A stretch of 64,000 nucleotides of DNA from Octopus sinensis (GCF_006345805.1 NC_043014.1:34658001-34722000); one strand, 5' to 3'; shown: positions 1-64,000, numbered from the stretch's first letter. Notes: a model not told the origin generated them from the sequence alone. Translations and numbers: made by a program.

Positions 1-70
1 CTGTGGTCAAGCTGGGGCACTGCCTTGAAGGGCGTTTTAGTCGAATGAATCAACTCCAGGACATATTCTT

Positions 71-484
71 ATTTCTTTATTGCCCACAAGGGGCTAAACA
101 TAGAGGGGATAAACAAGGACAGACAAAGGGATTAAGTCGATTACATCGACTCCAGTGCATAACTGGTACTTAATTTATCGACCCCGAAAGGATGAAAGGC
201 AAAGTCGGCCTCAGCAGAATTTGAACTCAGAACATAACGGCAGACGAAATATCTATTTCTTTACTACCCACAAGGGGCTAAACACAGAGAGGACAAACAA
301 GGACAGACAAAGGGATTAAGTCGATTACAACGACCCCAGTGCATAACTGGTACTTAATTTATCGACCCTGGAAGGATGAAAAGCAAAGTCAACCTCGGCG
401 GAATTTGAACTCAGAACGTACAGCAGACAAAATATCGCTAAGTATTTCGCCCTGCATGCTTAATGTTTCTGCCAGCTCGCCGCC
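71..484 (-). mobile_element. SINE family B (tRNA-like head, gtcgactttgcctttcatcctttcggggtcg core), dimeric
   Basis: One head at ~430-484 and two ~180-bp body units; TSD-like aggacat(a/t)ttctt at 58-70 and 503-515. Confidence 0.9.
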
Positions 485-827
485 TTAAAGAAAATGTCCT
501 AGAGGACATTTTCTTTAAGTCTGGTACTTATTTGATTGTTCTTTTTTGCTGAATTGTTAAGTTACAGAAACATAAACACACCAACACCAGTTGTCAAGCA
601 GTGGTGGGGAACAAAGACACACACGCACACACATGATGGGCTTCTTTTAGTTTCCATCTACATTTACAAGGCTATAGTAGAAGACACTTATCAAAGGTGC
701 CATGCAATGGGACTGAACCCAGAACCATGTTGTTGAGAAGCTTCATACCATACAGCCAGGTGCAAATTACAGGGTGGTGGGGGCTGCAATATCTGTTGAT
801 GTATATGTTGGTATGTGAAAACTTTAG

Positions 828-1290
828 GTGCAGGAGTGGCTGAGTGGTAAGTAGCTAGGCACAGGAGTGGCTGTGTGGTAAGTAGCTTGCTTACGAACCA
901 CATAGTTTCAGGTTCAGTCCCACTGCGTGGCACCTTGGGCAAGTGTCTTCTATAATAGCCTCGGGCTGACCAAAGCCTTGTGAGTGGATTTGGTAGACGG
1001 AAACTGAAAGAAGCCCGTCATATATATATAAATATATATGTATGTGTATGTGTGTGTATAATGCTTGTGTGTCTGTGTTTGTCCCCCCCCCCCACCATTG
1101 CTTGACAACCAATGCTGGTGAGTTTACGTCCCCATAACTTAGTGGTTCGGCAAAAGAAGCCGATAGAATAAGTACCAGGCTTACAAAGAATAAGTCCTGG
1201 GGTCAATTTGCTCGACTAAAGGTGGTGCTCCAGCTTGGCCACAGTCAAATGACTGAAACAAGTAAAAGAGAAAAGGGTAAAAAGAGAAAA
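828..1290 (+). mobile_element. SINE family A (ggcgcaggagtggctgtgtggtaag head, internal TA/TG microsatellite)
   Basis: A/B-box-like head (duplicated here), body and gaaacaagtaaaaga tail. An inverted partial copy lies at ~520-765. Confidence 0.88.
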
Positions 1291-1719
1291 GAGTAAAAAA
1301 AAGTATAAATGAGAAATAGTTGGCAATAACACAGCTCCAGACTGATATTATATAAAGAACCCTTATTTCTAAACTAGTGGTAATGATGTTATTTTAATTG
1401 ACAATATTTACATATTGTAAATATATACTTTGAGGCACAAAAGCAAATAACAAATAAAATAGCTCAAACTACACAATAGTAACTAACAACACAATCCGAC
1501 TTATTCAAATACACAGACAAACTCTAACACCCCACATTAATTCACATTAATTCACATGCTACAAACATAGACACTCCCACCCCTCTCTGAATTTGAAAAG
1601 TATTAACCCTCCATATCCACTCTAAATTATAAAACAGGCTTCAAATCTTTACTTAAAACAATTAGTAGCACCAAGAGTCCCAACAACAGTGACATTGGCA
1701 GTACATGTTACCATCACTA

Positions 1720-2705
1720 CAGGCGCAGGAGTGGCTGTGTGGTAAGTAGTTTGCTTACGAACCACATGGTTCTGGGTTCAGTTCCACTGTGTGACACCTT
1801 GGGCAAGTGTCTTCTGCTATAGCCTCGGGTCAACCAAAGCTTTGTGAATGGATTTGGTAGACAGAAACTGAAAGAAGTCCATCGTATATATGTATATATA
1901 TACGTATAGGCGCAGGAGTGGCTGTGTGGTAAGGAGCTTGCTTACGAACCACATGGTTCCGGGTTCAGTCCCACTGTGTGGCATCTTGGGCAAGTGTCTT
2001 CTACTATAGCCTCGGGCTAACCAAAGCCTTGTGAGTGGATTTGAAAGAAGCCCGTCATATATATGTATATATGTGTGTGTGTGTGTATTTGTGTGCCTGT
2101 ATTTGTCCCCCTAGCATTGCTTGACAACCGATGCTGGTGTGTTTATGTCCCCGTCACTTAGCAGTTCGGCAAAAGAGACTGATAAAATAAGTACTAGGTT
2201 TATAAAGAATAAGTCCTGGGGTCAATTTGCTCAACTAAAGGTGATGCTCCAGCATCGATCACTATGATAAAAAAACACTCTTAGCATTCACATTGTCCTA
2301 TCAAAAGTAATGCTTATTTATTCACATGTTTTGAATTAACCTGGCATTATTGTGTGAGTTTGAGATTTTGATGAGGTAACTCTTAATTTTGAGAATAACA
2401 TTGTTGGGTTAATGTGAGAGGCCAAATCTGGCCAGTTTTTAACATAAAACAGGTAGAATATTTGGTATATATAGATATGTATCTATATATATGTGTGTGT
2501 GTATGTTTGTGTGTCTGTGTTTGTCCCCCTAGCATTGCTTGACAACCGATGCTAGTGTGTTTACGTCGCTGTCACTTAGTGGTTTGGCAAAAGAGACCGA
2601 TAGAATAAGTACTAAGCTTACAAAGAATAAGTCCCGGGGTTGATTTGCTCGACTAAAGGTGGTGCTCCAGCATGGCCACAGTCAAATGACTGAAACAAGT
2701 AAATT
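1720..2705 (+). mobile_element. Cluster of SINE family A copies (1720-1900, 1906-2262, 2470-2705)
   Basis: Repeated head and body consensus. Confidence 0.85.
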
Positions 2706-4067
2706 TAACTATTGTTCTTTGATGCAGATAATGTCTAAGAGTATTTTTTTCTTTTAATATTTCTGTTTCTACACCAACAAATGTCCATATTAGAACTGAG
2801 AAATTCTAATATGATCAAAACATGTCCAAAGCTGTCTCCCATTCTTCATAAAATACTTAAAATAATATTAGTCAATCACTAGTATTGTTTTGCAGTAATT
2901 ATTCCTGGTTAATACATTTAATGCTTTGTCTAACCAGAAGACAGTAGACATAGGCGAACAGGTTGAGATCAGGGCACAACAAAACAGTGGTCAACCTGCA
3001 TCAAGTATGTCAGGCATCCCTCACAAGACAGAAAGTGCTTTCTGTTGCACTGTATAACCACTGCAATCCAAGGTTATACAGAGCAATCCGTGAAGCTCAT
3101 CAAACATACATCAGTTGGATTTTGAATGTAAATTTGGAGATATGAAAGATACCTAAAAAGAAAAAAAAACAACTGCATTAAATATGCCAGCTGTTATTTT
3201 GTCATTTAGCTTTGTCATTTAATTCTCCTTCGGCTGCTCTGCATTGATAAGGGGCAAATACCCTGAAACTAGTCTGCAGATGCCTGACCAGCAAGGGGAA
3301 ACAGCTGACCTCCCCTGTTCGAAGGTTGTAATGGACACAGGTTCGTGTGTCACATAGCTAGCTAGAGGCGATGGCCTCTTGGAGCTAATCAACAGCAGCA
3401 TTCGTCCTATATTTCTGAACTTCCATATTAGCTTGGCGATAACTATTACTATATTTTATTGATACTTTCCAATTTAATCTTCCCATTATAAGCATAAAAC
3501 CTTCATTAGATGACCAACTCAAACAATGAATTATATCCTTGAACTAATTCTATTATCTCTGATTCCTAATTATTTTATCTAAGTTATAGATCCTTTATGT
3601 ACTCTTTCTTCTCTTAAAGTATCCTTGACACATTTCTTTTTATTTGTTTTCCTGTTAAAGTACCTTTCAAATGTATATTAAAACTGTATGGCAATTTGTT
3701 ACAGGGTGTCCCAGTTGTTTGTCATATCTGGCATATGTTTACCGTACCTGAAGTAACTCTTATCTTCAACATAATTACATAGAAAAACAATTGATAAGAC
3801 TGACTTTAAGACTAAATGCATATTTGTTCTGGGTGGTGGGTATAACTAGTACTGGGTCAGTACTAGTATCTGGCTCTTTAATGCCTTTGGTGGGTATTGT
3901 TCTGTTTGGACCCTTTCCCATTCTCTCCATGACTCTGTTTCTTTTCACAGTAAATGTTTGGGCTGGATATCAGCTGCCTCAAATGTACTAGTCAAGAAGT
4001 TAGAGCATGCATAGATCATGAACATTGAAATTCTTCCACCAATAGCTTATAAAGCAAAAGCATAAAA

Positions 4068-4180
4068 GTAGTAGTAGTAGTAGTAGTAGTAGTAGAGGTG
4101 GTGGTGGTGGTGGTGGCGGCGGTGGTGGCGGTGGTGGTGGCAGCAGTGGCAGTGGCAGTGGTGGTAGCAGTGGTGGTAGG
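4068..4180. repeat. (AGT)n/(GGT)n/(GGCAGT)n microsatellite
   Basis: Direct inspection. Confidence 0.95.
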
Positions 4181-4904
4181 GATTGTGAAGAGAAGGGAGT
4201 GTTCATTTGAAAGTTACAATTGCTAATCCAATAATTATTAGTTCCCAGTACACATTTTCATTGAAGGTGGGTCTTATTTGTTCTTACACCCTATGTGTGC
4301 ATGTGTATACCATCCTCACATTCTGGGTAAATACATCCGTTATGAAATTACTCAGATCATTCCCCTCAGATGTTCTTCACAGCTTTTAGTTCTAGCTGAT
4401 AATAGAGGTAGCAGTGATCAGCTGGTTTACAAGTGAATGAGCCACCAGATGTTGAAAGTTGAACAATTTTTAAGAGTTCTGAATTCAGTTCTCATTGTCA
4501 GTGTTTTGTTGTTTTGTGTCTCCCTGAGAATTTAATTTGTCTAACTTCACATCTATCAGTGTTCCTAGCCATACTACTGATGGCATGTCATACAAGTAGA
4601 GATGATTTATTTCACATGCACTTAACATCATAGAAATAAATGATTGAAAGTTATAGTTTGGACCAAAATAAACACACAAATAAAAATACAGTAATAATAC
4701 ATGGAAAACGAAAAGAGATCAAAAGAAAAGAAATGAAGTGGAAAGAAAGTGAGAAAGTAAAGAGAAAATGAGAAGAAAACAAAAAGGGGATAGTCATGAC
4801 TAGAATACTGTTGATCATAAATCTATTCAATGGGAGTCGACTTTGAATTAAACAAAAAACAATGCAAACATCAATATCTGATCTATCTTGAATGGTCTTC
4901 AAAT

Positions 4905-5305
4905 GCACATGAGTACCTGTGTGGTAAGTAGCTTGCTTACCAACCACATGGTTCCAAGTTCACTTCCATTGCGTGGCACCTTGGGCAAGTGTCTTCTACT
5001 ATAGCCTCAGGCTGACCAAAGGCTTGTGAGTGAATTTGGTAGACGGAAACTGAAAGAAGCCCGTCGTATATATGTATATATATATATAAGTATGTGTGTG
5101 TATATGTTTGTCCCCCACTCCCAACATCGCTTGACAACCGATGCTGGTGTGTTTACGTCCCCGTAACTTAGCGGTTCAGTAAAAGAGACTGATAGAATTA
5201 GTACTAGCCTTACAAAGAATAAGTCCTGGGTTCGATTTGGTCGACTAAATGCGGTGATCCAGCATGGCCACAGTCAAATGACTGAAACAAGTAAAAGAGT
5301 AAAAA
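4905..5305 (+). mobile_element. SINE family A
   Basis: Consensus match. Confidence 0.85.
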
Positions 5306-5711
5306 TCATGGGGACAGATTTTTTTCTTCCTGACAAAATTCATAAAATATGGAATCAATAAAGGATAGGCTTTTACATAGTTTCAAGGTATCCAATTTTA
5401 TGCACAAGTGGTTGACACAATGACCCAAAACTTTAATAAAAGTACTTTACCAATGTCCTGCATTGTATGACATAAATCAGAACCTTGTGACTGCAAAACA
5501 ACCTCATACACTTATTGAGTGTGTGTATGGTGTGAAATCACCTGAGGAAATGAATCAATGATGATGATCAACTGGATGCCCACAGATGCTGTGTACTACA
5601 CTGTAATCATCCCAGGAATATGGGCTGTGATCTTAAGAGACATGTGATTTGTGGTAATGCATGTAGTGATGCATTAAATGTTTATAAATTCCATCCTAGG
5701 ATTATAGTTAT

Positions 5712-5950
5712 TATTATTAATATTATTATTCTCTTTACTCTTTTACTTGTTTCAGTCATTTGACTGCGGCCATGCTGGAGCACCACCTTTAATCGAGCAA
5801 CTCGACCTTGGGACTTATTCTTTGTAAGCCTAGTACTTATTCTATCGGTCTCTTTTGCTGAACTGCTAAGTGACGGGGACGTAAACACACCAGCATCAGT
5901 TGTCAAGCAATGCTAGGGGGACAAACACAGACACTAAAACACACACGCAC

Positions 5951-5983
<33 letters not shown>

Positions 5984-6150
5984 TACGATGGGCTTCTTTC
6001 AGTTTCTGTCTACCAAATCCACTCACAAGGCTTTGGTCGGCCCGAGGCTATAGTAGAAGACACTTGCCCAAGGTGCCACACAGTAGGACTGAATCCAGAA
6101 CCATGTGGTTGGTAAGCAAGCTACTTACCACACAGCCACTCCTGCGCCTA
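5712..6150 (-). mobile_element. SINE family A
   Basis: Reverse-complement consensus ending ctcctgcgccta. Confidence 0.88.
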
Positions 6151-6163
6151 TTATTATTTTTAT

Positions 6164-6194
<31 letters not shown>

Positions 6195-6414
6195 GCTAAG
6201 GTTGAGATTATTGTTTTTGTAAGGCTCTTTGTCCATTTTAATAGTTGTGTGTGTTATGTTTTTGATTTCAAGTGTAATGCTTGTACTGAAGGGTTCATGA
6301 TTGTTTATATTCATTTTTTGGGTGGCCTGCTCATGATTTGTGTTGTACATTGGGTAGGGTATTTGTTTTTTTCGTTAATGATGGTTATTAGATATTTTTA
6401 TGGTTAGGTTATAT

Positions 6415-6650
6415 TGTGGATGCATGTGGCTTAATGGTTAGGGTGTTGGACTCATAATTGGAAGATTGTGACTTTGATTCCTGGACCGGGCAACGCGTTG
6501 TGTTCTTGAGCAAAGCACTTCGTTTCACATTGCTCCAGTCCACTCAGCTGGCAAAATTGAGTAGTCCTGTGATAGACCAGCGTCCTGTCCAAGCTGGGAA
6601 TTTATATGCCATGGAAACTGGGAAACTGTCTTTATGGGTCTGTATGACCC
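6415..6650 (+). mobile_element. SINE family C (tRNA head, gttgtgttcttgagcaa..cactcagctggcaaaa core)
   Basis: A box tggcttaatggtt, B box tttgattcc, and core. Confidence 0.75.
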
Positions 6651-6759
6651 AGGAATATTATTCTATTTGTTATATCAAGCTCAATTCTTGCTGGGGCATT
6701 GACTATCTAGAATTATCTCTAAAAAGGTCTGACCATACTTGCGTAGACATCTTGAGCTT

Positions 6760-8520
6760 GTTTTTGACTTGAATTAATTAATGTGTGTTTTAATGTTAAT
6801 ATTTGATAAAGTTCTGTGGAATGCAAAGAATTTGATATGATAAGCCACATCTATTTCCCTCTACTTGATAAGGCTTAGCAGTACTAATTAGCTCCCAATC
6901 GATAGAATAGCTATTGCTTCTTTCTTTAATTGACCAAATTAGTTTAGTTCAGCTGGTATTATTTATTATTTTCCTATCTCTAAAGAAATTTAAATGATTG
7001 GTCAGTTTCTTTTTTTCAAAAAGAAAGCCTGCCCCTATATAAAAGTATCCCTTCCTGCCAAGGTAACTTTGTATCTATAAACCAGGTTCTTAGTTTTGCA
7101 TTTTGAGTTCAATGGGCATACTTTATCACTAGTACAATTGCATAAACCTGTTTGTCTATTTCTATTATTTATTGCCTTTACTAGAAGTATCTCCTATTTT
7201 CCCTCCTCTGGTCTATTATTAATTCTGAATTCCCAATGAATATTAGTTTTCTATGCCTGTGAAAGAATTTTTTAGGGTTGTTTCCCTTTGACAGTTGGTT
7301 TTACTCCAGTGCATGCTACTATAGTTTCATCGACTATGTCCCTTCTGTTGTTAGTTATTTCTTCCCTTTTATTCAGATTTAGATTACTAGGATCCCCTGG
7401 GAAGTTGTATATTTTATTAGCATTATGTGCCACTGTTATTTGTGCCAGGTTGCAACTATTGGAAAAGGTGAAGCATACATTGTGCTTATTAAATATTTTG
7501 TGGTACTTGCTATTTTTAAGAAAGTGTTTTTTATTGCTGTATAGAACAGTCTAGGAAAGTTGGAAATTATCTGTTTCATGAATAGAACAATATGCCACAA
7601 TGTGGTCCTAGAATTATTATTGGTATTGGTACCTATAGGTATTTACTGTTTTTAGTGTGATTTAAGTTTCTGCAGTGTCTGCTCTGGTGAGCAGATCACT
7701 TACTATTGTATCTCTTATTTGCATTCTGAGTGTGTGAGTGTATGTGTCTATGGTGGTCTACCTCATTTCTAATGTACAGCATACTATGTCTTCTGTTGTT
7801 GTTTCAGCTATTTACTTTCATATGGAGTTCATACTCACTCAAATCCTTGCTATTACCTCCAGAGCATGTCACTCTTTGATTGTACCCTATGTTCTCATTC
7901 TTTGCTTTTATTTGTTTCTTTATCTTCATATAGGGATTTAGTAGGTTTTTATGGTTATTTTGTGTGTTATAATTAGGGTCTGGGTAGGTTGCCTTATTAT
8001 ATCCAGCTACCTTGTTTTGGTTTCCCTTATTGAATTCTAATTTTTCTTAATATCCTGTCTTCTCTAGTGCTAAGTTGTAGTAACCCTTGTTTAACCTAAA
8101 TACTTCTTTGTTGGCTGATAGATTTGATATGCAGGTTGAAATGTTTGTGACTATGGATTGGGTTCTGCACCTGGGATGATTACTATTTTTGTGAATGTAT
8201 TTAAGGTTTTTACTAGGCTTATGGTTTGGTTTATATATTCCAATACTTAGGTCTAGTGCTGTGTCTAAAAAGTTGACTATGTTGTACTTCACCTCTATTG
8301 AGATGGAAAGCCCAATGTTTTTAGAGGACTTGAATAACTTTTTCCTATAATTTTCTATCTCTATGCTGGAAGGATTGGGCAGGGTCAGTAGTGCATCTTC
8401 CCTGTATAGACATCTACCTATCTTTGGAAATAATTCGTTTGAGTGGAATAAGATATAAATTCCTACTACATCAGTTACCTGAGTAGAGTCAGTCAAACCC
8501 ATAGTTACGTCAAATACATC
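6760..8520 (-). mobile_element. Penelope-like element, degenerate RT C-terminus plus GIY-YIG region
   Basis: ORF 8047-8502 has VGIYIL..LYREDAL (YRDDGL-like), VNFLDTALDL, YIHKNSNHP. Further on: KHFLKNSKYHKIFNKHNV (~7480-7530) and CNCTSDKVCPLNSKCKTKNLVY (~7080-7150), typical of the PLE GIY-YIG start. Confidence 0.8.
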
Positions 8521-8561
8521 TGGCCTATCATTTCTTATCCAGTATTTTCTCTCAAATAAGG

Positions 8562-8772
8562 TGGCGAGTTGGCAGAAATGTTAGCACACTAGGAGAAATG
8601 CTTAGCAGTATTTTGTCTGTCTTTACATTCTGAGTTCAAATTCTGCCAAGGTCAACTTTGCCTTTCATCCTTTTGGGGTCAATAAATTAGGTACCAGTTG
8701 CATACTGGGGTCGATCGAATCAACTGGCCCCCTACCCATAAATTTCGGATCTTGTGCTTAGAGTAGAAAAAA
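8562..8772 (+). mobile_element. SINE family B monomer, alternative tail
   Basis: Head ggtggcgagttggcagaa, core gtcaactttgcctttcatcc, tail cttgtgcttagagtagaaaa. Confidence 0.85.
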
Positions 8773-9238
8773 AAGTAATTTTCCTCAAATTTAATAATTG
8801 ATTTTTCTAGCAGCTAATAACTACATCAACTTCCTCCCAAGTTAGCTCAGAGATTTTCATTGCAAATATAAGTGCTTCTTTAAGTGAAGATGAGATCAAC
8901 AGCACATACCTATAATTAACAACACCGCCACCTCCCACATAACACTAACAAAAAGTTACTTCGATCAGAACACTTTGAGGATACCCAACAACACCTCCAC
9001 CTCCTTACTCTTTATTCTTATATATGTTAACATATACGCCAGACAATTTTTACCACCAAGTGAAGAGGACATAGAATTACCTATTGGAAGAATTGACAGA
9101 GTAACTAACAACTAAATGTAGACACAGATGTTAGATACTCATCGTTAACAGGAACTTAAATGAAAGCTGATATGGTATCCGTCCAGATAATATATCCCTC
9201 CAAACTCACTTTTATACACACACATGTAAATACATATA

Positions 9239-9272
<34 letters not shown>

Positions 9273-9329
9273 CATATACATACACACACATATATATACA
9301 TACATACATTCATATACATTCAAAGACAA

Positions 9330-9660
9330 ATTAATATATAATCCCTCTAATAGTCAAAATATTAATAATAGAGCTAGTGGCATTAAAGATAAAGTAGTAC
9401 CTAACTATTCCAATATTAATTAGGATAATAAGAAACCTAAAAACAGCTTAAGGAAAATTATTTGGTTCACCCCCCTCCCTTTCCCTTGATATAAAAACTA
9501 ACATTGGTAAAAGATTCCTGTCACTCCTAGACAAACATTTTCCAGCCACTCACAGATACAGGAAAATATTTGATAGGCGTTCTGAGAAATTATCATATAG
9601 CTGCTACCCCAATATGAAGAGTATCATTACCAAGAACCTGAATCCAGCTGCAACTTTCAT
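9330..9660 (+). mobile_element. Second Penelope-like fragment
   Basis: Frameshifted peptide KIIWFTP..IKTNIGKRFLSLLDKHF..HRYRKIFDRRSEKLSYSCYPNMKSII, matching the PLE IIWFNPP..KHFP..SYSCMPN motif. Confidence 0.75.
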
Positions 9661-9749
9661 GACCCAGGATCCTGTCCATTTGACCAATAATGTACGACTA
9701 AATCTAACATATATGAGTATATGAGGTGGAAGTTGCTGCAACCCTAAAT

Positions 9750-10070
9750 GAGTTTAGCCTCTCCAAGCTAAACTCATTTCTACAGCTGTGTGGACTGGAA
9801 CACCATGAAACAAAGTGTTTTGCTGATGAACACAACGGATCACCCAGCTCAGGTATCAAAATCACAATCTTATGGTTGTGAATCCAACACCCCAACCACT
9901 AAGCAACACGCTTCCACTAGTAGTACTAATTTCTACAGCTGAGTGGACTAGAGAAACATGAAATGAGGTGTTTTGCTCAAGAACACAATGCATCACCTGG
10001 TCCAGGAATCGAAACTACAATCTTGTGATCGCGAGTCCAACACACTAACCACTAAGCCATGCACCTCCAA
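9750..10070 (-). mobile_element. Two partial SINE family C copies
   Basis: ctacagctg(t/a)gtggact..tgctcaagaacacaa core, twice. Confidence 0.7.
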
Positions 10071-10209
10071 GCCATTTAGAAGGTTAAAAACTTTCACAAA
10101 AACGGAAGCCTCTGAAACAGATGTGTCATCCATGGCACTATTAGCAGTCACATTTCCAGGACAGCCAAGCTCTCAACAGTTTGATGAGGGCTATCACCGA
10201 GCAGTTTAA

Positions 10210-10693
10210 CCTTTTAGCATTTAAATCAGCCATATCTGGCCAAAATATTCCACTTGCTTTATGTTCAAACTGGCCAGATCTGGCATCTCACACCTACCCT
10301 AGGATGTCATTTTGAGCATAAACAATCATGTCATTGAAATCTCAAGGTTACAAGTGGTAGCCTTTGCGGTTTCATATTTTGGAACAAGGCCTGAAATTGT
10401 TGGAGAAGAGAGAAGCCAGGAGATAGATAGATAGACAGAAAGGCTGGCAGATAGATAGATAGGACTGGCAGGTAGGCAGATAGATAGGACTGATAGAGAG
10501 GCAGGTAGGCAGATAGATAGATCATACAGACATGTAGATAGATAAATAGAACTGATAGGCAGGCAGGCAGATAGATAGATAGACAGGCAGGCAGATAGAT
10601 AGGACTGATAGACAGTTTTGAATACAAGATAAATTCAAAACAATGTGAATAAATAAGCATTATATTTGACAGAGTAATTTGAAAGCTAAAGGG
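10210..10693. mobile_element. piggyBac-type non-autonomous element (MITE), interrupted by a SINE tail and GATA microsatellite
   Basis: TTAA at 10206-10209 and 10694-10697; termini ccttttagc / gctaaaggg; related partial copies at ~2280-2470, ~21840-21990 and ~50582-50640. Confidence 0.6.
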
Positions 10694-11254
10694 TTAAGGT
10701 GGCAAAGTCCACCGTGAGAAAGTGTGGTGCATAAGAATGTCCAACATTATGAGGAGAGTGTATCTTTGTCTGACAAGGTTTGGAAGAAATGTGAGAACAT
10801 ATGACTCCCATCAAGTGGCCTTTTAGCTCTTCTGATTTGAATTACAGCATCTGAAACTTCATCATTGGGCAGGGTGCCGGCTGCCAGCTATTTGATGTGA
10901 GCAACTTGTTGGGGGGTCCCCATCAGAGGTGTGGTTGGTGTTATGCGTAACAGTCACATGAGCCTGGTATGCAGTCGCTTTCATGCCCACATTGGAACCA
11001 TCAATGGAATTGAGAATGATTATGTTGAAAGGCGTGTTCCTTTCATGTATTTATTTGACTGTGTATGCTATTCTACTGGGACAATTTTTTTTTCTGTTTG
11101 ATGTTTTTTTCTTCAAGGTTGCCCGGTGCACTATTCATATACATGTATGCATGCATGCACAGACACATACATACCATGTGGATAAGCAAAACATGAGTTT
11201 GATTTTTATGAAATACAACCTCTGTCCTTGAATGCATATGTCTGCCATTAAGTT

Positions 11255-11402
11255 TTGAGTTCGAATTCTGCCGAGGTCAACTTTGCCTTTCATCCTTTCG
11301 GGGTCAATAAAAATTAGTACCAGTTATCTACTGGGGTCGATGTAATTGACTTAATCCCTTCTCCCAAAATCTGAGGCCTTGTGCTTCCAGTAGAAAGGAT
11401 TT
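11255..11402 (+). mobile_element. SINE family B, 5'-truncated, alternative tail
   Basis: B box gagttcgaattc, core and ccttgtgcttccagtagaaa tail. Confidence 0.8.
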
Positions 11403-11870
11403 ATTAAAGTTGAAAAAGTGTAACACTGGCATTTACATTTATTATATTAGATATGTTTATTTTGGGAGAAACTTTATTTCAATTAAAGTGTATTTTATAT
11501 GTGTGTGTGTGTGTGTGTGTGTGCGTGTGTGTATTAAAGAAAGCAAAAAATAAAACAAAAATGATAGTGTTCAGTATGTTGGTGACAGGAATTTCTGTCA
11601 AAGTGACATGGTTAAACAAAATTATACATTCTCTCTTTTATTATTACTCCCACTGCCACCATCAACTTTACTACTTTTAATAAAACATCATCAACTCTCC
11701 CTAAATTTCTTTGTCCCTATTTCACTCTCTCTCTCTTTGTCACCACCCTCATGATCTCTATGCCTACTATTACTTTCACTCCATCATGAGTAATAGTAGG
11801 AGTGTCACTGAATAGTGAGAGAGGGGGTCTAAATGTAACACACTGACACAAAAAAATTAGTTTATGCATT

Positions 11871-11910
<40 letters not shown>

Positions 11911-12109
11911 GGTGATGGGGCACAACAAAGAGGTTTTACTGCATTTTTTATTTCAAGACAAAATATATTTTTTTTTAAATGTTCATTACCTTATAAAAAC
12001 TATATCAACTAAACAAATGACCTTCTCTAAATTTATTAAAAACATAACATGATCTAATCATTATTTCAGAAAATTACCATCGTTGTCTTTGAGCATATAA
12101 AAAGCAAAT

Positions 12110-13545
12110 TTGGTTGGGGCAAAATGAGTAAGCTAAGATCAAGGTAAATTTGCTGCTTCAGTTCTCCAGAAAATAGACTCAAACATATCAATATGTAGGA
12201 CCTCATTTGGCCCTTTCTGCTTGAGATCCAAAATGAATCTAGAAATTCTCCCTGTCCATATGGCCTATTGTCCTATCAAAGGGAATGATAATCAATGTTT
12301 TTCACTTGACTCATGGCTTTTCTGTGCCATGGAAAGTTCAGATAGATAACAAATGACCTACATTAATTTAGCCATGGTTATGATGGTATATCCATTTTCT
12401 TAGCTAGTCTGCACAATTATAAATACCAGCATTTGTTAAGGAAAAGGCAGTGGGTGAGAGCGACCGACAGAGAGGAGGCCAACCGGGTCAAAATACTGTC
12501 TCAATAGAACATCATAGAAGGACAACTATGGAATCCACCAGTGATACAGTCGTCTTGACCACTTCTCTCTTACTTTCTCACTCACTTTCATTTCAACAGC
12601 ATGTCACAGTCCAAGTCAATTCTTATTGAGAGTTATTACCCTAGCTAGACTTATCAAAGAACTATGTTTTGCTTGTACATATTGGCATGATTTTTGCAGA
12701 TGGATTCCTTCATATTACCAGCCAGTGCACAGAGTTTTACTGGAAGCATTTTATTGTAGAATCAACAAGAATGGTTATGATGTTCTTGGCAAAACTAAAG
12801 AGTACTCTCACTTTTACACTGTCTACGCTCACTGACCATGCTTACAGAGTGCAGTGGGTGCATTTTATTGCGGCAACAGCACAAGAGAGAATCTACAACT
12901 CCAGCGACTGTCTTTCTTTCTTGGAGTCAACATCTTCCTCTTCACTTCCAACATAACACTACCTTTACAAATATCTATTCCAGATATCAGAAGGATCAGA
13001 AACACACACAAAAAAAATAATATCTACATCAAATGAAAGAGGATCAGAGGAAAATAGCACACAATATGAAATTAATGAAACTCTACTAAATAAACAAAAC
13101 AAATCAACATAAAATATTATTTATAGATTCTCCCTGATCTGCTGGAGCATTTCTCACGACATATTTACACACCATACAGTTAAAGAGAAGAAATTATTGA
13201 AATTAGATATTACTCATTTTGCCCCATTTTAGACAGTTTTTGAAACTTGAAAATTATCAAATCAGACATGACTTGGAATCCAACAGAGGAAAGAATATCG
13301 ATTGTTAAACACCAAAAATTATTCAGATATTCTATCAGCAACCTCAATTGGGTCAAAGTTGAAGAAATTTCTAAAAAAAGAAGTGCCTGCCACATGATCA
13401 ATGTCTACTAAAGATGATGCAAAAGTACAAATTGATGATGCAATAATTGCAATGTAATGATTTCAAACAGGTAGGGTGAAAAATAACAAGAAATCACAGA
13501 TTACTCATTTTACCTCAGTTACTAATTTTGCCTCCTCTTCTCCCC
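12110..13545. mobile_element. Degenerate DNA-transposon remnant, possibly pogo/Fot1-like
   Basis: GGGGCAAAATGAGTAA (~12117) inverted against TTACTCATTTTGCCCC (~13210), with further copies at ~13500-13535; no intact transposase. Confidence 0.35.
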
Positions 13546-13571
13546 CCCTCTCTCTCTCTATATATATATAA

Positions 13572-15137
13572 TTCCGGGTAGAGGTAGGGGTCCACCAAGG
13601 CTCAGTCCTCAGCCCCCTCCTATTTATCATAGTCCTCCAGGCAATAACGGAGGAATTCAAGACAGGATGCCCCTGGGAGCTCCTCTATGCTGATGACCTT
13701 GCTCTAATTGCTGAGTCACTATCAGAACTGGAGGAGAAGTTTCAGGTATGGAAGCAAGGTTTAGAATCGAAGGGCCTTAGAGTCAATCTAGCTAAAACCA
13801 AAGTCCTAATAAGTAGGAAGGTAGACAAATCACAAACGCCTTCGATCTGTAGAAAAGGTGTAGGTAGAAACTCTATAAGATACACCAAGTGTAAGCTATG
13901 GACACATAAGAGGTGCAGCAATGTCAAAGGAAGGCTAACTAGGAAGATAGTTTTTGTATGTGGCAGATGCTCAGGAGCAATAAACACTGAAAATGCTCTG
14001 AGACCAACTTCTGCCACATTCCAGGGAGAAAAACTAGAAATAGTTGATAGCTTCTGTTACCTAGGTGACCAAGTCAGTAGCGGGGGTGGGTGTTCTGAAA
14101 GTGTAACTGCTAGAGTAAGAATAGCTTGGGCAAAGTTCAGAGAGCTCTTACCTCTACTGGTGCCAAAAGGCCTCTCGCTCAGAGTAAAAGGCAGACTGTA
14201 TGACACATGTGTACGAACAGCCATGCTACATGGCAGTGAAACTTGGGCTGTGACTGCTGAGGATATGCGTATGCTCGCAAGAAATGAAGCCAGTATGCTC
14301 CGATGGATGTGTAATGTCAGTGTTCATACTCGACAGAGTGTAAGTACCTTGAGAGAAAAGCTGGACCTAAGAAGCATCAGTTGTGGTGTGCAAGAGAGAC
14401 ATTTGCGCTGTGGTAAGAATGGATGAAGATAGTTGTGTGAAAAAGTGCCACACCCTAGCGGTTGAGGGAACCTGTGGAAGAGGCAGACCCAGGAAAACCT
14501 GGGACGAGGTGGTGAAGCACGACCTTCGAACTTTAGGTCTCACTGAGGAAATGACTAGAGACTGAGACCTTTGGAAGTGTGCTGTGCGTGAGAAGACCTG
14601 GCAGGACAAGTGAGACCATAACCCGTGGCCTCTACATGGGATGTGCCAGTCCACTTATGCATACCTTTCCTTCTTGGGACACAAAACTCTACTTTTGAAG
14701 ACCTGTTGAGGCAAGTGAGAATCGAAATCGATCAACATCAATGGAAATTGCAGCTGTGATACCAGTGCCGGTGGCACGTAAGAGAACCATCCAAACGAAG
14801 CCGTTTGCCAGCGCCGCCCCGACTGGCCTCATGCTGGTGGCACGTAAAAAGCACCATCCATTTCGTGGCCGTTGCCAGCCTCGCCTGGCCCCCGTGCCGG
14901 TGGCACGTAAAAAGCACCATCCGATCGTGGCCGTTTGCCAGCCTCGTCTGGCACCTGTGCCGGTGGCACATAAAAAGCACCCACTACACTCACGGAGTAG
15001 TTGGCGTTAGGAAGGGCATCCAGTCGTAGAAACATTGCCAGATCAGACTGGGCCTGGCGCAGCCTTCTGGCTTTCCAGACCCCAGTTGAACCGTCCAACC
15101 CATGCTAGCATGGAAAGCGGACACTAAACGATGATGA

Positions 15138-15140
<3 letters not shown>
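13572..15140 (+). mobile_element. 5'-truncated RTE-clade LINE: RT C-terminus with PHD-like insert, 3'UTR repeat array, (GAT)n tail
   Basis: VGVHQGSVLSPLLF..ELLYADDL..FCYLG..KGRLYDTCVRTAMLHGSETW..GRGRPRKTW; a few frameshifts or deletions; ends aaacgatgatgatga. Confidence 0.92.
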
Positions 15141-15190
<50 letters not shown>

Positions 15191-15205
15191 TAGATAGAGA
15201 GAGAA

Positions 15206-15430
15206 GGCGGCGAGCTGGCAGAAACGTTAGCACGCTGGGCGAAATGCATAGCCGTATTTCGTCTGCCGTTACGTTCTGAGTTCAAATTCCGCCGCGGTCG
15301 AGTTTGCCTTTCATCCTTTCGGGGTCGATAAATAAAGTACCAGTTTGGCACTGGGGTTGATGTAATCGACTTAATCCCTTTGTCTGTCCTTGTTTATCCC
15401 CTCTATGTTTAGCTCCTTGTGGGCAGTAAA
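15206..15430 (+). mobile_element. SINE family B monomer
   Basis: Full head, core and tail; CpG-rich. Confidence 0.88.
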
Positions 15431-15753
15431 ATATATATATACATATATATACACAAAACTTTTCTCCTTCAGGCTTAAGGCCTGAAATTTCGGGAGAGGG
15501 AGCTTGTCAATTACATCGACCAATAGGTACATCAAAAGATGTACGGCAGAGTTGACCTCGGCAGCATTTGAACTCAGAACCTAATGACAGAGACAGACGA
15601 AATGCCACAAAGTATTTTTGTTCAGCGTGTTAACGCTTCGAGATGATATATTCTACTCGTAAGATTAACCTGGAGCAAGGTAGATAACTCTGTTTCAATA
15701 GGCATCATATTAGTGGCCTCCAAACATTTATTTTGGAAAGATTACCAAATATT

Positions 15754-16341
15754 CTTTTCTATTCTAGGCACAAAGCCCGAAAATTTGGAGGAGGGGGCTA
15801 GTCGATTAGATCGACCCCAGTACGTAAATGGTACTTAATTTATCGACCCCGAAAGGATGAAAGGTAAAGTCGACCTCAGCGAAATTTGAACTCAGAACGT
15901 AGCGGCAGGCGAAATACCTATTTCTTTGTTACCCACAAGGGGTTAAACACAGAGAGGACAAACAAGAACAAACAAATGGATTAAGTCGATTATATCGACC
16001 CCAGTGCGTAACTGGTACTTATTTAATCGACCCCGAAAGGATGAAAGACAAAGTCGACCTCGGCGGAATTTGAACTCAGAACGTAGCGGCAGGCGAAATA
16101 CCTATTTCTTTGTTACCCACAAGGGGTTAAACACAGAGAGGACAAACAAGGACAGACAAAGGGATTAAGTCGATTACATCGACCTAGAGCGTAACTGGTA
16201 CTTTATTTATCGACCCCGAAAGGATGAAAGGCAAAGTCGACCTCGGCGGAACTTGAACTCAGAATGTAACGGCAGACGAAATACGGTTACACATTTCGCC
16301 CGGCGTGCTAACGTTTCTGCCAGCTCGCTGCCTTAAAGGAA
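15754..16341 (-). mobile_element. SINE family B, trimeric
   Basis: One head and three body units; TSD taccaaatatt at 15743-15753 and 16342-16352. Confidence 0.92.
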
Positions 16342-16820
16342 TACCAAATATTATCGACTGACTTAGTTGAGAACGCACGCACGCACACATTGCATCACAT
16401 CATCAAATAGTTTCTCAGTTGTTTCTCTTGACCTCTTTTGCAAGAGAGAATGCGTTATACACCATAAGCCCGAAGCGCCTTTACTATTCTACAGAACCTG
16501 TGTTCTTTCAAGGCAACGTGACCATCAATGTGAATAGATAAGACTTTTTCAGGCTTATTATCAGCCTAAGAAGTTTGATAATGAGTGGCCTGAGGAAGAG
16601 GTGGGTATTGTTAGCTGTTCAAACAGGAAGATGTTGGGTGTATTGGATATATACAGATTTGATGTAACCACTTATATACATAGACATCGTGATGGGGATA
16701 GAACGATAAAGATGGTAGCAGGGGGGAAGAGTGAATACAGATAGGTGCAATGCTATATTTGTTGCACGTATAGCATTATGTATGAAGCAGGAAAAAGGAT
16801 AAATGTTAGACATGAGAGAA

Positions 16821-17368
16821 CCGGATGCGAATTGTTTTTGCCACAGGAGTTCTGGACCCCAATAATAAACTCATTTGCATACAGCCAATCAGAGCTCACC
16901 TTGACCTTGTTGTCAAGTTAACAAAGTAAACTCTACCAAGTAATCTCAAGACGAAGAACGGTGTTGTAAATCGACCGATCGCCAAGTTATGTCTAATTTT
17001 AGGAGACAAGTAATTAGATAAGTATTATCAGATTTTGTTAGGGTCCCATATAGTAAAGATGTGAATGGAAAAAAGGTAGGTAGACGGTGATGTGCTAGCA
17101 ACCCGCTCCCCTTACTGTTTTAGAAAGCAAACAACAACACAAATAACTACGCAGAGGCAGCCATGGTTGAAACAAGAACAAGAACAACAAGCATTATTAA
17201 AAGAGAAAAAAAGCATGGTCATTCCTTACCCAAGTGACCTTATCTTATCGCCCATCACTTGTTATGTGCTCATAAATTAGTTTGATAGTTGAGCTCTGAT
17301 TGGCTGTATGCAAATGAGTTCATAATGGGTCCGGAACTCTCGCAGGGAAAAAAAATTCCGCAGGCCGG
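16821..17368. mobile_element. MITE-like element with long terminal inverted repeats
   Basis: 16868-16897 is the perfect 30-bp reverse complement of 17291-17320; imperfect pairing extends outward to ~16821 and ~17368; no ORF. Confidence 0.75.
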
Positions 17369-17559
17369 ACAGATCCAGTGTCATTCTTAGTTTCAGGGAA
17401 CAGGAGAAAGGGACGATGGAGGGAGTGAGTGAGTGATAGAGAGATTAGAGTGAATAAAAGAAGCAGTGGGTACCAAATGGAAACATAATAGGGACATGTT
17501 GGGCAAGAAACTCAAGTGTAAGCAGCGTAACCCATGCCAGCACAGAGAGCGGCTGTTCA

Positions 17560-17960
17560 ATGATCATGATGACGACGACGACTCAACTTTCATCACTACT
17601 ATTATTTTTATGTTCTTTTCGCCATGCTTGAGTGTGTTCTACAGCACCGCATGTTGCCAGTCATCACGGTCTTTTATTATTTCCTTTATGAGGTCATGTA
17701 TTCTATTTCGTTCCATATTTTCCTGGACCTCCTTCTGTCACAGTTTCCATCCACTTTGTGTGCCTAGCTCTTTATTATGAAGTTGACATGTTCCATGTGC
17801 ATTTCATACTTGTATCAATACTATCTTCCCTCTTGTACTCAACATCTGACTCTTCTTATATCTAGGTTTTAGCTCATTTGTGCTTTGTCGTTCATATATA
17901 CTAACATTACACATTTAGTAGCTCATGCTGCTTTTATAATTTCTTGTTAGTCTCCACAAC
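17560..17960 (-). mobile_element. Degenerate RTE 3' coding remnant
   Basis: Minus strand reads ..EVQENMERNRIHDLIKEIIKDRDDWQHAVL, resembling the RTE C-terminal DR..W motif; multiple stops. Confidence 0.4.
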
Positions 17961-18222
17961 TCCTCCAGATGAATTCCGTTTAAACCGGTGACAATCGACT
18001 GCTCGGCATTGACAAGCCTCGACAAAGGTGAAACAAGTCTCGTTTTCGTGAATCACTGCTGTGACGATGTTCGTCTCGCTTCGATATAAATTGTATTTTT
18101 AATACGAGTCTATTAAAATATTTTATCACAGTATTATGCCTTCTGGCGATCTGTATGCATTTGGTATGACATACAGATGGCAATTTTCATTTAATGCTCT
18201 TTCATTTGTGTTTACCGAGTTT

Positions 18223-19316
18223 GGTGCTAGTATACTGTGCGGTCTACACGTTGTCAAACAGTATAGCCAGAGTTATCTACCTTAAAAACTAATCGTCATC
18301 ACCTCACCTTTCTACTTGAAGTTTACCTTGTATTGAAAGATTTTTATATACGTGTCATCTTGATAGAGGAAACAGCAGTCACATTTTTAAAAGATTACAA
18401 TCAACTGGATACTCAAGAAGAAGCAAATCCCTGCCATCGATGCGGTGCTGTCATGCAGGAAAAACAAAAGCGTGGCAGAGGTGAACAATCCAGGCCTGTA
18501 CTTCGTTGTCCTCGAAAGAAGTGTCAAACTTTCCGTTCAGTTTGTAAAGGAAACCAATTTTCCCATTATATGGACATTTACAAATTAAACTGCAAGCTGA
18601 GCCTGAGTGAGAACTAATATTTTTCTTTATTATGGATATACCCATGAACATAGCAATGACTCTGACAGGAAAATCTAAAAATACAATACCTGATTGGTAC
18701 AATATGTGCTTCGAGGTGTGTGTATCCATGACATGAGACGTTTATTGTTAAAATGAATTGTCTTGATTCACCTGTGTAATTTCTTTATCATATAAAATAA
18801 TATAAGATTCTGTTTTTCTTATTTGTGTAATTCCTTTATAAAGTACGAAGTGTTTTATCTCTGAAATATCTGAAGTTTTTTTAATCTCTGAAATATCTGG
18901 AAATATCTGAAAGATAAGGTAGATAACCCTGTTTGACAGCGTCGTAAACCGCATATTGTGGAAGCACGACGACGAGGGTTCCGGTTGATCCGAATCAACG
19001 GAACAGCCTGCTCGTGAAGTTAACGTGTAAGTGGCTGAGCACTCCACAGACACGTGTACCCTTAACGTAGTTCTCGGGGATATTCAGCGTGACACAGAGA
19101 GTGACAAGGCCGGCCCTTTGAAATACAGGTACGACAGAAACAGGAAGTAAGAGTGAGAGAAAGTTGTGCCGGAGCCTCGTGGAGCTTTAGGTGTTTTCGC
19201 TCAATAATCACTCACAACGCCCGGTCTGGGAATCGAAACCGCAATCCTATGACCGCGTGTCCGCTGCCCTAACCACTGGGCCATTGCGCCTCCAGACCGC
19301 ATATTATACTAGCACC
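18223..19316 (+). mobile_element. Merlin/IS1016 (ISXO2)-like DNA transposon remnant with TIRs
   Basis: Peptides CHRCGAVM..LRCPRKKCQTFRSVCKGN and TIPDWYNMCFEVC; TIR ggtgctagtatactgtgcggtc (18223) pairs with gaccgcatattatactagcacc (ends 19316). Family assignment is from remembered motifs. Confidence 0.65.
18958..19295 (-). mobile_element. tRNA-derived SINE inserted in the Merlin right TIR
   Basis: Head ggaggcgcaatggcccagtggttagg..ggtttcgattcc; TSD accgcatatt at 18948-18957 and 19296-19305. Confidence 0.9.
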
Positions 19317-20189
19317 AGTTGTATTCTATTTCCCTTAACAATCTAACAATAAAAGAAATACTTTGTCATTGTTTACAAAGTATAACTTTAATCAAAACCA
19401 AACTTCTTATATATTATTAACGTTTTACTTTATATTTTCAATTTGTTTAAAACTTATCTGATAAATTTCCCGATGAACTGTGTCAGAACGCCTTTTTTTC
19501 ACGAATCCCCTCTTTGTTTCTTCCAGGAAAGTGAAATATACTTCCTCTGTTTAATTCTTAGTAATGAGCCAACGAGGGGACTACTAGAAAAGAAATCATA
19601 TCTCACCCTATTGTCTTAAAATTTAAAAAAAGCGAAGAAAACACTGCTCAGAGTAGTCGTTAAAAAAGGAGTCGTCATGGCTGGAAGGATTTTTTTTATA
19701 CAAAAGACCCGAATCACCGGAGTTGGCCTAGCCCTGTGCAACGACTACGATTTCTGGATGGTCCTCAATCTAAACAGAAATTTGGAATTCATATTCAAGT
19801 ATTGCACACTTCGTTATTTCAATGAATCCTTAATTTCAGGTGATAAAGGAACCTTGATAAGACAATACATTCTGTAGTCGTTTTCACTTCTATCTGTGTA
19901 ACTGGCTTCAAGTGGCAAGACAATTAAAAGAGCGTAGGACAAAATGATTTGCTTTATTTAGTGACAGTACTTTACGTTCTGAGTTCAGACCTGCCGGGAT
20001 CGATAGAATAAAAACAAGAAAAAAGAGCTGGAGTCGATTTAAGCGACGGTCCCCGCCGCTTTCTACGTGTGTGCAGCTGTATGTCTACATTAGAATTGAA
20101 TGACTGAAGGAAATAAAATAAAATTTCATTAGCCATCAAATTAGTCAATGAGAGTAATGTCCCTTGTATCCACTGTTTATCAACTGCAA

Positions 20190-20340
20190 AAAAATGCGCG
20201 CGAGAATTCAGAGCATGCGCTCCAATAAAGTTAACTTCGTTTGCAACGCACTCGCAGAGTTTACTCCTGCTTTCTTTCCGGATTTCCATTCCTTCTAATA
20301 CTGAAAGATCTTCCATTTTATTCTGAATTGATTTGAAAAA
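20190..20340 (+). promoter_or_regulatory. Putative CKS promoter with E2F-like, NRF1-like, CCAAT and CHR-like motifs
   Basis: GCGCGCGAGAA 20196-20206 (E2F-like on the minus strand), GAGCATGCGC 20211-20220 (one mismatch to NRF1 GCGCATGCGC), CCAAT 20222-20226, TTTGAA 20332-20337; locally CpG-rich. Confidence 0.55.
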
Positions 20341-20371
20341 TACAAAACAAAAAAATTCTCCACTTTTACTG
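20240..20371 (+). other. CKS1: Probable non-coding first exon (5'UTR) of the CKS gene; start approximate
   Basis: ATG-free segment just downstream of a CpG-rich motif cluster, ending in a consensus donor ctg|GTGAGT (20372). The CKS ATG exon begins with an acceptor and so needs an upstream exon. The splice link is inferred. Confidence 0.6.
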
Positions 20372-21999
20372 GTGAGTGTCGTCTTAACTGTGTGTAACTT
20401 AGAATCGTTATCTGTCACATTTTACAATAACAAAAGCTGAGATCCATCGTTTCTCTCAGGGACTTTTTTCCTACCTTGTTTTATTGATCTCTTATAGAAC
20501 TCCCACTCTATTTACCGTAAAAAGCATTTTACATAGCTCATTAAAAGTAGCCAATTATATATATATATATATATATATATGCATCCGTATATTTGTGTTT
20601 ATAAACAGGAGAAATGTGTACGCGATGCACATAGATTATATATATATCAAAAGTTTGAGATATTATTTGTTGCTAATTAGTTTCATATTACTCCAACTCT
20701 AGTAGCAACAGTAATATCAGATTTTAATAAATATAAATATAGTTGCACACACCCGTCAAACTAATAATGATTTCTTTTTTTCATCCCATCCCTCGGTATC
20801 GTTATCTTTGTTTATAAGCCTTTTGACAGTTGTGTTGTTTAAAATTAAATGGAACACTAAATCTAAGCTGATTGCAACCACTTTTGTTTGGATCCACCGA
20901 TTATTATGCAATTTTGGAACTGTTCAAGAATGTTCCTGCTTCAATGTTCACCAGTTTATATAAACAAACATGGAGACGGGCGACCAAAGTTGTAATACTG
21001 TAGTTTTGAAGTTGGTGAAAGAAATTTAGACATTTAGCATGTACACTTTCCTGGAGAAACCACGAGGCTACTCTCTTAAATGGCCGGAATCAATACTTGA
21101 TCGCCCTTTACGAGCCTTTTACTTTTTAGTGTGTGTTACTATGGATTTAGAATTTGTTTTTAATCTATTCTTACCAGTGTGATTTATAAATTGGGGAAAT
21201 AGCATACCGGAATCATTTACTGTTTTCTAATTATTATTTGTTTAAATATTTCCTTATTCAACATAGTCCTTCGTTTCTCAATGGTCAATAAACTGAGTGC
21301 CGAGATTTTTCACTGGGAATATATTTGGGATAAAACTAGCACCCATGAAAGATTTTTACATCACCTTATTGTTTTGTGCATTGTACATAGAGATGCGAAT
21401 AATATTTTTCTTTCTGAGAGAGTTCGAATGAACATGATTTTACTCAGTTTCTTACTGAAATGTTATCTCACATTGATTCAAGGAGAACGAATAATTTAGT
21501 GAATTGCTCCAGTTGATGCACTAAACATTTCTTTTTTTACATCAGCCTCAGATGATTGATAAATCCTATCTAGCATGATTTGAACTCAAAAGATACTTGG
21601 ATAAAGCTGTATGCTCTCACACATTTAATTCCTCAGTCTACCATTCCAACCATTCAACTTGAAACTACCACACTGAATAACTTTACTTTTCATTTTATGA
21701 TCCTGACTACACCAAGAACATAATTATACCAAAGTTTATTTATTATCTAGTTTAATTTATATGAACTCTGTTATATGTAGATTGGAGAGTTGAGGAGGAA
21801 GGATTAGCTCAAAATAGACTTTTACTAGAACCCTTCAGTAGTCAGATTACTCTGTCAAATGTAACCAATCATGCATTATCTCATAGCTTAGAGATTGTGA
21901 CGATGTGATTGCTTATTTTATGGATGACATTGCAGGGTATGTGTGAGAGGTGTGACCGGGCCTGTTTAAATAATAAAGGTTTTAAGGGAGAATTCAGAA

Positions 22000-22370
22000 C
22001 TTTGGAACATGTTTTGCAGTATTTCTTCCAGCTGCTTACATTCTGAGTTCAAATTCTGCTGATTTGACTTTGCCTTTTATCCTTTCGGAGTCAATAAAAT
22101 AAGTATCAGTTGAACTCTGGAATTGATTGATTCAACTAACCACATCCACCTAAAATTGCTAGCCTTGTGCCAAAATCTGAAACCATTAAGGTGGATGAAA
22201 TGCTTAGCAGCATTTCCCCCAGCTCTTTACATTCTAAATTCCAAACTGCCAAGGTCAGATTTGCCTTTCATCCTTTTGGTGGGTTGATAAAATACCAGTG
22301 AAGTACTGAGGTTGATGTCATCCTCCCAACAAAATTGCTGGCCTTATGCCAAAATTAGAAAAAAAAAATC
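22000..22370 (+). mobile_element. Two adjacent decayed SINE family B copies
   Basis: Two core motifs at ~22060 and ~22255. Confidence 0.7.
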
Positions 22371-22599
22371 ATGTCTTGGTTCCCACTACTCAACTGAATC
22401 AATAGATGAATAAAAGACAAAATGTTCAATGGTGAAATAATAATTTAAATTCTAGTATCAACCATGGTCATCTTTCATGTACTTGCCTGGTATTTTGCAA
22501 ATGACTTAGTGTTCAATCATCTTCAAGTGCTCTGTGTTTACACATCTGGGCTGGGTTTGGACTAACACCTTTATTTCTTATTGCAAAAAAAGATTCAAG

Positions 22600-22820
22600 C
22601 GAAGTCATTGCCAGTACCGCCTGACTGGCCTCCGTGCCGGTGGCACATAAAAGCACCCGCTACATTCTCAGAGTGGTTGGCGTTAGGAAGGGCATCCAGC
22701 TGTAGAAATTCTGCCAGATCAAGATTGGAGCATGATGCAGCCATCTGGTTTGCCAGCCCTCAGTCAAATCGTCCAACCCATGCTAGCATGGAAAGCGGAC
22801 GTTAAACGATGGTGATGATG
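22600..22820 (+). mobile_element. RTE-type 3' tail copy
   Basis: gagtggttggcgttaggaagggcatccagc..ggaaagcggacgttaaacgat(gat)n. Confidence 0.85.
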
Positions 22821-22870
22821 AATCCCTTGATTATAGGATAGTGCTATGTATGTGCATCTGAATATACACA

Positions 22871-23755
22871 CACAGTGCAGTGAATATGTCATCTAAATTA
22901 CGCAAAATTGAAAATAACACTGACATCTCATTTTAACAGATATATTTACCAAAATTACATAAAAATATCTTGAAATACTAAAGAGTAAATTTATTCAATA
23001 AAATCATGATTGGCTTCAACCGTAGCCTCCAGACAACTTCAGAATCTCCTGCAACTCTTCTGGATGGCCTTCTTGTTTAAATTGGTGAATGCTGCCATAA
23101 TCTTTGCCTTAAGTTCATCTTTGGAGTTACAAGGAGTTTTGTTGGTCTCTCACTCAACTGCACCCCACACATAATAATCAAGGAGGTTGCAGTCTGGTGA
23201 GTTAGGTGGTCAGATGTTACGGGTGATGTGGTTGTAGAAATTGTCTGACAGCCAAGACTTGGTTCTCTTGCTTGTGTGGCATGGTGCAGAGCCCTGTTGC
23301 CAGACAGGGTCTTCCAGCAGCCACCCTCTTGACTCGGGGCAGCACTACCTCCTTCCAGGCACTTGATGTAGGCCTCTGTGTTGAGTCTGAGGCTGTGTGG
23401 GAAAATGAATGGAGGCATAATGTTGCCATCACCAGTGATCACTTGAAACACCATGGTGTTCACTGGATGTTTGATTTTTATCACCCTCAGTACATGTTTT
23501 GGGGACATGGCAAGCCAACGCTTGTTCTGTGTGTTCACCATCTGTTCATATTGGAGCTTCCAGTGTGAATGCCAAGCAGTACAGCATGTTGTTTCCAAAT
23601 TTCTGGCAGAGTGAACTGTGTCATGGTGCTGGTTTTATCACAGACAGTGCCCAACTGACCCTACTATACTGTGTAGTCGACAAAATCAATAATAAACAAT
23701 GCACATGCGCCAAATTAAAAATGTAAACTGGTGACAGCTTACCCATCACACCGTG
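22871..23755 (-). mobile_element. Tc1/mariner (maT-like) transposon remnant
   Basis: Frameshifted MVFQVITGDGNIMPPFIFP..LNTEAYIKCLE..WQQGSAPCHTS..WPPNSPDCNLLDYYVWGAVE; right terminus ..acccatcacaccgtg followed by TA. Confidence 0.85.
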
Positions 23756-24040
23756 TATTCTCTAAAAATCATGTCTGGCCATGAAAAAATATTACTTTGC
23801 TTGGAAACAGGAAAGATGTCCAACTGTTAAAATCTGCCTTAATAAATTCTGTCTGCCCCATTCAAGCATGGAAGAGTAGGTGTTGATACACATGCACACA
23901 TCCATGTTAAAGTCTGTCTTGAGCCTACAGGCTCATTAAGCTGACACTCCTCTTGTTTTCTGATGTGTTAGGCAACTGATAGTAACTTTCCTCTTGACAA
24001 GAAGCTAGTCCACTCAACTAAAGCAACATGAAATGGAGTG

Positions 24041-24458
24041 AAAAGGCAGCAAGCTGGCAGAAACGTTAGCACGCCGGACGAAATGCTTATCAGTATTTCG
24101 TCCTCCGTTATGTTCTGAGTTCAAATTCCGCCGAGGTCGACTTTGCCTTTCATCCTTTCTAGATCGATAAATTAGTACCAGTTATGCACTGGGGTCGATG
24201 TAATCGACTTAACCCCTTTGTCTGTCCTTGTTTGTCCCCTCTGTATTTAGCCCCTTGTGGGTAGTAAAGAAATAGGTATTTTGTCTGCTGTTACGTTCTA
24301 AGTTCAAATTCCGCCAAGGTCGACTTTGCCTTTCATTCTTTTCGGGATCGATAAATTAAGTACCAGTTATGCACTGGGGTCGATGTAATCGACTTGACCC
24401 CTGTGTTTGTCTTTGTTTGTCCCCTCTATGTTTAGCCCCTTGTGGGCAATAAAGAAAT
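24041..24458 (+). mobile_element. SINE family B, dimeric
   Basis: One head and two bodies; TSD atgaaatggagtg at 24028-24040 and 24459-24471. Confidence 0.92.
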
Positions 24459-25336
24459 ATGAAATGGAGTGTAATGCTGCAGCACACAATGCTCCACCTG
24501 GTCTGGCAATCAAACCAATGACCTTATGATCATGACGTCAACACCCTAACTACTAGGCCGTGCCCCTTCATATGTATATGATGCGAAACTGTTGATGATA
24601 TGAAACCAAACAGATTAAATTGTATATTTGACAATTCTGTTTTATTAAAAATGGTTAGAAAGTACATATGTTCACTCTTTCACCATAACCATAAATTCCA
24701 TTTTGATGCAGACTTGGGTGCAATTCCAATGCATTTGCAGCCAGTAGAAATTTGAGAAATACTTGTCAAGATGTTTTTACAAGTAGTTTTTGTTAGTTCT
24801 TTCATACTGGTATGAATTAGATGGGTTTTCTCTTTCGAGGCTCAGCATCCCCAGAACTAACCTCTAGTAATCTACTCCCACCACACACACACCAAATAGT
24901 TCTGCTGCACAATTGGCTGCTGAGGAGCTGACCAAAAGTTGTTGCACTGCAGATATGCTAAACTTGAATCTGTTCTAGAAACATGTTATATATTTTGCTC
25001 TGTGATGTTAAACTATTTAGGTCTGTTGAGCAACAAGCATATTATATCACAAAATTATTAAAAATTATGACAGCAGTTAAAATGGAAGAAGATTATCTTC
25101 TAGCTCTCGTGTTGAACAATTCTTGGAAACTTTTAATGCTTTCACACTGAAATCCCCTGGAACCACTTTTAGGAGGAATGTTATAATTTCAGTCACTTAT
25201 ACATCTTGGAAACTAGGTAACCATCTCTATGCATCTTAGAACTTAAGTCTATATACAGAATACTTAATAATTATACAGGGTGGACCAAAAGTCATGCACA
25301 AAATCAGTCCAGAATGCTCCAGAATTGTCAAAGACC

Positions 25337-25566
25337 TATTTCTTTACTTCCCACAAGGGGCTAAACATAGAGGGGACAAACAAGGACAGACAAAGGGGTT
25401 AAGTCGATTACATCGTCCCCAGTGTGTAACTGGTACTTAATTTATCGATCCTGAAAGAATGAAAGGCAAAGTCGACCTTGGTGGAATTTGAACTCAGAAC
25501 ATAATGGCAGACGAAATACCGATAAGCATTTGGCCCAGTGTGCTAACGTTTCTGCCAGCTTGCCAC
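25337..25566 (-). mobile_element. SINE family B monomer
   Basis: Reverse complement of the family consensus. Confidence 0.85.
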
Positions 25567-26600
25567 TTTGGTTTTTCTAAAATGAATAAAATAAATAAAA
25601 TTACGATGAATAAATACTTGTACATGATATACAAAATGAAAAATAATAATAATAAAGAAAGAAATGATGCCCTGATGCAATACCAGGCAGTAGCTCTCAT
25701 GGCTTCTGATCTTAACTGATTGGAAGTGTTATGTACATTGTTTTGTCTTTGTATAAAAGATGGGCTACATGAAATATTCTGCTCAATACCACAGATCTGT
25801 TTGCCAGTTGTTTGACCTTAACCAGTCAAGCATGTCCCTTGGTAGCTGACGATATGTGCATCTCTCATCATGAGCAGAATTAGTTGGAAAGCATCGTAGC
25901 TGTGTGTTGAGAGGAACTCTTTTAGTTTTAATTATTCACTTCTGGAAACATGGGTGTTTCATTCAACATCTTTAAACAACCCTTATTCAGGGACCTTTTG
26001 CACAGGATGGGTTACTCAACCAGAAGAAAATTCTAACTGGGCTCCACCTGCAAGGTGATGTGCTGTTTACTTTGATGTGGGATCACCATGTTGCGCACAT
26101 ATGGTTGTGATGCATGTGCCTGGTGTTCCTTTATCAGTCAGGTAATCATGATGGGTATATTGGTCTTTGTATATTTGTACCCCAATGTCACTTTGGTGGC
26201 ATGCACTGCTCTCTCACTCAATAATAATGACAATAATGGTTTCAAATTTTGCCACAACGGTAGCATTTTTAGAAAAGGGGGATGTGTTGATTACATTGAT
26301 CCCAGTATTCAACTGGTACTTATTATATTAGGATGAAAGGCAAAGTCAACCTTGGTGGAATAATAATAATGTAATATAAATAAAATGCCAACTGTTTTGG
26401 TTCATGACTTCTGTATATGTTTTGAATCCATTGATTAGATCTGCAGTTTAATTGCAACAAACTTTGTTAGATCCTGCTGAAATAGCCAAATTCATTGGAC
26501 ATATTTTGTCTTCTTCTGTTTTATTTTATATCCATCTATATTTGTTTTCTTCCAAGAGCCATAAGTTTTGAAGTATATCAATATTGATTTACTTAGAGGG

Positions 26601-26816
26601 TGGCAAGCTGGCAGAAACGTTAGCACGCTGGGCGAAATGCGTAGCCGTATTTCGTCTGCCGTTACATTCTGTGTTCAAATTCCGCTGAGGTCGACTTTGC
26701 CTTTCATCCTTTCGGGGTTGATTAAATAAGTGCCAGTTACGCACTGGGGTCGATATGATCCACTAAATCCGTTTGTCCCCTCTGTGTATAGCCCCTTGTG
26801 GGCAGCAAAGAAATAA
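26601..26816 (+). mobile_element. SINE family B monomer
   Basis: TSD aatattgatttacttag on both flanks. Confidence 0.9.
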
Positions 26817-27121
26817 ATATTGATTTACTTAGTAACCTCATAACATAAGAGAAAAATAGGATTTTCAAAGACCTTAAATTGGAAACTGTTGTTTCTACTG
26901 TCACACATCAGCATCATTATCGCGAATCCTTTAAGTAGGTTGTATCTTAGGAGTTTCTCCTGATTCACTTGCCTTCTTTACGTACCAGTCAGTCATTAAC
27001 AATTTTCTTTCATATCTGTTAGGTTTAGCTGGATATTCAGCATTATTATTGACCCAAATAAACGAAACCCCTCCATCATCTACATAAAAATAACAGCCCA
27101 ATATCCTTCTACAGTATATAA

Positions 27122-27520
27122 GTGTAGGAGTGGCTGTGTGGTAAGTAGCTTGCTTATGAACTTCATGGTTCCGAGTTCAGTCCCACTGCGTGGCACCTTG
27201 GGCAAGTGTCTTCTGCTATAACCTCGGGCTGACCAAAACCTTGTGAGTGGATTTGATTGATGGAAACTGAAAGAAGCCCGTCATATTAATGTATATATAT
27301 ATATATGTTTGTGTGTGTGTTTGTCTCCTCAACATCGCTTGACAACCGATGGTGGTGTGTTTACGTCCCCGTCACTTAGCGGTTCGGCAAAAGAGACCGA
27401 TAGAATAAGTACTAGGCTTACAAAGAATAAGTCCTGGGTGGATTTGGTTGACTAAAGGCGGTGCTCCAGCATGGCCGCAGTCAAATGACTGAAGCAAGAA
27501 GAAAGAGTAAAAGAGTACAT
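27122..27520 (+). mobile_element. SINE family A
   Basis: Consensus match. Confidence 0.88.
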
Positions 27521-27832
27521 TGAGATAGAAGATGATCTCTGAATAACAGACAGGAGGATCATAATCATTGATCTGCTCGATCAGTATTAACCTCAGTTTG
27601 AACAACAACTGCATTTACCTCATCGGTCTGAGATAATCTGCAAGGCTACCACCTCTGCTTGGACTAAATTGTTATTTCCCCCCACCCAGTGTTTTGTCAG
27701 CATACTCCAAACTCAAAAGGAGGGAAGCTGGCATGAAACTATTTACAAAAATATATTATTGAAGTTATTAATGGAAATTATATTCTGTGGTTTGTTAATA
27801 AATGACTACTGACGTTACCAAAATCTATCTAT

Positions 27833-28135
27833 CTATCCGCTCAGTCGAAGTCGACTCTCGGTTACTCGATGGATCAGTGTCCTCCAGCCAGTTCTATCCT
27901 GGGTCGCCTCTTTCAGATTGGCTATGGCCATTCCTGTGTCAATCTTGATGGTGTCAAGCCAGTGGGTTCTTGGTCGGCCCCTTCCTCTTTTGCCACTGAC
28001 CATTCCGAGCATGATGTCCTTCTCCAGGGATTTTCTTCGCATAATATGACCAAAATATGTCAATCTATGTTTGGTGATCCTAGCTTCTAGCGACAGTTTC
28101 GGTTTGATCTGGTTAAGAACTTCTTCAAAATACAT
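27833..28135 (-). mobile_element. RTE (BovB-type) LINE 3' coding fragment
   Basis: RLTYFGHIMRRKSLEKDIMLGMVSGKRGRGRPRTHWLD..DRTGWR. Confidence 0.88.
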
Positions 28136-29269
28136 TGAAAAATTTTTCCTTTTATTTTTCTCTTACTTGACTACAAAAAGTAATATAATTTAATTTATAT
28201 GTTGTACTTCATACTACGATGAGATTGCAGAGTCATTTTAAAAATCATTGATTTTTTTTGTATATTTTTGAGCCTTTTGTTTTCATACAGTCTATTTATA
28301 TATATATATGTATCAACATTTGAACAACTGATAGCATTTCTACTGCTAAACCAATCACTTGTGGTGTGGTTACAGAACTTTTTGTTTACAAAGACAAACT
28401 GAAGCCGGCAGAGTTATGTACCTTGCACTGTGTTAAAACATTAGTTTGAGTAATAAGAATTTTATGCTTGTGACTACGTGGTAAATGGCTCAGCAGTCTC
28501 TGGTTGTTAGTCTTCACATCTTTTTTTTAATAACTTAGAGGAAGAAGGACAGCACCCATAGCCCTTTTCAGGACTTATGACATTGATAGCAGGAAGAAAA
28601 GGGGCTGGCCTAAATACTTGCAATAGAGCAGAGTCTACTAAAGGAATCCAGTTAGATATTGGTGCTAAATTGGGTGACAGATTAAATCTGTCACTGAAGA
28701 ACAGAAATGATGTCCTTAACAGATTTTCACAGTTTCCATCCAATAAATTTTACTCACCAGGCTTTGTCAACCCAGGGCTATGGTAGATGCTTGCTCAGGG
28801 TGTTGTGCAGTGGCATCAAACTTGAATATGCAATTGCAAAGTGAAAGTCTTAACTGTGTTGCCATGCCTGAAATATTCCTAGTTCACTTGATTAAGCTTC
28901 ATTCATTAAAATAATATATTTTATCGACCCTGGAAGGAGGAAAGGCAAAGTCAGCCTTGGTAGCATTTGAATTCAGGAAGGAAAGAGCCAGAGGGCTAAG
29001 CATTTTCTCCAACATGATATTGATTCTGCTAGCCTGCAGAATATACTGTTTTATTAGAGATGTTTCTGTTCAGTCAAGTTAATATTTCAATTAAATTCAT
29101 CATCATCATAATATCTTCTATTGGAAGCTGTTGCTTCCATAGACTGAAGCTCATACTTGTGGTTTGGCTTAGTTTATATGATTAGATGCTCTTTCTATCA
29201 CTAACCACTTTATAGAGTGTAGTGGGTGCACTTTAGTGGCACTAACATTAGAGAAATTGAATAAAGGGA

Positions 29270-29580
29270 TCTTATAATAATAATGAAATTATTGTATACA
29301 GTGCTCAGGTGCACCACAACTTGTCAGACAGTGCGTATAAAGTATATGCAGTAATGTACAAATGTCTGGAAAGCGAACAGTGTATGAGTCAGATACATGC
29401 TTGAGGGGAGAAAATCAGGTGTAGTGTTGGCGAATCTCAGAAAGCATGGAAGTTTTGAAGGATGCAGTGCTCCGACAACTAACAACTGATGCTGGCAGTT
29501 TGTTCCATGCTTCAACAACTCTCAGCGTGAAAAAATGTTTCCTAAAGTCATGGGAGCTGTGCTGTTTTCTGACTGTTTTA
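29270..29580 (-). mobile_element. CR1/L2-type LINE 3' end
   Basis: Minus strand RKHFFTLRVVEAWNKLPASVVSCRSTASFKTSML, the classic CR1 C-terminal motif. Confidence 0.75.
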
Positions 29581-29889
29581 TAACTCTATGCATTCTCTGC
29601 TCAGTTTGCCAACCACTTTACAAGGATGCTGGGTGCATTTTGTGGTTCCAGTACTAAAGAGATTATCTCACTTGCCTGTCACTTCAAGGGAGTGTGCGTA
29701 GTCAGCTGACACCAGTACAGAAAAGATATTATCTTATATATAGGGCAATGAAGAAAGTATTCAGAGCTCAGACATGTAGATCAGGGAGAAAGAATTGGAC
29801 AATTAATAATCCTGATTGAAATTTTCTCTTTATCTGTTTTGTACAACTTATGGTAAGATATTGTGTTTTTTAATTTATACTTAATGATC

Positions 29890-30205
29890 GGTGGCACATA
29901 AAAAACACCATCTGAGCGTGGCCGTTCGCCAGCATCGTCTGGCACCTGTGTCGGTGGCACATAAAAAAACACCATCCGAGCGTGGCCGTTTGCCAGCCTC
30001 GTCTGGCACCTGTGTCGGTGGCACATAAAATCACCCACTACACTCTTGGAGTGGTTGGCGTTAGGAAGGGCATCCAGCTGTAGAAACACTGCCAGATCTG
30101 ACTGGCCTGGTGCAGCCTTCGGGCTTCCCAGACCCCAGTTGAACCGTCCAACCCATGCTAGCATGGAAAGCGGACGTTAAACGATGATGATGATGATGAT
30201 GATGA
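29890..30205 (+). mobile_element. RTE-type 3' tail copy, ~75 nt upstream of the CKS acceptor
   Basis: Same consensus with array units. Confidence 0.88.
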
Positions 30206-30303
30206 TTGATTGATTTGTATCAAATATTTTGTTGAATTTTATTTTTTTTTTTTTTTCTGGCACATTCTTTTTTTCTCTGAAGGTTCCTTGAAAGCTGAAC
30301 AAA

Positions 30304-30362
30304 ATGCCAGCGGATCAGATTTCCTACTCTGAGAGATATTACGATGATAAATATGAATACAG
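30304..30362 (+). CDS. CKS1: CDK regulatory subunit (CKS1/CKS2 family), coding exon 1
   Basis: ATG at 30304 reads MPADQISYSERYYDDKYEY(R), matching the CKS N-terminus (YS.KY.D..YEYR). Donor AG|GT at 30363. A strong poly-T acceptor (ctctgaag|) at 30281-30282 precedes the ATG by 21 nt. Confidence 0.95.
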
Positions 30363-30824
30363 GTTGGATAAGTACAATTACCATTTACTTTCAAAATATC
30401 CTTAATCTAGCATTAATGCTTATAGTTCATTGTTTGCATTTCAAATACTATGCTCTTGTGGGATAAAAATGACCAAGTTGAATGCTTGAATTCTTAAGGA
30501 TTCTTAAAGATGCTCTACAGTTGGACAAACAATAGTAATATCTGATGGTTGATACAGAATTATTGACACTTGAATGATACATACATGCATGTATGCATGC
30601 ATGAAATTAGGTACCCAAAACTGACTGGAAGTCTGACAGATGGACTCCACCTGTGACTTAAAGGTCCGACCTCAAGTTAAGTACCTGTAACCCTTGTATC
30701 ACTCTGAATCAGCTTGGGAATTATGCTAAGGTTACACATGTTTGAGAAATACGTAACCACATATATGTTACATTACCTAGTTGGACATGTGTCTGATCAA
30801 ACAACCTAACAGAAAGATATATCA

Positions 30825-31975
30825 TCATCATTTAATGTTCGTTTTCCATGCTGGCATGGGTTAGTTGATTTGATCAGAGCTAGTAAAGTAAATAGAGAGC
30901 AGCACCAGGTTCCAGGCGTCTGTTTCAGCTTGGTTTCTATGACTGGATGCCTTTCCTGGTGCCAAACACTCTACAGAGTGTACAGGCTGTCTTTTATGTG
31001 TCACTGGCACAAGTGCCTTTTACGTGTCACCAGCATGGATGCCTTTTATGTGTCACCACCATGGATGCCTTTTACATGTCACCAGCACGGATGCCTTTTA
31101 CGTGTCACCAGCATGGATGCCTTTTATGTGTCACCAGCACAGATACCTTTTACGTGTTACCAGCATGGATGACTTTTATGTGTCACCAGCATGGGTGCCT
31201 TTTACGTGTCACCAGCATGGATGCCTTTTACGTGTCACCAGCATTTATGCCTTTTACATGTCATCATCATGGATGCATTTTACGTGTCACCAGCACTTAT
31301 GCCTTTTACATGTCACCAGCATAGATGCCTTTTACGTGTCACCAGCATGGATGCCTTTTACATGTTACAAGCATAGATGTCTTTTACATGTCACCAGCAC
31401 GGATGCCTTTTACGTGTCACTAGTATGAGTGGCTTTTTATGTGTCACCAGCACAAATGGTTTTTACATGTCACCAGCGTTAGCCACAACTATGATTTCAC
31501 TTAGCTTGATGTGTTTTCTCAAGCACAGCAAATCACCAGAAGTCTTGGTCATTTGTCATTGTCTCCATGAAAGTCAACAACTGAAGATCATATTTCACTA
31601 CCTTGTCTCACGTCTTCCTAGATCTACCTCTTCCACAGGTTCCCTTCACAATTAGAGATCTACACTTCTTTACGCAACTTCATCATCTATACACAAGCTG
31701 TCTTCATCGATGTATATATATATATGTTTAAAGAAAAATAGTAATATTATAATAGCCATTACATGACAATTTTCCATGTCACCGGCACAGGTGTCTTAAT
31801 TACAATTTCCATTTTATTTTTATTTTGATGTTGACATACTTGACTCAATAGGTCTCCTCAAGAACAGCGGGTCACTCTACGATCCAAGGTTAGCACAGCA
31901 GGCCGTCCTGCCAGCCATGAACTCACTTCATTTGTCGAGTCTTCACAGTCACAGCATATCTCAGGGGTCTTCAAA
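30825..31975 (-). mobile_element. RTE 3' region (fragments) containing an expanded minisatellite
   Basis: Reverse complement of the (GAT)n tail and 3'UTR seen at 14600-15140; RTE C-terminal remnant at ~31540-31700. Confidence 0.7.
30990..31480. repeat. 26-bp minisatellite (ATGCCTTTTACGTGTCACCAGCATGG), about 18-19 units
   Basis: Direct periodicity; explains the overlapping MDAFYVSPAWMPFTCHQH ORFs in all three frames. Confidence 0.9.
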
Positions 31976-32858
31976 TATTTTCAGTATTTATATCCATGCT
32001 AATTTTTGATTGATTTGATATTTTTTATTGAAACATAGTGCAGATGTAAATGCTGAAAAATATTTCAACTATAAAGAATGAGATTAGATATCTCAAAAAT
32101 TATGTTATATTACTTACTTAAACCCTTTGCTTCCTATAGAGCATAAACCAGTGTTTACTTTTTTCCACTGCTCTCAACTCTGAGCCATTCTTTTTGATTT
32201 GTTTCTCAGGTCTTGTTAGTTTTGAATTGTCATTGATGCTTCTGTAACTTTGCCTTTTCCTAAGTAGGGATGTTGACCCTATGCAAACATATTTTTACCC
32301 CTGGGAAGAGGTGGTCTGTATTAATCTGACTTGTATCTTTTGACCTGTCCAGCATGGGAGATCCTACTAGGATCTTGTGCTCTGTTGGCATAGCTCTCAA
32401 GCCCATTGAAGAACATAAGCCACTTCAATGCAACAAGAACTCCACCTTGTGGTGTATAATGTTATATGGATATTATTAAAATCAGGTGTTAGAGCACCCC
32501 TTGTTTCATTTTTTACATAAAGATGACATACAAAATGAAAACAAAACACAAATTTCTATCAAGAACACTTCTGACTGACAGAACAATATCTTTACATTTA
32601 CAGAGATATCTTGAACTGGTGCAGCTTATCTTTGTTGTTTTACATTTCTCTTTAAAACAACCTATTCTTTTACTATATTTGTGTAATCAGCTCAAGTTTG
32701 TTGTAATGTGATTTTTTTTTATCTCATCTTGTATCTGTTTTAATTATCTATATTTCACCTCAAGTGTGTTTTAATTGCCTATAAATGAATGGATTTGATA
32801 GACAGAAAATAAAAGAAGCCTGTTGTATGTATGTATGTGTGTGATGTGTGTGTGTGTA

Positions 32859-33023
32859 TAGGCGTAGGAGTGGCTGTATCGTAAGTAGCTTGCTTACGAA
32901 CCACATGGTTCCGGGTTCAGTCCCACTGTGTGGCACCTTGTCTTCTACTATAGCCTCGGGCCAACTAAAGCCTTGTGAGTGGATTTGGTAGACAGAAACT
33001 GAAAAAAGCCCATCGTATATATG

Positions 33024-33057
<34 letters not shown>

Positions 33058-33300
33058 CATGTGTGTGTGAGTGTGTTTGTATATGTTTGTGTTTGTCCCC
33101 CCAACATCGCTTGACAACTGATGCTGGTGTGTTTACATCCCCATAACTTAGTGGTTCAGCCAAAGAGATGATAAAATAAGTACCAGGCTTAAAAACTATA
33201 AGTACTTGGGTCAATTCATTCAATTGAAAAATTCTCCAAGGTCGCTGCCTCACCATAGCCACAATCTAATGATCGAAATTAGTAAAAGATAAAAGACACA
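32859..33300 (+). mobile_element. SINE family A
   Basis: Consensus match, variant tail. Confidence 0.82.
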
Positions 33301-33520
33301 CAGACATACACATGATGGTTGTAAATAAGTATCACTGTCACACAAACAGGTGAAAGGTGAGTCTGGCTGTAGAAAATCTGCTTCAGTAAACTCTAACCCA
33401 TGCAAGCAAAGAAAAGAAGACATTAAAACAATGATGATGATGTATACTGTATTCCAACTGCTGTGTGTCAAACAATAACAATACAACCCACTTTTAATTC
33501 TTCTTCCCCCTTTTTTTCAG

Positions 33521-33648
33521 ACATGTAATCTTACCCAGTGATATTGCAAAACTTGTGCCCAAAAACCACTTAATGACAGAAACTGAGTGGCGTAACCTTG
33601 GAGTGCAGCAATCTCCAGGATGGATTCATTACATGGTGCATTCTCCAG
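33521..33648 (+). CDS. CKS1: CKS coding exon 2
   Basis: tttttttcag| acceptor; 128 nt in the correct phase; [42 protein letters not shown] is the CKS core; donor cag|gtttgt. Confidence 0.97.
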
Positions 33649-33926
33649 GTTTGTGTTACTGTCTTCAAAATTTCATACTCCTTATTTCCTCTTTTAATAA
33701 TTTTGTTATTTACTTTATACTACAAACAATTACTGTGTTAGTCAGAAGATATCTTATATGTTGATTACCACTAAGATTTATTGTTCATCTCAATTAGGTA
33801 TGTAATTTAATTATTTAATCAACCCACTGGTTCTTTTTTTTTTTTAATTAAAATTGTGGGTTAGTGAAAGGAGGTGTGGTGCCCATAGCCCTTGTTAGCC
33901 TTCTTAGACAGGTGAAATCAGTCAAA

Positions 33927-34157
33927 GCGGTGAGCTGGCAGAGATGTTAGCACGCTGGGCGAAATGCTTAGCGGTATTTCGTCTGTTGCTACGTTCTGAG
34001 TTCAAATTCCACTGAGGTCGACTTTGCCTTTCATCCTTTCAGGGTCGATTAAATAAGTACTAGTTACGCACTGGGGTCGATATAATCAACTTAATCCGTT
34101 TGTCTGTCCTTGTTTGTCCTCTCTGTGTTTAGCCCCTTGTGGGTAGTAAAGAAATAG
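33927..34157 (+). mobile_element. SINE family B monomer
   Basis: Consensus match; ends aaagaaatag followed by gtatt. Confidence 0.88.
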
Positions 34158-34649
34158 GTATTCAGTTTAGATACATGTAGGTTGAGGGCTCTAGTGTAGG
34201 CAAGGGCAGAATCCCAGTGGTTGCAGTTCTGAGAATTATGGACTGGATAAATATTTAGTATGGATCAAGGAGGTAACAAGAGGATGAGTGACATATAGGT
34301 CAAGTGGTCTTGAGTGAGAGAGGTGATGGAAAGATGAGTGAGTGTGTGAGAGTGTACAACTAGCTAGTTTGGAAGAGTAGAGGTCACTGTAATAGTGGTA
34401 GAAGAGGGAGTAAAATGATGCAGCATGTGAACTAGGGATTGAAGCATATTGATCAGGGAATCATTGATATGGTTTTCTTTTGAGTGTGATCTATGCTCTT
34501 AGTGTGTATGTGTGCTGCAGCAGTAGCACTGTTCTGCTGATGTGAGCATCACTCTAATGTAAGTCTTAGATGATGAGCTGTTTTGAGATGTTAGCACAGC
34601 AAATGATTCCTGTTTTGGGGATAACTGATTAAATAAGACAGTTGAGATT

Positions 34650-35517
34650 CACTTTGGTCATGACTGACCATGGGATTGCACCTAGAAAGTTACCCTCCCC
34701 GGGACAAGTCCAGGCAAGGTTGTTTATGGAAGACCAGCAGTCGCCCATGCATACCGGCCTCCCCTCTCCACGCCACCAGTGTTATCCAAGGCAAAGGCAA
34801 AGGTTGATACAGCTTCGCACCAGTGATGTCGCAACTCATTTCTATAGCTGAGTGAACTGGAACAACGAGAAATAAAGTGTCTTGCTCAAGAACACAACAC
34901 GCAGCCAGGTCTGGGATTTGAACTCACAACCTCATGATTGTAAGCGCGACGCTCTAACCACTGAGCCATGCACCTTCACTACTAACAAGACAGTAGTCTG
35001 ATCATGAATCAGGAGATGGTCTAATAGTAGTTTTGTGTAACTGACAGTGCAGTTGAATAGCACCTGCCCTACTTTGCTAGATAATTTTAGCCTCACTGCA
35101 ACTGTCCTTGATAGTCCAATTACTTTTCTTGCCTCATAGTCTTAACTGACTTATTCATCCAAACTGATGTTCAAGTTTGGCAATGTTCTGCAAATAAAAG
35201 GGTAAAAACCTCTTTTGGTCATGAGCAACCCCTCCAAGGCACAAGTCCAGGCGAAGTTGTTTATGGAAGACCAGCTGTCGCCCATGCATACTGGCCTCCC
35301 ATTTCCACGCCACCAGTGTTATTCAAAGGAAAGGCAAAGGCCGATACAGCTTGGCACCAGTGATGTTGCAGCTCATTTCTACAGCTGGGTGAACTGGAGC
35401 AATGTGAAATAAAGTGCTTTGCTCAAGAACACAACATACAGCCAGGTCCAGGAATTGAACTCACTACTTCATGATTGTGAGCCCAATGCTCTAACTACTG
35501 AGCCATGCACCTTCACA
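34650..35517 (-). mobile_element. Two SINE family C copies (34650-34980, 35215-35517) in the last CKS intron
   Basis: Both share head, core and the gaagaccagc..catgcatac tail. Confidence 0.85.
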
Positions 35518-35989
35518 TTATGCAAATACCAATTTATTAATCTCAACAATACTTTAACCACTTAATTTTAGATCCATAATTACATATTGAAGTGTTAACT
35601 TTCTGAACTGGGACTTGTTGTCTATGTCATCATCACGGTCCTTATCTAATTATCATTATCATTTATTCTCATCTTTTTATGTCTGCTTCATGCTCATGTG
35701 AGTTGGATGGGTTGTCATAGACTAAGTTCTTATTTGGTGCTACTGCTCTCTTACACTGGCTGGGGACCAATTATCATGCATATGTTCCAATTTTGGCATG
35801 TTTTCTGCTGCTGGATGCCCATTCTACCACTAATCCCTTTACTGAATGTGTCTATTGGCACCTGCTCTAGAGAGGTTCTCTGGTTCCTGACAAGACTGAA
35901 GAGGTCCTCTCTAACCTTTGTTGTCTCTGTTCATTCACCAACTACTTTATAGTGTACTGGGTGCAACGACCTGCTGTGCTTACCTTGGA

Positions 35990-37210
35990 TCGTAGGGTGA
36001 CCTGCTGTGCTTGAGGAGACCTATTGAGTCAAGTACATCAATATCGAAATAAATATCAAATGGAAATTGTAGTTATGATACCTGTGCCGGCGGCACGTAA
36101 AAAGCACCATCCAAATGTGGCACATGACCTGCTGTACTTGAGGGGAGCTATTGAGTCAAGTACATCAACATCAAAATAAATATCAAATGGAAGTAGTAGT
36201 TGCGATACCTGTGCCGGTGGCACGTAAAAAGCACCATCCGAATGTGGCCGATTCCAGCACCGCCTTGAGTGGCTTCTGTGCCAGTGGCAAGTAAAAAGCA
36301 CTAACAAATGTGGCCACTGCTAGCCTCCCCTGGCACGTAAAAAGCACCCACTACACTTATGGAGTGGTTGGCATTAGGAAGGGCAGCCTCCTGGCTTCCC
36401 AGACCCTGGTCGAACCGTCCAACCCGTGCTAGCACAGAAAACGGACGTTAAACGATGATGATGATGATGTACAAGCACTAAAGAGGTAATCTTTTCCCTT
36501 GCAAGACCAAACCAAAGAGTCCTCTCTATATTCATTCATTTACCAACACTATAGAGTTATCTTATTCCTTGACAGGTTTAAAAGAGAACTAGAGAGAGTG
36601 ATAAAGGAGAAAGTAATGAAAGAGAACAAGAGTGATAGAGGAAAAGAATAGAGAGAGAGAGAGAGAGAGCTACGAGATGATTATTGATAAAGAAATTCTA
36701 AAGGAACAAAATGAGTATCATGATGAGGAATGAGAGAGTGATATGAGGGAAGTGGGCTGATAGAAGAGGTGGTACTGTTATAGATTCCACCACTTCTCAA
36801 ACCCATTGCTTATTCAACATGATGTTTACATTTTGAAAGTAGTGATTCATAAATCTCAACATTTTCAACACTTTTAGGTTGACAATTGTATATTGCTGTG
36901 GGATTTCCAATTTAAAAAGGGTACTCGGCTAACTGGCCTCCATGCCGGTGGCATGCAAAAGGCACCATTCGAGCGTGATTGTTACCAGCATCGCCTTACT
37001 GGCACCTGTGCCAGTGGCATGTAAAAGCACCCACTACACTCTCGGAGTGGTTGGTTTTAGGAAGGGCATCCAGCTGTAGAAACTCTGCCAGATCTAGATT
37101 GAAGCCTGGTGCAGCCATCTGGTTCGCCAGCCCTCAATCAAATCGTCCAACCCATGCTAGCATGGAAAGCGGACGTTAAACGATGACGACGATGATGATG
37201 ATGATGATGT
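35990..37210 (+). mobile_element. Two RTE-type 3' tail copies (35990-36470, 36930-37210)
   Basis: Same consensus, (GAT)n ends. Confidence 0.85.
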
Positions 37211-37301
37211 AGTAGTAGTAGTAGTATGTATGTATGTATGTTTGTGCTAATAATGCATGTGTGTTCATTTAATAATTTTCTTTACTGTTATATTTCCATA
37301 G

Positions 37302-37378
37302 AGCCTCATGTATTGCTGTTTCGGCGTCCAGTGCCATTACGTGAAAAACCGCAGCATGTGAACAAGCCAGGGGAGTAA
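37302..37378 (+). CDS. CKS1: CKS coding exon 3 (terminal)
   Basis: tttccatag| acceptor; in phase (G|AG) EPHVLLFRRPVPLREKPQHVNKPG, containing the CKS EPH.LLFRRP motif. The stop is TAA 37376-37378 on my reading; if I miscounted the G run it falls about 18 nt later. Confidence 0.93.
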
Positions 37379-38879
37379 TGGCTGGATTTATGTTAAAATC
37401 TCCTGAAGATGTGTATATGTCACTTACTCACTCGGCTATCTTGCCACCATCACCACCAGTAGCACCAGCAGTCAGCTACCACAGAATTTCCCATTTTATT
37501 CTTTCAGGCTGAAATATATTTCTCCTAGTATTTAAAATTGGAACAGAGACAGTTCCTGATTTGATTCTAATCCAATAATAGCAACAGTATTGAATAAGTT
37601 TTTTTTTTTTTTTTTTTTTTCGCTTTCCAAATTAACCTTCATTAGCTTGAAGTCAAGACATCTTTGCTGGCTGCTGGTATTTTCCCTGGAAATGTTTCTT
37701 GTCATATGTTAAGTTTTTGCTAAGTGTTGTTTCACTGAATATTTTATGTTTGATCTCCATTCCTTCTTATAAAAACTGAACAAGACAAATCATATCAACA
37801 TCATACATTTTTTTTTTATATTTCCATTTTATTTCCTTTTTTTATTTGTTCTTCTAACACAGATGCTCACAACCTGTGCAGCAGCATCTCCTCAGGGCAT
37901 TATAAGCTCTCAAAGGAACAGCAAATGTCAAGGAGACACTAGTGTTTAGTAAAATTATATTTCTTTGAAATAAAATATTTAAACCAAATACAAAACTTAT
38001 ATTTTAAACCCCTTTTCAAAAGAAAATTTTATGTAAGGATTAAAATATATCAACAAAACATTGTGTTATCAATGAGTAAGAACGTGTCTGATGATGAACC
38101 AAAGTCCAAGATAATTTTGTTACATAAGTCCTTAATTTCTTTAGTAATTTTTCAAAAACTTTAATGTAGAGAGTACTAGCCCACACAAATATCTATAAAG
38201 AGGCAAATGTTGGCAGTGGCAATGCTGATGATGGTGGTGGTAAATGGCTCTTTGTAGACTATGCAACTATTAAACAGTATTCAGTGACTGAGTTTTCAAA
38301 CAGTAAAAATATATACGTTTCTCACCCATCAGCATATTTTTAAGCAGATTTCTTGAATTTTTATTCTTTTATTTCACTGGTTCCAGTAATTGGGCTGTGG
38401 TCAAGCTAGAGCACTATATTCAGGGATTTTTCCACAATCATAGTAATTCTAGCACTTATTTTAGTCTGGCATTTATTTTATCATTTGACTCAGTTACCAT
38501 TCTGACACATCACTGAAACAAGTAAAAGATAGAAGAAAATACCTATGTTCTAAAGTGTTATGCACACTCTACATTAGTGCAACTTTATCCAAATACACAC
38601 ATACATGCACATACCAGCCAATTTAGATATCCACCAACACCAAGAGCTGTCTTGATTTTAAACCAAGTGCCTTGCCAGTTTGTTTGTGATTGACTTGAAT
38701 TCTGCGAAGAAATAAACTTAAAATAAATCCCAAAGAAAAAACATACATACATGATAAGCTTCTGTCAATTAAATTTCACTCACAAAGCATTAGTCAACTC
38801 AAGGCTATGGTAGAAGACACTTTCCCATGGTGCCATTCAGTGGAATCAAGCAAATTGGAGCCATAATTATAGTATCTGA

Positions 38880-39372
38880 ATTTTACCTGTTGGGGCAGGT
38901 GAAATCGAAATTGAAACAAATTTGTTGACTGGCACCCGTGCCAGTGGAGCACTAACAGCTCCATCCAAGCAGGATCACTGCCAGAGCAGCTGTCTGGCTT
39001 CCGTGCCAGTGGGCACATAAAAAGCACCTGTTGAGCATGATCGTTACCAGCATTGCCTTACTGGCACGTGAACAAAACATTCGAGCGAGGTCGTTACCAG
39101 TGCCCCTGGACTGACTCCTGTGCAGGTGGCACATAAAAAACACCATTTTCGAGTGTGGCCGTTGGCAGTACCGCCAGACTGGCCCTCGTGCCAGTGGCAC
39201 GTTAAAGCACCCACTACACTCTCGGAGTGGTTGGCATTAGGAAGGGCATCCAGCTGTAGAAACTCTGCCAGATCAGACTGGAGCCTGGTGCAGCCATCTG
39301 GTTCGCCAGTCCTCAGTCAAATCGTCCAACCCATGCTAGCATGGAAGGTGGATGTTAAACGATGATGATGAT
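38880..39372 (+). mobile_element. RTE-type 3' tail copy
   Basis: Collinear with 43870-44350. Confidence 0.85.
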
Positions 39373-40673
39373 AGGTTGGAATGTATGGAGAAAAGTAACC
39401 CTTGTGTTATGTTGAAAATGCTTAAGAGAAATTGTAGACAAACTCTAAATGTAAGTCCATAAACCCCACTAAAAGATAATAGAATATTATATTAGAAAAA
39501 CAACTGAAAAATTTACAAATTTCGACCAGTTGCTACTACTATGGAGAGGTTGTAGAACTTCTTACATAAAGTAATATACAAGTTTATGCAGTTTGGTATT
39601 GCTGTCTTGTCAATTTTGAAGTCTTTCCTTTTGAAAAAGACAAAATTTAGTTGAAAGTCCATCACTGTCAAGAAAAATGTGTTCAGATTCATAATGAATT
39701 CCAGAAATTCTTGTCTCTTTAATGGTGATCTGGCAATAAGTGAGGAAGAATAGTGATGAACTGTTCAGAACCAGCATGGGTAGTTTTGTGAGTGCTGTGC
39801 TGTGTGACTTGATAGGTTGATATATTTTGGAGACGTTGAAGAGCAGGTGTAGGTATAGCAGTGGAAAGTTAATATTGTATTTAGGTAGATTTGGCTGTAG
39901 TAAGAAGGGGTTATTCACAGCATCCAAATAGATCCCTGCTGGCCATTTTGCTACAGAAATAGGGTAGATGGACCCCTTCTATGTAACCTTGCACTTGAAA
40001 TTGAGCAGAAGGAGACAAAAAGATCTGGTGTCATTGGCATGTCTGATTTTAAATTCAATATAATCATTGATGTTCAACTTACAATTAGGCAGTGCCAAAA
40101 CAGTTGTGCCATAACATATCATACACAATTAAATCTGCCACTCAAAGACAGGAATGGCCCTGCTGATGAGCTTCCGTAATGTTTCCAGATACCAAAGTTA
40201 ATTCATATAAAGATTTGGTCGATCAGAGGCTATATTAGCAGACATTTGTTCAAAGCACTGTGCAATTGGATCAAATCCAAGACCATGTTTCGAAGTAAAC
40301 ATCTTAGCTAGCAACCACATCTACCACCTTCATAAGATTTTGGTTGATTCAAAAAAGCAGTAAGGAACATTTGCCCAATGTACCGCACAGTGGGATTGAA
40401 CATCAACTCATGTGTTGACAAAGCAATCTCTCTAACCACACGGCTATATCTGTATCTGAGTTATAAGATTAGATCTGAAGCCTAAATATTTTATGAGATT
40501 ATATAAGAAACCTAATTTTTGATGAGATTATATATTCATTTATATATATCTTTTATTTGTTTATGATTCTACTTATTGCTATAAAGAACCACATGAATTA
40601 TTAATTTTGCATAATTTTATGTAACCTCAGATAAGATAAGCAACATACGTAAAGGATACCTTTATATATACAG

Positions 40674-40706
<33 letters not shown>

Positions 40707-42342
40707 TATATACATATACACACACACATATATATATATACATACACACACACATATATATATATCTAATGTATATGCATAAGCTGATTAACTTTTTCTA
40801 AGATTATTAGTCTTAGCATAAACATTTAAAAACATTGTGTTCCTCTAATACACATATGTCAATACTTAATGATCTTTTAAGCAACCTGAAGGTGAAATTG
40901 TTCATCTTAAAAACCAGATGGTCTTGTGTTTTATGTATGTGTGAACGTATGGTGATGATATGTATAACTTGCAATAGCAGTACGTCCTTCCTACTCATAA
41001 TCTTCTGTTTTTCAAACTAAACCCTACACTACTCTTTCCTTCTCCCCTGTCCTTTTCGTTATTATTCTACAACACTATCTTTTTTTTAATCCCTCCACAA
41101 CAATAAATCCATTCCTGTAGCTTCTCTCAATATCTCACCTAGAGTCATCAATCTCTCCCCTACACCCTCTTTCGATATTGGAGGCTGTTTGACCTTGTAA
41201 GCTGCAAAGTGACCTCACTGATCCTGGTGGCATGAAGAAAAGCATTGTGAACTGAACAGAGACAACACAGGGCTGAGGAAACTCTTTAGTCTTGCTGAAG
41301 GCAAGACAACTTCTATAATGCTGGTGCTATAAAGAATACACCTAGTACACTCCGTAAAGTAGTTGGTATTAGGAAAGACAGTCAATCATAGAAACCAAGC
41401 CAAAACTGAAACCTTTTGGATCCTGTTGATCTGTCCAACTCATGCCAGCATGGAAAGTGAACATAAAAACATAAAATAATAACATATACATACACAAATA
41501 TATGTGTTTATATGTATACACATACACATGTAAACATGTATATAGATATACAGCAGGCCTGTATAAATACATATATTTATATATATCTATTTAAAATGTA
41601 CCCAACACCCAGTTGTTTATCTCAATAGCAGGAGTGAGGTGTTTAATGCTTGTCTGCATGAAATAAAGTACATTCTATCGTACCTGCGTGACCCACTATA
41701 ACTGCAACCACAGGTTCACTGCCTCGACCTTCTGCAAACGACCTTCCACCAATGCCCTTGGGCCTGGCAAAATGTGTTTGACCAAGACACACACCAATGC
41801 ACCCGTGTACACATGCACACCCCTATATAACTACCCCCACATATAAACAGACTCCCCACACACATTATACATTACTCACCGCATGCTAATGTATAAAAAA
41901 ACCCACAGGTTTATCCTTTACAGAAAGAAAACAGAACAACGAACACAATACAATATATATATCTACATCCCCAGAAAATTTTATACATATGACACCACTA
42001 CACATACCACACACCCCATCCCCGCACACATTATTAATACAAACTTTCCCCACTTCAAGGTAACTCTTGCTGATTTCACAACATACCTAACTAAGGGACA
42101 TAACTCCCACCAAATCCTCAGGACCATTTTTCATTTCACGACTTTTTTACAGCAGGTGCTGACCCATTGTGCTAGTCCACCTCTGACAATAGAGAGCATT
42201 CTCCATATTCCCTTCCATGTCAGCTACCTCTGATGAGCGTATTTATATAATTGGATTGTTACCTAACACTCCATTGTATTTTTTTGCATGAAATTGATTG
42301 GTAAGACCAACTGTGATGTGTACTTAATATTATAAAATTCAG

Positions 42343-42380
<38 letters not shown>

Positions 42381-42819
42381 GTATATATACATGCATATAT
42401 GGGTACAGGACATCAAAAAAACATTGAACACAATGAGAAACAAAAACATAGAAACAAACAAACAGAGAAACAAGACATACAACATAAAGAATATTCCTTT
42501 TCTTCGGTTGTCCCTGTTTCATCTACTCTGTGTTTCGAAGGTAAGGACAAGATGCGACTTCATTGAAACAGGCGTTCCCGCAAAGCAAATTAAATAAAAT
42601 TTGGGATTTTTTGCGGAGGGTGAAAGTAGTAACAAGAACAGGACAGTACATATATGTATGTATATATGCATATATTTATATATTATTTATATTATATGAT
42701 TGAACGCCACACATCCTTTTCCAAGTAAGTTTTATATATATGTATTTTAAAAAAATGGGGAAGTTCAATTTATGGGATTATATACATACATACATATATA
42801 TATATATATACAAGGAGCA

Positions 42820-43382
42820 CCCCATTGGTTATGATGATGAGGGTCCCAGCTGATACGATCAACAGAACAGTTTGCTTGTGAAATTAATGTGCAAGTAGCT
42901 GAGCACGTCACAGACATATGTACCTATTTCTTTACTATCCACAAGGGGCTAAACACAGGGGACGAACAAGGACAGATAAATGGATTAAGCCGATTACATC
43001 AACTCCAGTTAGTAACTGGTACTTAATTTATCGACCCCGAAAGGATGAAAGGCAAAGTCGACCTCAGCGGAATTTGAACGTAACAGCAGACGAAATACGA
43101 CTACGCATTTCGCCCAGCATGCTAACGTTTCTGCCAGCTCGCTGATTTGTACCCTTACATATGTACCCTTAACATGGTTCTCAGGGAGATTCAGCATGAC
43201 ACTGTATGACAAGGCTGGCCCTTTTTGAAATACAGGTATTACTCATTTTTGCCAGCTGAGTGGACTGGAGCAACATGAAATAAAATGTCATGCTCAAGGA
43301 CACAACGCATCGCTGAGAATTGAACTTATGATCTTACAATCGTGAATCAAATACCCTAACTATTAAGCCATGTGCCTTCACT
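42820..43382 (-). mobile_element. SINE family C with the tail type seen at 18958
   Basis: Head ends ..ccatgtgccttcac; tail gacaaggctggccc..gaaatacagg..cccttaac. Confidence 0.75.
42925..43143 (-). mobile_element. SINE family B nested in a family C SINE
   Basis: Interrupts ..tgtacc / tgtaccctt of the host SINE. Confidence 0.85.
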
Positions 43383-43409
43383 CACATACACATGCACACA
43401 CACACACAC

Positions 43410-43800
43410 ATATATATGACGGAAGATGGCAGAATCCCCAAGGGCATATTCTAGGGGCACTACGTCTGTGGGAAGACCGTTCTTATGATACAAGGATCTT
43501 TGCAAAAGGGACATGAAGGCCTGCGACAACAATATTAGCAACTGGGAAGCAGTTGCCAGCAACCATAGAGATTGGGGATGTACCGTAAAAGAGGGAACAC
43601 AAAGGAGTGACAGAGAGAGAGAAGAGAAATGGAAAAACAGAAAAAGACGTCAACAAGAAACTATGACATTACAACCAACCAGGCAAAGTCTTCGCTACAT
43701 TTGCGGCACCTGCCAGAGGGAGTGTTTGTCCAGGATAGGACAACACAGCCACAGCAGGAGATGTATTAGGATATGAAATGTAAAAGCCGGACTAGATTAT
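43410..43800 (+). mobile_element. RTE-BovB-like LINE 3' end
   Basis: MKAC..WEAVASNHRDW..YICGTCQRECLSRIGQHSHSRRC, the C-terminal zinc-finger-like motif of RTE/BovB. Confidence 0.8.
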
Positions 43801-43869
43801 TTTATGTGCAACTCCATTGTCTCCCAAGACAAACAGGATGCCAACAACAACATATATATAAATATATAT

Positions 43870-44350
43870 ATATACAAAATCGAAATCGAAATTGAACCAA
43901 ATTCAATGACTGGTACCCGTGCCAGTGGAGCGCTAACAGATCCATCCAAGCGGGATCACTGCCAGAGCAACAAACTGGCTTCCATGCCTGTGGGCACGTA
44001 AAAAGCACCATCTGAGCGTGATCATTACCAGCATCGCCTTACTGGCACGTGAACAAAACATTCGAGCGAGGTTGTTGCCAGAGACACTGGACTGACTCCT
44101 GTGCATGTGGCACGTAGAAAACACCATTTCGAGCATGGCCGTTGCCAGTACTGCCAGACTGGCCCTCATGCAGGTGGCACGTAAAAGCACCCACTACACT
44201 CTCAGAGTGGTTGGCGTTAGGAAGGGCATCCAGCTGTAGAAACTGCCAGATCAGATTGGAGCCTGGTGCAGCCATCTAGTTCACCAATCCTCAGTCAAAT
44301 CGTCCAACCCAAGCTAGCATGGAAAGTGGACGTTATAGGATGATCATGAT
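43870..44350 (+). mobile_element. RTE-type 3' tail copy
   Basis: Collinear with 38880-39372. Confidence 0.85.
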
Positions 44351-45096
44351 GGTGATAACATCTGAGTTTTCTGTTCACAAAAAACATTTTTACACTGAAG
44401 TTGTGTCAAAAAATAACCTAAACATTTGTCTTGTGACCTTAACTGAAATTGTTTTCGATGACATTAAATAGACACAAAAGAAATGTAGGATTTGTACATT
44501 AATAATAACAATACAAAAAAAGAAAAACAGAAGACAAGTGACAGTACTTGGTACTTTATTCAGATTTGGACATTCCAACTATTAGCAGAACTAAAGACAT
44601 TTGTTTTGTTTTGTTTTTTATTTTTTTGTTTTTGTTTTTGTTTTTCTTATATGGATTAATACAAATGAGGAAAATTTATGAAAAATACATAAAAATCATT
44701 TATTAAACAATTTCAAAGACAGTAAGAAATTGTTTCTGAAATATATCTAGAGATGTTATGGAACTGTTTGAAAGAGTTGGAAAGCTATGCAAATTGAATA
44801 TATTTCCATTGAATGTATTTAGAAATGTCAGAAATATTGGATCAAAGTGCATTTCTAAGGATTCTTTTTTTTTTCTTGTTTATATATACATATATATATA
44901 TATATAGACACACACACACACACACACATATAAATATATATATATATATATATATAATCAACAAAAGCAAATTGCTATAACCAATGTATTAAAGAATTTT
45001 TAAGACGTAACTGAGCTAGTGTTGTGTTTCACAAACCATGGACACAATTTAACAACTAACTGTTAATAATTGCTCTAAAATCTTTATATATATATA

Positions 45097-45164
<68 letters not shown>

Positions 45165-45170
45165 TATTAT
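45097..45170. repeat. (ATT)n microsatellite
   Basis: Direct inspection. Confidence 0.95.
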
Positions 45171-47801
45171 CATCACAACAGGCAAAGAGCTTATTGGTGC
45201 TGATGACAGCAATACACAAAGCCTACCCTCACTCTTTTCTTTCATTCAAATTCTTCTCTGGTATTCCAATCTACAATCCCAGCTGAACAATATAGCATTA
45301 TGTTGTAAAAATACTATCAACCTACTGATGATTAGGTTTTGCTGTCAGGAACATTTAATAGTTTGTCAATGGATTTTATTTGTATTCTGTGTACATTTGC
45401 ATGTGTGTTGGAGTGTTTTAATTTCATTGTTTAGATCCCCTGGAGCTAACCAGTCTTGTTAATGATGTTGAAAGAAAACTGTAATAAATAAAACAAAAAT
45501 ATATAATATATAATAATAAGGAATTATTTTGATAACTTTTTAAAAGAATAAATTGCAAGTATTTAATAAATATGGTTTAATGTGATTTTACACAGACTAT
45601 TAATTTCATCTTTTCAACTGGCTTGGGATAATAAAAATTAATACCAAAATATAATGATATACCTCATATTTGTTTTGATAAATCAATGTTAAATTTGCTT
45701 GATCAATGAAACTATCATTATATTATAGTCTTAGTACCTGAGTACTCCAATAAGTGCTTGTACCTTTGATTGTAATACTCAAGCAGACCTAGAATGACAG
45801 TGTGTGTGGGAAGATACAAAGCTGGGTATTCAAGTTTCAGGTACTAAAGATCCTGTCTATCTAATAGGCCTCTGTAAGGTTCCTGTCCACCTTAGCTCAC
45901 TCATGGAACTTCGTTTGAAATAAGGCTTTGATATAAGACATCTGTCTAAGGTGTTGTGTGGTGGTGGTGGTGGTGAGGTTGAACTTGGATCCTCATGATT
46001 AAGAAGTAACTTCTTGACCACTAAGCTATGGACATATGTAGATAGAAATAAGTACAAAAGGTGAGGTTAGCAGGCCATTAAAGAGCAAATGTCATAAAAC
46101 AAGACAACCACATTTTATATACCTTAAATTGTCAGAGCTACACTCATAAACCGAGACTAACATATTTCATATGCTTTAAGATGATACAGCCTCTTTCTAC
46201 ATCCTTAAAGACAGCCACTGTCTGGGTATTTTAAATTTCGGTAGCCATACTCCATATATGTTAAACTGAATTAGCAAATTACAATTTCATGAGTGATGAT
46301 AGAAGATACTTATTTATATGACAGAAACTGATTTGTTGATCAAAATTGTTGTTAGGACACTTTGTAAGTTTCACATGCCATAATGAAGAATCATTTTACA
46401 TTTTACAAACTGGCATAAATTGGAGGGGGTCCATGTGATCTGGCATATACAACAACAAAGAAACTTGATCAACTTTATTACGTTTTTATTACAGTATAGA
46501 CTGGATGCAATTTTATTGCACCACAACTACTAGAGAAGTTGTTCACAGCTTGAAAAAAAAATTCCTTTCTACTCTGAATCAGTTGTTATTCAGAATCATT
46601 GCTCTCCTGGCCTGGTAACCATGCAACAATTTACGAAATTTATATTTTGTTCATATGTTGCTCACTTTGTATCTAACTAATTTGTATTGCTACAAAATGT
46701 ACTATTCATTTCAAGTGAAATGAGATATTTTCAACTGGTAATCAAAACTGCCTTTGTGAACTGAAGTAATGAAGATTATAACTTCAATCTGTAAAGAAAC
46801 ATCCAAAGACTATTCTAGTAGTCAGTTCATTATGCCTGCATTTTGGAGAGGAATTATGAGTACTGATAGCAACGTTACTTGAACTTAAGTTTGTTTGTTC
46901 TGATTTTGTAATGAATCTCAAAGCTTTATGAATAACATATTTGAAATTATTTTATGGCTTAGTTAGATGAGAAAATAGCATCACCCACAATCTTTTGCAG
47001 CTCTTCAAGACTGATTGTAGGAAGAATGGAATTATTTTAAAACTGGCGACCTATCCTGAATGTTACAACAAACTATACTCAGCTAAAAGATATGATACTA
47101 AAGATAAAAATGTATGACTCAGATAGTGGTGCTACATATCTTTAGTAAGCATATGCTTATATTGAAACTAAAGATATGAATGTATAACCCAGGGAGTGGT
47201 GGTATGCCAGACGACAAATTAAGTTTGCTACCCAAGAACAGAAACAATCCCCCTAAAAGGATTCCATACAGTTTCTGTTCACTAAACTTCACTTGAAAGG
47301 TTTTGGTCAATCTGAAGTTGCAGTAGAAGATGCCTGAGGTACTACACTGTGAGAGTAAACTTGATACCATATGGCAATGATTAAAATAAACAGAATAGAT
47401 GGGAGCAGCAATCTGAAAAGTTTTGTTATCAAGTTGTTGAAATATCTGAGACATTGACAGAAGAATTCTTTTGTGATATGGAACCAAAGTTTGCTTCAAA
47501 TGTTTGGGCATGATCATTCAGACAATTACTTGATTTATTTACTGATTAACGTTTGGTATTTATTTCATCCATTTAAATGTGATGTTGATGAGCCAACAAG
47601 AAATCTACATTATCATTCAAACTGATCACCTTTCTACTGCTAAACCTTTCACAATGAACTTACTAATCTTTGATGTATTTAAGTTTGAACTGTAAGGACA
47701 ATATACCTTATTCTAATGGGAAACTGTTTAGTGAGTTATTCTTCAATTATCTGCCTTCATGTTTCAACTTGAGCAGAAAAACTTCACAATAAAAACAATT
47801 G

Positions 47802-48019
47802 TATGAGGGGATGCTATGTTCCTGACTTTGGAGTAATGAAAATACAGGAGGATGAGTTAATTATGATTTTATTCAACATATTCCCCTCTCAGATCCATAC
47901 ACTTATTGCAGTTGTTCTTAAGTTTTTCTAAGCCCTATAAAAGAAATCTGAAGTTTGGGTCTCCAACCAGGAACTTTCGTGATACCCTTAAAGCTAAGAA
48001 CTTTTCAGCATTGCCTCAT
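47802..48019. mobile_element. Mariner-derived MITE in the 3'UTR intron of the Ig gene
   Basis: Imperfect TIRs tatgaggg..gct..gttcctgacttt / aaagctaagaacttttcagcattgcctcata with TA ends. Confidence 0.5.
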
Positions 48020-48223
48020 AGCAGCAACAATTTTAAAACAACAATGATAAAAGTGAATACTATACTCAATATATATCTGTTCAAAAAGTGAATTCGAGCA
48101 CTTCAGTATGTCTAACTTAAGTAAATTCATCTAAAAGAGGCAATATTTAATAGAAGTATATAACAAAATAAATTTTAAATTTTAAAGAATTAAAAACAAA
48201 CCAAAACCTTCAAACTTACATAT

Positions 48224-48303
48224 TTAACTTTTCATCACAGAATATACCATATTTGCAGCAACTAAAAGTACCAACATCATATCCATTCGAGGTAGACTGG
48301 ATC
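48224..48303 (-). CDS. Ig-domain gene: last coding exon with a GPI-signal-like hydrophobic tail
   Basis: tgtttttgcag| acceptor, phase 1; (G)SSLPRMDMMLVLLVAANMVYSVMKS then TAA at 48226-48224; GTAAGT donor 4 nt after the stop (exon ends at 48220). Confidence 0.75.
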
Positions 48304-48683
48304 CTGCAAAAACATTTTTATTTGTCTTAATCATTTTGAAAATACAAACTGTTATTTCTAATTTGTGTCTCATACATAGTAATCATTATGTTCACAATAC
48401 ATCAAGAGATATAGCATTTCTATTTTTTTCATTTTACAATAGGAATTCCTAATGTAATGCAAATCTGGTAAATTTAAATAGTGTTTAAATAAAATATTAA
48501 TTATTATGATTTTGATTAGTTTAAATTAGCCAGGCTATTTTGAACACTGTATTTCATTTAATCTGATACCTAATGATGTTAAAATAATTAATCTGATATT
48601 TCTTAACTAATTAATTATTTAAGAAATATCTGTTCTCATTAGATAGAGAATATACCATTTATTTTGTATTAGTGTCTACTCAC

Positions 48684-48861
48684 CGTTGACTTTCAATGCC
48701 ATTGGTCTGGAAGTTTCTGGACGTGGTGTCTTCTGAACAGTACACCTGTATATGCCAGTGTCCCAGCCACGAGGGATGGTCACATATAGGGTAGCAATTG
48801 AATTACCAGCACTGATGTGGGTGTTGATTAGGTAAGATCTTCTTAACATATCATTATCCAC
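48684..48861 (-). CDS. Ig-domain gene: C-terminal half of the Ig domain
   Basis: attattcag| acceptor and G|GTGAGT donor; 178 nt, phase 0 to 1; VDNDMLRRSYLINTHISAGNSIATLYVTIPRGWDTGIYRCTVQKTPRPETSRPMALKVN, containing the Ig DxGxYxC motif; joins the 51815 exon in frame. Confidence 0.9.
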
Positions 48862-49651
48862 CTGAATAATGATTAGAAATATATAGCATCATCAACAACA
48901 ACAACGTCATCAATCAATCAATAATTAAATCAATATCTAATTCACCCAAGTTGAGATAATTAGAGTCAATTGATCAACAACTTCTAAGTAGAATTATCCA
49001 TCAGTGGGTCATTAACCTTACAGAAAGTGCCTCTCAAAGTTATATTAATCATAGTAAAATAAAATGTATGTTGTGATTAGAGGGAAGTTCTAAGTTTTTG
49101 AGTAGGGAACACTTCTTATTTTATAAATTTTATTAATTGCATTTTCCTGACAGTGGCCATCATAGGTTGTCTGGGATTCTATAATTATTTTTACTTTTGT
49201 ATTTTTGATATTTATGGTAGGTGATAGAAGGCAGTGCCATCCAGTGCACCTCCATAGTGATGGGCATGAGAGCTGGTTCATATTTATCTGACTTCTACTC
49301 TTTGACCTGTCCAGCATAGGAGACTCATTTTTACCTCTGGGAAGAGTTAGTCCATACTAGCCTAGCCTTTATCCTTTAACCTGTTCAACACAGGAGGCCA
49401 TAATAGGAGCTTGTGCTCTGCTGGCATAACTCACAGGATCATTGAGGTACACAAGCTACCACACCACTGCAAGTAGTGGACCTAATGGTGGTTGCAACAG
49501 AGAAGACTCCACTGAAAGTATCTAAGGGCAAGGTTCATGTGAAGCCTATGAACAAGAACACTCTCTATAAAGGGTGTCTACATGGTTTCTGCCTAAATAG
49601 TCTAAATGGAATGGAAATAGCTGAATGAAAAATATATTATATTATAATATA

Positions 49652-49813
49652 TAGGCGTAGGAGTGGGTGTGTGGTAAGTAGCTTGCTTACCAACCACATG
49701 GTTCGGGGTCAGTCCCACTGCGTAGCACCTTGGGCAAGTGTCTTCCACTATAGCCTTGGGCCGACCAAAGCCTTGTGAGAGGATTTGGTAGATGGAAACT
49801 GAAAGAAGCCTGT

Positions 49814-49858
<45 letters not shown>

Positions 49859-50095
49859 GTGTATATATGTATGTATGTGTATAAGTTTGTGTGTCTGTGT
49901 TTGTCCCCCAACATCGCTTGACAACCGATGCTGGTGCGTTTACGTCCCTGTAACTTAGCGGTTCGACAAAAGAGACCAATAGAATAAGTACTAGGCTTAC
50001 AAAGAATAAGTCCTGGGATCGATTTGCTTGACTAAAGGCGGTGCTCCATCATGGTCACAGTCAAATGACTGAAACAAGTGAAAGAGTAAAAGAGT
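49652..50095 (+). mobile_element. SINE family A
   Basis: Consensus match. Confidence 0.88.
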
Positions 50096-50269
50096 ATCAG
50101 TTGGTAGGGTCTTGACTTAAAATCCACTGCAGGCATTTTGTTATGTATTTGAATTAAATACTTAATTTTGTGTGACAAAATTTCCCTACCTCTCAGTGAA
50201 CAAGTATTAGCCCTTTAGAGAATGTTAATGGCAAAAATCTTTAAGCTTTTCTGAGGAAAACATCCATTT

Positions 50270-50580
50270 GATTGTGCTCATCTTATTTCTTTCCAGCTGT
50301 CACACATCATCTGCATTCCATGTCTATCTATGGAATTCCTACCTGTTCTTTTTTCACATACTGAGCCTGGCTTTTTCTTGGTGGCAACACCTTGTCTCTT
50401 CCTTACCAATTATAAAGCCTTTGTCTTTGCTATGTTTAATTTAAGTTCTCTCAATTCGAGGCTTTGATTCCATGTTTGAAATTTCTGCACAGATTCGGCT
50501 ATGAGAATTAAGTCTTTGGCATTTAGAAGTTTCCACTGACTGTTAGTTTTAAATTCCTCTGCTATGGCCTGGGGAACTAT
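50270..50580 (-). mobile_element. Degenerate RTE RT remnant
   Basis: Frameshifted homology to the YADDL..AES..FQ.W..LE..GL..N..KTK segment at ~13690-13810. Confidence 0.5.
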
Positions 50581-51277
50581 ATTAACCCTTTAGCATTTAT
50601 ACTGGCCATATCAGGCCCAAAAACTCTACATGTTTTATATCCAGTTTTCTTAGTGACCTCTAGACTGCAGAGTTTAATATCCCTACAAGGTCTTTCTCTA
50701 AGTCAACAAATCTAAGGTCTTTCTCTAAGTCAAAAAATCTAAGTATAGCGGCATACTCTTTGCTAAAACCTTCTCCTTTAATGTCTCACGAGAAAAACCA
50801 AATGTCTTGCAGTATTCCCTTATGTCCTTTTTCATGCTGATTTCAATACATGCCAAATTCCTTGAAAGAAATACTAGTCAAGTGCTGGAGTTAATTTAAT
50901 CACCAATTGCACCTCCTAATTTGTGGCCTCCTTTATTATAATCTTTTATTTGTGGATTTCAAAATTTAGAAGCAGTTATATATTTAAAGCAGGAGAGGAA
51001 GAAACAGAGAGAAGAGGTGAGTTAGTGAATAGAGTAATGAATACAGAGAGAAGGAGGTTGAAAACAGAGACAGGTTGGAGAGAGAGAGAGAAAGAGAGGG
51101 AGTGTTGGAGAATAGGGTGAATGAAAAGGGAGATGCTATAGAGAGGGGGAAGTGGAAAATAGGGAATGTAGTTGAGAATAAAGAGGGGATAGCATGTGGA
51201 GATAAGTGGAGAACAGAGAGAGAAAAAAGACTGGAGAATAGTAAGAGCGACAGAGGAGCAAAAAATTACATAAGCAT

Positions 51278-51688
51278 ATAGGCGCAGGAGTGGCTGTGTG
51301 GTAAGTAGCTTGTTTACCAACCACATGATTATGGGTTCAGTCCCACTGCGTGGCACCTTGGGCAAGTGTCTTCTATTATAGCCTCGGGCCGACCAAAGCC
51401 TTGTGAGTGGATTTGGTAGACGGAAACTGAAAGAAGCCCATCGTATATATATATATATATATATATATATGCATATCTGTGTTTGTGTGTCTGTGTTTGT
51501 CCCCCTAGCATTGCTTGACAACTGATGCTGGTGTGTTTATGTCCCCGTTACTTAGCAGTTTGGCAAAAGAGACCGATAGATTAAGTACTGGGCTTACAAA
51601 AGAATAAGACCCGGGGTCGATTTGCTCGATTAAAGGCGGCGCTCCAGCATGGCCGCAGTCAAATGACTGAAACAAATAAAAGAGTAAG
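51278..51688 (+). mobile_element. SINE family A
   Basis: Consensus match. Confidence 0.88.
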
Positions 51689-51718
51689 CGTATATACAAT
51701 TACATAAATTGATAGATT

Positions 51719-51768
<50 letters not shown>

Positions 51769-51814
51769 GAGAGAGATCAACAGTTATATTTGATTAATTG
51801 ATAAATATAATTAC

Positions 51815-51981
51815 CCAGCTTGCTTTCTTTGGAGGTTCAATGGTAACAATATCTCTACCATCTTTGGAAATAGTTATGGCATATACTTTAGTGGCGTACT
51901 TTTTGTCTATACATGTGATCTTCACTTTTTCTTTTCCTCCAGCTCTTACTTCACCAGGAGTTATTACAATGTCAACAGATT
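51815..51981 (-). CDS. Ig-domain gene: N-terminal half of the Ig domain
   Basis: cttctcttttcag| acceptor and |gtaatt donor; 167 nt, phase 1 to 0; (E)SVDIVITPGEVRAGGKEKVKITCIDKKYATKVYAITISKDGRDIVTIEPPKKASW, with the B-strand Cys in KITC. Confidence 0.85.
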
Positions 51982-52162
51982 CTGAAAAGAGAAGATGGAT
52001 TTATATAGCAGATGAAGTAGAGAGAGAATCTATGAGTTGGTCAAAAGGTTTTGAAGGTATATATAAATATATGTAGAAGGAAAAAAAGGCATTAAAAAAT
52101 CCAGGCAGATACCAATAAAGCATTCGGTCTTAAACAAATTTGGTTGACTATATCCAACAATC

Positions 52163-52445
52163 GTGGAGGCGCAATGGCCCAGTGGTTAGGGCAGTGGACT
52201 CTAGGTTGGAGGATTGCAGTTTTGATTCCAATACCGAGCGTTGTGTGTGTTTATTGAGCAAAAACACCTAAAGCTCCACAAGGCTCTGGCAGGGGGTGGT
52301 GGCAACCCCTGTTGTACTCTTTCGCCCCAACTTTCTCTCGCTCTTTCTTCCTGTTTCTTGAGTAATGCTGTGATGGACTGGCATCCCGTCCAGCTGGGGG
52401 GAACACATATGCTACAGAAACCGGGAAACCAGGCCCATGAAAAGG
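52163..52445 (+). mobile_element. tRNA-derived SINE: head as at 19295, tail as at 6600
   Basis: ggaggcgcaatggcccagtggttagggcag..aacacctaaagctccac. Confidence 0.8.
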
Positions 52446-53829
52446 GTGCATAAAATTAAAAAAAGAAATATCCAATTATCAGATACCAATAAATGCAAGT
52501 AGAATACACACCCCAGGTAATTCCTCATGTGTGACAAGTAGATCCTAATATCATTTAGAAAAATTTCAAGAAATTCAGAGTATTTGACAACAAAAATATG
52601 TATAGAGAAAATCACATTTTTATTTTAGAATTCACCTTATAAAACCGACAATTGTTTCTATTATATTAACATATTTAGATATTGAAAATATCGTTGAAAT
52701 TAATATTTCTGAAAATACAAATTAACTCAGTATTTTTAAGGTGATCCAGAATAAGTTAAATTCAAAGTGAACTAAGGAAATATTTCCAGTACACGAGCAC
52801 CTTGTAGGCAAGATTCAACTGTTAGAGAACTACATCATATTCCAATATCTGCTTTGGCATTGTATCTAATACCAGCCACTTTACAGAGTGTACTGGGTAA
52901 ATTTAACATTGCACTAACACCAGTGACATCCCCATGTAGCCCATGAGACAAAGATCCCCTTTAAATGAGTGTGCTACAATTGGAAGAAAGGCTGCTTTAT
53001 GCTTGTTGATGAAAGGTTAAAGTATGAAGGAAGAGGATGGAATAGGTTTCTTGCTGTATAGGAGATACCTGGTTACTCACATTACGTAAAAGTGAGAGTA
53101 ATTGGGGAAAGGAAGATAAGGATGGTGATAAAATGTCAGAGTGGGCCATGGAAGCAAATAAATAGGGAGGGTGGGTCATGGAAGCAAATAAATAGGGAGA
53201 CAGTGAGTGATGGTTAAAGATGGGGTAATGATGCAAATATACTGAACGATGGACAAGGATTGAGTGGGGTGTTGATGATAAATATGAATTGGATGGTAAA
53301 AAAGGATGAAAACTAAGTATGATTAGTGATATATATGAGATAGATGGGGGAGAGATTGAGGAGAGTATGTGTGGACTGCAGTACAGAAGGAATGAAAAGC
53401 AGTAGAATAGTAATACTACGGTAGATGGGAAAAAGATGAGAAAAGGACGTGGTGTGTGGGTGGGTAAGTTTTGCATGAATGCGAGTGGAGAGACAAACAT
53501 AGTGCATGCAGAGAGTGAGAGATTTATGATGATATGGGCATACGGGTAGGTTAATAAGAGGTGGTTTGGTGGGGAGAGAGAGAGAGAAAATTTGGTAGTA
53601 TGGAGGGATGGGGTGATCAGTGTAAAATGTAAGTGGAGAGGGACAATGTTAAGAATGACAGTTGGATGTCAAGTGAAGTGGTTCCTGGTAGTAAGAAAGA
53701 TTACTGATATCATAGAAAAGACAATAAAATATGTAGTTCTGTCCTCATTTAATTACAGCAGTAGAATACTGCAGTTATGCAAGTGATTGAAAGATCAGTG
53801 ATTGAGGAATGAGGGTTGGCAGTGGAGAA

Positions 53830-54090
53830 GGTTTGACAAGGAAATTAGATGAGGGGCCCAGAACCTCAGTTTTGCAGAGATGTGTGGATTTTCTTGAGTA
53901 CTACATATCACCAATTATTCCAATTCTTTCTCATCTTCTCTATGAGATTCAAAGCCCTGAGATTGTTCCATGTCTCATGAGTCTTCCTCTTCTACAAGTT
54001 CCATCCAACTGAAGAAACTGGAACTTCTCTATACAGCTGTCCTCATCCATCTAAAGATGTTTCATACAACATCTGATTCCTCTTCGACCT
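53830..54090 (-). mobile_element. Degenerate RTE C-terminal remnant
   Basis: MDEDSC..DGTCRRGR resembles the peptide at 14420-14500. Confidence 0.55.
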
Positions 54091-54306
54091 AATTTTTCTC
54101 TCAATACAGTTGTACTTTGTTATTCATGTACACTTGTTGCAGCTTCATTTCTTTCTAGTCTTCACACATCCTTTGCATGACCCCTTTTGCTTTCTCTCTC
54201 TCTCCCTTCACCTCTCTCTCTCTCTCACACACACACACATACATACTTTTTATCAAAGCCATAAAAGTTTTCACAAACTGTTACTCAGAGTTTCATGTTA
54301 TTTCCA

Positions 54307-54337
<31 letters not shown>

Positions 54338-54709
54338 TCTCTCTTTATATATATCTGGATGGATGGACAGATGAACAAATGCAACAAGATGGATAGATGC
54401 AACAGACTTCTATATAGTTTCTGTCTACCAATAAGAACTTGTCAGTTTGTATTAAAACCATAGCAATAAAAAGATTACTAACAATAACAAGTGAAATCTA
54501 AATACTGCAATTAACTGTAAATTAACTATAAATTAACTGTAACTGTCTACTTGAGCTAATCTGTAGTTTATTACATTAAAGAGTCACTTAAAAGACAACT
54601 CTACACTGAAGTCCTACATCAGACTCACTGAAAATAACTTCAAAACATGGCTCTACCAGCAGAGGCATTCCTTCATCAATAATGCTCAAAGACACTATTT
54701 GACTGCTTC

Positions 54710-54945
54710 ATCATCATCATCATCATCATCCTTTAATGTCTGTTTTCCACACTGGCATGGGTTTGATGGTTTGACCAGAGCTGGCAAGCTAAAGAGCTGC
54801 ACCAGGTTCCAGTCTGATTTGACTTGTTTTCTATGGCTGGATGCCCTTCCCAATGCCAATCGCTCCACCTTGTGTGCTGGATGCTTTTGATGTGCCACTG
54901 GGATGAACACCTTTATGTGGCACCAGCACAAGTGCTTTTACATGG
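54710..54945 (-). mobile_element. RTE-type 3' tail copy
   Basis: (CAT)n followed by the reverse-complement consensus. Confidence 0.75.
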
Positions 54946-55149
54946 GTCATCCTAGACTTTAGGATGTATAAGCATAGAATGGATGGTTCACATCTTGGCT
55001 CCATCACCGGTGATGACAAACTGAGAAAATCCTCATATTGTGAAAAAGTTCCTGTGGCTTAAATCTCAGGTCGGAACTGCAAATGCACACCAAAATACTT
55101 TTGGGCTGGGAGAAATTATCTTAATACAAATTTATATACATACATATAT

Positions 55150-55190
55150 GTATATATATCTATATCTATATCTATATCTATATCTATATC

Positions 55191-55275
<85 letters not shown>

Positions 55276-55540
55276 CAGATTTCTGTACACTCTAAAATGA
55301 ATGTTAATAGGAGAGTCAAGAGTAAAAGTCTATCAGACTGACTTAATGATAAGACTGAAATGTTTAGTCTTCACTATGGACACATTAACTTAAAGAAACA
55401 AACAGAAATAGATATACAGATAAACAAACAAAAAATAGAGTCAGATAGACAGACAGAGAGGGAGAGAGGAAGAGAGAGAAATAGAGAGAGAGAGAGAGAC
55501 AGACAGACAGATAGATAGATAGATATACAGACAGACAGGC

Positions 55541-55587
<47 letters not shown>

Positions 55588-55604
55588 CAGATAGACAGAT
55601 AGAC

Positions 55605-55667
<63 letters not shown>

Positions 55668-55668
55668 C

Positions 55669-55708
<40 letters not shown>

Positions 55709-55757
55709 GGATGGATGGATGGATGGAATGATGGATGGAGGGATGGATGGATGGATG
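55150..55757. repeat. Compound microsatellites: (TATATC)n, (TA)n, (GA)n, (GATA)n, (GGAT)n
   Basis: Direct inspection. Confidence 0.95.
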
Positions 55758-56463
55758 GGCTACTTTGATTAATGTGGTCTTAGGTTCCTTGTACAATAGG
55801 AAAAAGTTGGAGCAGTTTTGATCATAAGTTTGCTTAATTAGAGGTGACTTGGAGCTAAACAACTCAGATCAGGCAAATAAGAAAACAATGTAGTAAAAAG
55901 ATTACTAACAATAACAAGTGAAATCTAAATACTTTTGTTTTAACTATTCCAGCTAAGGTCATGCTGGAGCACTGCCTTTGCAAGATAGTCTGATTTAAAT
56001 TGATTTTTACTAATAAAGTTCACAAAGTAGAATAAATTTTTTAATTATTCTTAAAAGAATTTTTAATTTTATGAATCAGCACTAATGGCCCTTTACTGGG
56101 CTCCCAGATTGAAGTTGAGTGAGGATGTAGTGGTGATTTATTTAGGTTGAGTGACGATATAGGATGGATATAGTTAAAGCTGAGTGACACTGTAGCAATA
56201 ACTTAACTGAGATTGGGTTGACATGGAATGACTTACTGAGGACAATGTGGATAAGTAACTTAGATGATTTTGAATAATGATGTTGTGGCTCCCTTGCTGT
56301 GGTTCATGGTGGTGGTGTTATTTAACCTCTGGCCAACCTTGACCTCGGAAGTCAATAATCAAAGCTTTCCAGCCTTGATCATCCAATCTTTTATTCTGAC
56401 ATAGTGTATCTAGGACTACATTATCCAGTTTACTTTTCTCACTTGAAGACATTACAGTGTTGA

Positions 56464-56630
56464 TTTGCCTGCTATTTTTAGCAGGTTGAAAATTTGCCTG
56501 CTATTTTTAGCAGGTTGAAAATTTGCCTGCTATTTTTAGCAGGTTGAAAATTTGCCTGCTATTTTTAGTAGGTTGAAAATCTGCCTGCTATTTTTAGCAG
56601 GTTGAAAATTTGCCTGCTATTTTTAGCAGG
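56464..56630. repeat. 29-bp minisatellite (TTTGCCTGCTATTTTTAGCAGGTTGAAAA), ~6 units, each with a hairpin
   Basis: Period 29 measured (56464, 56493); CCTGCTA-TTTT-TAGCAGG palindrome. Confidence 0.95.
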
Positions 56631-57339
56631 CTTCCTCATTGGCTCTTTCTGATAGATTTAATTAAATTCCACTGAACCATCATCTCATAACAGGTAATTC
56701 CAAAATAAATTAGTAACCATCAATATAAACAAGTATTACGGAAGATTTAGATCCAGTTGAGCTAATTCTGGATTAACGGCAGTTATTTAATCTTCTAATG
56801 TCATGTCATCATAAGGATTATCTTTTAGGAAAAAAAAAACAATGAAAATTTATGAACAATTACTGTTCTATGAGATCTCTTTGATCAAATTGTTGCTGCT
56901 GTTATTGTTTACCTCTAAGTGAGCTCTGATCCAGCAAACTTATGATCTAAGGTATTATGAATTCGATCATCCTTGCCTTTCATGTATATTCAAAACTGTA
57001 TTTTTAAAGGGTAAGGAATGATTTGAGGTTCTTGTAGGACAAGGGGGCCTTGTAGGTTCTTCCTCATTGGCTGAGGTTTACTGTTGATCAATAAACAGTG
57101 AGTAATGTTATTGACTGTCTAAACATCAAAGTAGAAACCATAGAATGCTTGGGGTTTGGTGTGGTATTTGGTATTTGTAAAATGGAAACTAAGTGATTTG
57201 TAAGAAGGCCATTCCGGCATTCTGATGTCCTTTGGGTAGGAAAAAAAAATCCCTAAAATATATCTTGAAAATGATAGAGAAGTTTTCTAGAGGAGATTTG
57301 ATCTGCTAAATAGAGCAGTTGTCTTGCTGATATTGGTGA

Positions 57340-57575
57340 AAACAACAACAACAACAACAACAGGAGGAGGAGGGGGAAGAAGAAGAAGAAGAAGAAGAAG
57401 AAGAAGAAGAAGAAGAAGAAGAAGAAGAGAAGAAGAAGAAGAAGAAGAAGAAGAAGAAGAAGAAGAGAAGAAGAAGAAGAAGAAGAAAAGAAGAAGAAGA
57501 AGAAGAAGAAGAAGAAGAAGAAGAAGAAGAAGAAGAAGAAGAAGAAGAAGATAGCAACAATAACAACAATAATAA
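57340..57575. repeat. (AAC)n/(GAA)n microsatellite
   Basis: Direct inspection; source of the poly-E/R/K and poly-F/S ORFs. Confidence 0.95.
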
Positions 57576-57694
57576 TCCCTTCTAATATAGGCACAATAAG
57601 AGTAGAAGTTAGTTGATTACATTGACTTTAGTGCTCAACTGGTGCTTTTTTTCTCAACCTTGAAAGGATGAAAGATAAAGTTGACTACAGAATT

Positions 57695-59044
57695 GTTGGC
57701 TTCCCAACTGAAAGAGAAGAATCTTCTAGAGAATGGTGTCTCTATAACCTTTTATCTGACTTAGCATGAAGTGTTTATAATGGAAGGCTGCTACAAGTTC
57801 CTTTCTTTCTTCACAAAAGAGGAAGAGCTGGTGTTCTACAGAGATGTCAGTGGGCCTCTTAATAAACTTAGCATTGAGGAATGGCGCTTTTTCATAGACA
57901 GCTCTACGTATAGTTTAAAACATGTATTGTTGTACAACGGAAATGTGTATGGCTCTGTCTCACTTGACCACTCAACAACTCTGAAGGAAAAATATGAAAA
58001 AATTAAGTTGGTTTTAATGAAGATACTGTATCATGATCATAAATGGGTCATCTGTGTTGACTTAAAGATGGTAAATTTTCTCATGGGACAGCAATCTGGT
58101 TATACCAAATACCCATGCTTTCTTTGCATGTGGGACTATAGAGACTGCATAAACCACTATGTTAAGAAAGACTGGCCGCCTTGAACAAATATGGTTCCAT
58201 ATAGAGCTGCCAATATATTGGAAGAACCTTTAGTTAAGCAAGATAAGATCATTTACCCCACTCTCTGCACATCAAACTCAGATTGATTCAGCAATTCATC
58301 AAAGCTCTTGGCAAAAATGGGGAGTGCTTCAAGTATATCTGCAGTGTATTTCCAGACTTGATAATTGAAAAACTTAAAGCAGGGATTTTTGATGGACCAT
58401 AGATCCGTAAGCTCTTGATGGACACAAATTTCATGAAAATGAAGCATCAGCTTGGCTAGCCTTTGCAGAAATAGAGCAAAATTTCCTTGGAAAACACAAA
58501 AGTGAAAACTATAAAGATCTTATTACCAATTTGATATCAACTTTACATGATACTGGTGTGAATATGAGCATCAAAATGCATTATCTTTTCCTGAAAATAT
58601 TGGAGATGTTAGTGATGAACAAGATGAATAATTCCATCAGGACAGCAAGGAGATGGAAATTTGGTACCAAAGACGATGGGACGCTATAATGATAGTGGAC
58701 TATTGCAGGTGTTTAAAATGAGATTCTGCTGTTGCTCAATATTCACGGTGCATAAAGAAGTGAAAATTTATTCGTTGAATTTTCTGCCAAAAATCTTTGC
58801 CAATGCGCATTTTCAATTTTGAATTTTTATTTGTACTTTGTTTTGTTTTGTGTTACGCTCTCTTTATTGATTCATAATATATGCCTCTTCCATGAATAAA
58901 ATACTTATTCTATCAGGTCTAGTTTTCTGACTATTCCTGATAGAGAAAAACTGAAGTTATTTTTGAATTTCACTGGCAAAATCACATAAGAATTTATTGA
59001 AATATTCCAGGTACCAGACAAAAAAATCTTTTTGTTGCTGAGTG
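57695..59044 (+). mobile_element. Chapaev3 (CMC)-like DNA transposon, 5'-truncated and decayed
   Basis: LKEKNLL, EWRFFIDSS..SLKHVLLYNGN, WVICVDLKMVNFLMGQQSGYTKYPCFLCMWD, GIFDGP.IRKL, NMSIKMHYL; right end ..tttttgttgctgagtg (CAC...GTG termini). The superfamily name is from memory. Confidence 0.7.
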
Positions 59045-59234
59045 TAATAATTTTGTCTGTTATAAGTACAAAACCTGAAACTTTGGAGGACAAAGCTAGT
59101 CAATTACAATGACCACTTAAAGGATAAAAAATAAAGTCGACTTTGGTGGAATTTGAACTCAGAACACAGAGACAGATGAAATACTACTGAGCATTTTATC
59201 GAGTACAGTAACAATTCTGCCAGCTTGTTGCCTT

Positions 59235-59327
59235 GATAATGATAATAATAATAATGATAATATAATAATAATGATGATAATAATAATAATAAATAATAAT
59301 AATAATAATAATAATAATGATAATAAC

Positions 59328-59360
<33 letters not shown>
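59235..59360. repeat. (AAT)n microsatellite, first block of the tract hosting the R4/Dong-like copies
   Basis: Direct inspection; further blocks at ~59710-59775, 60277-60298, 60520-60560 and 61687-61710. Confidence 0.95.
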
Positions 59361-59361
<1 letters not shown>

Positions 59362-59712
59362 TGATGTACCAATACCAACAGATGACAACATTGTTTCTAA
59401 AAGAAATGGAGACACTTTCAAAATACAAAAACCTGGAAATATAGGTAACTCAAATGTGGAGTCTAAAAACAGAAACAATTCCTATCATACTGGGCACATT
59501 AGGTTTGATAAAAAAATATTTAGACAAATGCATAACAAAAACACCAGGACTAACAAATATATATAACATACAGAAAATAGCATTACTAGGCACTGCACAC
59601 ATCCTACGTAAAACACTTTCAATACAGTAACTATAAGAGCATCTCAACAAACTACAGCACATACCCAAGGCACACGGAGCTGTGCTCGGTAGTGCACTGA
59701 AAGCACACTATA
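59361..59712 (+). mobile_element. R4/Dong-like RLE non-LTR element, short 3' copy
   Basis: Frameshifted DV.IPTDDN.SLKEME.LSKYK..TIPIILGTLG..IQKIALLGTAHILRKTLSIQ; flanked by (AAT)n. Confidence 0.8.
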
Positions 59713-59734
59713 ATAATAATAAGACTTCTGAATA

Positions 59735-59775
<41 letters not shown>

Positions 59776-59786
<11 letters not shown>

Positions 59787-60277
59787 AGGTCACAGAAAAC
59801 GAGAAAGCAACCATACTCTGGGATATGCTGATACACACAGATAGAGAAATTAAGGCCAACAGACCAGATATAGTTGTCAAAGATCATGAAGAAAAAAAAT
59901 GCTTTCTAATTGATGTATCAATACAGGCTGATGACTACGTGTCTCTAAAAGAAATGGAGAAACTCTCAAAATCCAAAGACCTGGAAATGGAGGTAACCAG
60001 AGTGTGGAATCTAAAAACAGAAACAATTCCTATCATAGTAGGTGCATTAGGCATGATAAAAAAATATTCAGACAAATACATAACAAAAACACCAGGACTT
60101 ACAAACACATATAACATACAGAAAGTTGCACTACTAGGCACTGCACACATCCTACGCAGAACACTTGCCATACAATAACCATCAGAGCATCACAACAAAT
60201 CACAGCACATACCCAAGGCACACAGAGCTGCGCTCGGTAGTGAAGTGAAAGCACGCTATAAAAATAAAACTACTGAA
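59776..60277 (+). mobile_element. R4/Dong-like RLE non-LTR element, 3' copy
   Basis: ILWDMLIHTDREIKANRPDIVVKD..CFLIDVS..EKLSK.KDL (PD-(D/E)xK RLE motif); embedded in (AAT)n. Confidence 0.88.
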
Positions 60278-60299
60278 TAATAATAATAATAATAATAAT

Positions 60300-60512
60300 C
60301 TTTTCTTCTATAAGCACAAGACTTGAAATTTGTGGAGAGAGTAGTATTTGATTACATTATCCTCCAGTGTGCAACTGGTGTCTATTTCAATGAACCATAA
60401 AGGATGAAAGGCAAAGTTGACCTCAGTGATATTTGAACTCAGAACATAAAAAATGGAGGAAATATCGATATACATTTTGTCCAGTGTGCTAAAGATTCTG
60501 TCAGCTTGCTGC
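60300..60512 (-). mobile_element. Decayed SINE family B (similar remnant at 59105-59232)
   Basis: aaaggatgaaaggcaaagttgacctc..atttgaactcagaac. Confidence 0.7.
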
Positions 60513-60524
60513 TTTAATATTAAT

Positions 60525-60560
<36 letters not shown>

Positions 60561-60562
<2 letters not shown>

Positions 60563-61690
60563 CATACCAAAAACATTTAATGAAAAGAAACATAACAAGT
60601 AACTACAGAATATGTGGAGATGGACAAGAAACAATAAATCATATTATCTCTGGCTGCCCAGTCCTGGCTAAGAAGGAATATATTCACAGATGCGATAGAG
60701 TTGGGACCTACATACAATGGAAGCTATGCCAACATTATGGAATAACAACAGAAAAAAGATGGTATAGGTACACACCAGAAAAGATCACAGAAAACGAGAA
60801 AGCAACCATACTCTGGGATATGCCAATACACACAGATAGAGAAATTAAGGCCAATAGGCCAGATATAATTGACAGAGATCATGAAGAAAGAAAATGCTTT
60901 CTAATTGATGTATCAATATCAGCAGATGACAACGTTTCTCTAAAAGAAATGGTGAAACTTTCAAAATACAAAGACCTGGAAATAGAGGTAACTTGAATGT
61001 GGAATCTAAAAACAGAAATAATTCTTATCATAGGTGCAGGAGTGGCTGTGTGGTAAGTAGCTTGCTAACCAACCACATGGTTCAGGGTTCAGTCCTACTG
61101 TGTGGCATCTTGGGCAAGTGTCTTCTGCTATAGCCCCGGGCCGACCAAAGCCTTGTGAGTGGATTTGGTAGACGGAAACTAAAAGAAGCCTGTCGTATAT
61201 ATGTATATATATATATATGTGTATGTTTGTGTGTCTGTGTTTGTCCCCCTAGCATTGCTTGACAACCGATGCTGGTGTGTTTATGTCCCCGTTACTTAGC
61301 GGTTCGACAAAAGAGACCGATAGAATAAGTACTGGGCTTACAAAGAATAAGTCCTGGGGTCAATTTGCTCGACTAAAGGCGGTGCTCCAGCATGGCTGCA
61401 GTCAAAATGACTGAAACAAGTAAAAGAGTAAAAGAGAAAAGAGTATAGTAGGCGCATTAGGTATGATAAAAAAATATTCAGACAAATACATAACAAAAAC
61501 ACCAGGAATTACAAATATATATAACATACAGAAAGTTGCACTACTTGGCACTGCACACATCCTACGCAAAACACTTTCAATACATTAACCATAAGAGCAT
61601 CACAACAAACCATAGCACATACCCAAGGCACACAGAGCTGCGCTCGGTAGTGAAGTGAAAGCATGCTATAAAAATAAAACTACTGAATAA
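60561..61690 (+). mobile_element. R4/Dong-like RLE non-LTR element with CCHC knuckle, split by a SINE
   Basis: (Y)RICGDGQETINHIISGC..EYIHR..WKLC..RPDI..LIDVS; continues after the SINE at ~61447. Confidence 0.9.
61031..61445 (+). mobile_element. SINE family A inserted in an R4/Dong-like copy
   Basis: Splits the TIPIIVGALG coding segment. Confidence 0.9.
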
Positions 61691-61716
61691 TAATAGTAAT
61701 AATAATAAGTAATGCA

Positions 61717-62180
61717 TATAATGCAAAGATCCTACGGGATTTTATGATTCAGTGCGACCATGAGATAGAGAATAGGAAATCAGACATAGTGTTAATTGAG
61801 AAAGAAAGCAAACGATGCTGGATCACAGATATAGCATGCCCAGCTGACAACAAGGTGTGTGATAAGGCAGAAAGAAAAATCGATGTATATAACAAGTCAG
61901 CTTGGGAGGTTAAGCAGTTGTGGTCGCTGAAAAAGGTGGTTGTTTTAGTACCAATAACTGTTGGGGCCCTAGGAACAGTGAGTAAAAATCTTGAGGAGTA
62001 CACGGAACAAATAGGGTCTGCAATAAGGGTGGAACACTTGCAGAAAACAGCACTGCTTGGACCCGCTCAAATACTCCGGATCGTGCTAAAAAAATAAGTG
62101 GTGTTACCTTAGTTCACTGGTAGTGAACAGTTGGCACCGTAGTACATCTCCAGCGTTAGAAGCTGTGCAAAGACAATAAA
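61717..62180 (+). mobile_element. Divergent R4/Dong-like RLE 3' copy
   Basis: IQCDHEIENRKSDIVLIEK..CWITDIACP..TVGALGTV..LQKTALLG.AQILR. Confidence 0.8.
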
Positions 62181-62349
62181 ATAACAAGTATAATTATTAT
62201 TGTTGTTGTTGTTGTTGTTGTTTCTTTTATTTGCCAAAGGGGTGTCTGATGGGACACATTACAAGGACAGTTTACAAATCATGTATGTGGTGATGGCTGT
62301 GGTGGAGAGGGTTTATGTAAAAGAGCTGAGGAGAAAAAGGAGGAAGAGA

Positions 62350-62935
62350 TAAAGGGGGCTGTGTAGTAAGAAACTTACTTCCCAATCACAAGGTCCTGAG
62401 TTCAGTCCAACTGAGTGACCCCTTGGGCACATATCTTCTACTATAGCCTCAGGTCAAACAAAGACTTGTGAATGGATTTGATAGACAGAAACTGAAAAGA
62501 ATCCTATTGTATACATGTGTGTGTGTGTGTATGTGTTTGCATCCTCATAACTTAACAGTTTGGCAAAAGAGACTTATAGAATAAGTAGAAGACTTTAAAA
62601 GGAAGTAAGTACTGGGGTCGATTCATTCAACTAAAAATTCTTCAGGGTGGCACAAGTAAAAAATTCTTCAAGGTGGTATGAGTAAAAATTCTTCAGGGTG
62701 GCACAAGTAAAAAATTCTTCAGGGTGGCACAAATAAAAAATTCTTCATGGTGGCACAAGTAAAAAATTCTTCAGGGTGGCACAAGTAAAAAATTCTTCAG
62801 GGTGGCACAAGTAAAAAATTCTTCAGGGTGGCACAAGTAAAAAATTCTTCAGGGTGGCACAAGTAAAAAATTCTTCAAGGTGGCACAAGTAAAAAATTCT
62901 TCAGGGTGGCACAAGTAAAAGATAAACGATAAAAG
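62350..62935 (+). mobile_element. Decayed SINE family A with an internal minisatellite
   Basis: Head, body and tail motifs flank the 26-bp array. Confidence 0.75.
62634..62920. repeat. 26-bp minisatellite (TTCAGGGTGGCACAAGTAAAAAATTC), ~11 units
   Basis: Period 26 measured (62641, 62667). Confidence 0.95.
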
Positions 62936-63144
62936 ATTGTACAAAAATTATGTGAATAAATAGATGATGCAGTTCTTCTGATACAGGAAAGCTTCCAACA
63001 AGAGCCAATCAAGGAACCCTGAAAATCCAGGATCACTCAGACCATCAGAGTAACGAGCCCTCACCTAACTGTTGTTCTTCAAGCTACAGACACATCTTTA
63101 GAGTAGTTCCATTCACCCTAACCGTTTTTGCCTATGTCTCTCAC

Positions 63145-63319
63145 CTTTTGACAAATTTGCAAGTTGAGAACACTTCCCTCTTTATCCACATTTTCTTTTC
63201 TGATTGGAACTTGAGGAAGTTAATAAGGGCTTGACTAAAGAGGTGTCTGAATTCAATCCCTTCAGCTTTGTCCACTACACAAGCTCTTTTACCATAACCA
63301 CTACATGGAGAAATACTAC
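63145..63319 (-). CDS. Coding exon of unknown domain, probably the same minus-strand gene
   Basis: cag| acceptor and AAAAG|GTGAGA donor; 175 nt open, phase 1 to 2; (G)SISPCSGYGKRACVVDKAEGIEFRHLFSQALINFLKFQSEKKMWIKREVFSTCKFVK(R). Confidence 0.65.
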
Positions 63320-63352
63320 CTGTCTGGTATATTGAAAGGCAGGTGATAGGAT

Positions 63353-63566
63353 ACGTTAGCATGCCGGGTGAAATGCTTAGCGGTATTTTGTCTGCTGTTA
63401 CATTGTGAGTTCAAATTCCGCCAAGGTCGACTTTGCCTTTCATCCTTTCGGGGTCGATAAATTAAGTACCAGTTACGCACTGGGGTCGATATAATCGACT
63501 TAATACCTATGTCTGTCCTTGTTTGTCCCCTCTGCGTTTAGCCCCTTGTGGGTAATAAAGAAATAG
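63353..63566 (+). mobile_element. SINE family B, 5'-truncated, next to the acceptor of the 63319 exon
   Basis: TSD aggtgataggata on both sides. Confidence 0.88.
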
Positions 63567-63813
63567 GTGATAGGATAATCCTTTTGGTAGATTTGGTTGT
63601 TAACTGGATTTGTCCTTCACTCAACAACAACTTTTCAATATAATTTCATAAATCAGTAATGCTCAGACACTACATGAGTGTATATAGAAATTTTGTCATT
63701 CTACATGTATCTCAGGCAATTCTGACCAGTGGAACTTCTGTGCCTGTAAAGTTTATCTTGAACTAGTTGTGCTCGTTGGTAACACTGCTAGGCTAAAGAT
63801 TTCTGGAACTTAC

Positions 63814-63914
63814 CCATAATAGAGTCTGGACTGAGGGTCATCTGAAACTGACCAGCTAGTTTCCCCTTGTCAATATCTAGAATTTTCCTCAGAACATCAT
63901 CACTCTTGTTCACC
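63814..63914 (-). CDS. Coding exon of unknown domain, upstream of the 63319 exon
   Basis: ccattccattacag| acceptor and G|GTAAGT donor; 101 nt, phase 2 to 1; VNKSDDVLRKILDIDKGKLAGQFQMTLSPDSIM(G); phase-compatible with 63319-63145. Confidence 0.65.
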
Positions 63915-64000
63915 CTGTAATGGAATGGTTACCGGAATGTAACAGTTATTGTCTATGCTGAAACAAAGATGGTGATGTTGACTCCAGCAAAAGAAAGACG

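Follow-up and report, generated by a model that had tools for sequence, protein, structure and literature searches.

The stretch of DNA analysed here, 64,000 nt long and referred to below as the window, is 100% identical to Octopus sinensis chromosome CM016876.1, and it contains the last three of the four coding exons of LOC118766974, a RefSeq gene for an "uncharacterized protein" of 159 amino acids (XP_036366768.1). The three exons lie on the minus strand, have canonical splice sites, and together encode one Ig-like domain and a C-terminal tail; when spliced, they give residues 19-159 of XP_036366768.1 with 100% identity. An earlier reading made from the sequence alone had quoted peptides from this interval, and minus-strand translation reproduces every one of them, with 48224-51981 as the exact coding limits within the window. 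The observation is thereby confirmed, with the one correction that the window does not hold the complete gene. No signal-peptide exon is present inside the 64,000-nt window; exon 1 (MEIFRFGVFVTVLCAYLV, signal peptide) was found on the chromosome ∼39 kb upstream of exon 2, past base 64000. The features at the locus are these:

54629 to 54695, minus strand: counterpart of the alternative first exon (MSLSIIDEGMPLLVEPCFEVIF) of an O. vulgaris gene model, located by tblastn.
51815 to 51981, minus strand: coding exon 2 (acceptor ttttcag, phase 1; donor gtaatt, phase 0), translated as ESVDIVITPGEVRAGGKEKVKITCIDKKYATKVYAITISKDGRDIVTIEPPKKASW; it encodes the first half of the Ig domain, predicted strands A to C'/C'', as (E)SVDIVITPGEVRAGGKEKVKITCIDKKYATKVYAITISKDGRDIVTIEPPKKASW.
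48862 to 51814, minus strand: intron 2, of 2953 nt and phase 0, interrupting the Ig domain.
About 49640 to 50100 and 51280 to 51690: two SINE copies of ∼450 nt each with (TA)n tails, in intron 2.
48684 to 48861, minus strand: coding exon 3 (donor gtgagt, phase 1), reading VDNDML...LYVTIPRGWDTGIYRCTVQKTPRPETSRPMALKVN-G; it encodes the second half of the Ig domain (strands D to G) and a Pro-rich stalk, VDNDMLRRSYLINTHISAGNSIATLYVTIPRGWDTGIYRCTVQKTPRPETSRPMALKVN(G).
48224 to 48303, minus strand: coding exon 4, a predicted GPI-type C-terminal signal, (G)SSLPRMDMMLVLLVAANMVYSVMKS, with a TAA stop at 48224-48226.
48146 to 48151, minus strand: candidate polyadenylation signal ATTAAA, 76 nt past the stop (motif scan only).
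47868 to 47873, 47559 to 47564, and 47534 to 47539, minus strand: further AATAAA motifs (motif scan only).
46711 to 46760, minus strand: possible alternative terminal exon with an AG acceptor, phase 1, encoding (V)HKGSFDYQLKISHFT-stop, located by tblastn of the O. vulgaris model.

Exon 2 corresponds to residues 19-75 of XP_036366768.1 (100% by tblastn) and carries Cys42 and the Trp-less C strand VYAITISK; exon 3 carries the DxGxYxC motif and Cys114. The Ig domain is flanked by phase-1 introns, which is the usual rule for domains of the immunoglobulin superfamily (IgSF). The introns of the gene are huge and filled with repeats, and the core of the SINE in intron 2 recurs many times, both in the Argonauta locus and in other parts of the window.

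Relatives of the gene were found in O. bimaculoides, O. vulgaris, and Argonauta hians. Identity among the Octopus species is 94-98%; the O. bimaculoides orthologue, known as a protein, has 159 aa and 94% identity, and the Argonauta hians orthologue, likewise 159 aa, has 81-82% identity and shares the four-exon structure. Two more distant relatives were also recovered. One is a marine metatranscriptome cDNA of 1203 nt, with a SMART-type 5' end and an AATAAA, whose one unbroken ORF encodes a full-length protein of 164 aa with 45-47% identity and the same architecture of signal peptide, Ig domain, and KVNGSNAPRLDAMLGVAVVAHMIWAVARRHS. Because this spliced cDNA contains both the Ig domain and the tail, the mature mRNA of the relative joins Ig exons to such a tail. 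The other is a partial genomic copy with a homologous exon 2, the same phase-1 acceptor, and a phase-0 donor after Trp; exon 3 is absent from the remaining 4.2 kb of its contig. Neither shows nucleotide similarity to the Octopus or Argonauta loci, and our guess is that both may come from decapodiform cephalopods. The family amounts to six related sequences among ∼15 billion proteins (word-indexed searches and an exhaustive representative search), and the family alignment, run against JGI metagenome contigs, picked up no further member. Neither a paralogue nor an extra Ig exon turned up in the window, in the ∼100 kb surrounding the gene (tblastn), or in the annotated proteome. LOC118766974 is single-copy. 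The description of the protein as an orphan is thereby borne out, and the clustering of paralogues considered in the sequence-only reading is not seen in any of these three places. A literature search returned no paper that mentions LOC118766974 or LOC106881629.

Comparison of Octopus with Argonauta revealed an overall dN/dS of 0.093 at a dS of 1.19; the Ig domain alone gives 0.067, the signal peptide 0.14, and the tail 0.21. When the 62.8-kb Octopus locus was compared with the 33.7-kb Argonauta locus, the unique collinear conserved blocks were the four coding exons only. Nucleotide identity was 78% over exon 2, 82.6% over exon 3, and 75.8% over exon 4 (69% at the amino acid level), and synteny with a downstream convergent CKS gene is conserved. 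LOC118766974 is a real, strongly conserved octopus gene under strong purifying selection; it is already annotated in RefSeq and UniProt, uncharacterised, and lineage-specific.

The small single Ig-like domain recognized from the sequence has the expected landmarks. Cys42 and Cys114 are separated by 72 residues, against the roughly 65-75 typical of the B- and F-strand Cys of a V-like domain, and both are present in all four full-length members, the first also in the partial relative. The F-strand motif reads DTGIYRC or DSGLYRC in octopods and DSGLWKC, with Tyr changed to Trp, in the cDNA relative. The claim of a Trp-less C strand also stands, as no Trp occurs between Cys42 and position 74 of XP_036366768.1. 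The position of the C-strand Trp, which in V-like domains is invariant and stands ∼14 residues after the first Cys, is occupied by Ile56 in octopods and by Phe in both distant relatives. When the octopus sequence is aligned with an antibody VH, in a match that is non-significant but anchored by the Cys, Ile56 falls on the core Trp of the VH. Since the Ile/Phe replacement is hydrophobic and conserved, the core position appears to be filled.

Standard profiles detect this domain poorly. Pfam Ig families (ig, Ig_2, Ig_3, and V-set) gave four matches with E values of 0.0014-0.047, all sub-threshold (13.8-19.3 bits versus cut-offs of 21.8-30), and three of the five members match at E ≤ 1. Full-sequence HMMER comparisons with multi-Ig proteins gave E values of 2e-13 to 1e-5, values that arise by adding up weak matches, all in the E-F-G half; the proteins concerned are of a generic multi-Ig kind and bear the names CEACAM5-like, unc-89-like, Dscam, and hemicentin-like. 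No remote HMMER match spans both Cys, similarity being confined to the E-F-G half, and exon 3 is the sole part with detectable similarity to standard Ig domains. Sequence and profile searches of the PDB yielded no significant match; the best profile matches were to CEACAM1, PECAM, CD226, and VH, with a best E value of 0.009. AlphaFold models of the full-length protein (with 2 sequences) and of the Ig domain only (with 5 sequences) had a mean pLDDT of only 44-45, and for this reason we build no structural argument on either; these low-confidence models place strands A, B, C, C', E, and F at the expected positions. A Foldseek search of the PDB with the low-confidence model gave a best E value of 0.06 and none at E ≤ 0.001, and the matches listed were almost all Ig (VHH/VH and basigin). 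From these data we infer one very divergent V-like Ig domain of ∼113 residues, with a predicted fold in its N-terminal half and a putative Cys42-Cys114 disulphide. With its divergent N-terminal half, and with Ile or Phe in place of the core Trp, it escapes standard profiles.

We then considered the two ends of the protein. The C-terminus reads NGSS-LPRMD-MMLVLLVAANMVYSVM-KS-stop. A GPI-attachment signal is expected to show small residues at omega and omega+2, a polar spacer of 5-10 residues, and a hydrophobic end of 15-20 residues, with no cytoplasmic domain. By a home-made heuristic, the hallmarks of a GPI signal are present in all four full-length members: N or G at the omega site and S at omega+2, a 5-6-residue spacer with P-R/Q-x-D, 16-18 uncharged residues, and then 0-4 residues. 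In O. sinensis the candidate omega residue is N133 or G134, followed by Ser at omega+2 and the spacer (S)LPRMD. The tail exon is used by both O. bimaculoides isoforms, by the O. sinensis model, and by the Argonauta model. The predicted signal peptide, MEIFRFGVFVTVLCAYLVES, has a hydrophobic core with a Kyte-Doolittle value of 2.7 and V-x-S/C at -3 and -1, and it is conserved in Argonauta and in the cDNA relative. These features agree with the earlier proposal of a GPI-type C-terminus, and the tail is probably a GPI-attachment signal on a protein that would have no cytoplasmic domain. Since the sole N-glycosylation sequon, N133-G-S, shares residues with the proposed omega site, glycosylation and GPI attachment would compete.

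Our preferred reading, which we hold to be fairly likely, is that a four-exon, single-copy gene encodes a secreted-path, single-Ig, GPI-anchored, Thy-1-like surface protein made as a 159-residue precursor. The exon 1 signal peptide would direct this precursor into the ER, and exons 2 and 3 would fold into one V-like IgSF domain pinned by the Cys42-Cys114 disulphide, with Ile (Phe in the distant relatives) in the core position that normally belongs to the C-strand Trp. GPI transamidase would cut at Asn133 or Gly134, both in the invariant motif KVNGS, and remove the spacer together with the hydrophobic tail. A short Pro-rich stalk would then hold the Ig domain at the outer leaflet of the membrane, and nothing of the protein would reach the cytoplasm. 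That the product is GPI-processed and lies at the surface, and what it does there, is what we infer from these sequence features.

Could the C-terminal stretch instead be kept as a transmembrane helix? The product would then be a type I membrane protein with a 2-4-residue cytoplasmic tail (KS, QS, HS, or RRHS) and no GPI. Basic residues do follow the hydrophobic stretch in two members (K158, and RRHS in the cDNA relative, where the hydrophobic run and RRHS could serve as the stop-transfer tail of a bitopic membrane protein), and the GPI assignment comes from a home-made heuristic. The shortness of the hydrophobic run (16 residues), with Asn or His, Tyr, and Ser in it, also counts against a GPI signal. 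However, the 16-18 uncharged residues available across members, broken by Asn or His, would be short for a plasma-membrane helix. The invariant N-G-S and the Pro-containing spacer, placed 8-10 residues before the hydrophobic run, follow the pattern of a GPI signal, and this motif would have no role in a plain anchor. The tail also evolves faster than the domain (dN/dS of 0.21 versus 0.067) while staying hydrophobic, as cleaved signals do. We therefore regard a retained transmembrane helix as unlikely.

Another possibility is that the main product is a soluble, secreted single-Ig protein, produced through the exon at 46711-46760 (tail VHKGSFDYQLKISHFT) or by shedding, with the membrane form being minor. 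One O. vulgaris gene model skips the exon at 48303 and ends instead in a 16-residue hydrophilic terminal exon, and the O. sinensis copy of that exon has an in-phase AG acceptor and an open frame; as a candidate terminal exon it would give an anchorless, presumably secreted isoform. Skipping of the 48303 exon in favour of a transmembrane exon would have told against the sequence-only reading; the O. vulgaris model shows the first part of this but not the second, its replacement exon being hydrophilic and not conserved in Argonauta. In the locus comparison with Argonauta the GPI-type exon is conserved and the alternative terminal exon is not, and the hydrophobic tail ends four other gene models and the independent cDNA relative. 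Moreover, the same O. vulgaris model also has a first exon without a signal peptide, which suggests poor gene prediction. The O. sinensis copy of this first exon (54629-54695) has GTG as its start codon, encodes a peptide without signal-peptide character, adjoins a repeat, and has no collinear conservation in Argonauta; it probably represents either an artefact of gene prediction or an alternative 5' exon. A mainly secreted product is thus improbable in our view.

The sequence-only reading had gone further and placed the protein near the FREP/VIgL lectins of gastropods, as a membrane-tethered cephalopod relative that might be a variable immune or chemosensory receptor. That reading took the IgSF domains of FREP/VIgL lectins to be similarly Trp-less and N-terminal to a lectin domain; a literature search for Trp loss in FREP IgSF domains returned nothing usable. 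The octopus protein comes from the same phylum, lacks the C-strand Trp, and has a very divergent IgSF domain barely detected by standard profiles; the divergent molluscan IgSF domains of FREP/VIgL proteins likewise need custom HMMs for detection (PMC7588048). By definition a FREP has a signal peptide followed by one or two IgSF domains and, at the C-terminus, a complete fibrinogen domain; the proteins are secreted and form a multigene family (PMC7588048). In contrast, the octopus protein ends in a predicted membrane-anchor signal; Pfam finds no fibrinogen or other lectin domain in it, and the ORF of 159 aa closes with the hydrophobic tail. When 1.84 billion representatives were searched exhaustively with HMMER, no FREP came up at E ≤ 0.001, whereas generic multi-Ig proteins did, and no paralogue is present in the annotated proteome or within the ∼100 kb surrounding the gene. 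Diversification is also opposed by a dN/dS of 0.09 and by the 94-98% identity seen between Octopus species; such strong purifying selection is the opposite of what a diversifying immune receptor would show. We reject the FREP relationship, which is very improbable given the missing lectin domain, FREP match, and gene family and the purifying selection, and a diversified immune receptor is unlikely.

An annotation artefact or decaying pseudogene with chance open frames among repeats, as might be suspected of a small gene with huge repeat-filled introns, no above-threshold Pfam match, no literature, and no transcript match for Octopus itself in the protein collection, is effectively refuted by the dN/dS of 0.09 at near-saturated dS and by collinear conservation limited to exons; against it, too, are the conservation of both splice phases and synteny and the existence of a full-length cDNA from a distant relative. 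A fragment of a multi-Ig adhesion molecule is ruled out by the completeness of the cDNA and of the gene models from three species, all of 159-164 aa.

Which known protein does the GPI-anchored single-Ig reading bring the octopus gene closest to? Thy-1/CD90 has a V-like Ig domain, a GPI signal, and a B-F disulphide between Cys28 and Cys104 (PMC6497726). It shares with the octopus protein, where these features are predicted, a signal peptide, one V-like Ig domain of ∼110 residues, a GPI-type signal, no intracellular domain, and a single B-F disulphide (Cys42-Cys114 in octopus), and the precursors are of similar size at 161 and 159 aa, respectively (PMC6497726). When the two were aligned with hhalign, the Cys, the DxGxYxC motif, and the omega region were in register, and the Thy-1 residue opposite Ile56 was also not Trp; this alignment, made with a human sequence, is a lead only. 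The same comparison gave no support for homology (hhalign probability of ∼1%, pairwise E value of 0.056, and 17% identity), and Thy-1 is absent from the HMMER matches of the octopus protein. In Thy-1 the Ig domain lies essentially in one exon and a second disulphide runs to the omega-site Cys, whereas the octopus domain is split by a phase-0 intron. Thy-1 also carries 2-3 N-glycans (PMC6497726), compared with the sole sequon overlapping the omega site in octopus. On architecture, then, Thy-1/CD90 is the closest analogue, without significant sequence similarity. Multi-Ig molecules such as IgLON/OBCAM, lachesin, Dpr/DIP, and CEACAM likewise combine an IgSF ectodomain with a GPI-type C-terminus, and the weak best PDB and HMMER matches include CEACAM1, OBCAM, DPR1, and a CEACAM5-like protein. 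Unlike the octopus protein, these have at least two Ig domains and the canonical C-strand Trp and are readily recognized by Pfam; the octopus protein has a single domain, similarity in the E-F-G half, and non-significant single-domain E values.

Squid Sgp1 is reportedly a Thy-1-like, small, GPI-anchored membrane glycoprotein, purified from squid brain in 1988. Compared by description only, it resembles the octopus product in being a small Thy-1-like membrane glycoprotein of a cephalopod, and a review states that Thy-1 homologues have been described in squid (PMC6497726). The octopod family could be the gene behind Sgp1, or at least the cephalopod functional counterpart of Thy-1, but we offer this only tentatively and consider it rather doubtful. 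No Sgp1-like protein surfaced in database searches with the octopus protein, and a family with one potential N-glycan site is a poor fit to a lectin-purified glycoprotein. On the Sgp1 reading, the product may be an abundant neuronal, raft-resident, single V-domain molecule with a Trp-less Ig core that arose in cephalopods or diverged there beyond recognition.

LOC118766974 gives no evidence of a FREP-like immune diversification system in cephalopods, and it is a clean example of an Ig domain overlooked by standard profiles. If the Sgp1 reading is true, the gene would provide a genomic handle on a 35-year-old observation made at the protein level and would bear on whether Thy-1-like molecules arose convergently in the two large-brained lineages. 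As it stands, it is one more uncharacterised lineage-specific IgSF gene, present already in RefSeq and UniProt. By analogy, its role would most likely be that of a conserved cell-surface recognition or adhesion molecule, or of a co-receptor that would have to signal by way of partners within its own membrane. In vertebrates, Thy-1 and other GPI-anchored proteins with a single Ig domain are major surface molecules of neurons and immune cells. Because the octopus gene is single-copy, strongly constrained, found in few close relatives only, and apparently of Thy-1 design, it may reasonably be put forward as a candidate for a conserved function in cell recognition in octopus tissues.

Translation of the minus strand recovered all of the peptides quoted in the sequence-only reading, and the limits of that reading, 48224 to 51981, were exactly those of the coding part of LOC118766974 inside the window. 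All three in-window exons have canonical splice sites, and their spliced product corresponds to residues 19 to 159 of RefSeq XP_036366768.1 ("uncharacterized protein LOC118766974"). The remaining 18 N-terminal residues of this protein, MEIFRFGVFVTVLCAYLV, form a signal peptide. Exon 1, which encodes the signal peptide, lies ∼39 kb upstream of exon 2, past the window end; the gene thus comprises four coding exons across 42.8 kb and specifies a 159-residue precursor. Bases 38224 to 64000 of the window showed 100% identity to Octopus sinensis chromosome CM016876.1 (GCA_006345805.1), and the composition is that of animal DNA, rich in AT and laden with repeats.

Exons of LOC118766974 within the window, with a possible alternative terminal exon
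51815-51981, minus strand: exon 2; acceptor ttttcag, phase 1; donor gtaatt, phase 0
48684-48861, minus strand: exon 3; donor gtgagt, phase 1
48224-48303, minus strand: exon 4, TAA stop included
46711-46760, minus strand: alternative terminal exon, used by the O. vulgaris gene model P0003 and encoding VHKGSFDYQLKISHFT

The observation was accurate and LOC118766974 is a real gene, on four independent grounds: an orthologue, conservation confined to exons, dN/dS, and synteny. The Argonauta hians orthologue (P0002) has 159 aa at 81-82% identity, encoded by four exons with phases identical to those in Octopus. When the Octopus locus (62.8 kb) was compared with the Argonauta locus (33.7 kb), the only unique collinear conserved DNA was the four coding exons, all remaining matches being multi-copy SINE. 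Between the two species, dN/dS was 0.093 (Nei-Gojobori; dN 0.11, dS 1.19), the lowest regional value being that of the Ig domain (0.067), followed by those of the signal peptide (0.14) and the tail (0.21). In both Octopus and Argonauta, a CKS gene is located downstream of the Ig gene in convergent orientation, and synteny is therefore conserved. Exons of this neighbor (cyclin-dependent kinase regulatory subunit, PF01111) were located in the window at 33504-33650 (+) and 37295-37381 (+).

Several other elements were observed in the window. SINE copies of ∼450 nt, whose head resembles a tRNA (ggcgcaggagtggctgtgtggtaagtagcttg...) and which contain a (TA)n/(TG)n microsatellite, occupy 49640-50100 and 51280-51690 in intron 2 and recur at many sites (e.g., 5700-6170 and 61100-61190); at the Argonauta locus, many copies align to the ∼95-nt core with 80-90% identity. 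A 284-aa open frame at 13572-14423 (+) encodes a reverse transcriptase domain (RVT_1 in Pfam, E 8e-14) and is a retrotransposon fragment. Within intron 1, positions 59732-62097 (+) hold three successive diverged copies of one retroelement ORF segment (…ENEKATILWDM.IHTDREIKANRPDI…KCFLIDVSI…), one with a weak zf-RVT match (E 0.005), and a SINE is inserted among them at ∼61000-61400. A low-complexity stretch of ∼330 nt at 57290-57620, rich in purines as long runs of A, G, and GA, and a strongly positive GC skew over the wider 52000-58000 region (0.2-0.3 in 2-kb windows) are probably repeat driven. Two open frames (…YHDHKWVICVDLKMVNFLMGQQSGYTKYPCFLCMWDYRD…), one of 139 aa at 57765-58181 (+) and one of 92 aa at 58411-58686 (+), had no Pfam match; they resemble part of a transposase or of a domesticated element.

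Relatives were sought by word-indexed protein searches and with HMMER, run exhaustively over 1.84 billion representatives, which together revealed only six related sequences (three from Octopus, one from Argonauta, and the environmental sequences P0006 and P0021). No paralogue was found in the window, the wider locus, or the annotated proteome, and the label "orphan" is a fair one. Identity among the Octopus orthologues is 94-98%. The O. bimaculoides orthologue is LOC106881629, whose isoform X1 (159 aa, 94% identity) is named "Ig-like domain-containing protein" in UniProt and whose isoform X2 has a different first exon with the tail unchanged. LOC118766974 is already annotated in RefSeq and UniProt, though uncharacterized, and we found no paper in the literature mentioning either locus. 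P0006, from an ENA metagenome contig, is an ORF across a homologue of exon 2 that has the acceptor phase of that exon and, likewise, a donor after Trp. P0021 is a complete 164-aa ORF on a 1,203-nt JGI metatranscriptome contig; ACATGGG at its 5′ end and AATAAA close to its 3′ end suggest that this contig is a full-length cDNA. P0021 is 45-47% identical to the octopus protein and is laid out in the same way, with a signal peptide and the domain ahead of KVNGSNAPRLDAMLGVAVVAHMIWAVARRHS, and it provides transcript-level evidence, in a relative, for Ig exons spliced to this type of tail. In both environmental relatives, which are not octopods (JGI 3300018952 contig, L004; L002, positions 10046-10366), the A-B region has two further cysteines side by side (E/P-C-C-G-K), where octopods have A-G-G-K; this pair may form an additional disulfide or a metal site.

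Can the domain be assigned to the Ig fold? The Cys42-Cys114 spacing is 72 residues, DTGIYRC fits the F-strand motif, and phase-1 introns bound the domain exons, which is the usual IgSF arrangement. Together, these features of the sequence point to a V-like Ig domain, divided by an extra phase-0 intron after Trp74. Statistically, the assignment is weakly supported. Matches to Pfam ig, Ig_3, Ig_2, and V-set (E 0.0014-0.047) were all under the cut-off, and the best PDB profile matches (CEACAM1, PECAM-1, CD226, and antibody VH) had E 0.009 or worse. The exhaustive HMMER search gave significant full-sequence E values (2e-13 to 1e-5) against multi-Ig proteins (named CEACAM5-like, unc-89-like, Dscam, and hemicentin-like), but these values arise by adding up weak matches within the E-F-G half. 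In a local re-run, matches were confined to this half (profile positions ∼66-117) and none covered both cysteines, indicating that the exon-2 half is extremely divergent. The C-strand Trp is absent, as the sequence-only reading had noted: in a Cys-anchored, nonsignificant alignment, Ile56 lies opposite the VH core Trp (YAITI versus YAITW). P0006 and P0021 have Phe here, so that a hydrophobic residue is kept where Trp normally packs on the disulfide. Two AlphaFold runs reached a pLDDT of just 44-45, with strands predicted at the expected A, B, C, C′, E, and F places. Nearly all of the listed Foldseek matches were Ig domains (VHH/VH and basigin), none of them reaching E 0.001. Overall, an Ig fold is probable.

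The C-terminal tail is organized like a textbook GPI-attachment signal. K-V-N-G-S is invariant in the four full-length members, each of which has small residues at omega+2 (Ser) and at the candidate omega site (N133 or G134). In each, the spacer is 5-6 residues long and contains P-R/Q-x-D, and it leads to a run of 16-18 uncharged, mainly hydrophobic residues with just 0-4 residues beyond. A Pro-rich stalk (TPRPETSRP) lies upstream of the candidate site. The tail dN/dS, relaxed yet hydrophobicity preserving, fits a cleaved propeptide. Judged from sequence, the reading as a single-Ig orphan with a GPI-type tail is well supported. Instead of receiving the predicted GPI, the protein may be a bitopic one whose cytoplasmic part is very short, above all in view of RRHS in P0021. 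The sequence-only reading had also depended on exon 4 (to 48303) not being skipped for a transmembrane exon. It is skipped in P0003, but the replacement exon is hydrophilic. Its acceptor is valid in O. sinensis too, and it shows no conservation in the Argonauta locus. The first exon of P0003 lacks a signal peptide, and its start codon is GTG in O. sinensis. We regard this form as a putative minor isoform or a prediction artifact.

In design, Thy-1/CD90 comes closest: it is small and GPI anchored, has a single V-like Ig domain (disulfide Cys28-Cys104), and lacks an intracellular domain (PMC6497726). A profile-sequence alignment with human Thy-1 (probability ∼1%) kept register between the two cysteines and as far as the omega region, and the Thy-1 residue opposite Ile56 is likewise not Trp. 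At this probability and 17% identity, membership in the Thy-1 family is unsupported, and just "built like Thy-1" holds. At low probability, the product may be a Thy-1-like neuronal glycoprotein of cephalopods, and squid Sgp1 may belong to this family. FREPs combine a signal peptide and a complete fibrinogen domain with one or two IgSF domains, and they are a secreted, diversified gene family (PMC7588048). None of the FREP-defining features that were tested (a fibrinogen or other lectin domain, an IgSF domain of FREP type, and a diversified gene family) was found for the octopus product, and no FREP was among the matches from the 1.84 billion representatives, which leaves the link to FREPs and immune lectins unsupported.

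From its sequence, we rate the product as a putative GPI-anchored single-domain IgSF protein. The precursor would enter the ER through its signal peptide, one V-like Ig domain would fold, closed by a Cys42-Cys114 disulfide, and GPI transamidase would act at N133/G134. A domain of ∼113 residues would then be shown on the outer leaflet with no cytoplasmic part, so that any signaling would go via partners in the same membrane. We consider this architecture and localization reasonably likely. Given the lack of a paralogue in the sequences searched, the strong purifying selection, and the 94-98% identity among Octopus species, the product, by analogy, is more likely to serve conserved recognition or adhesion than to be an immune receptor that diversifies.
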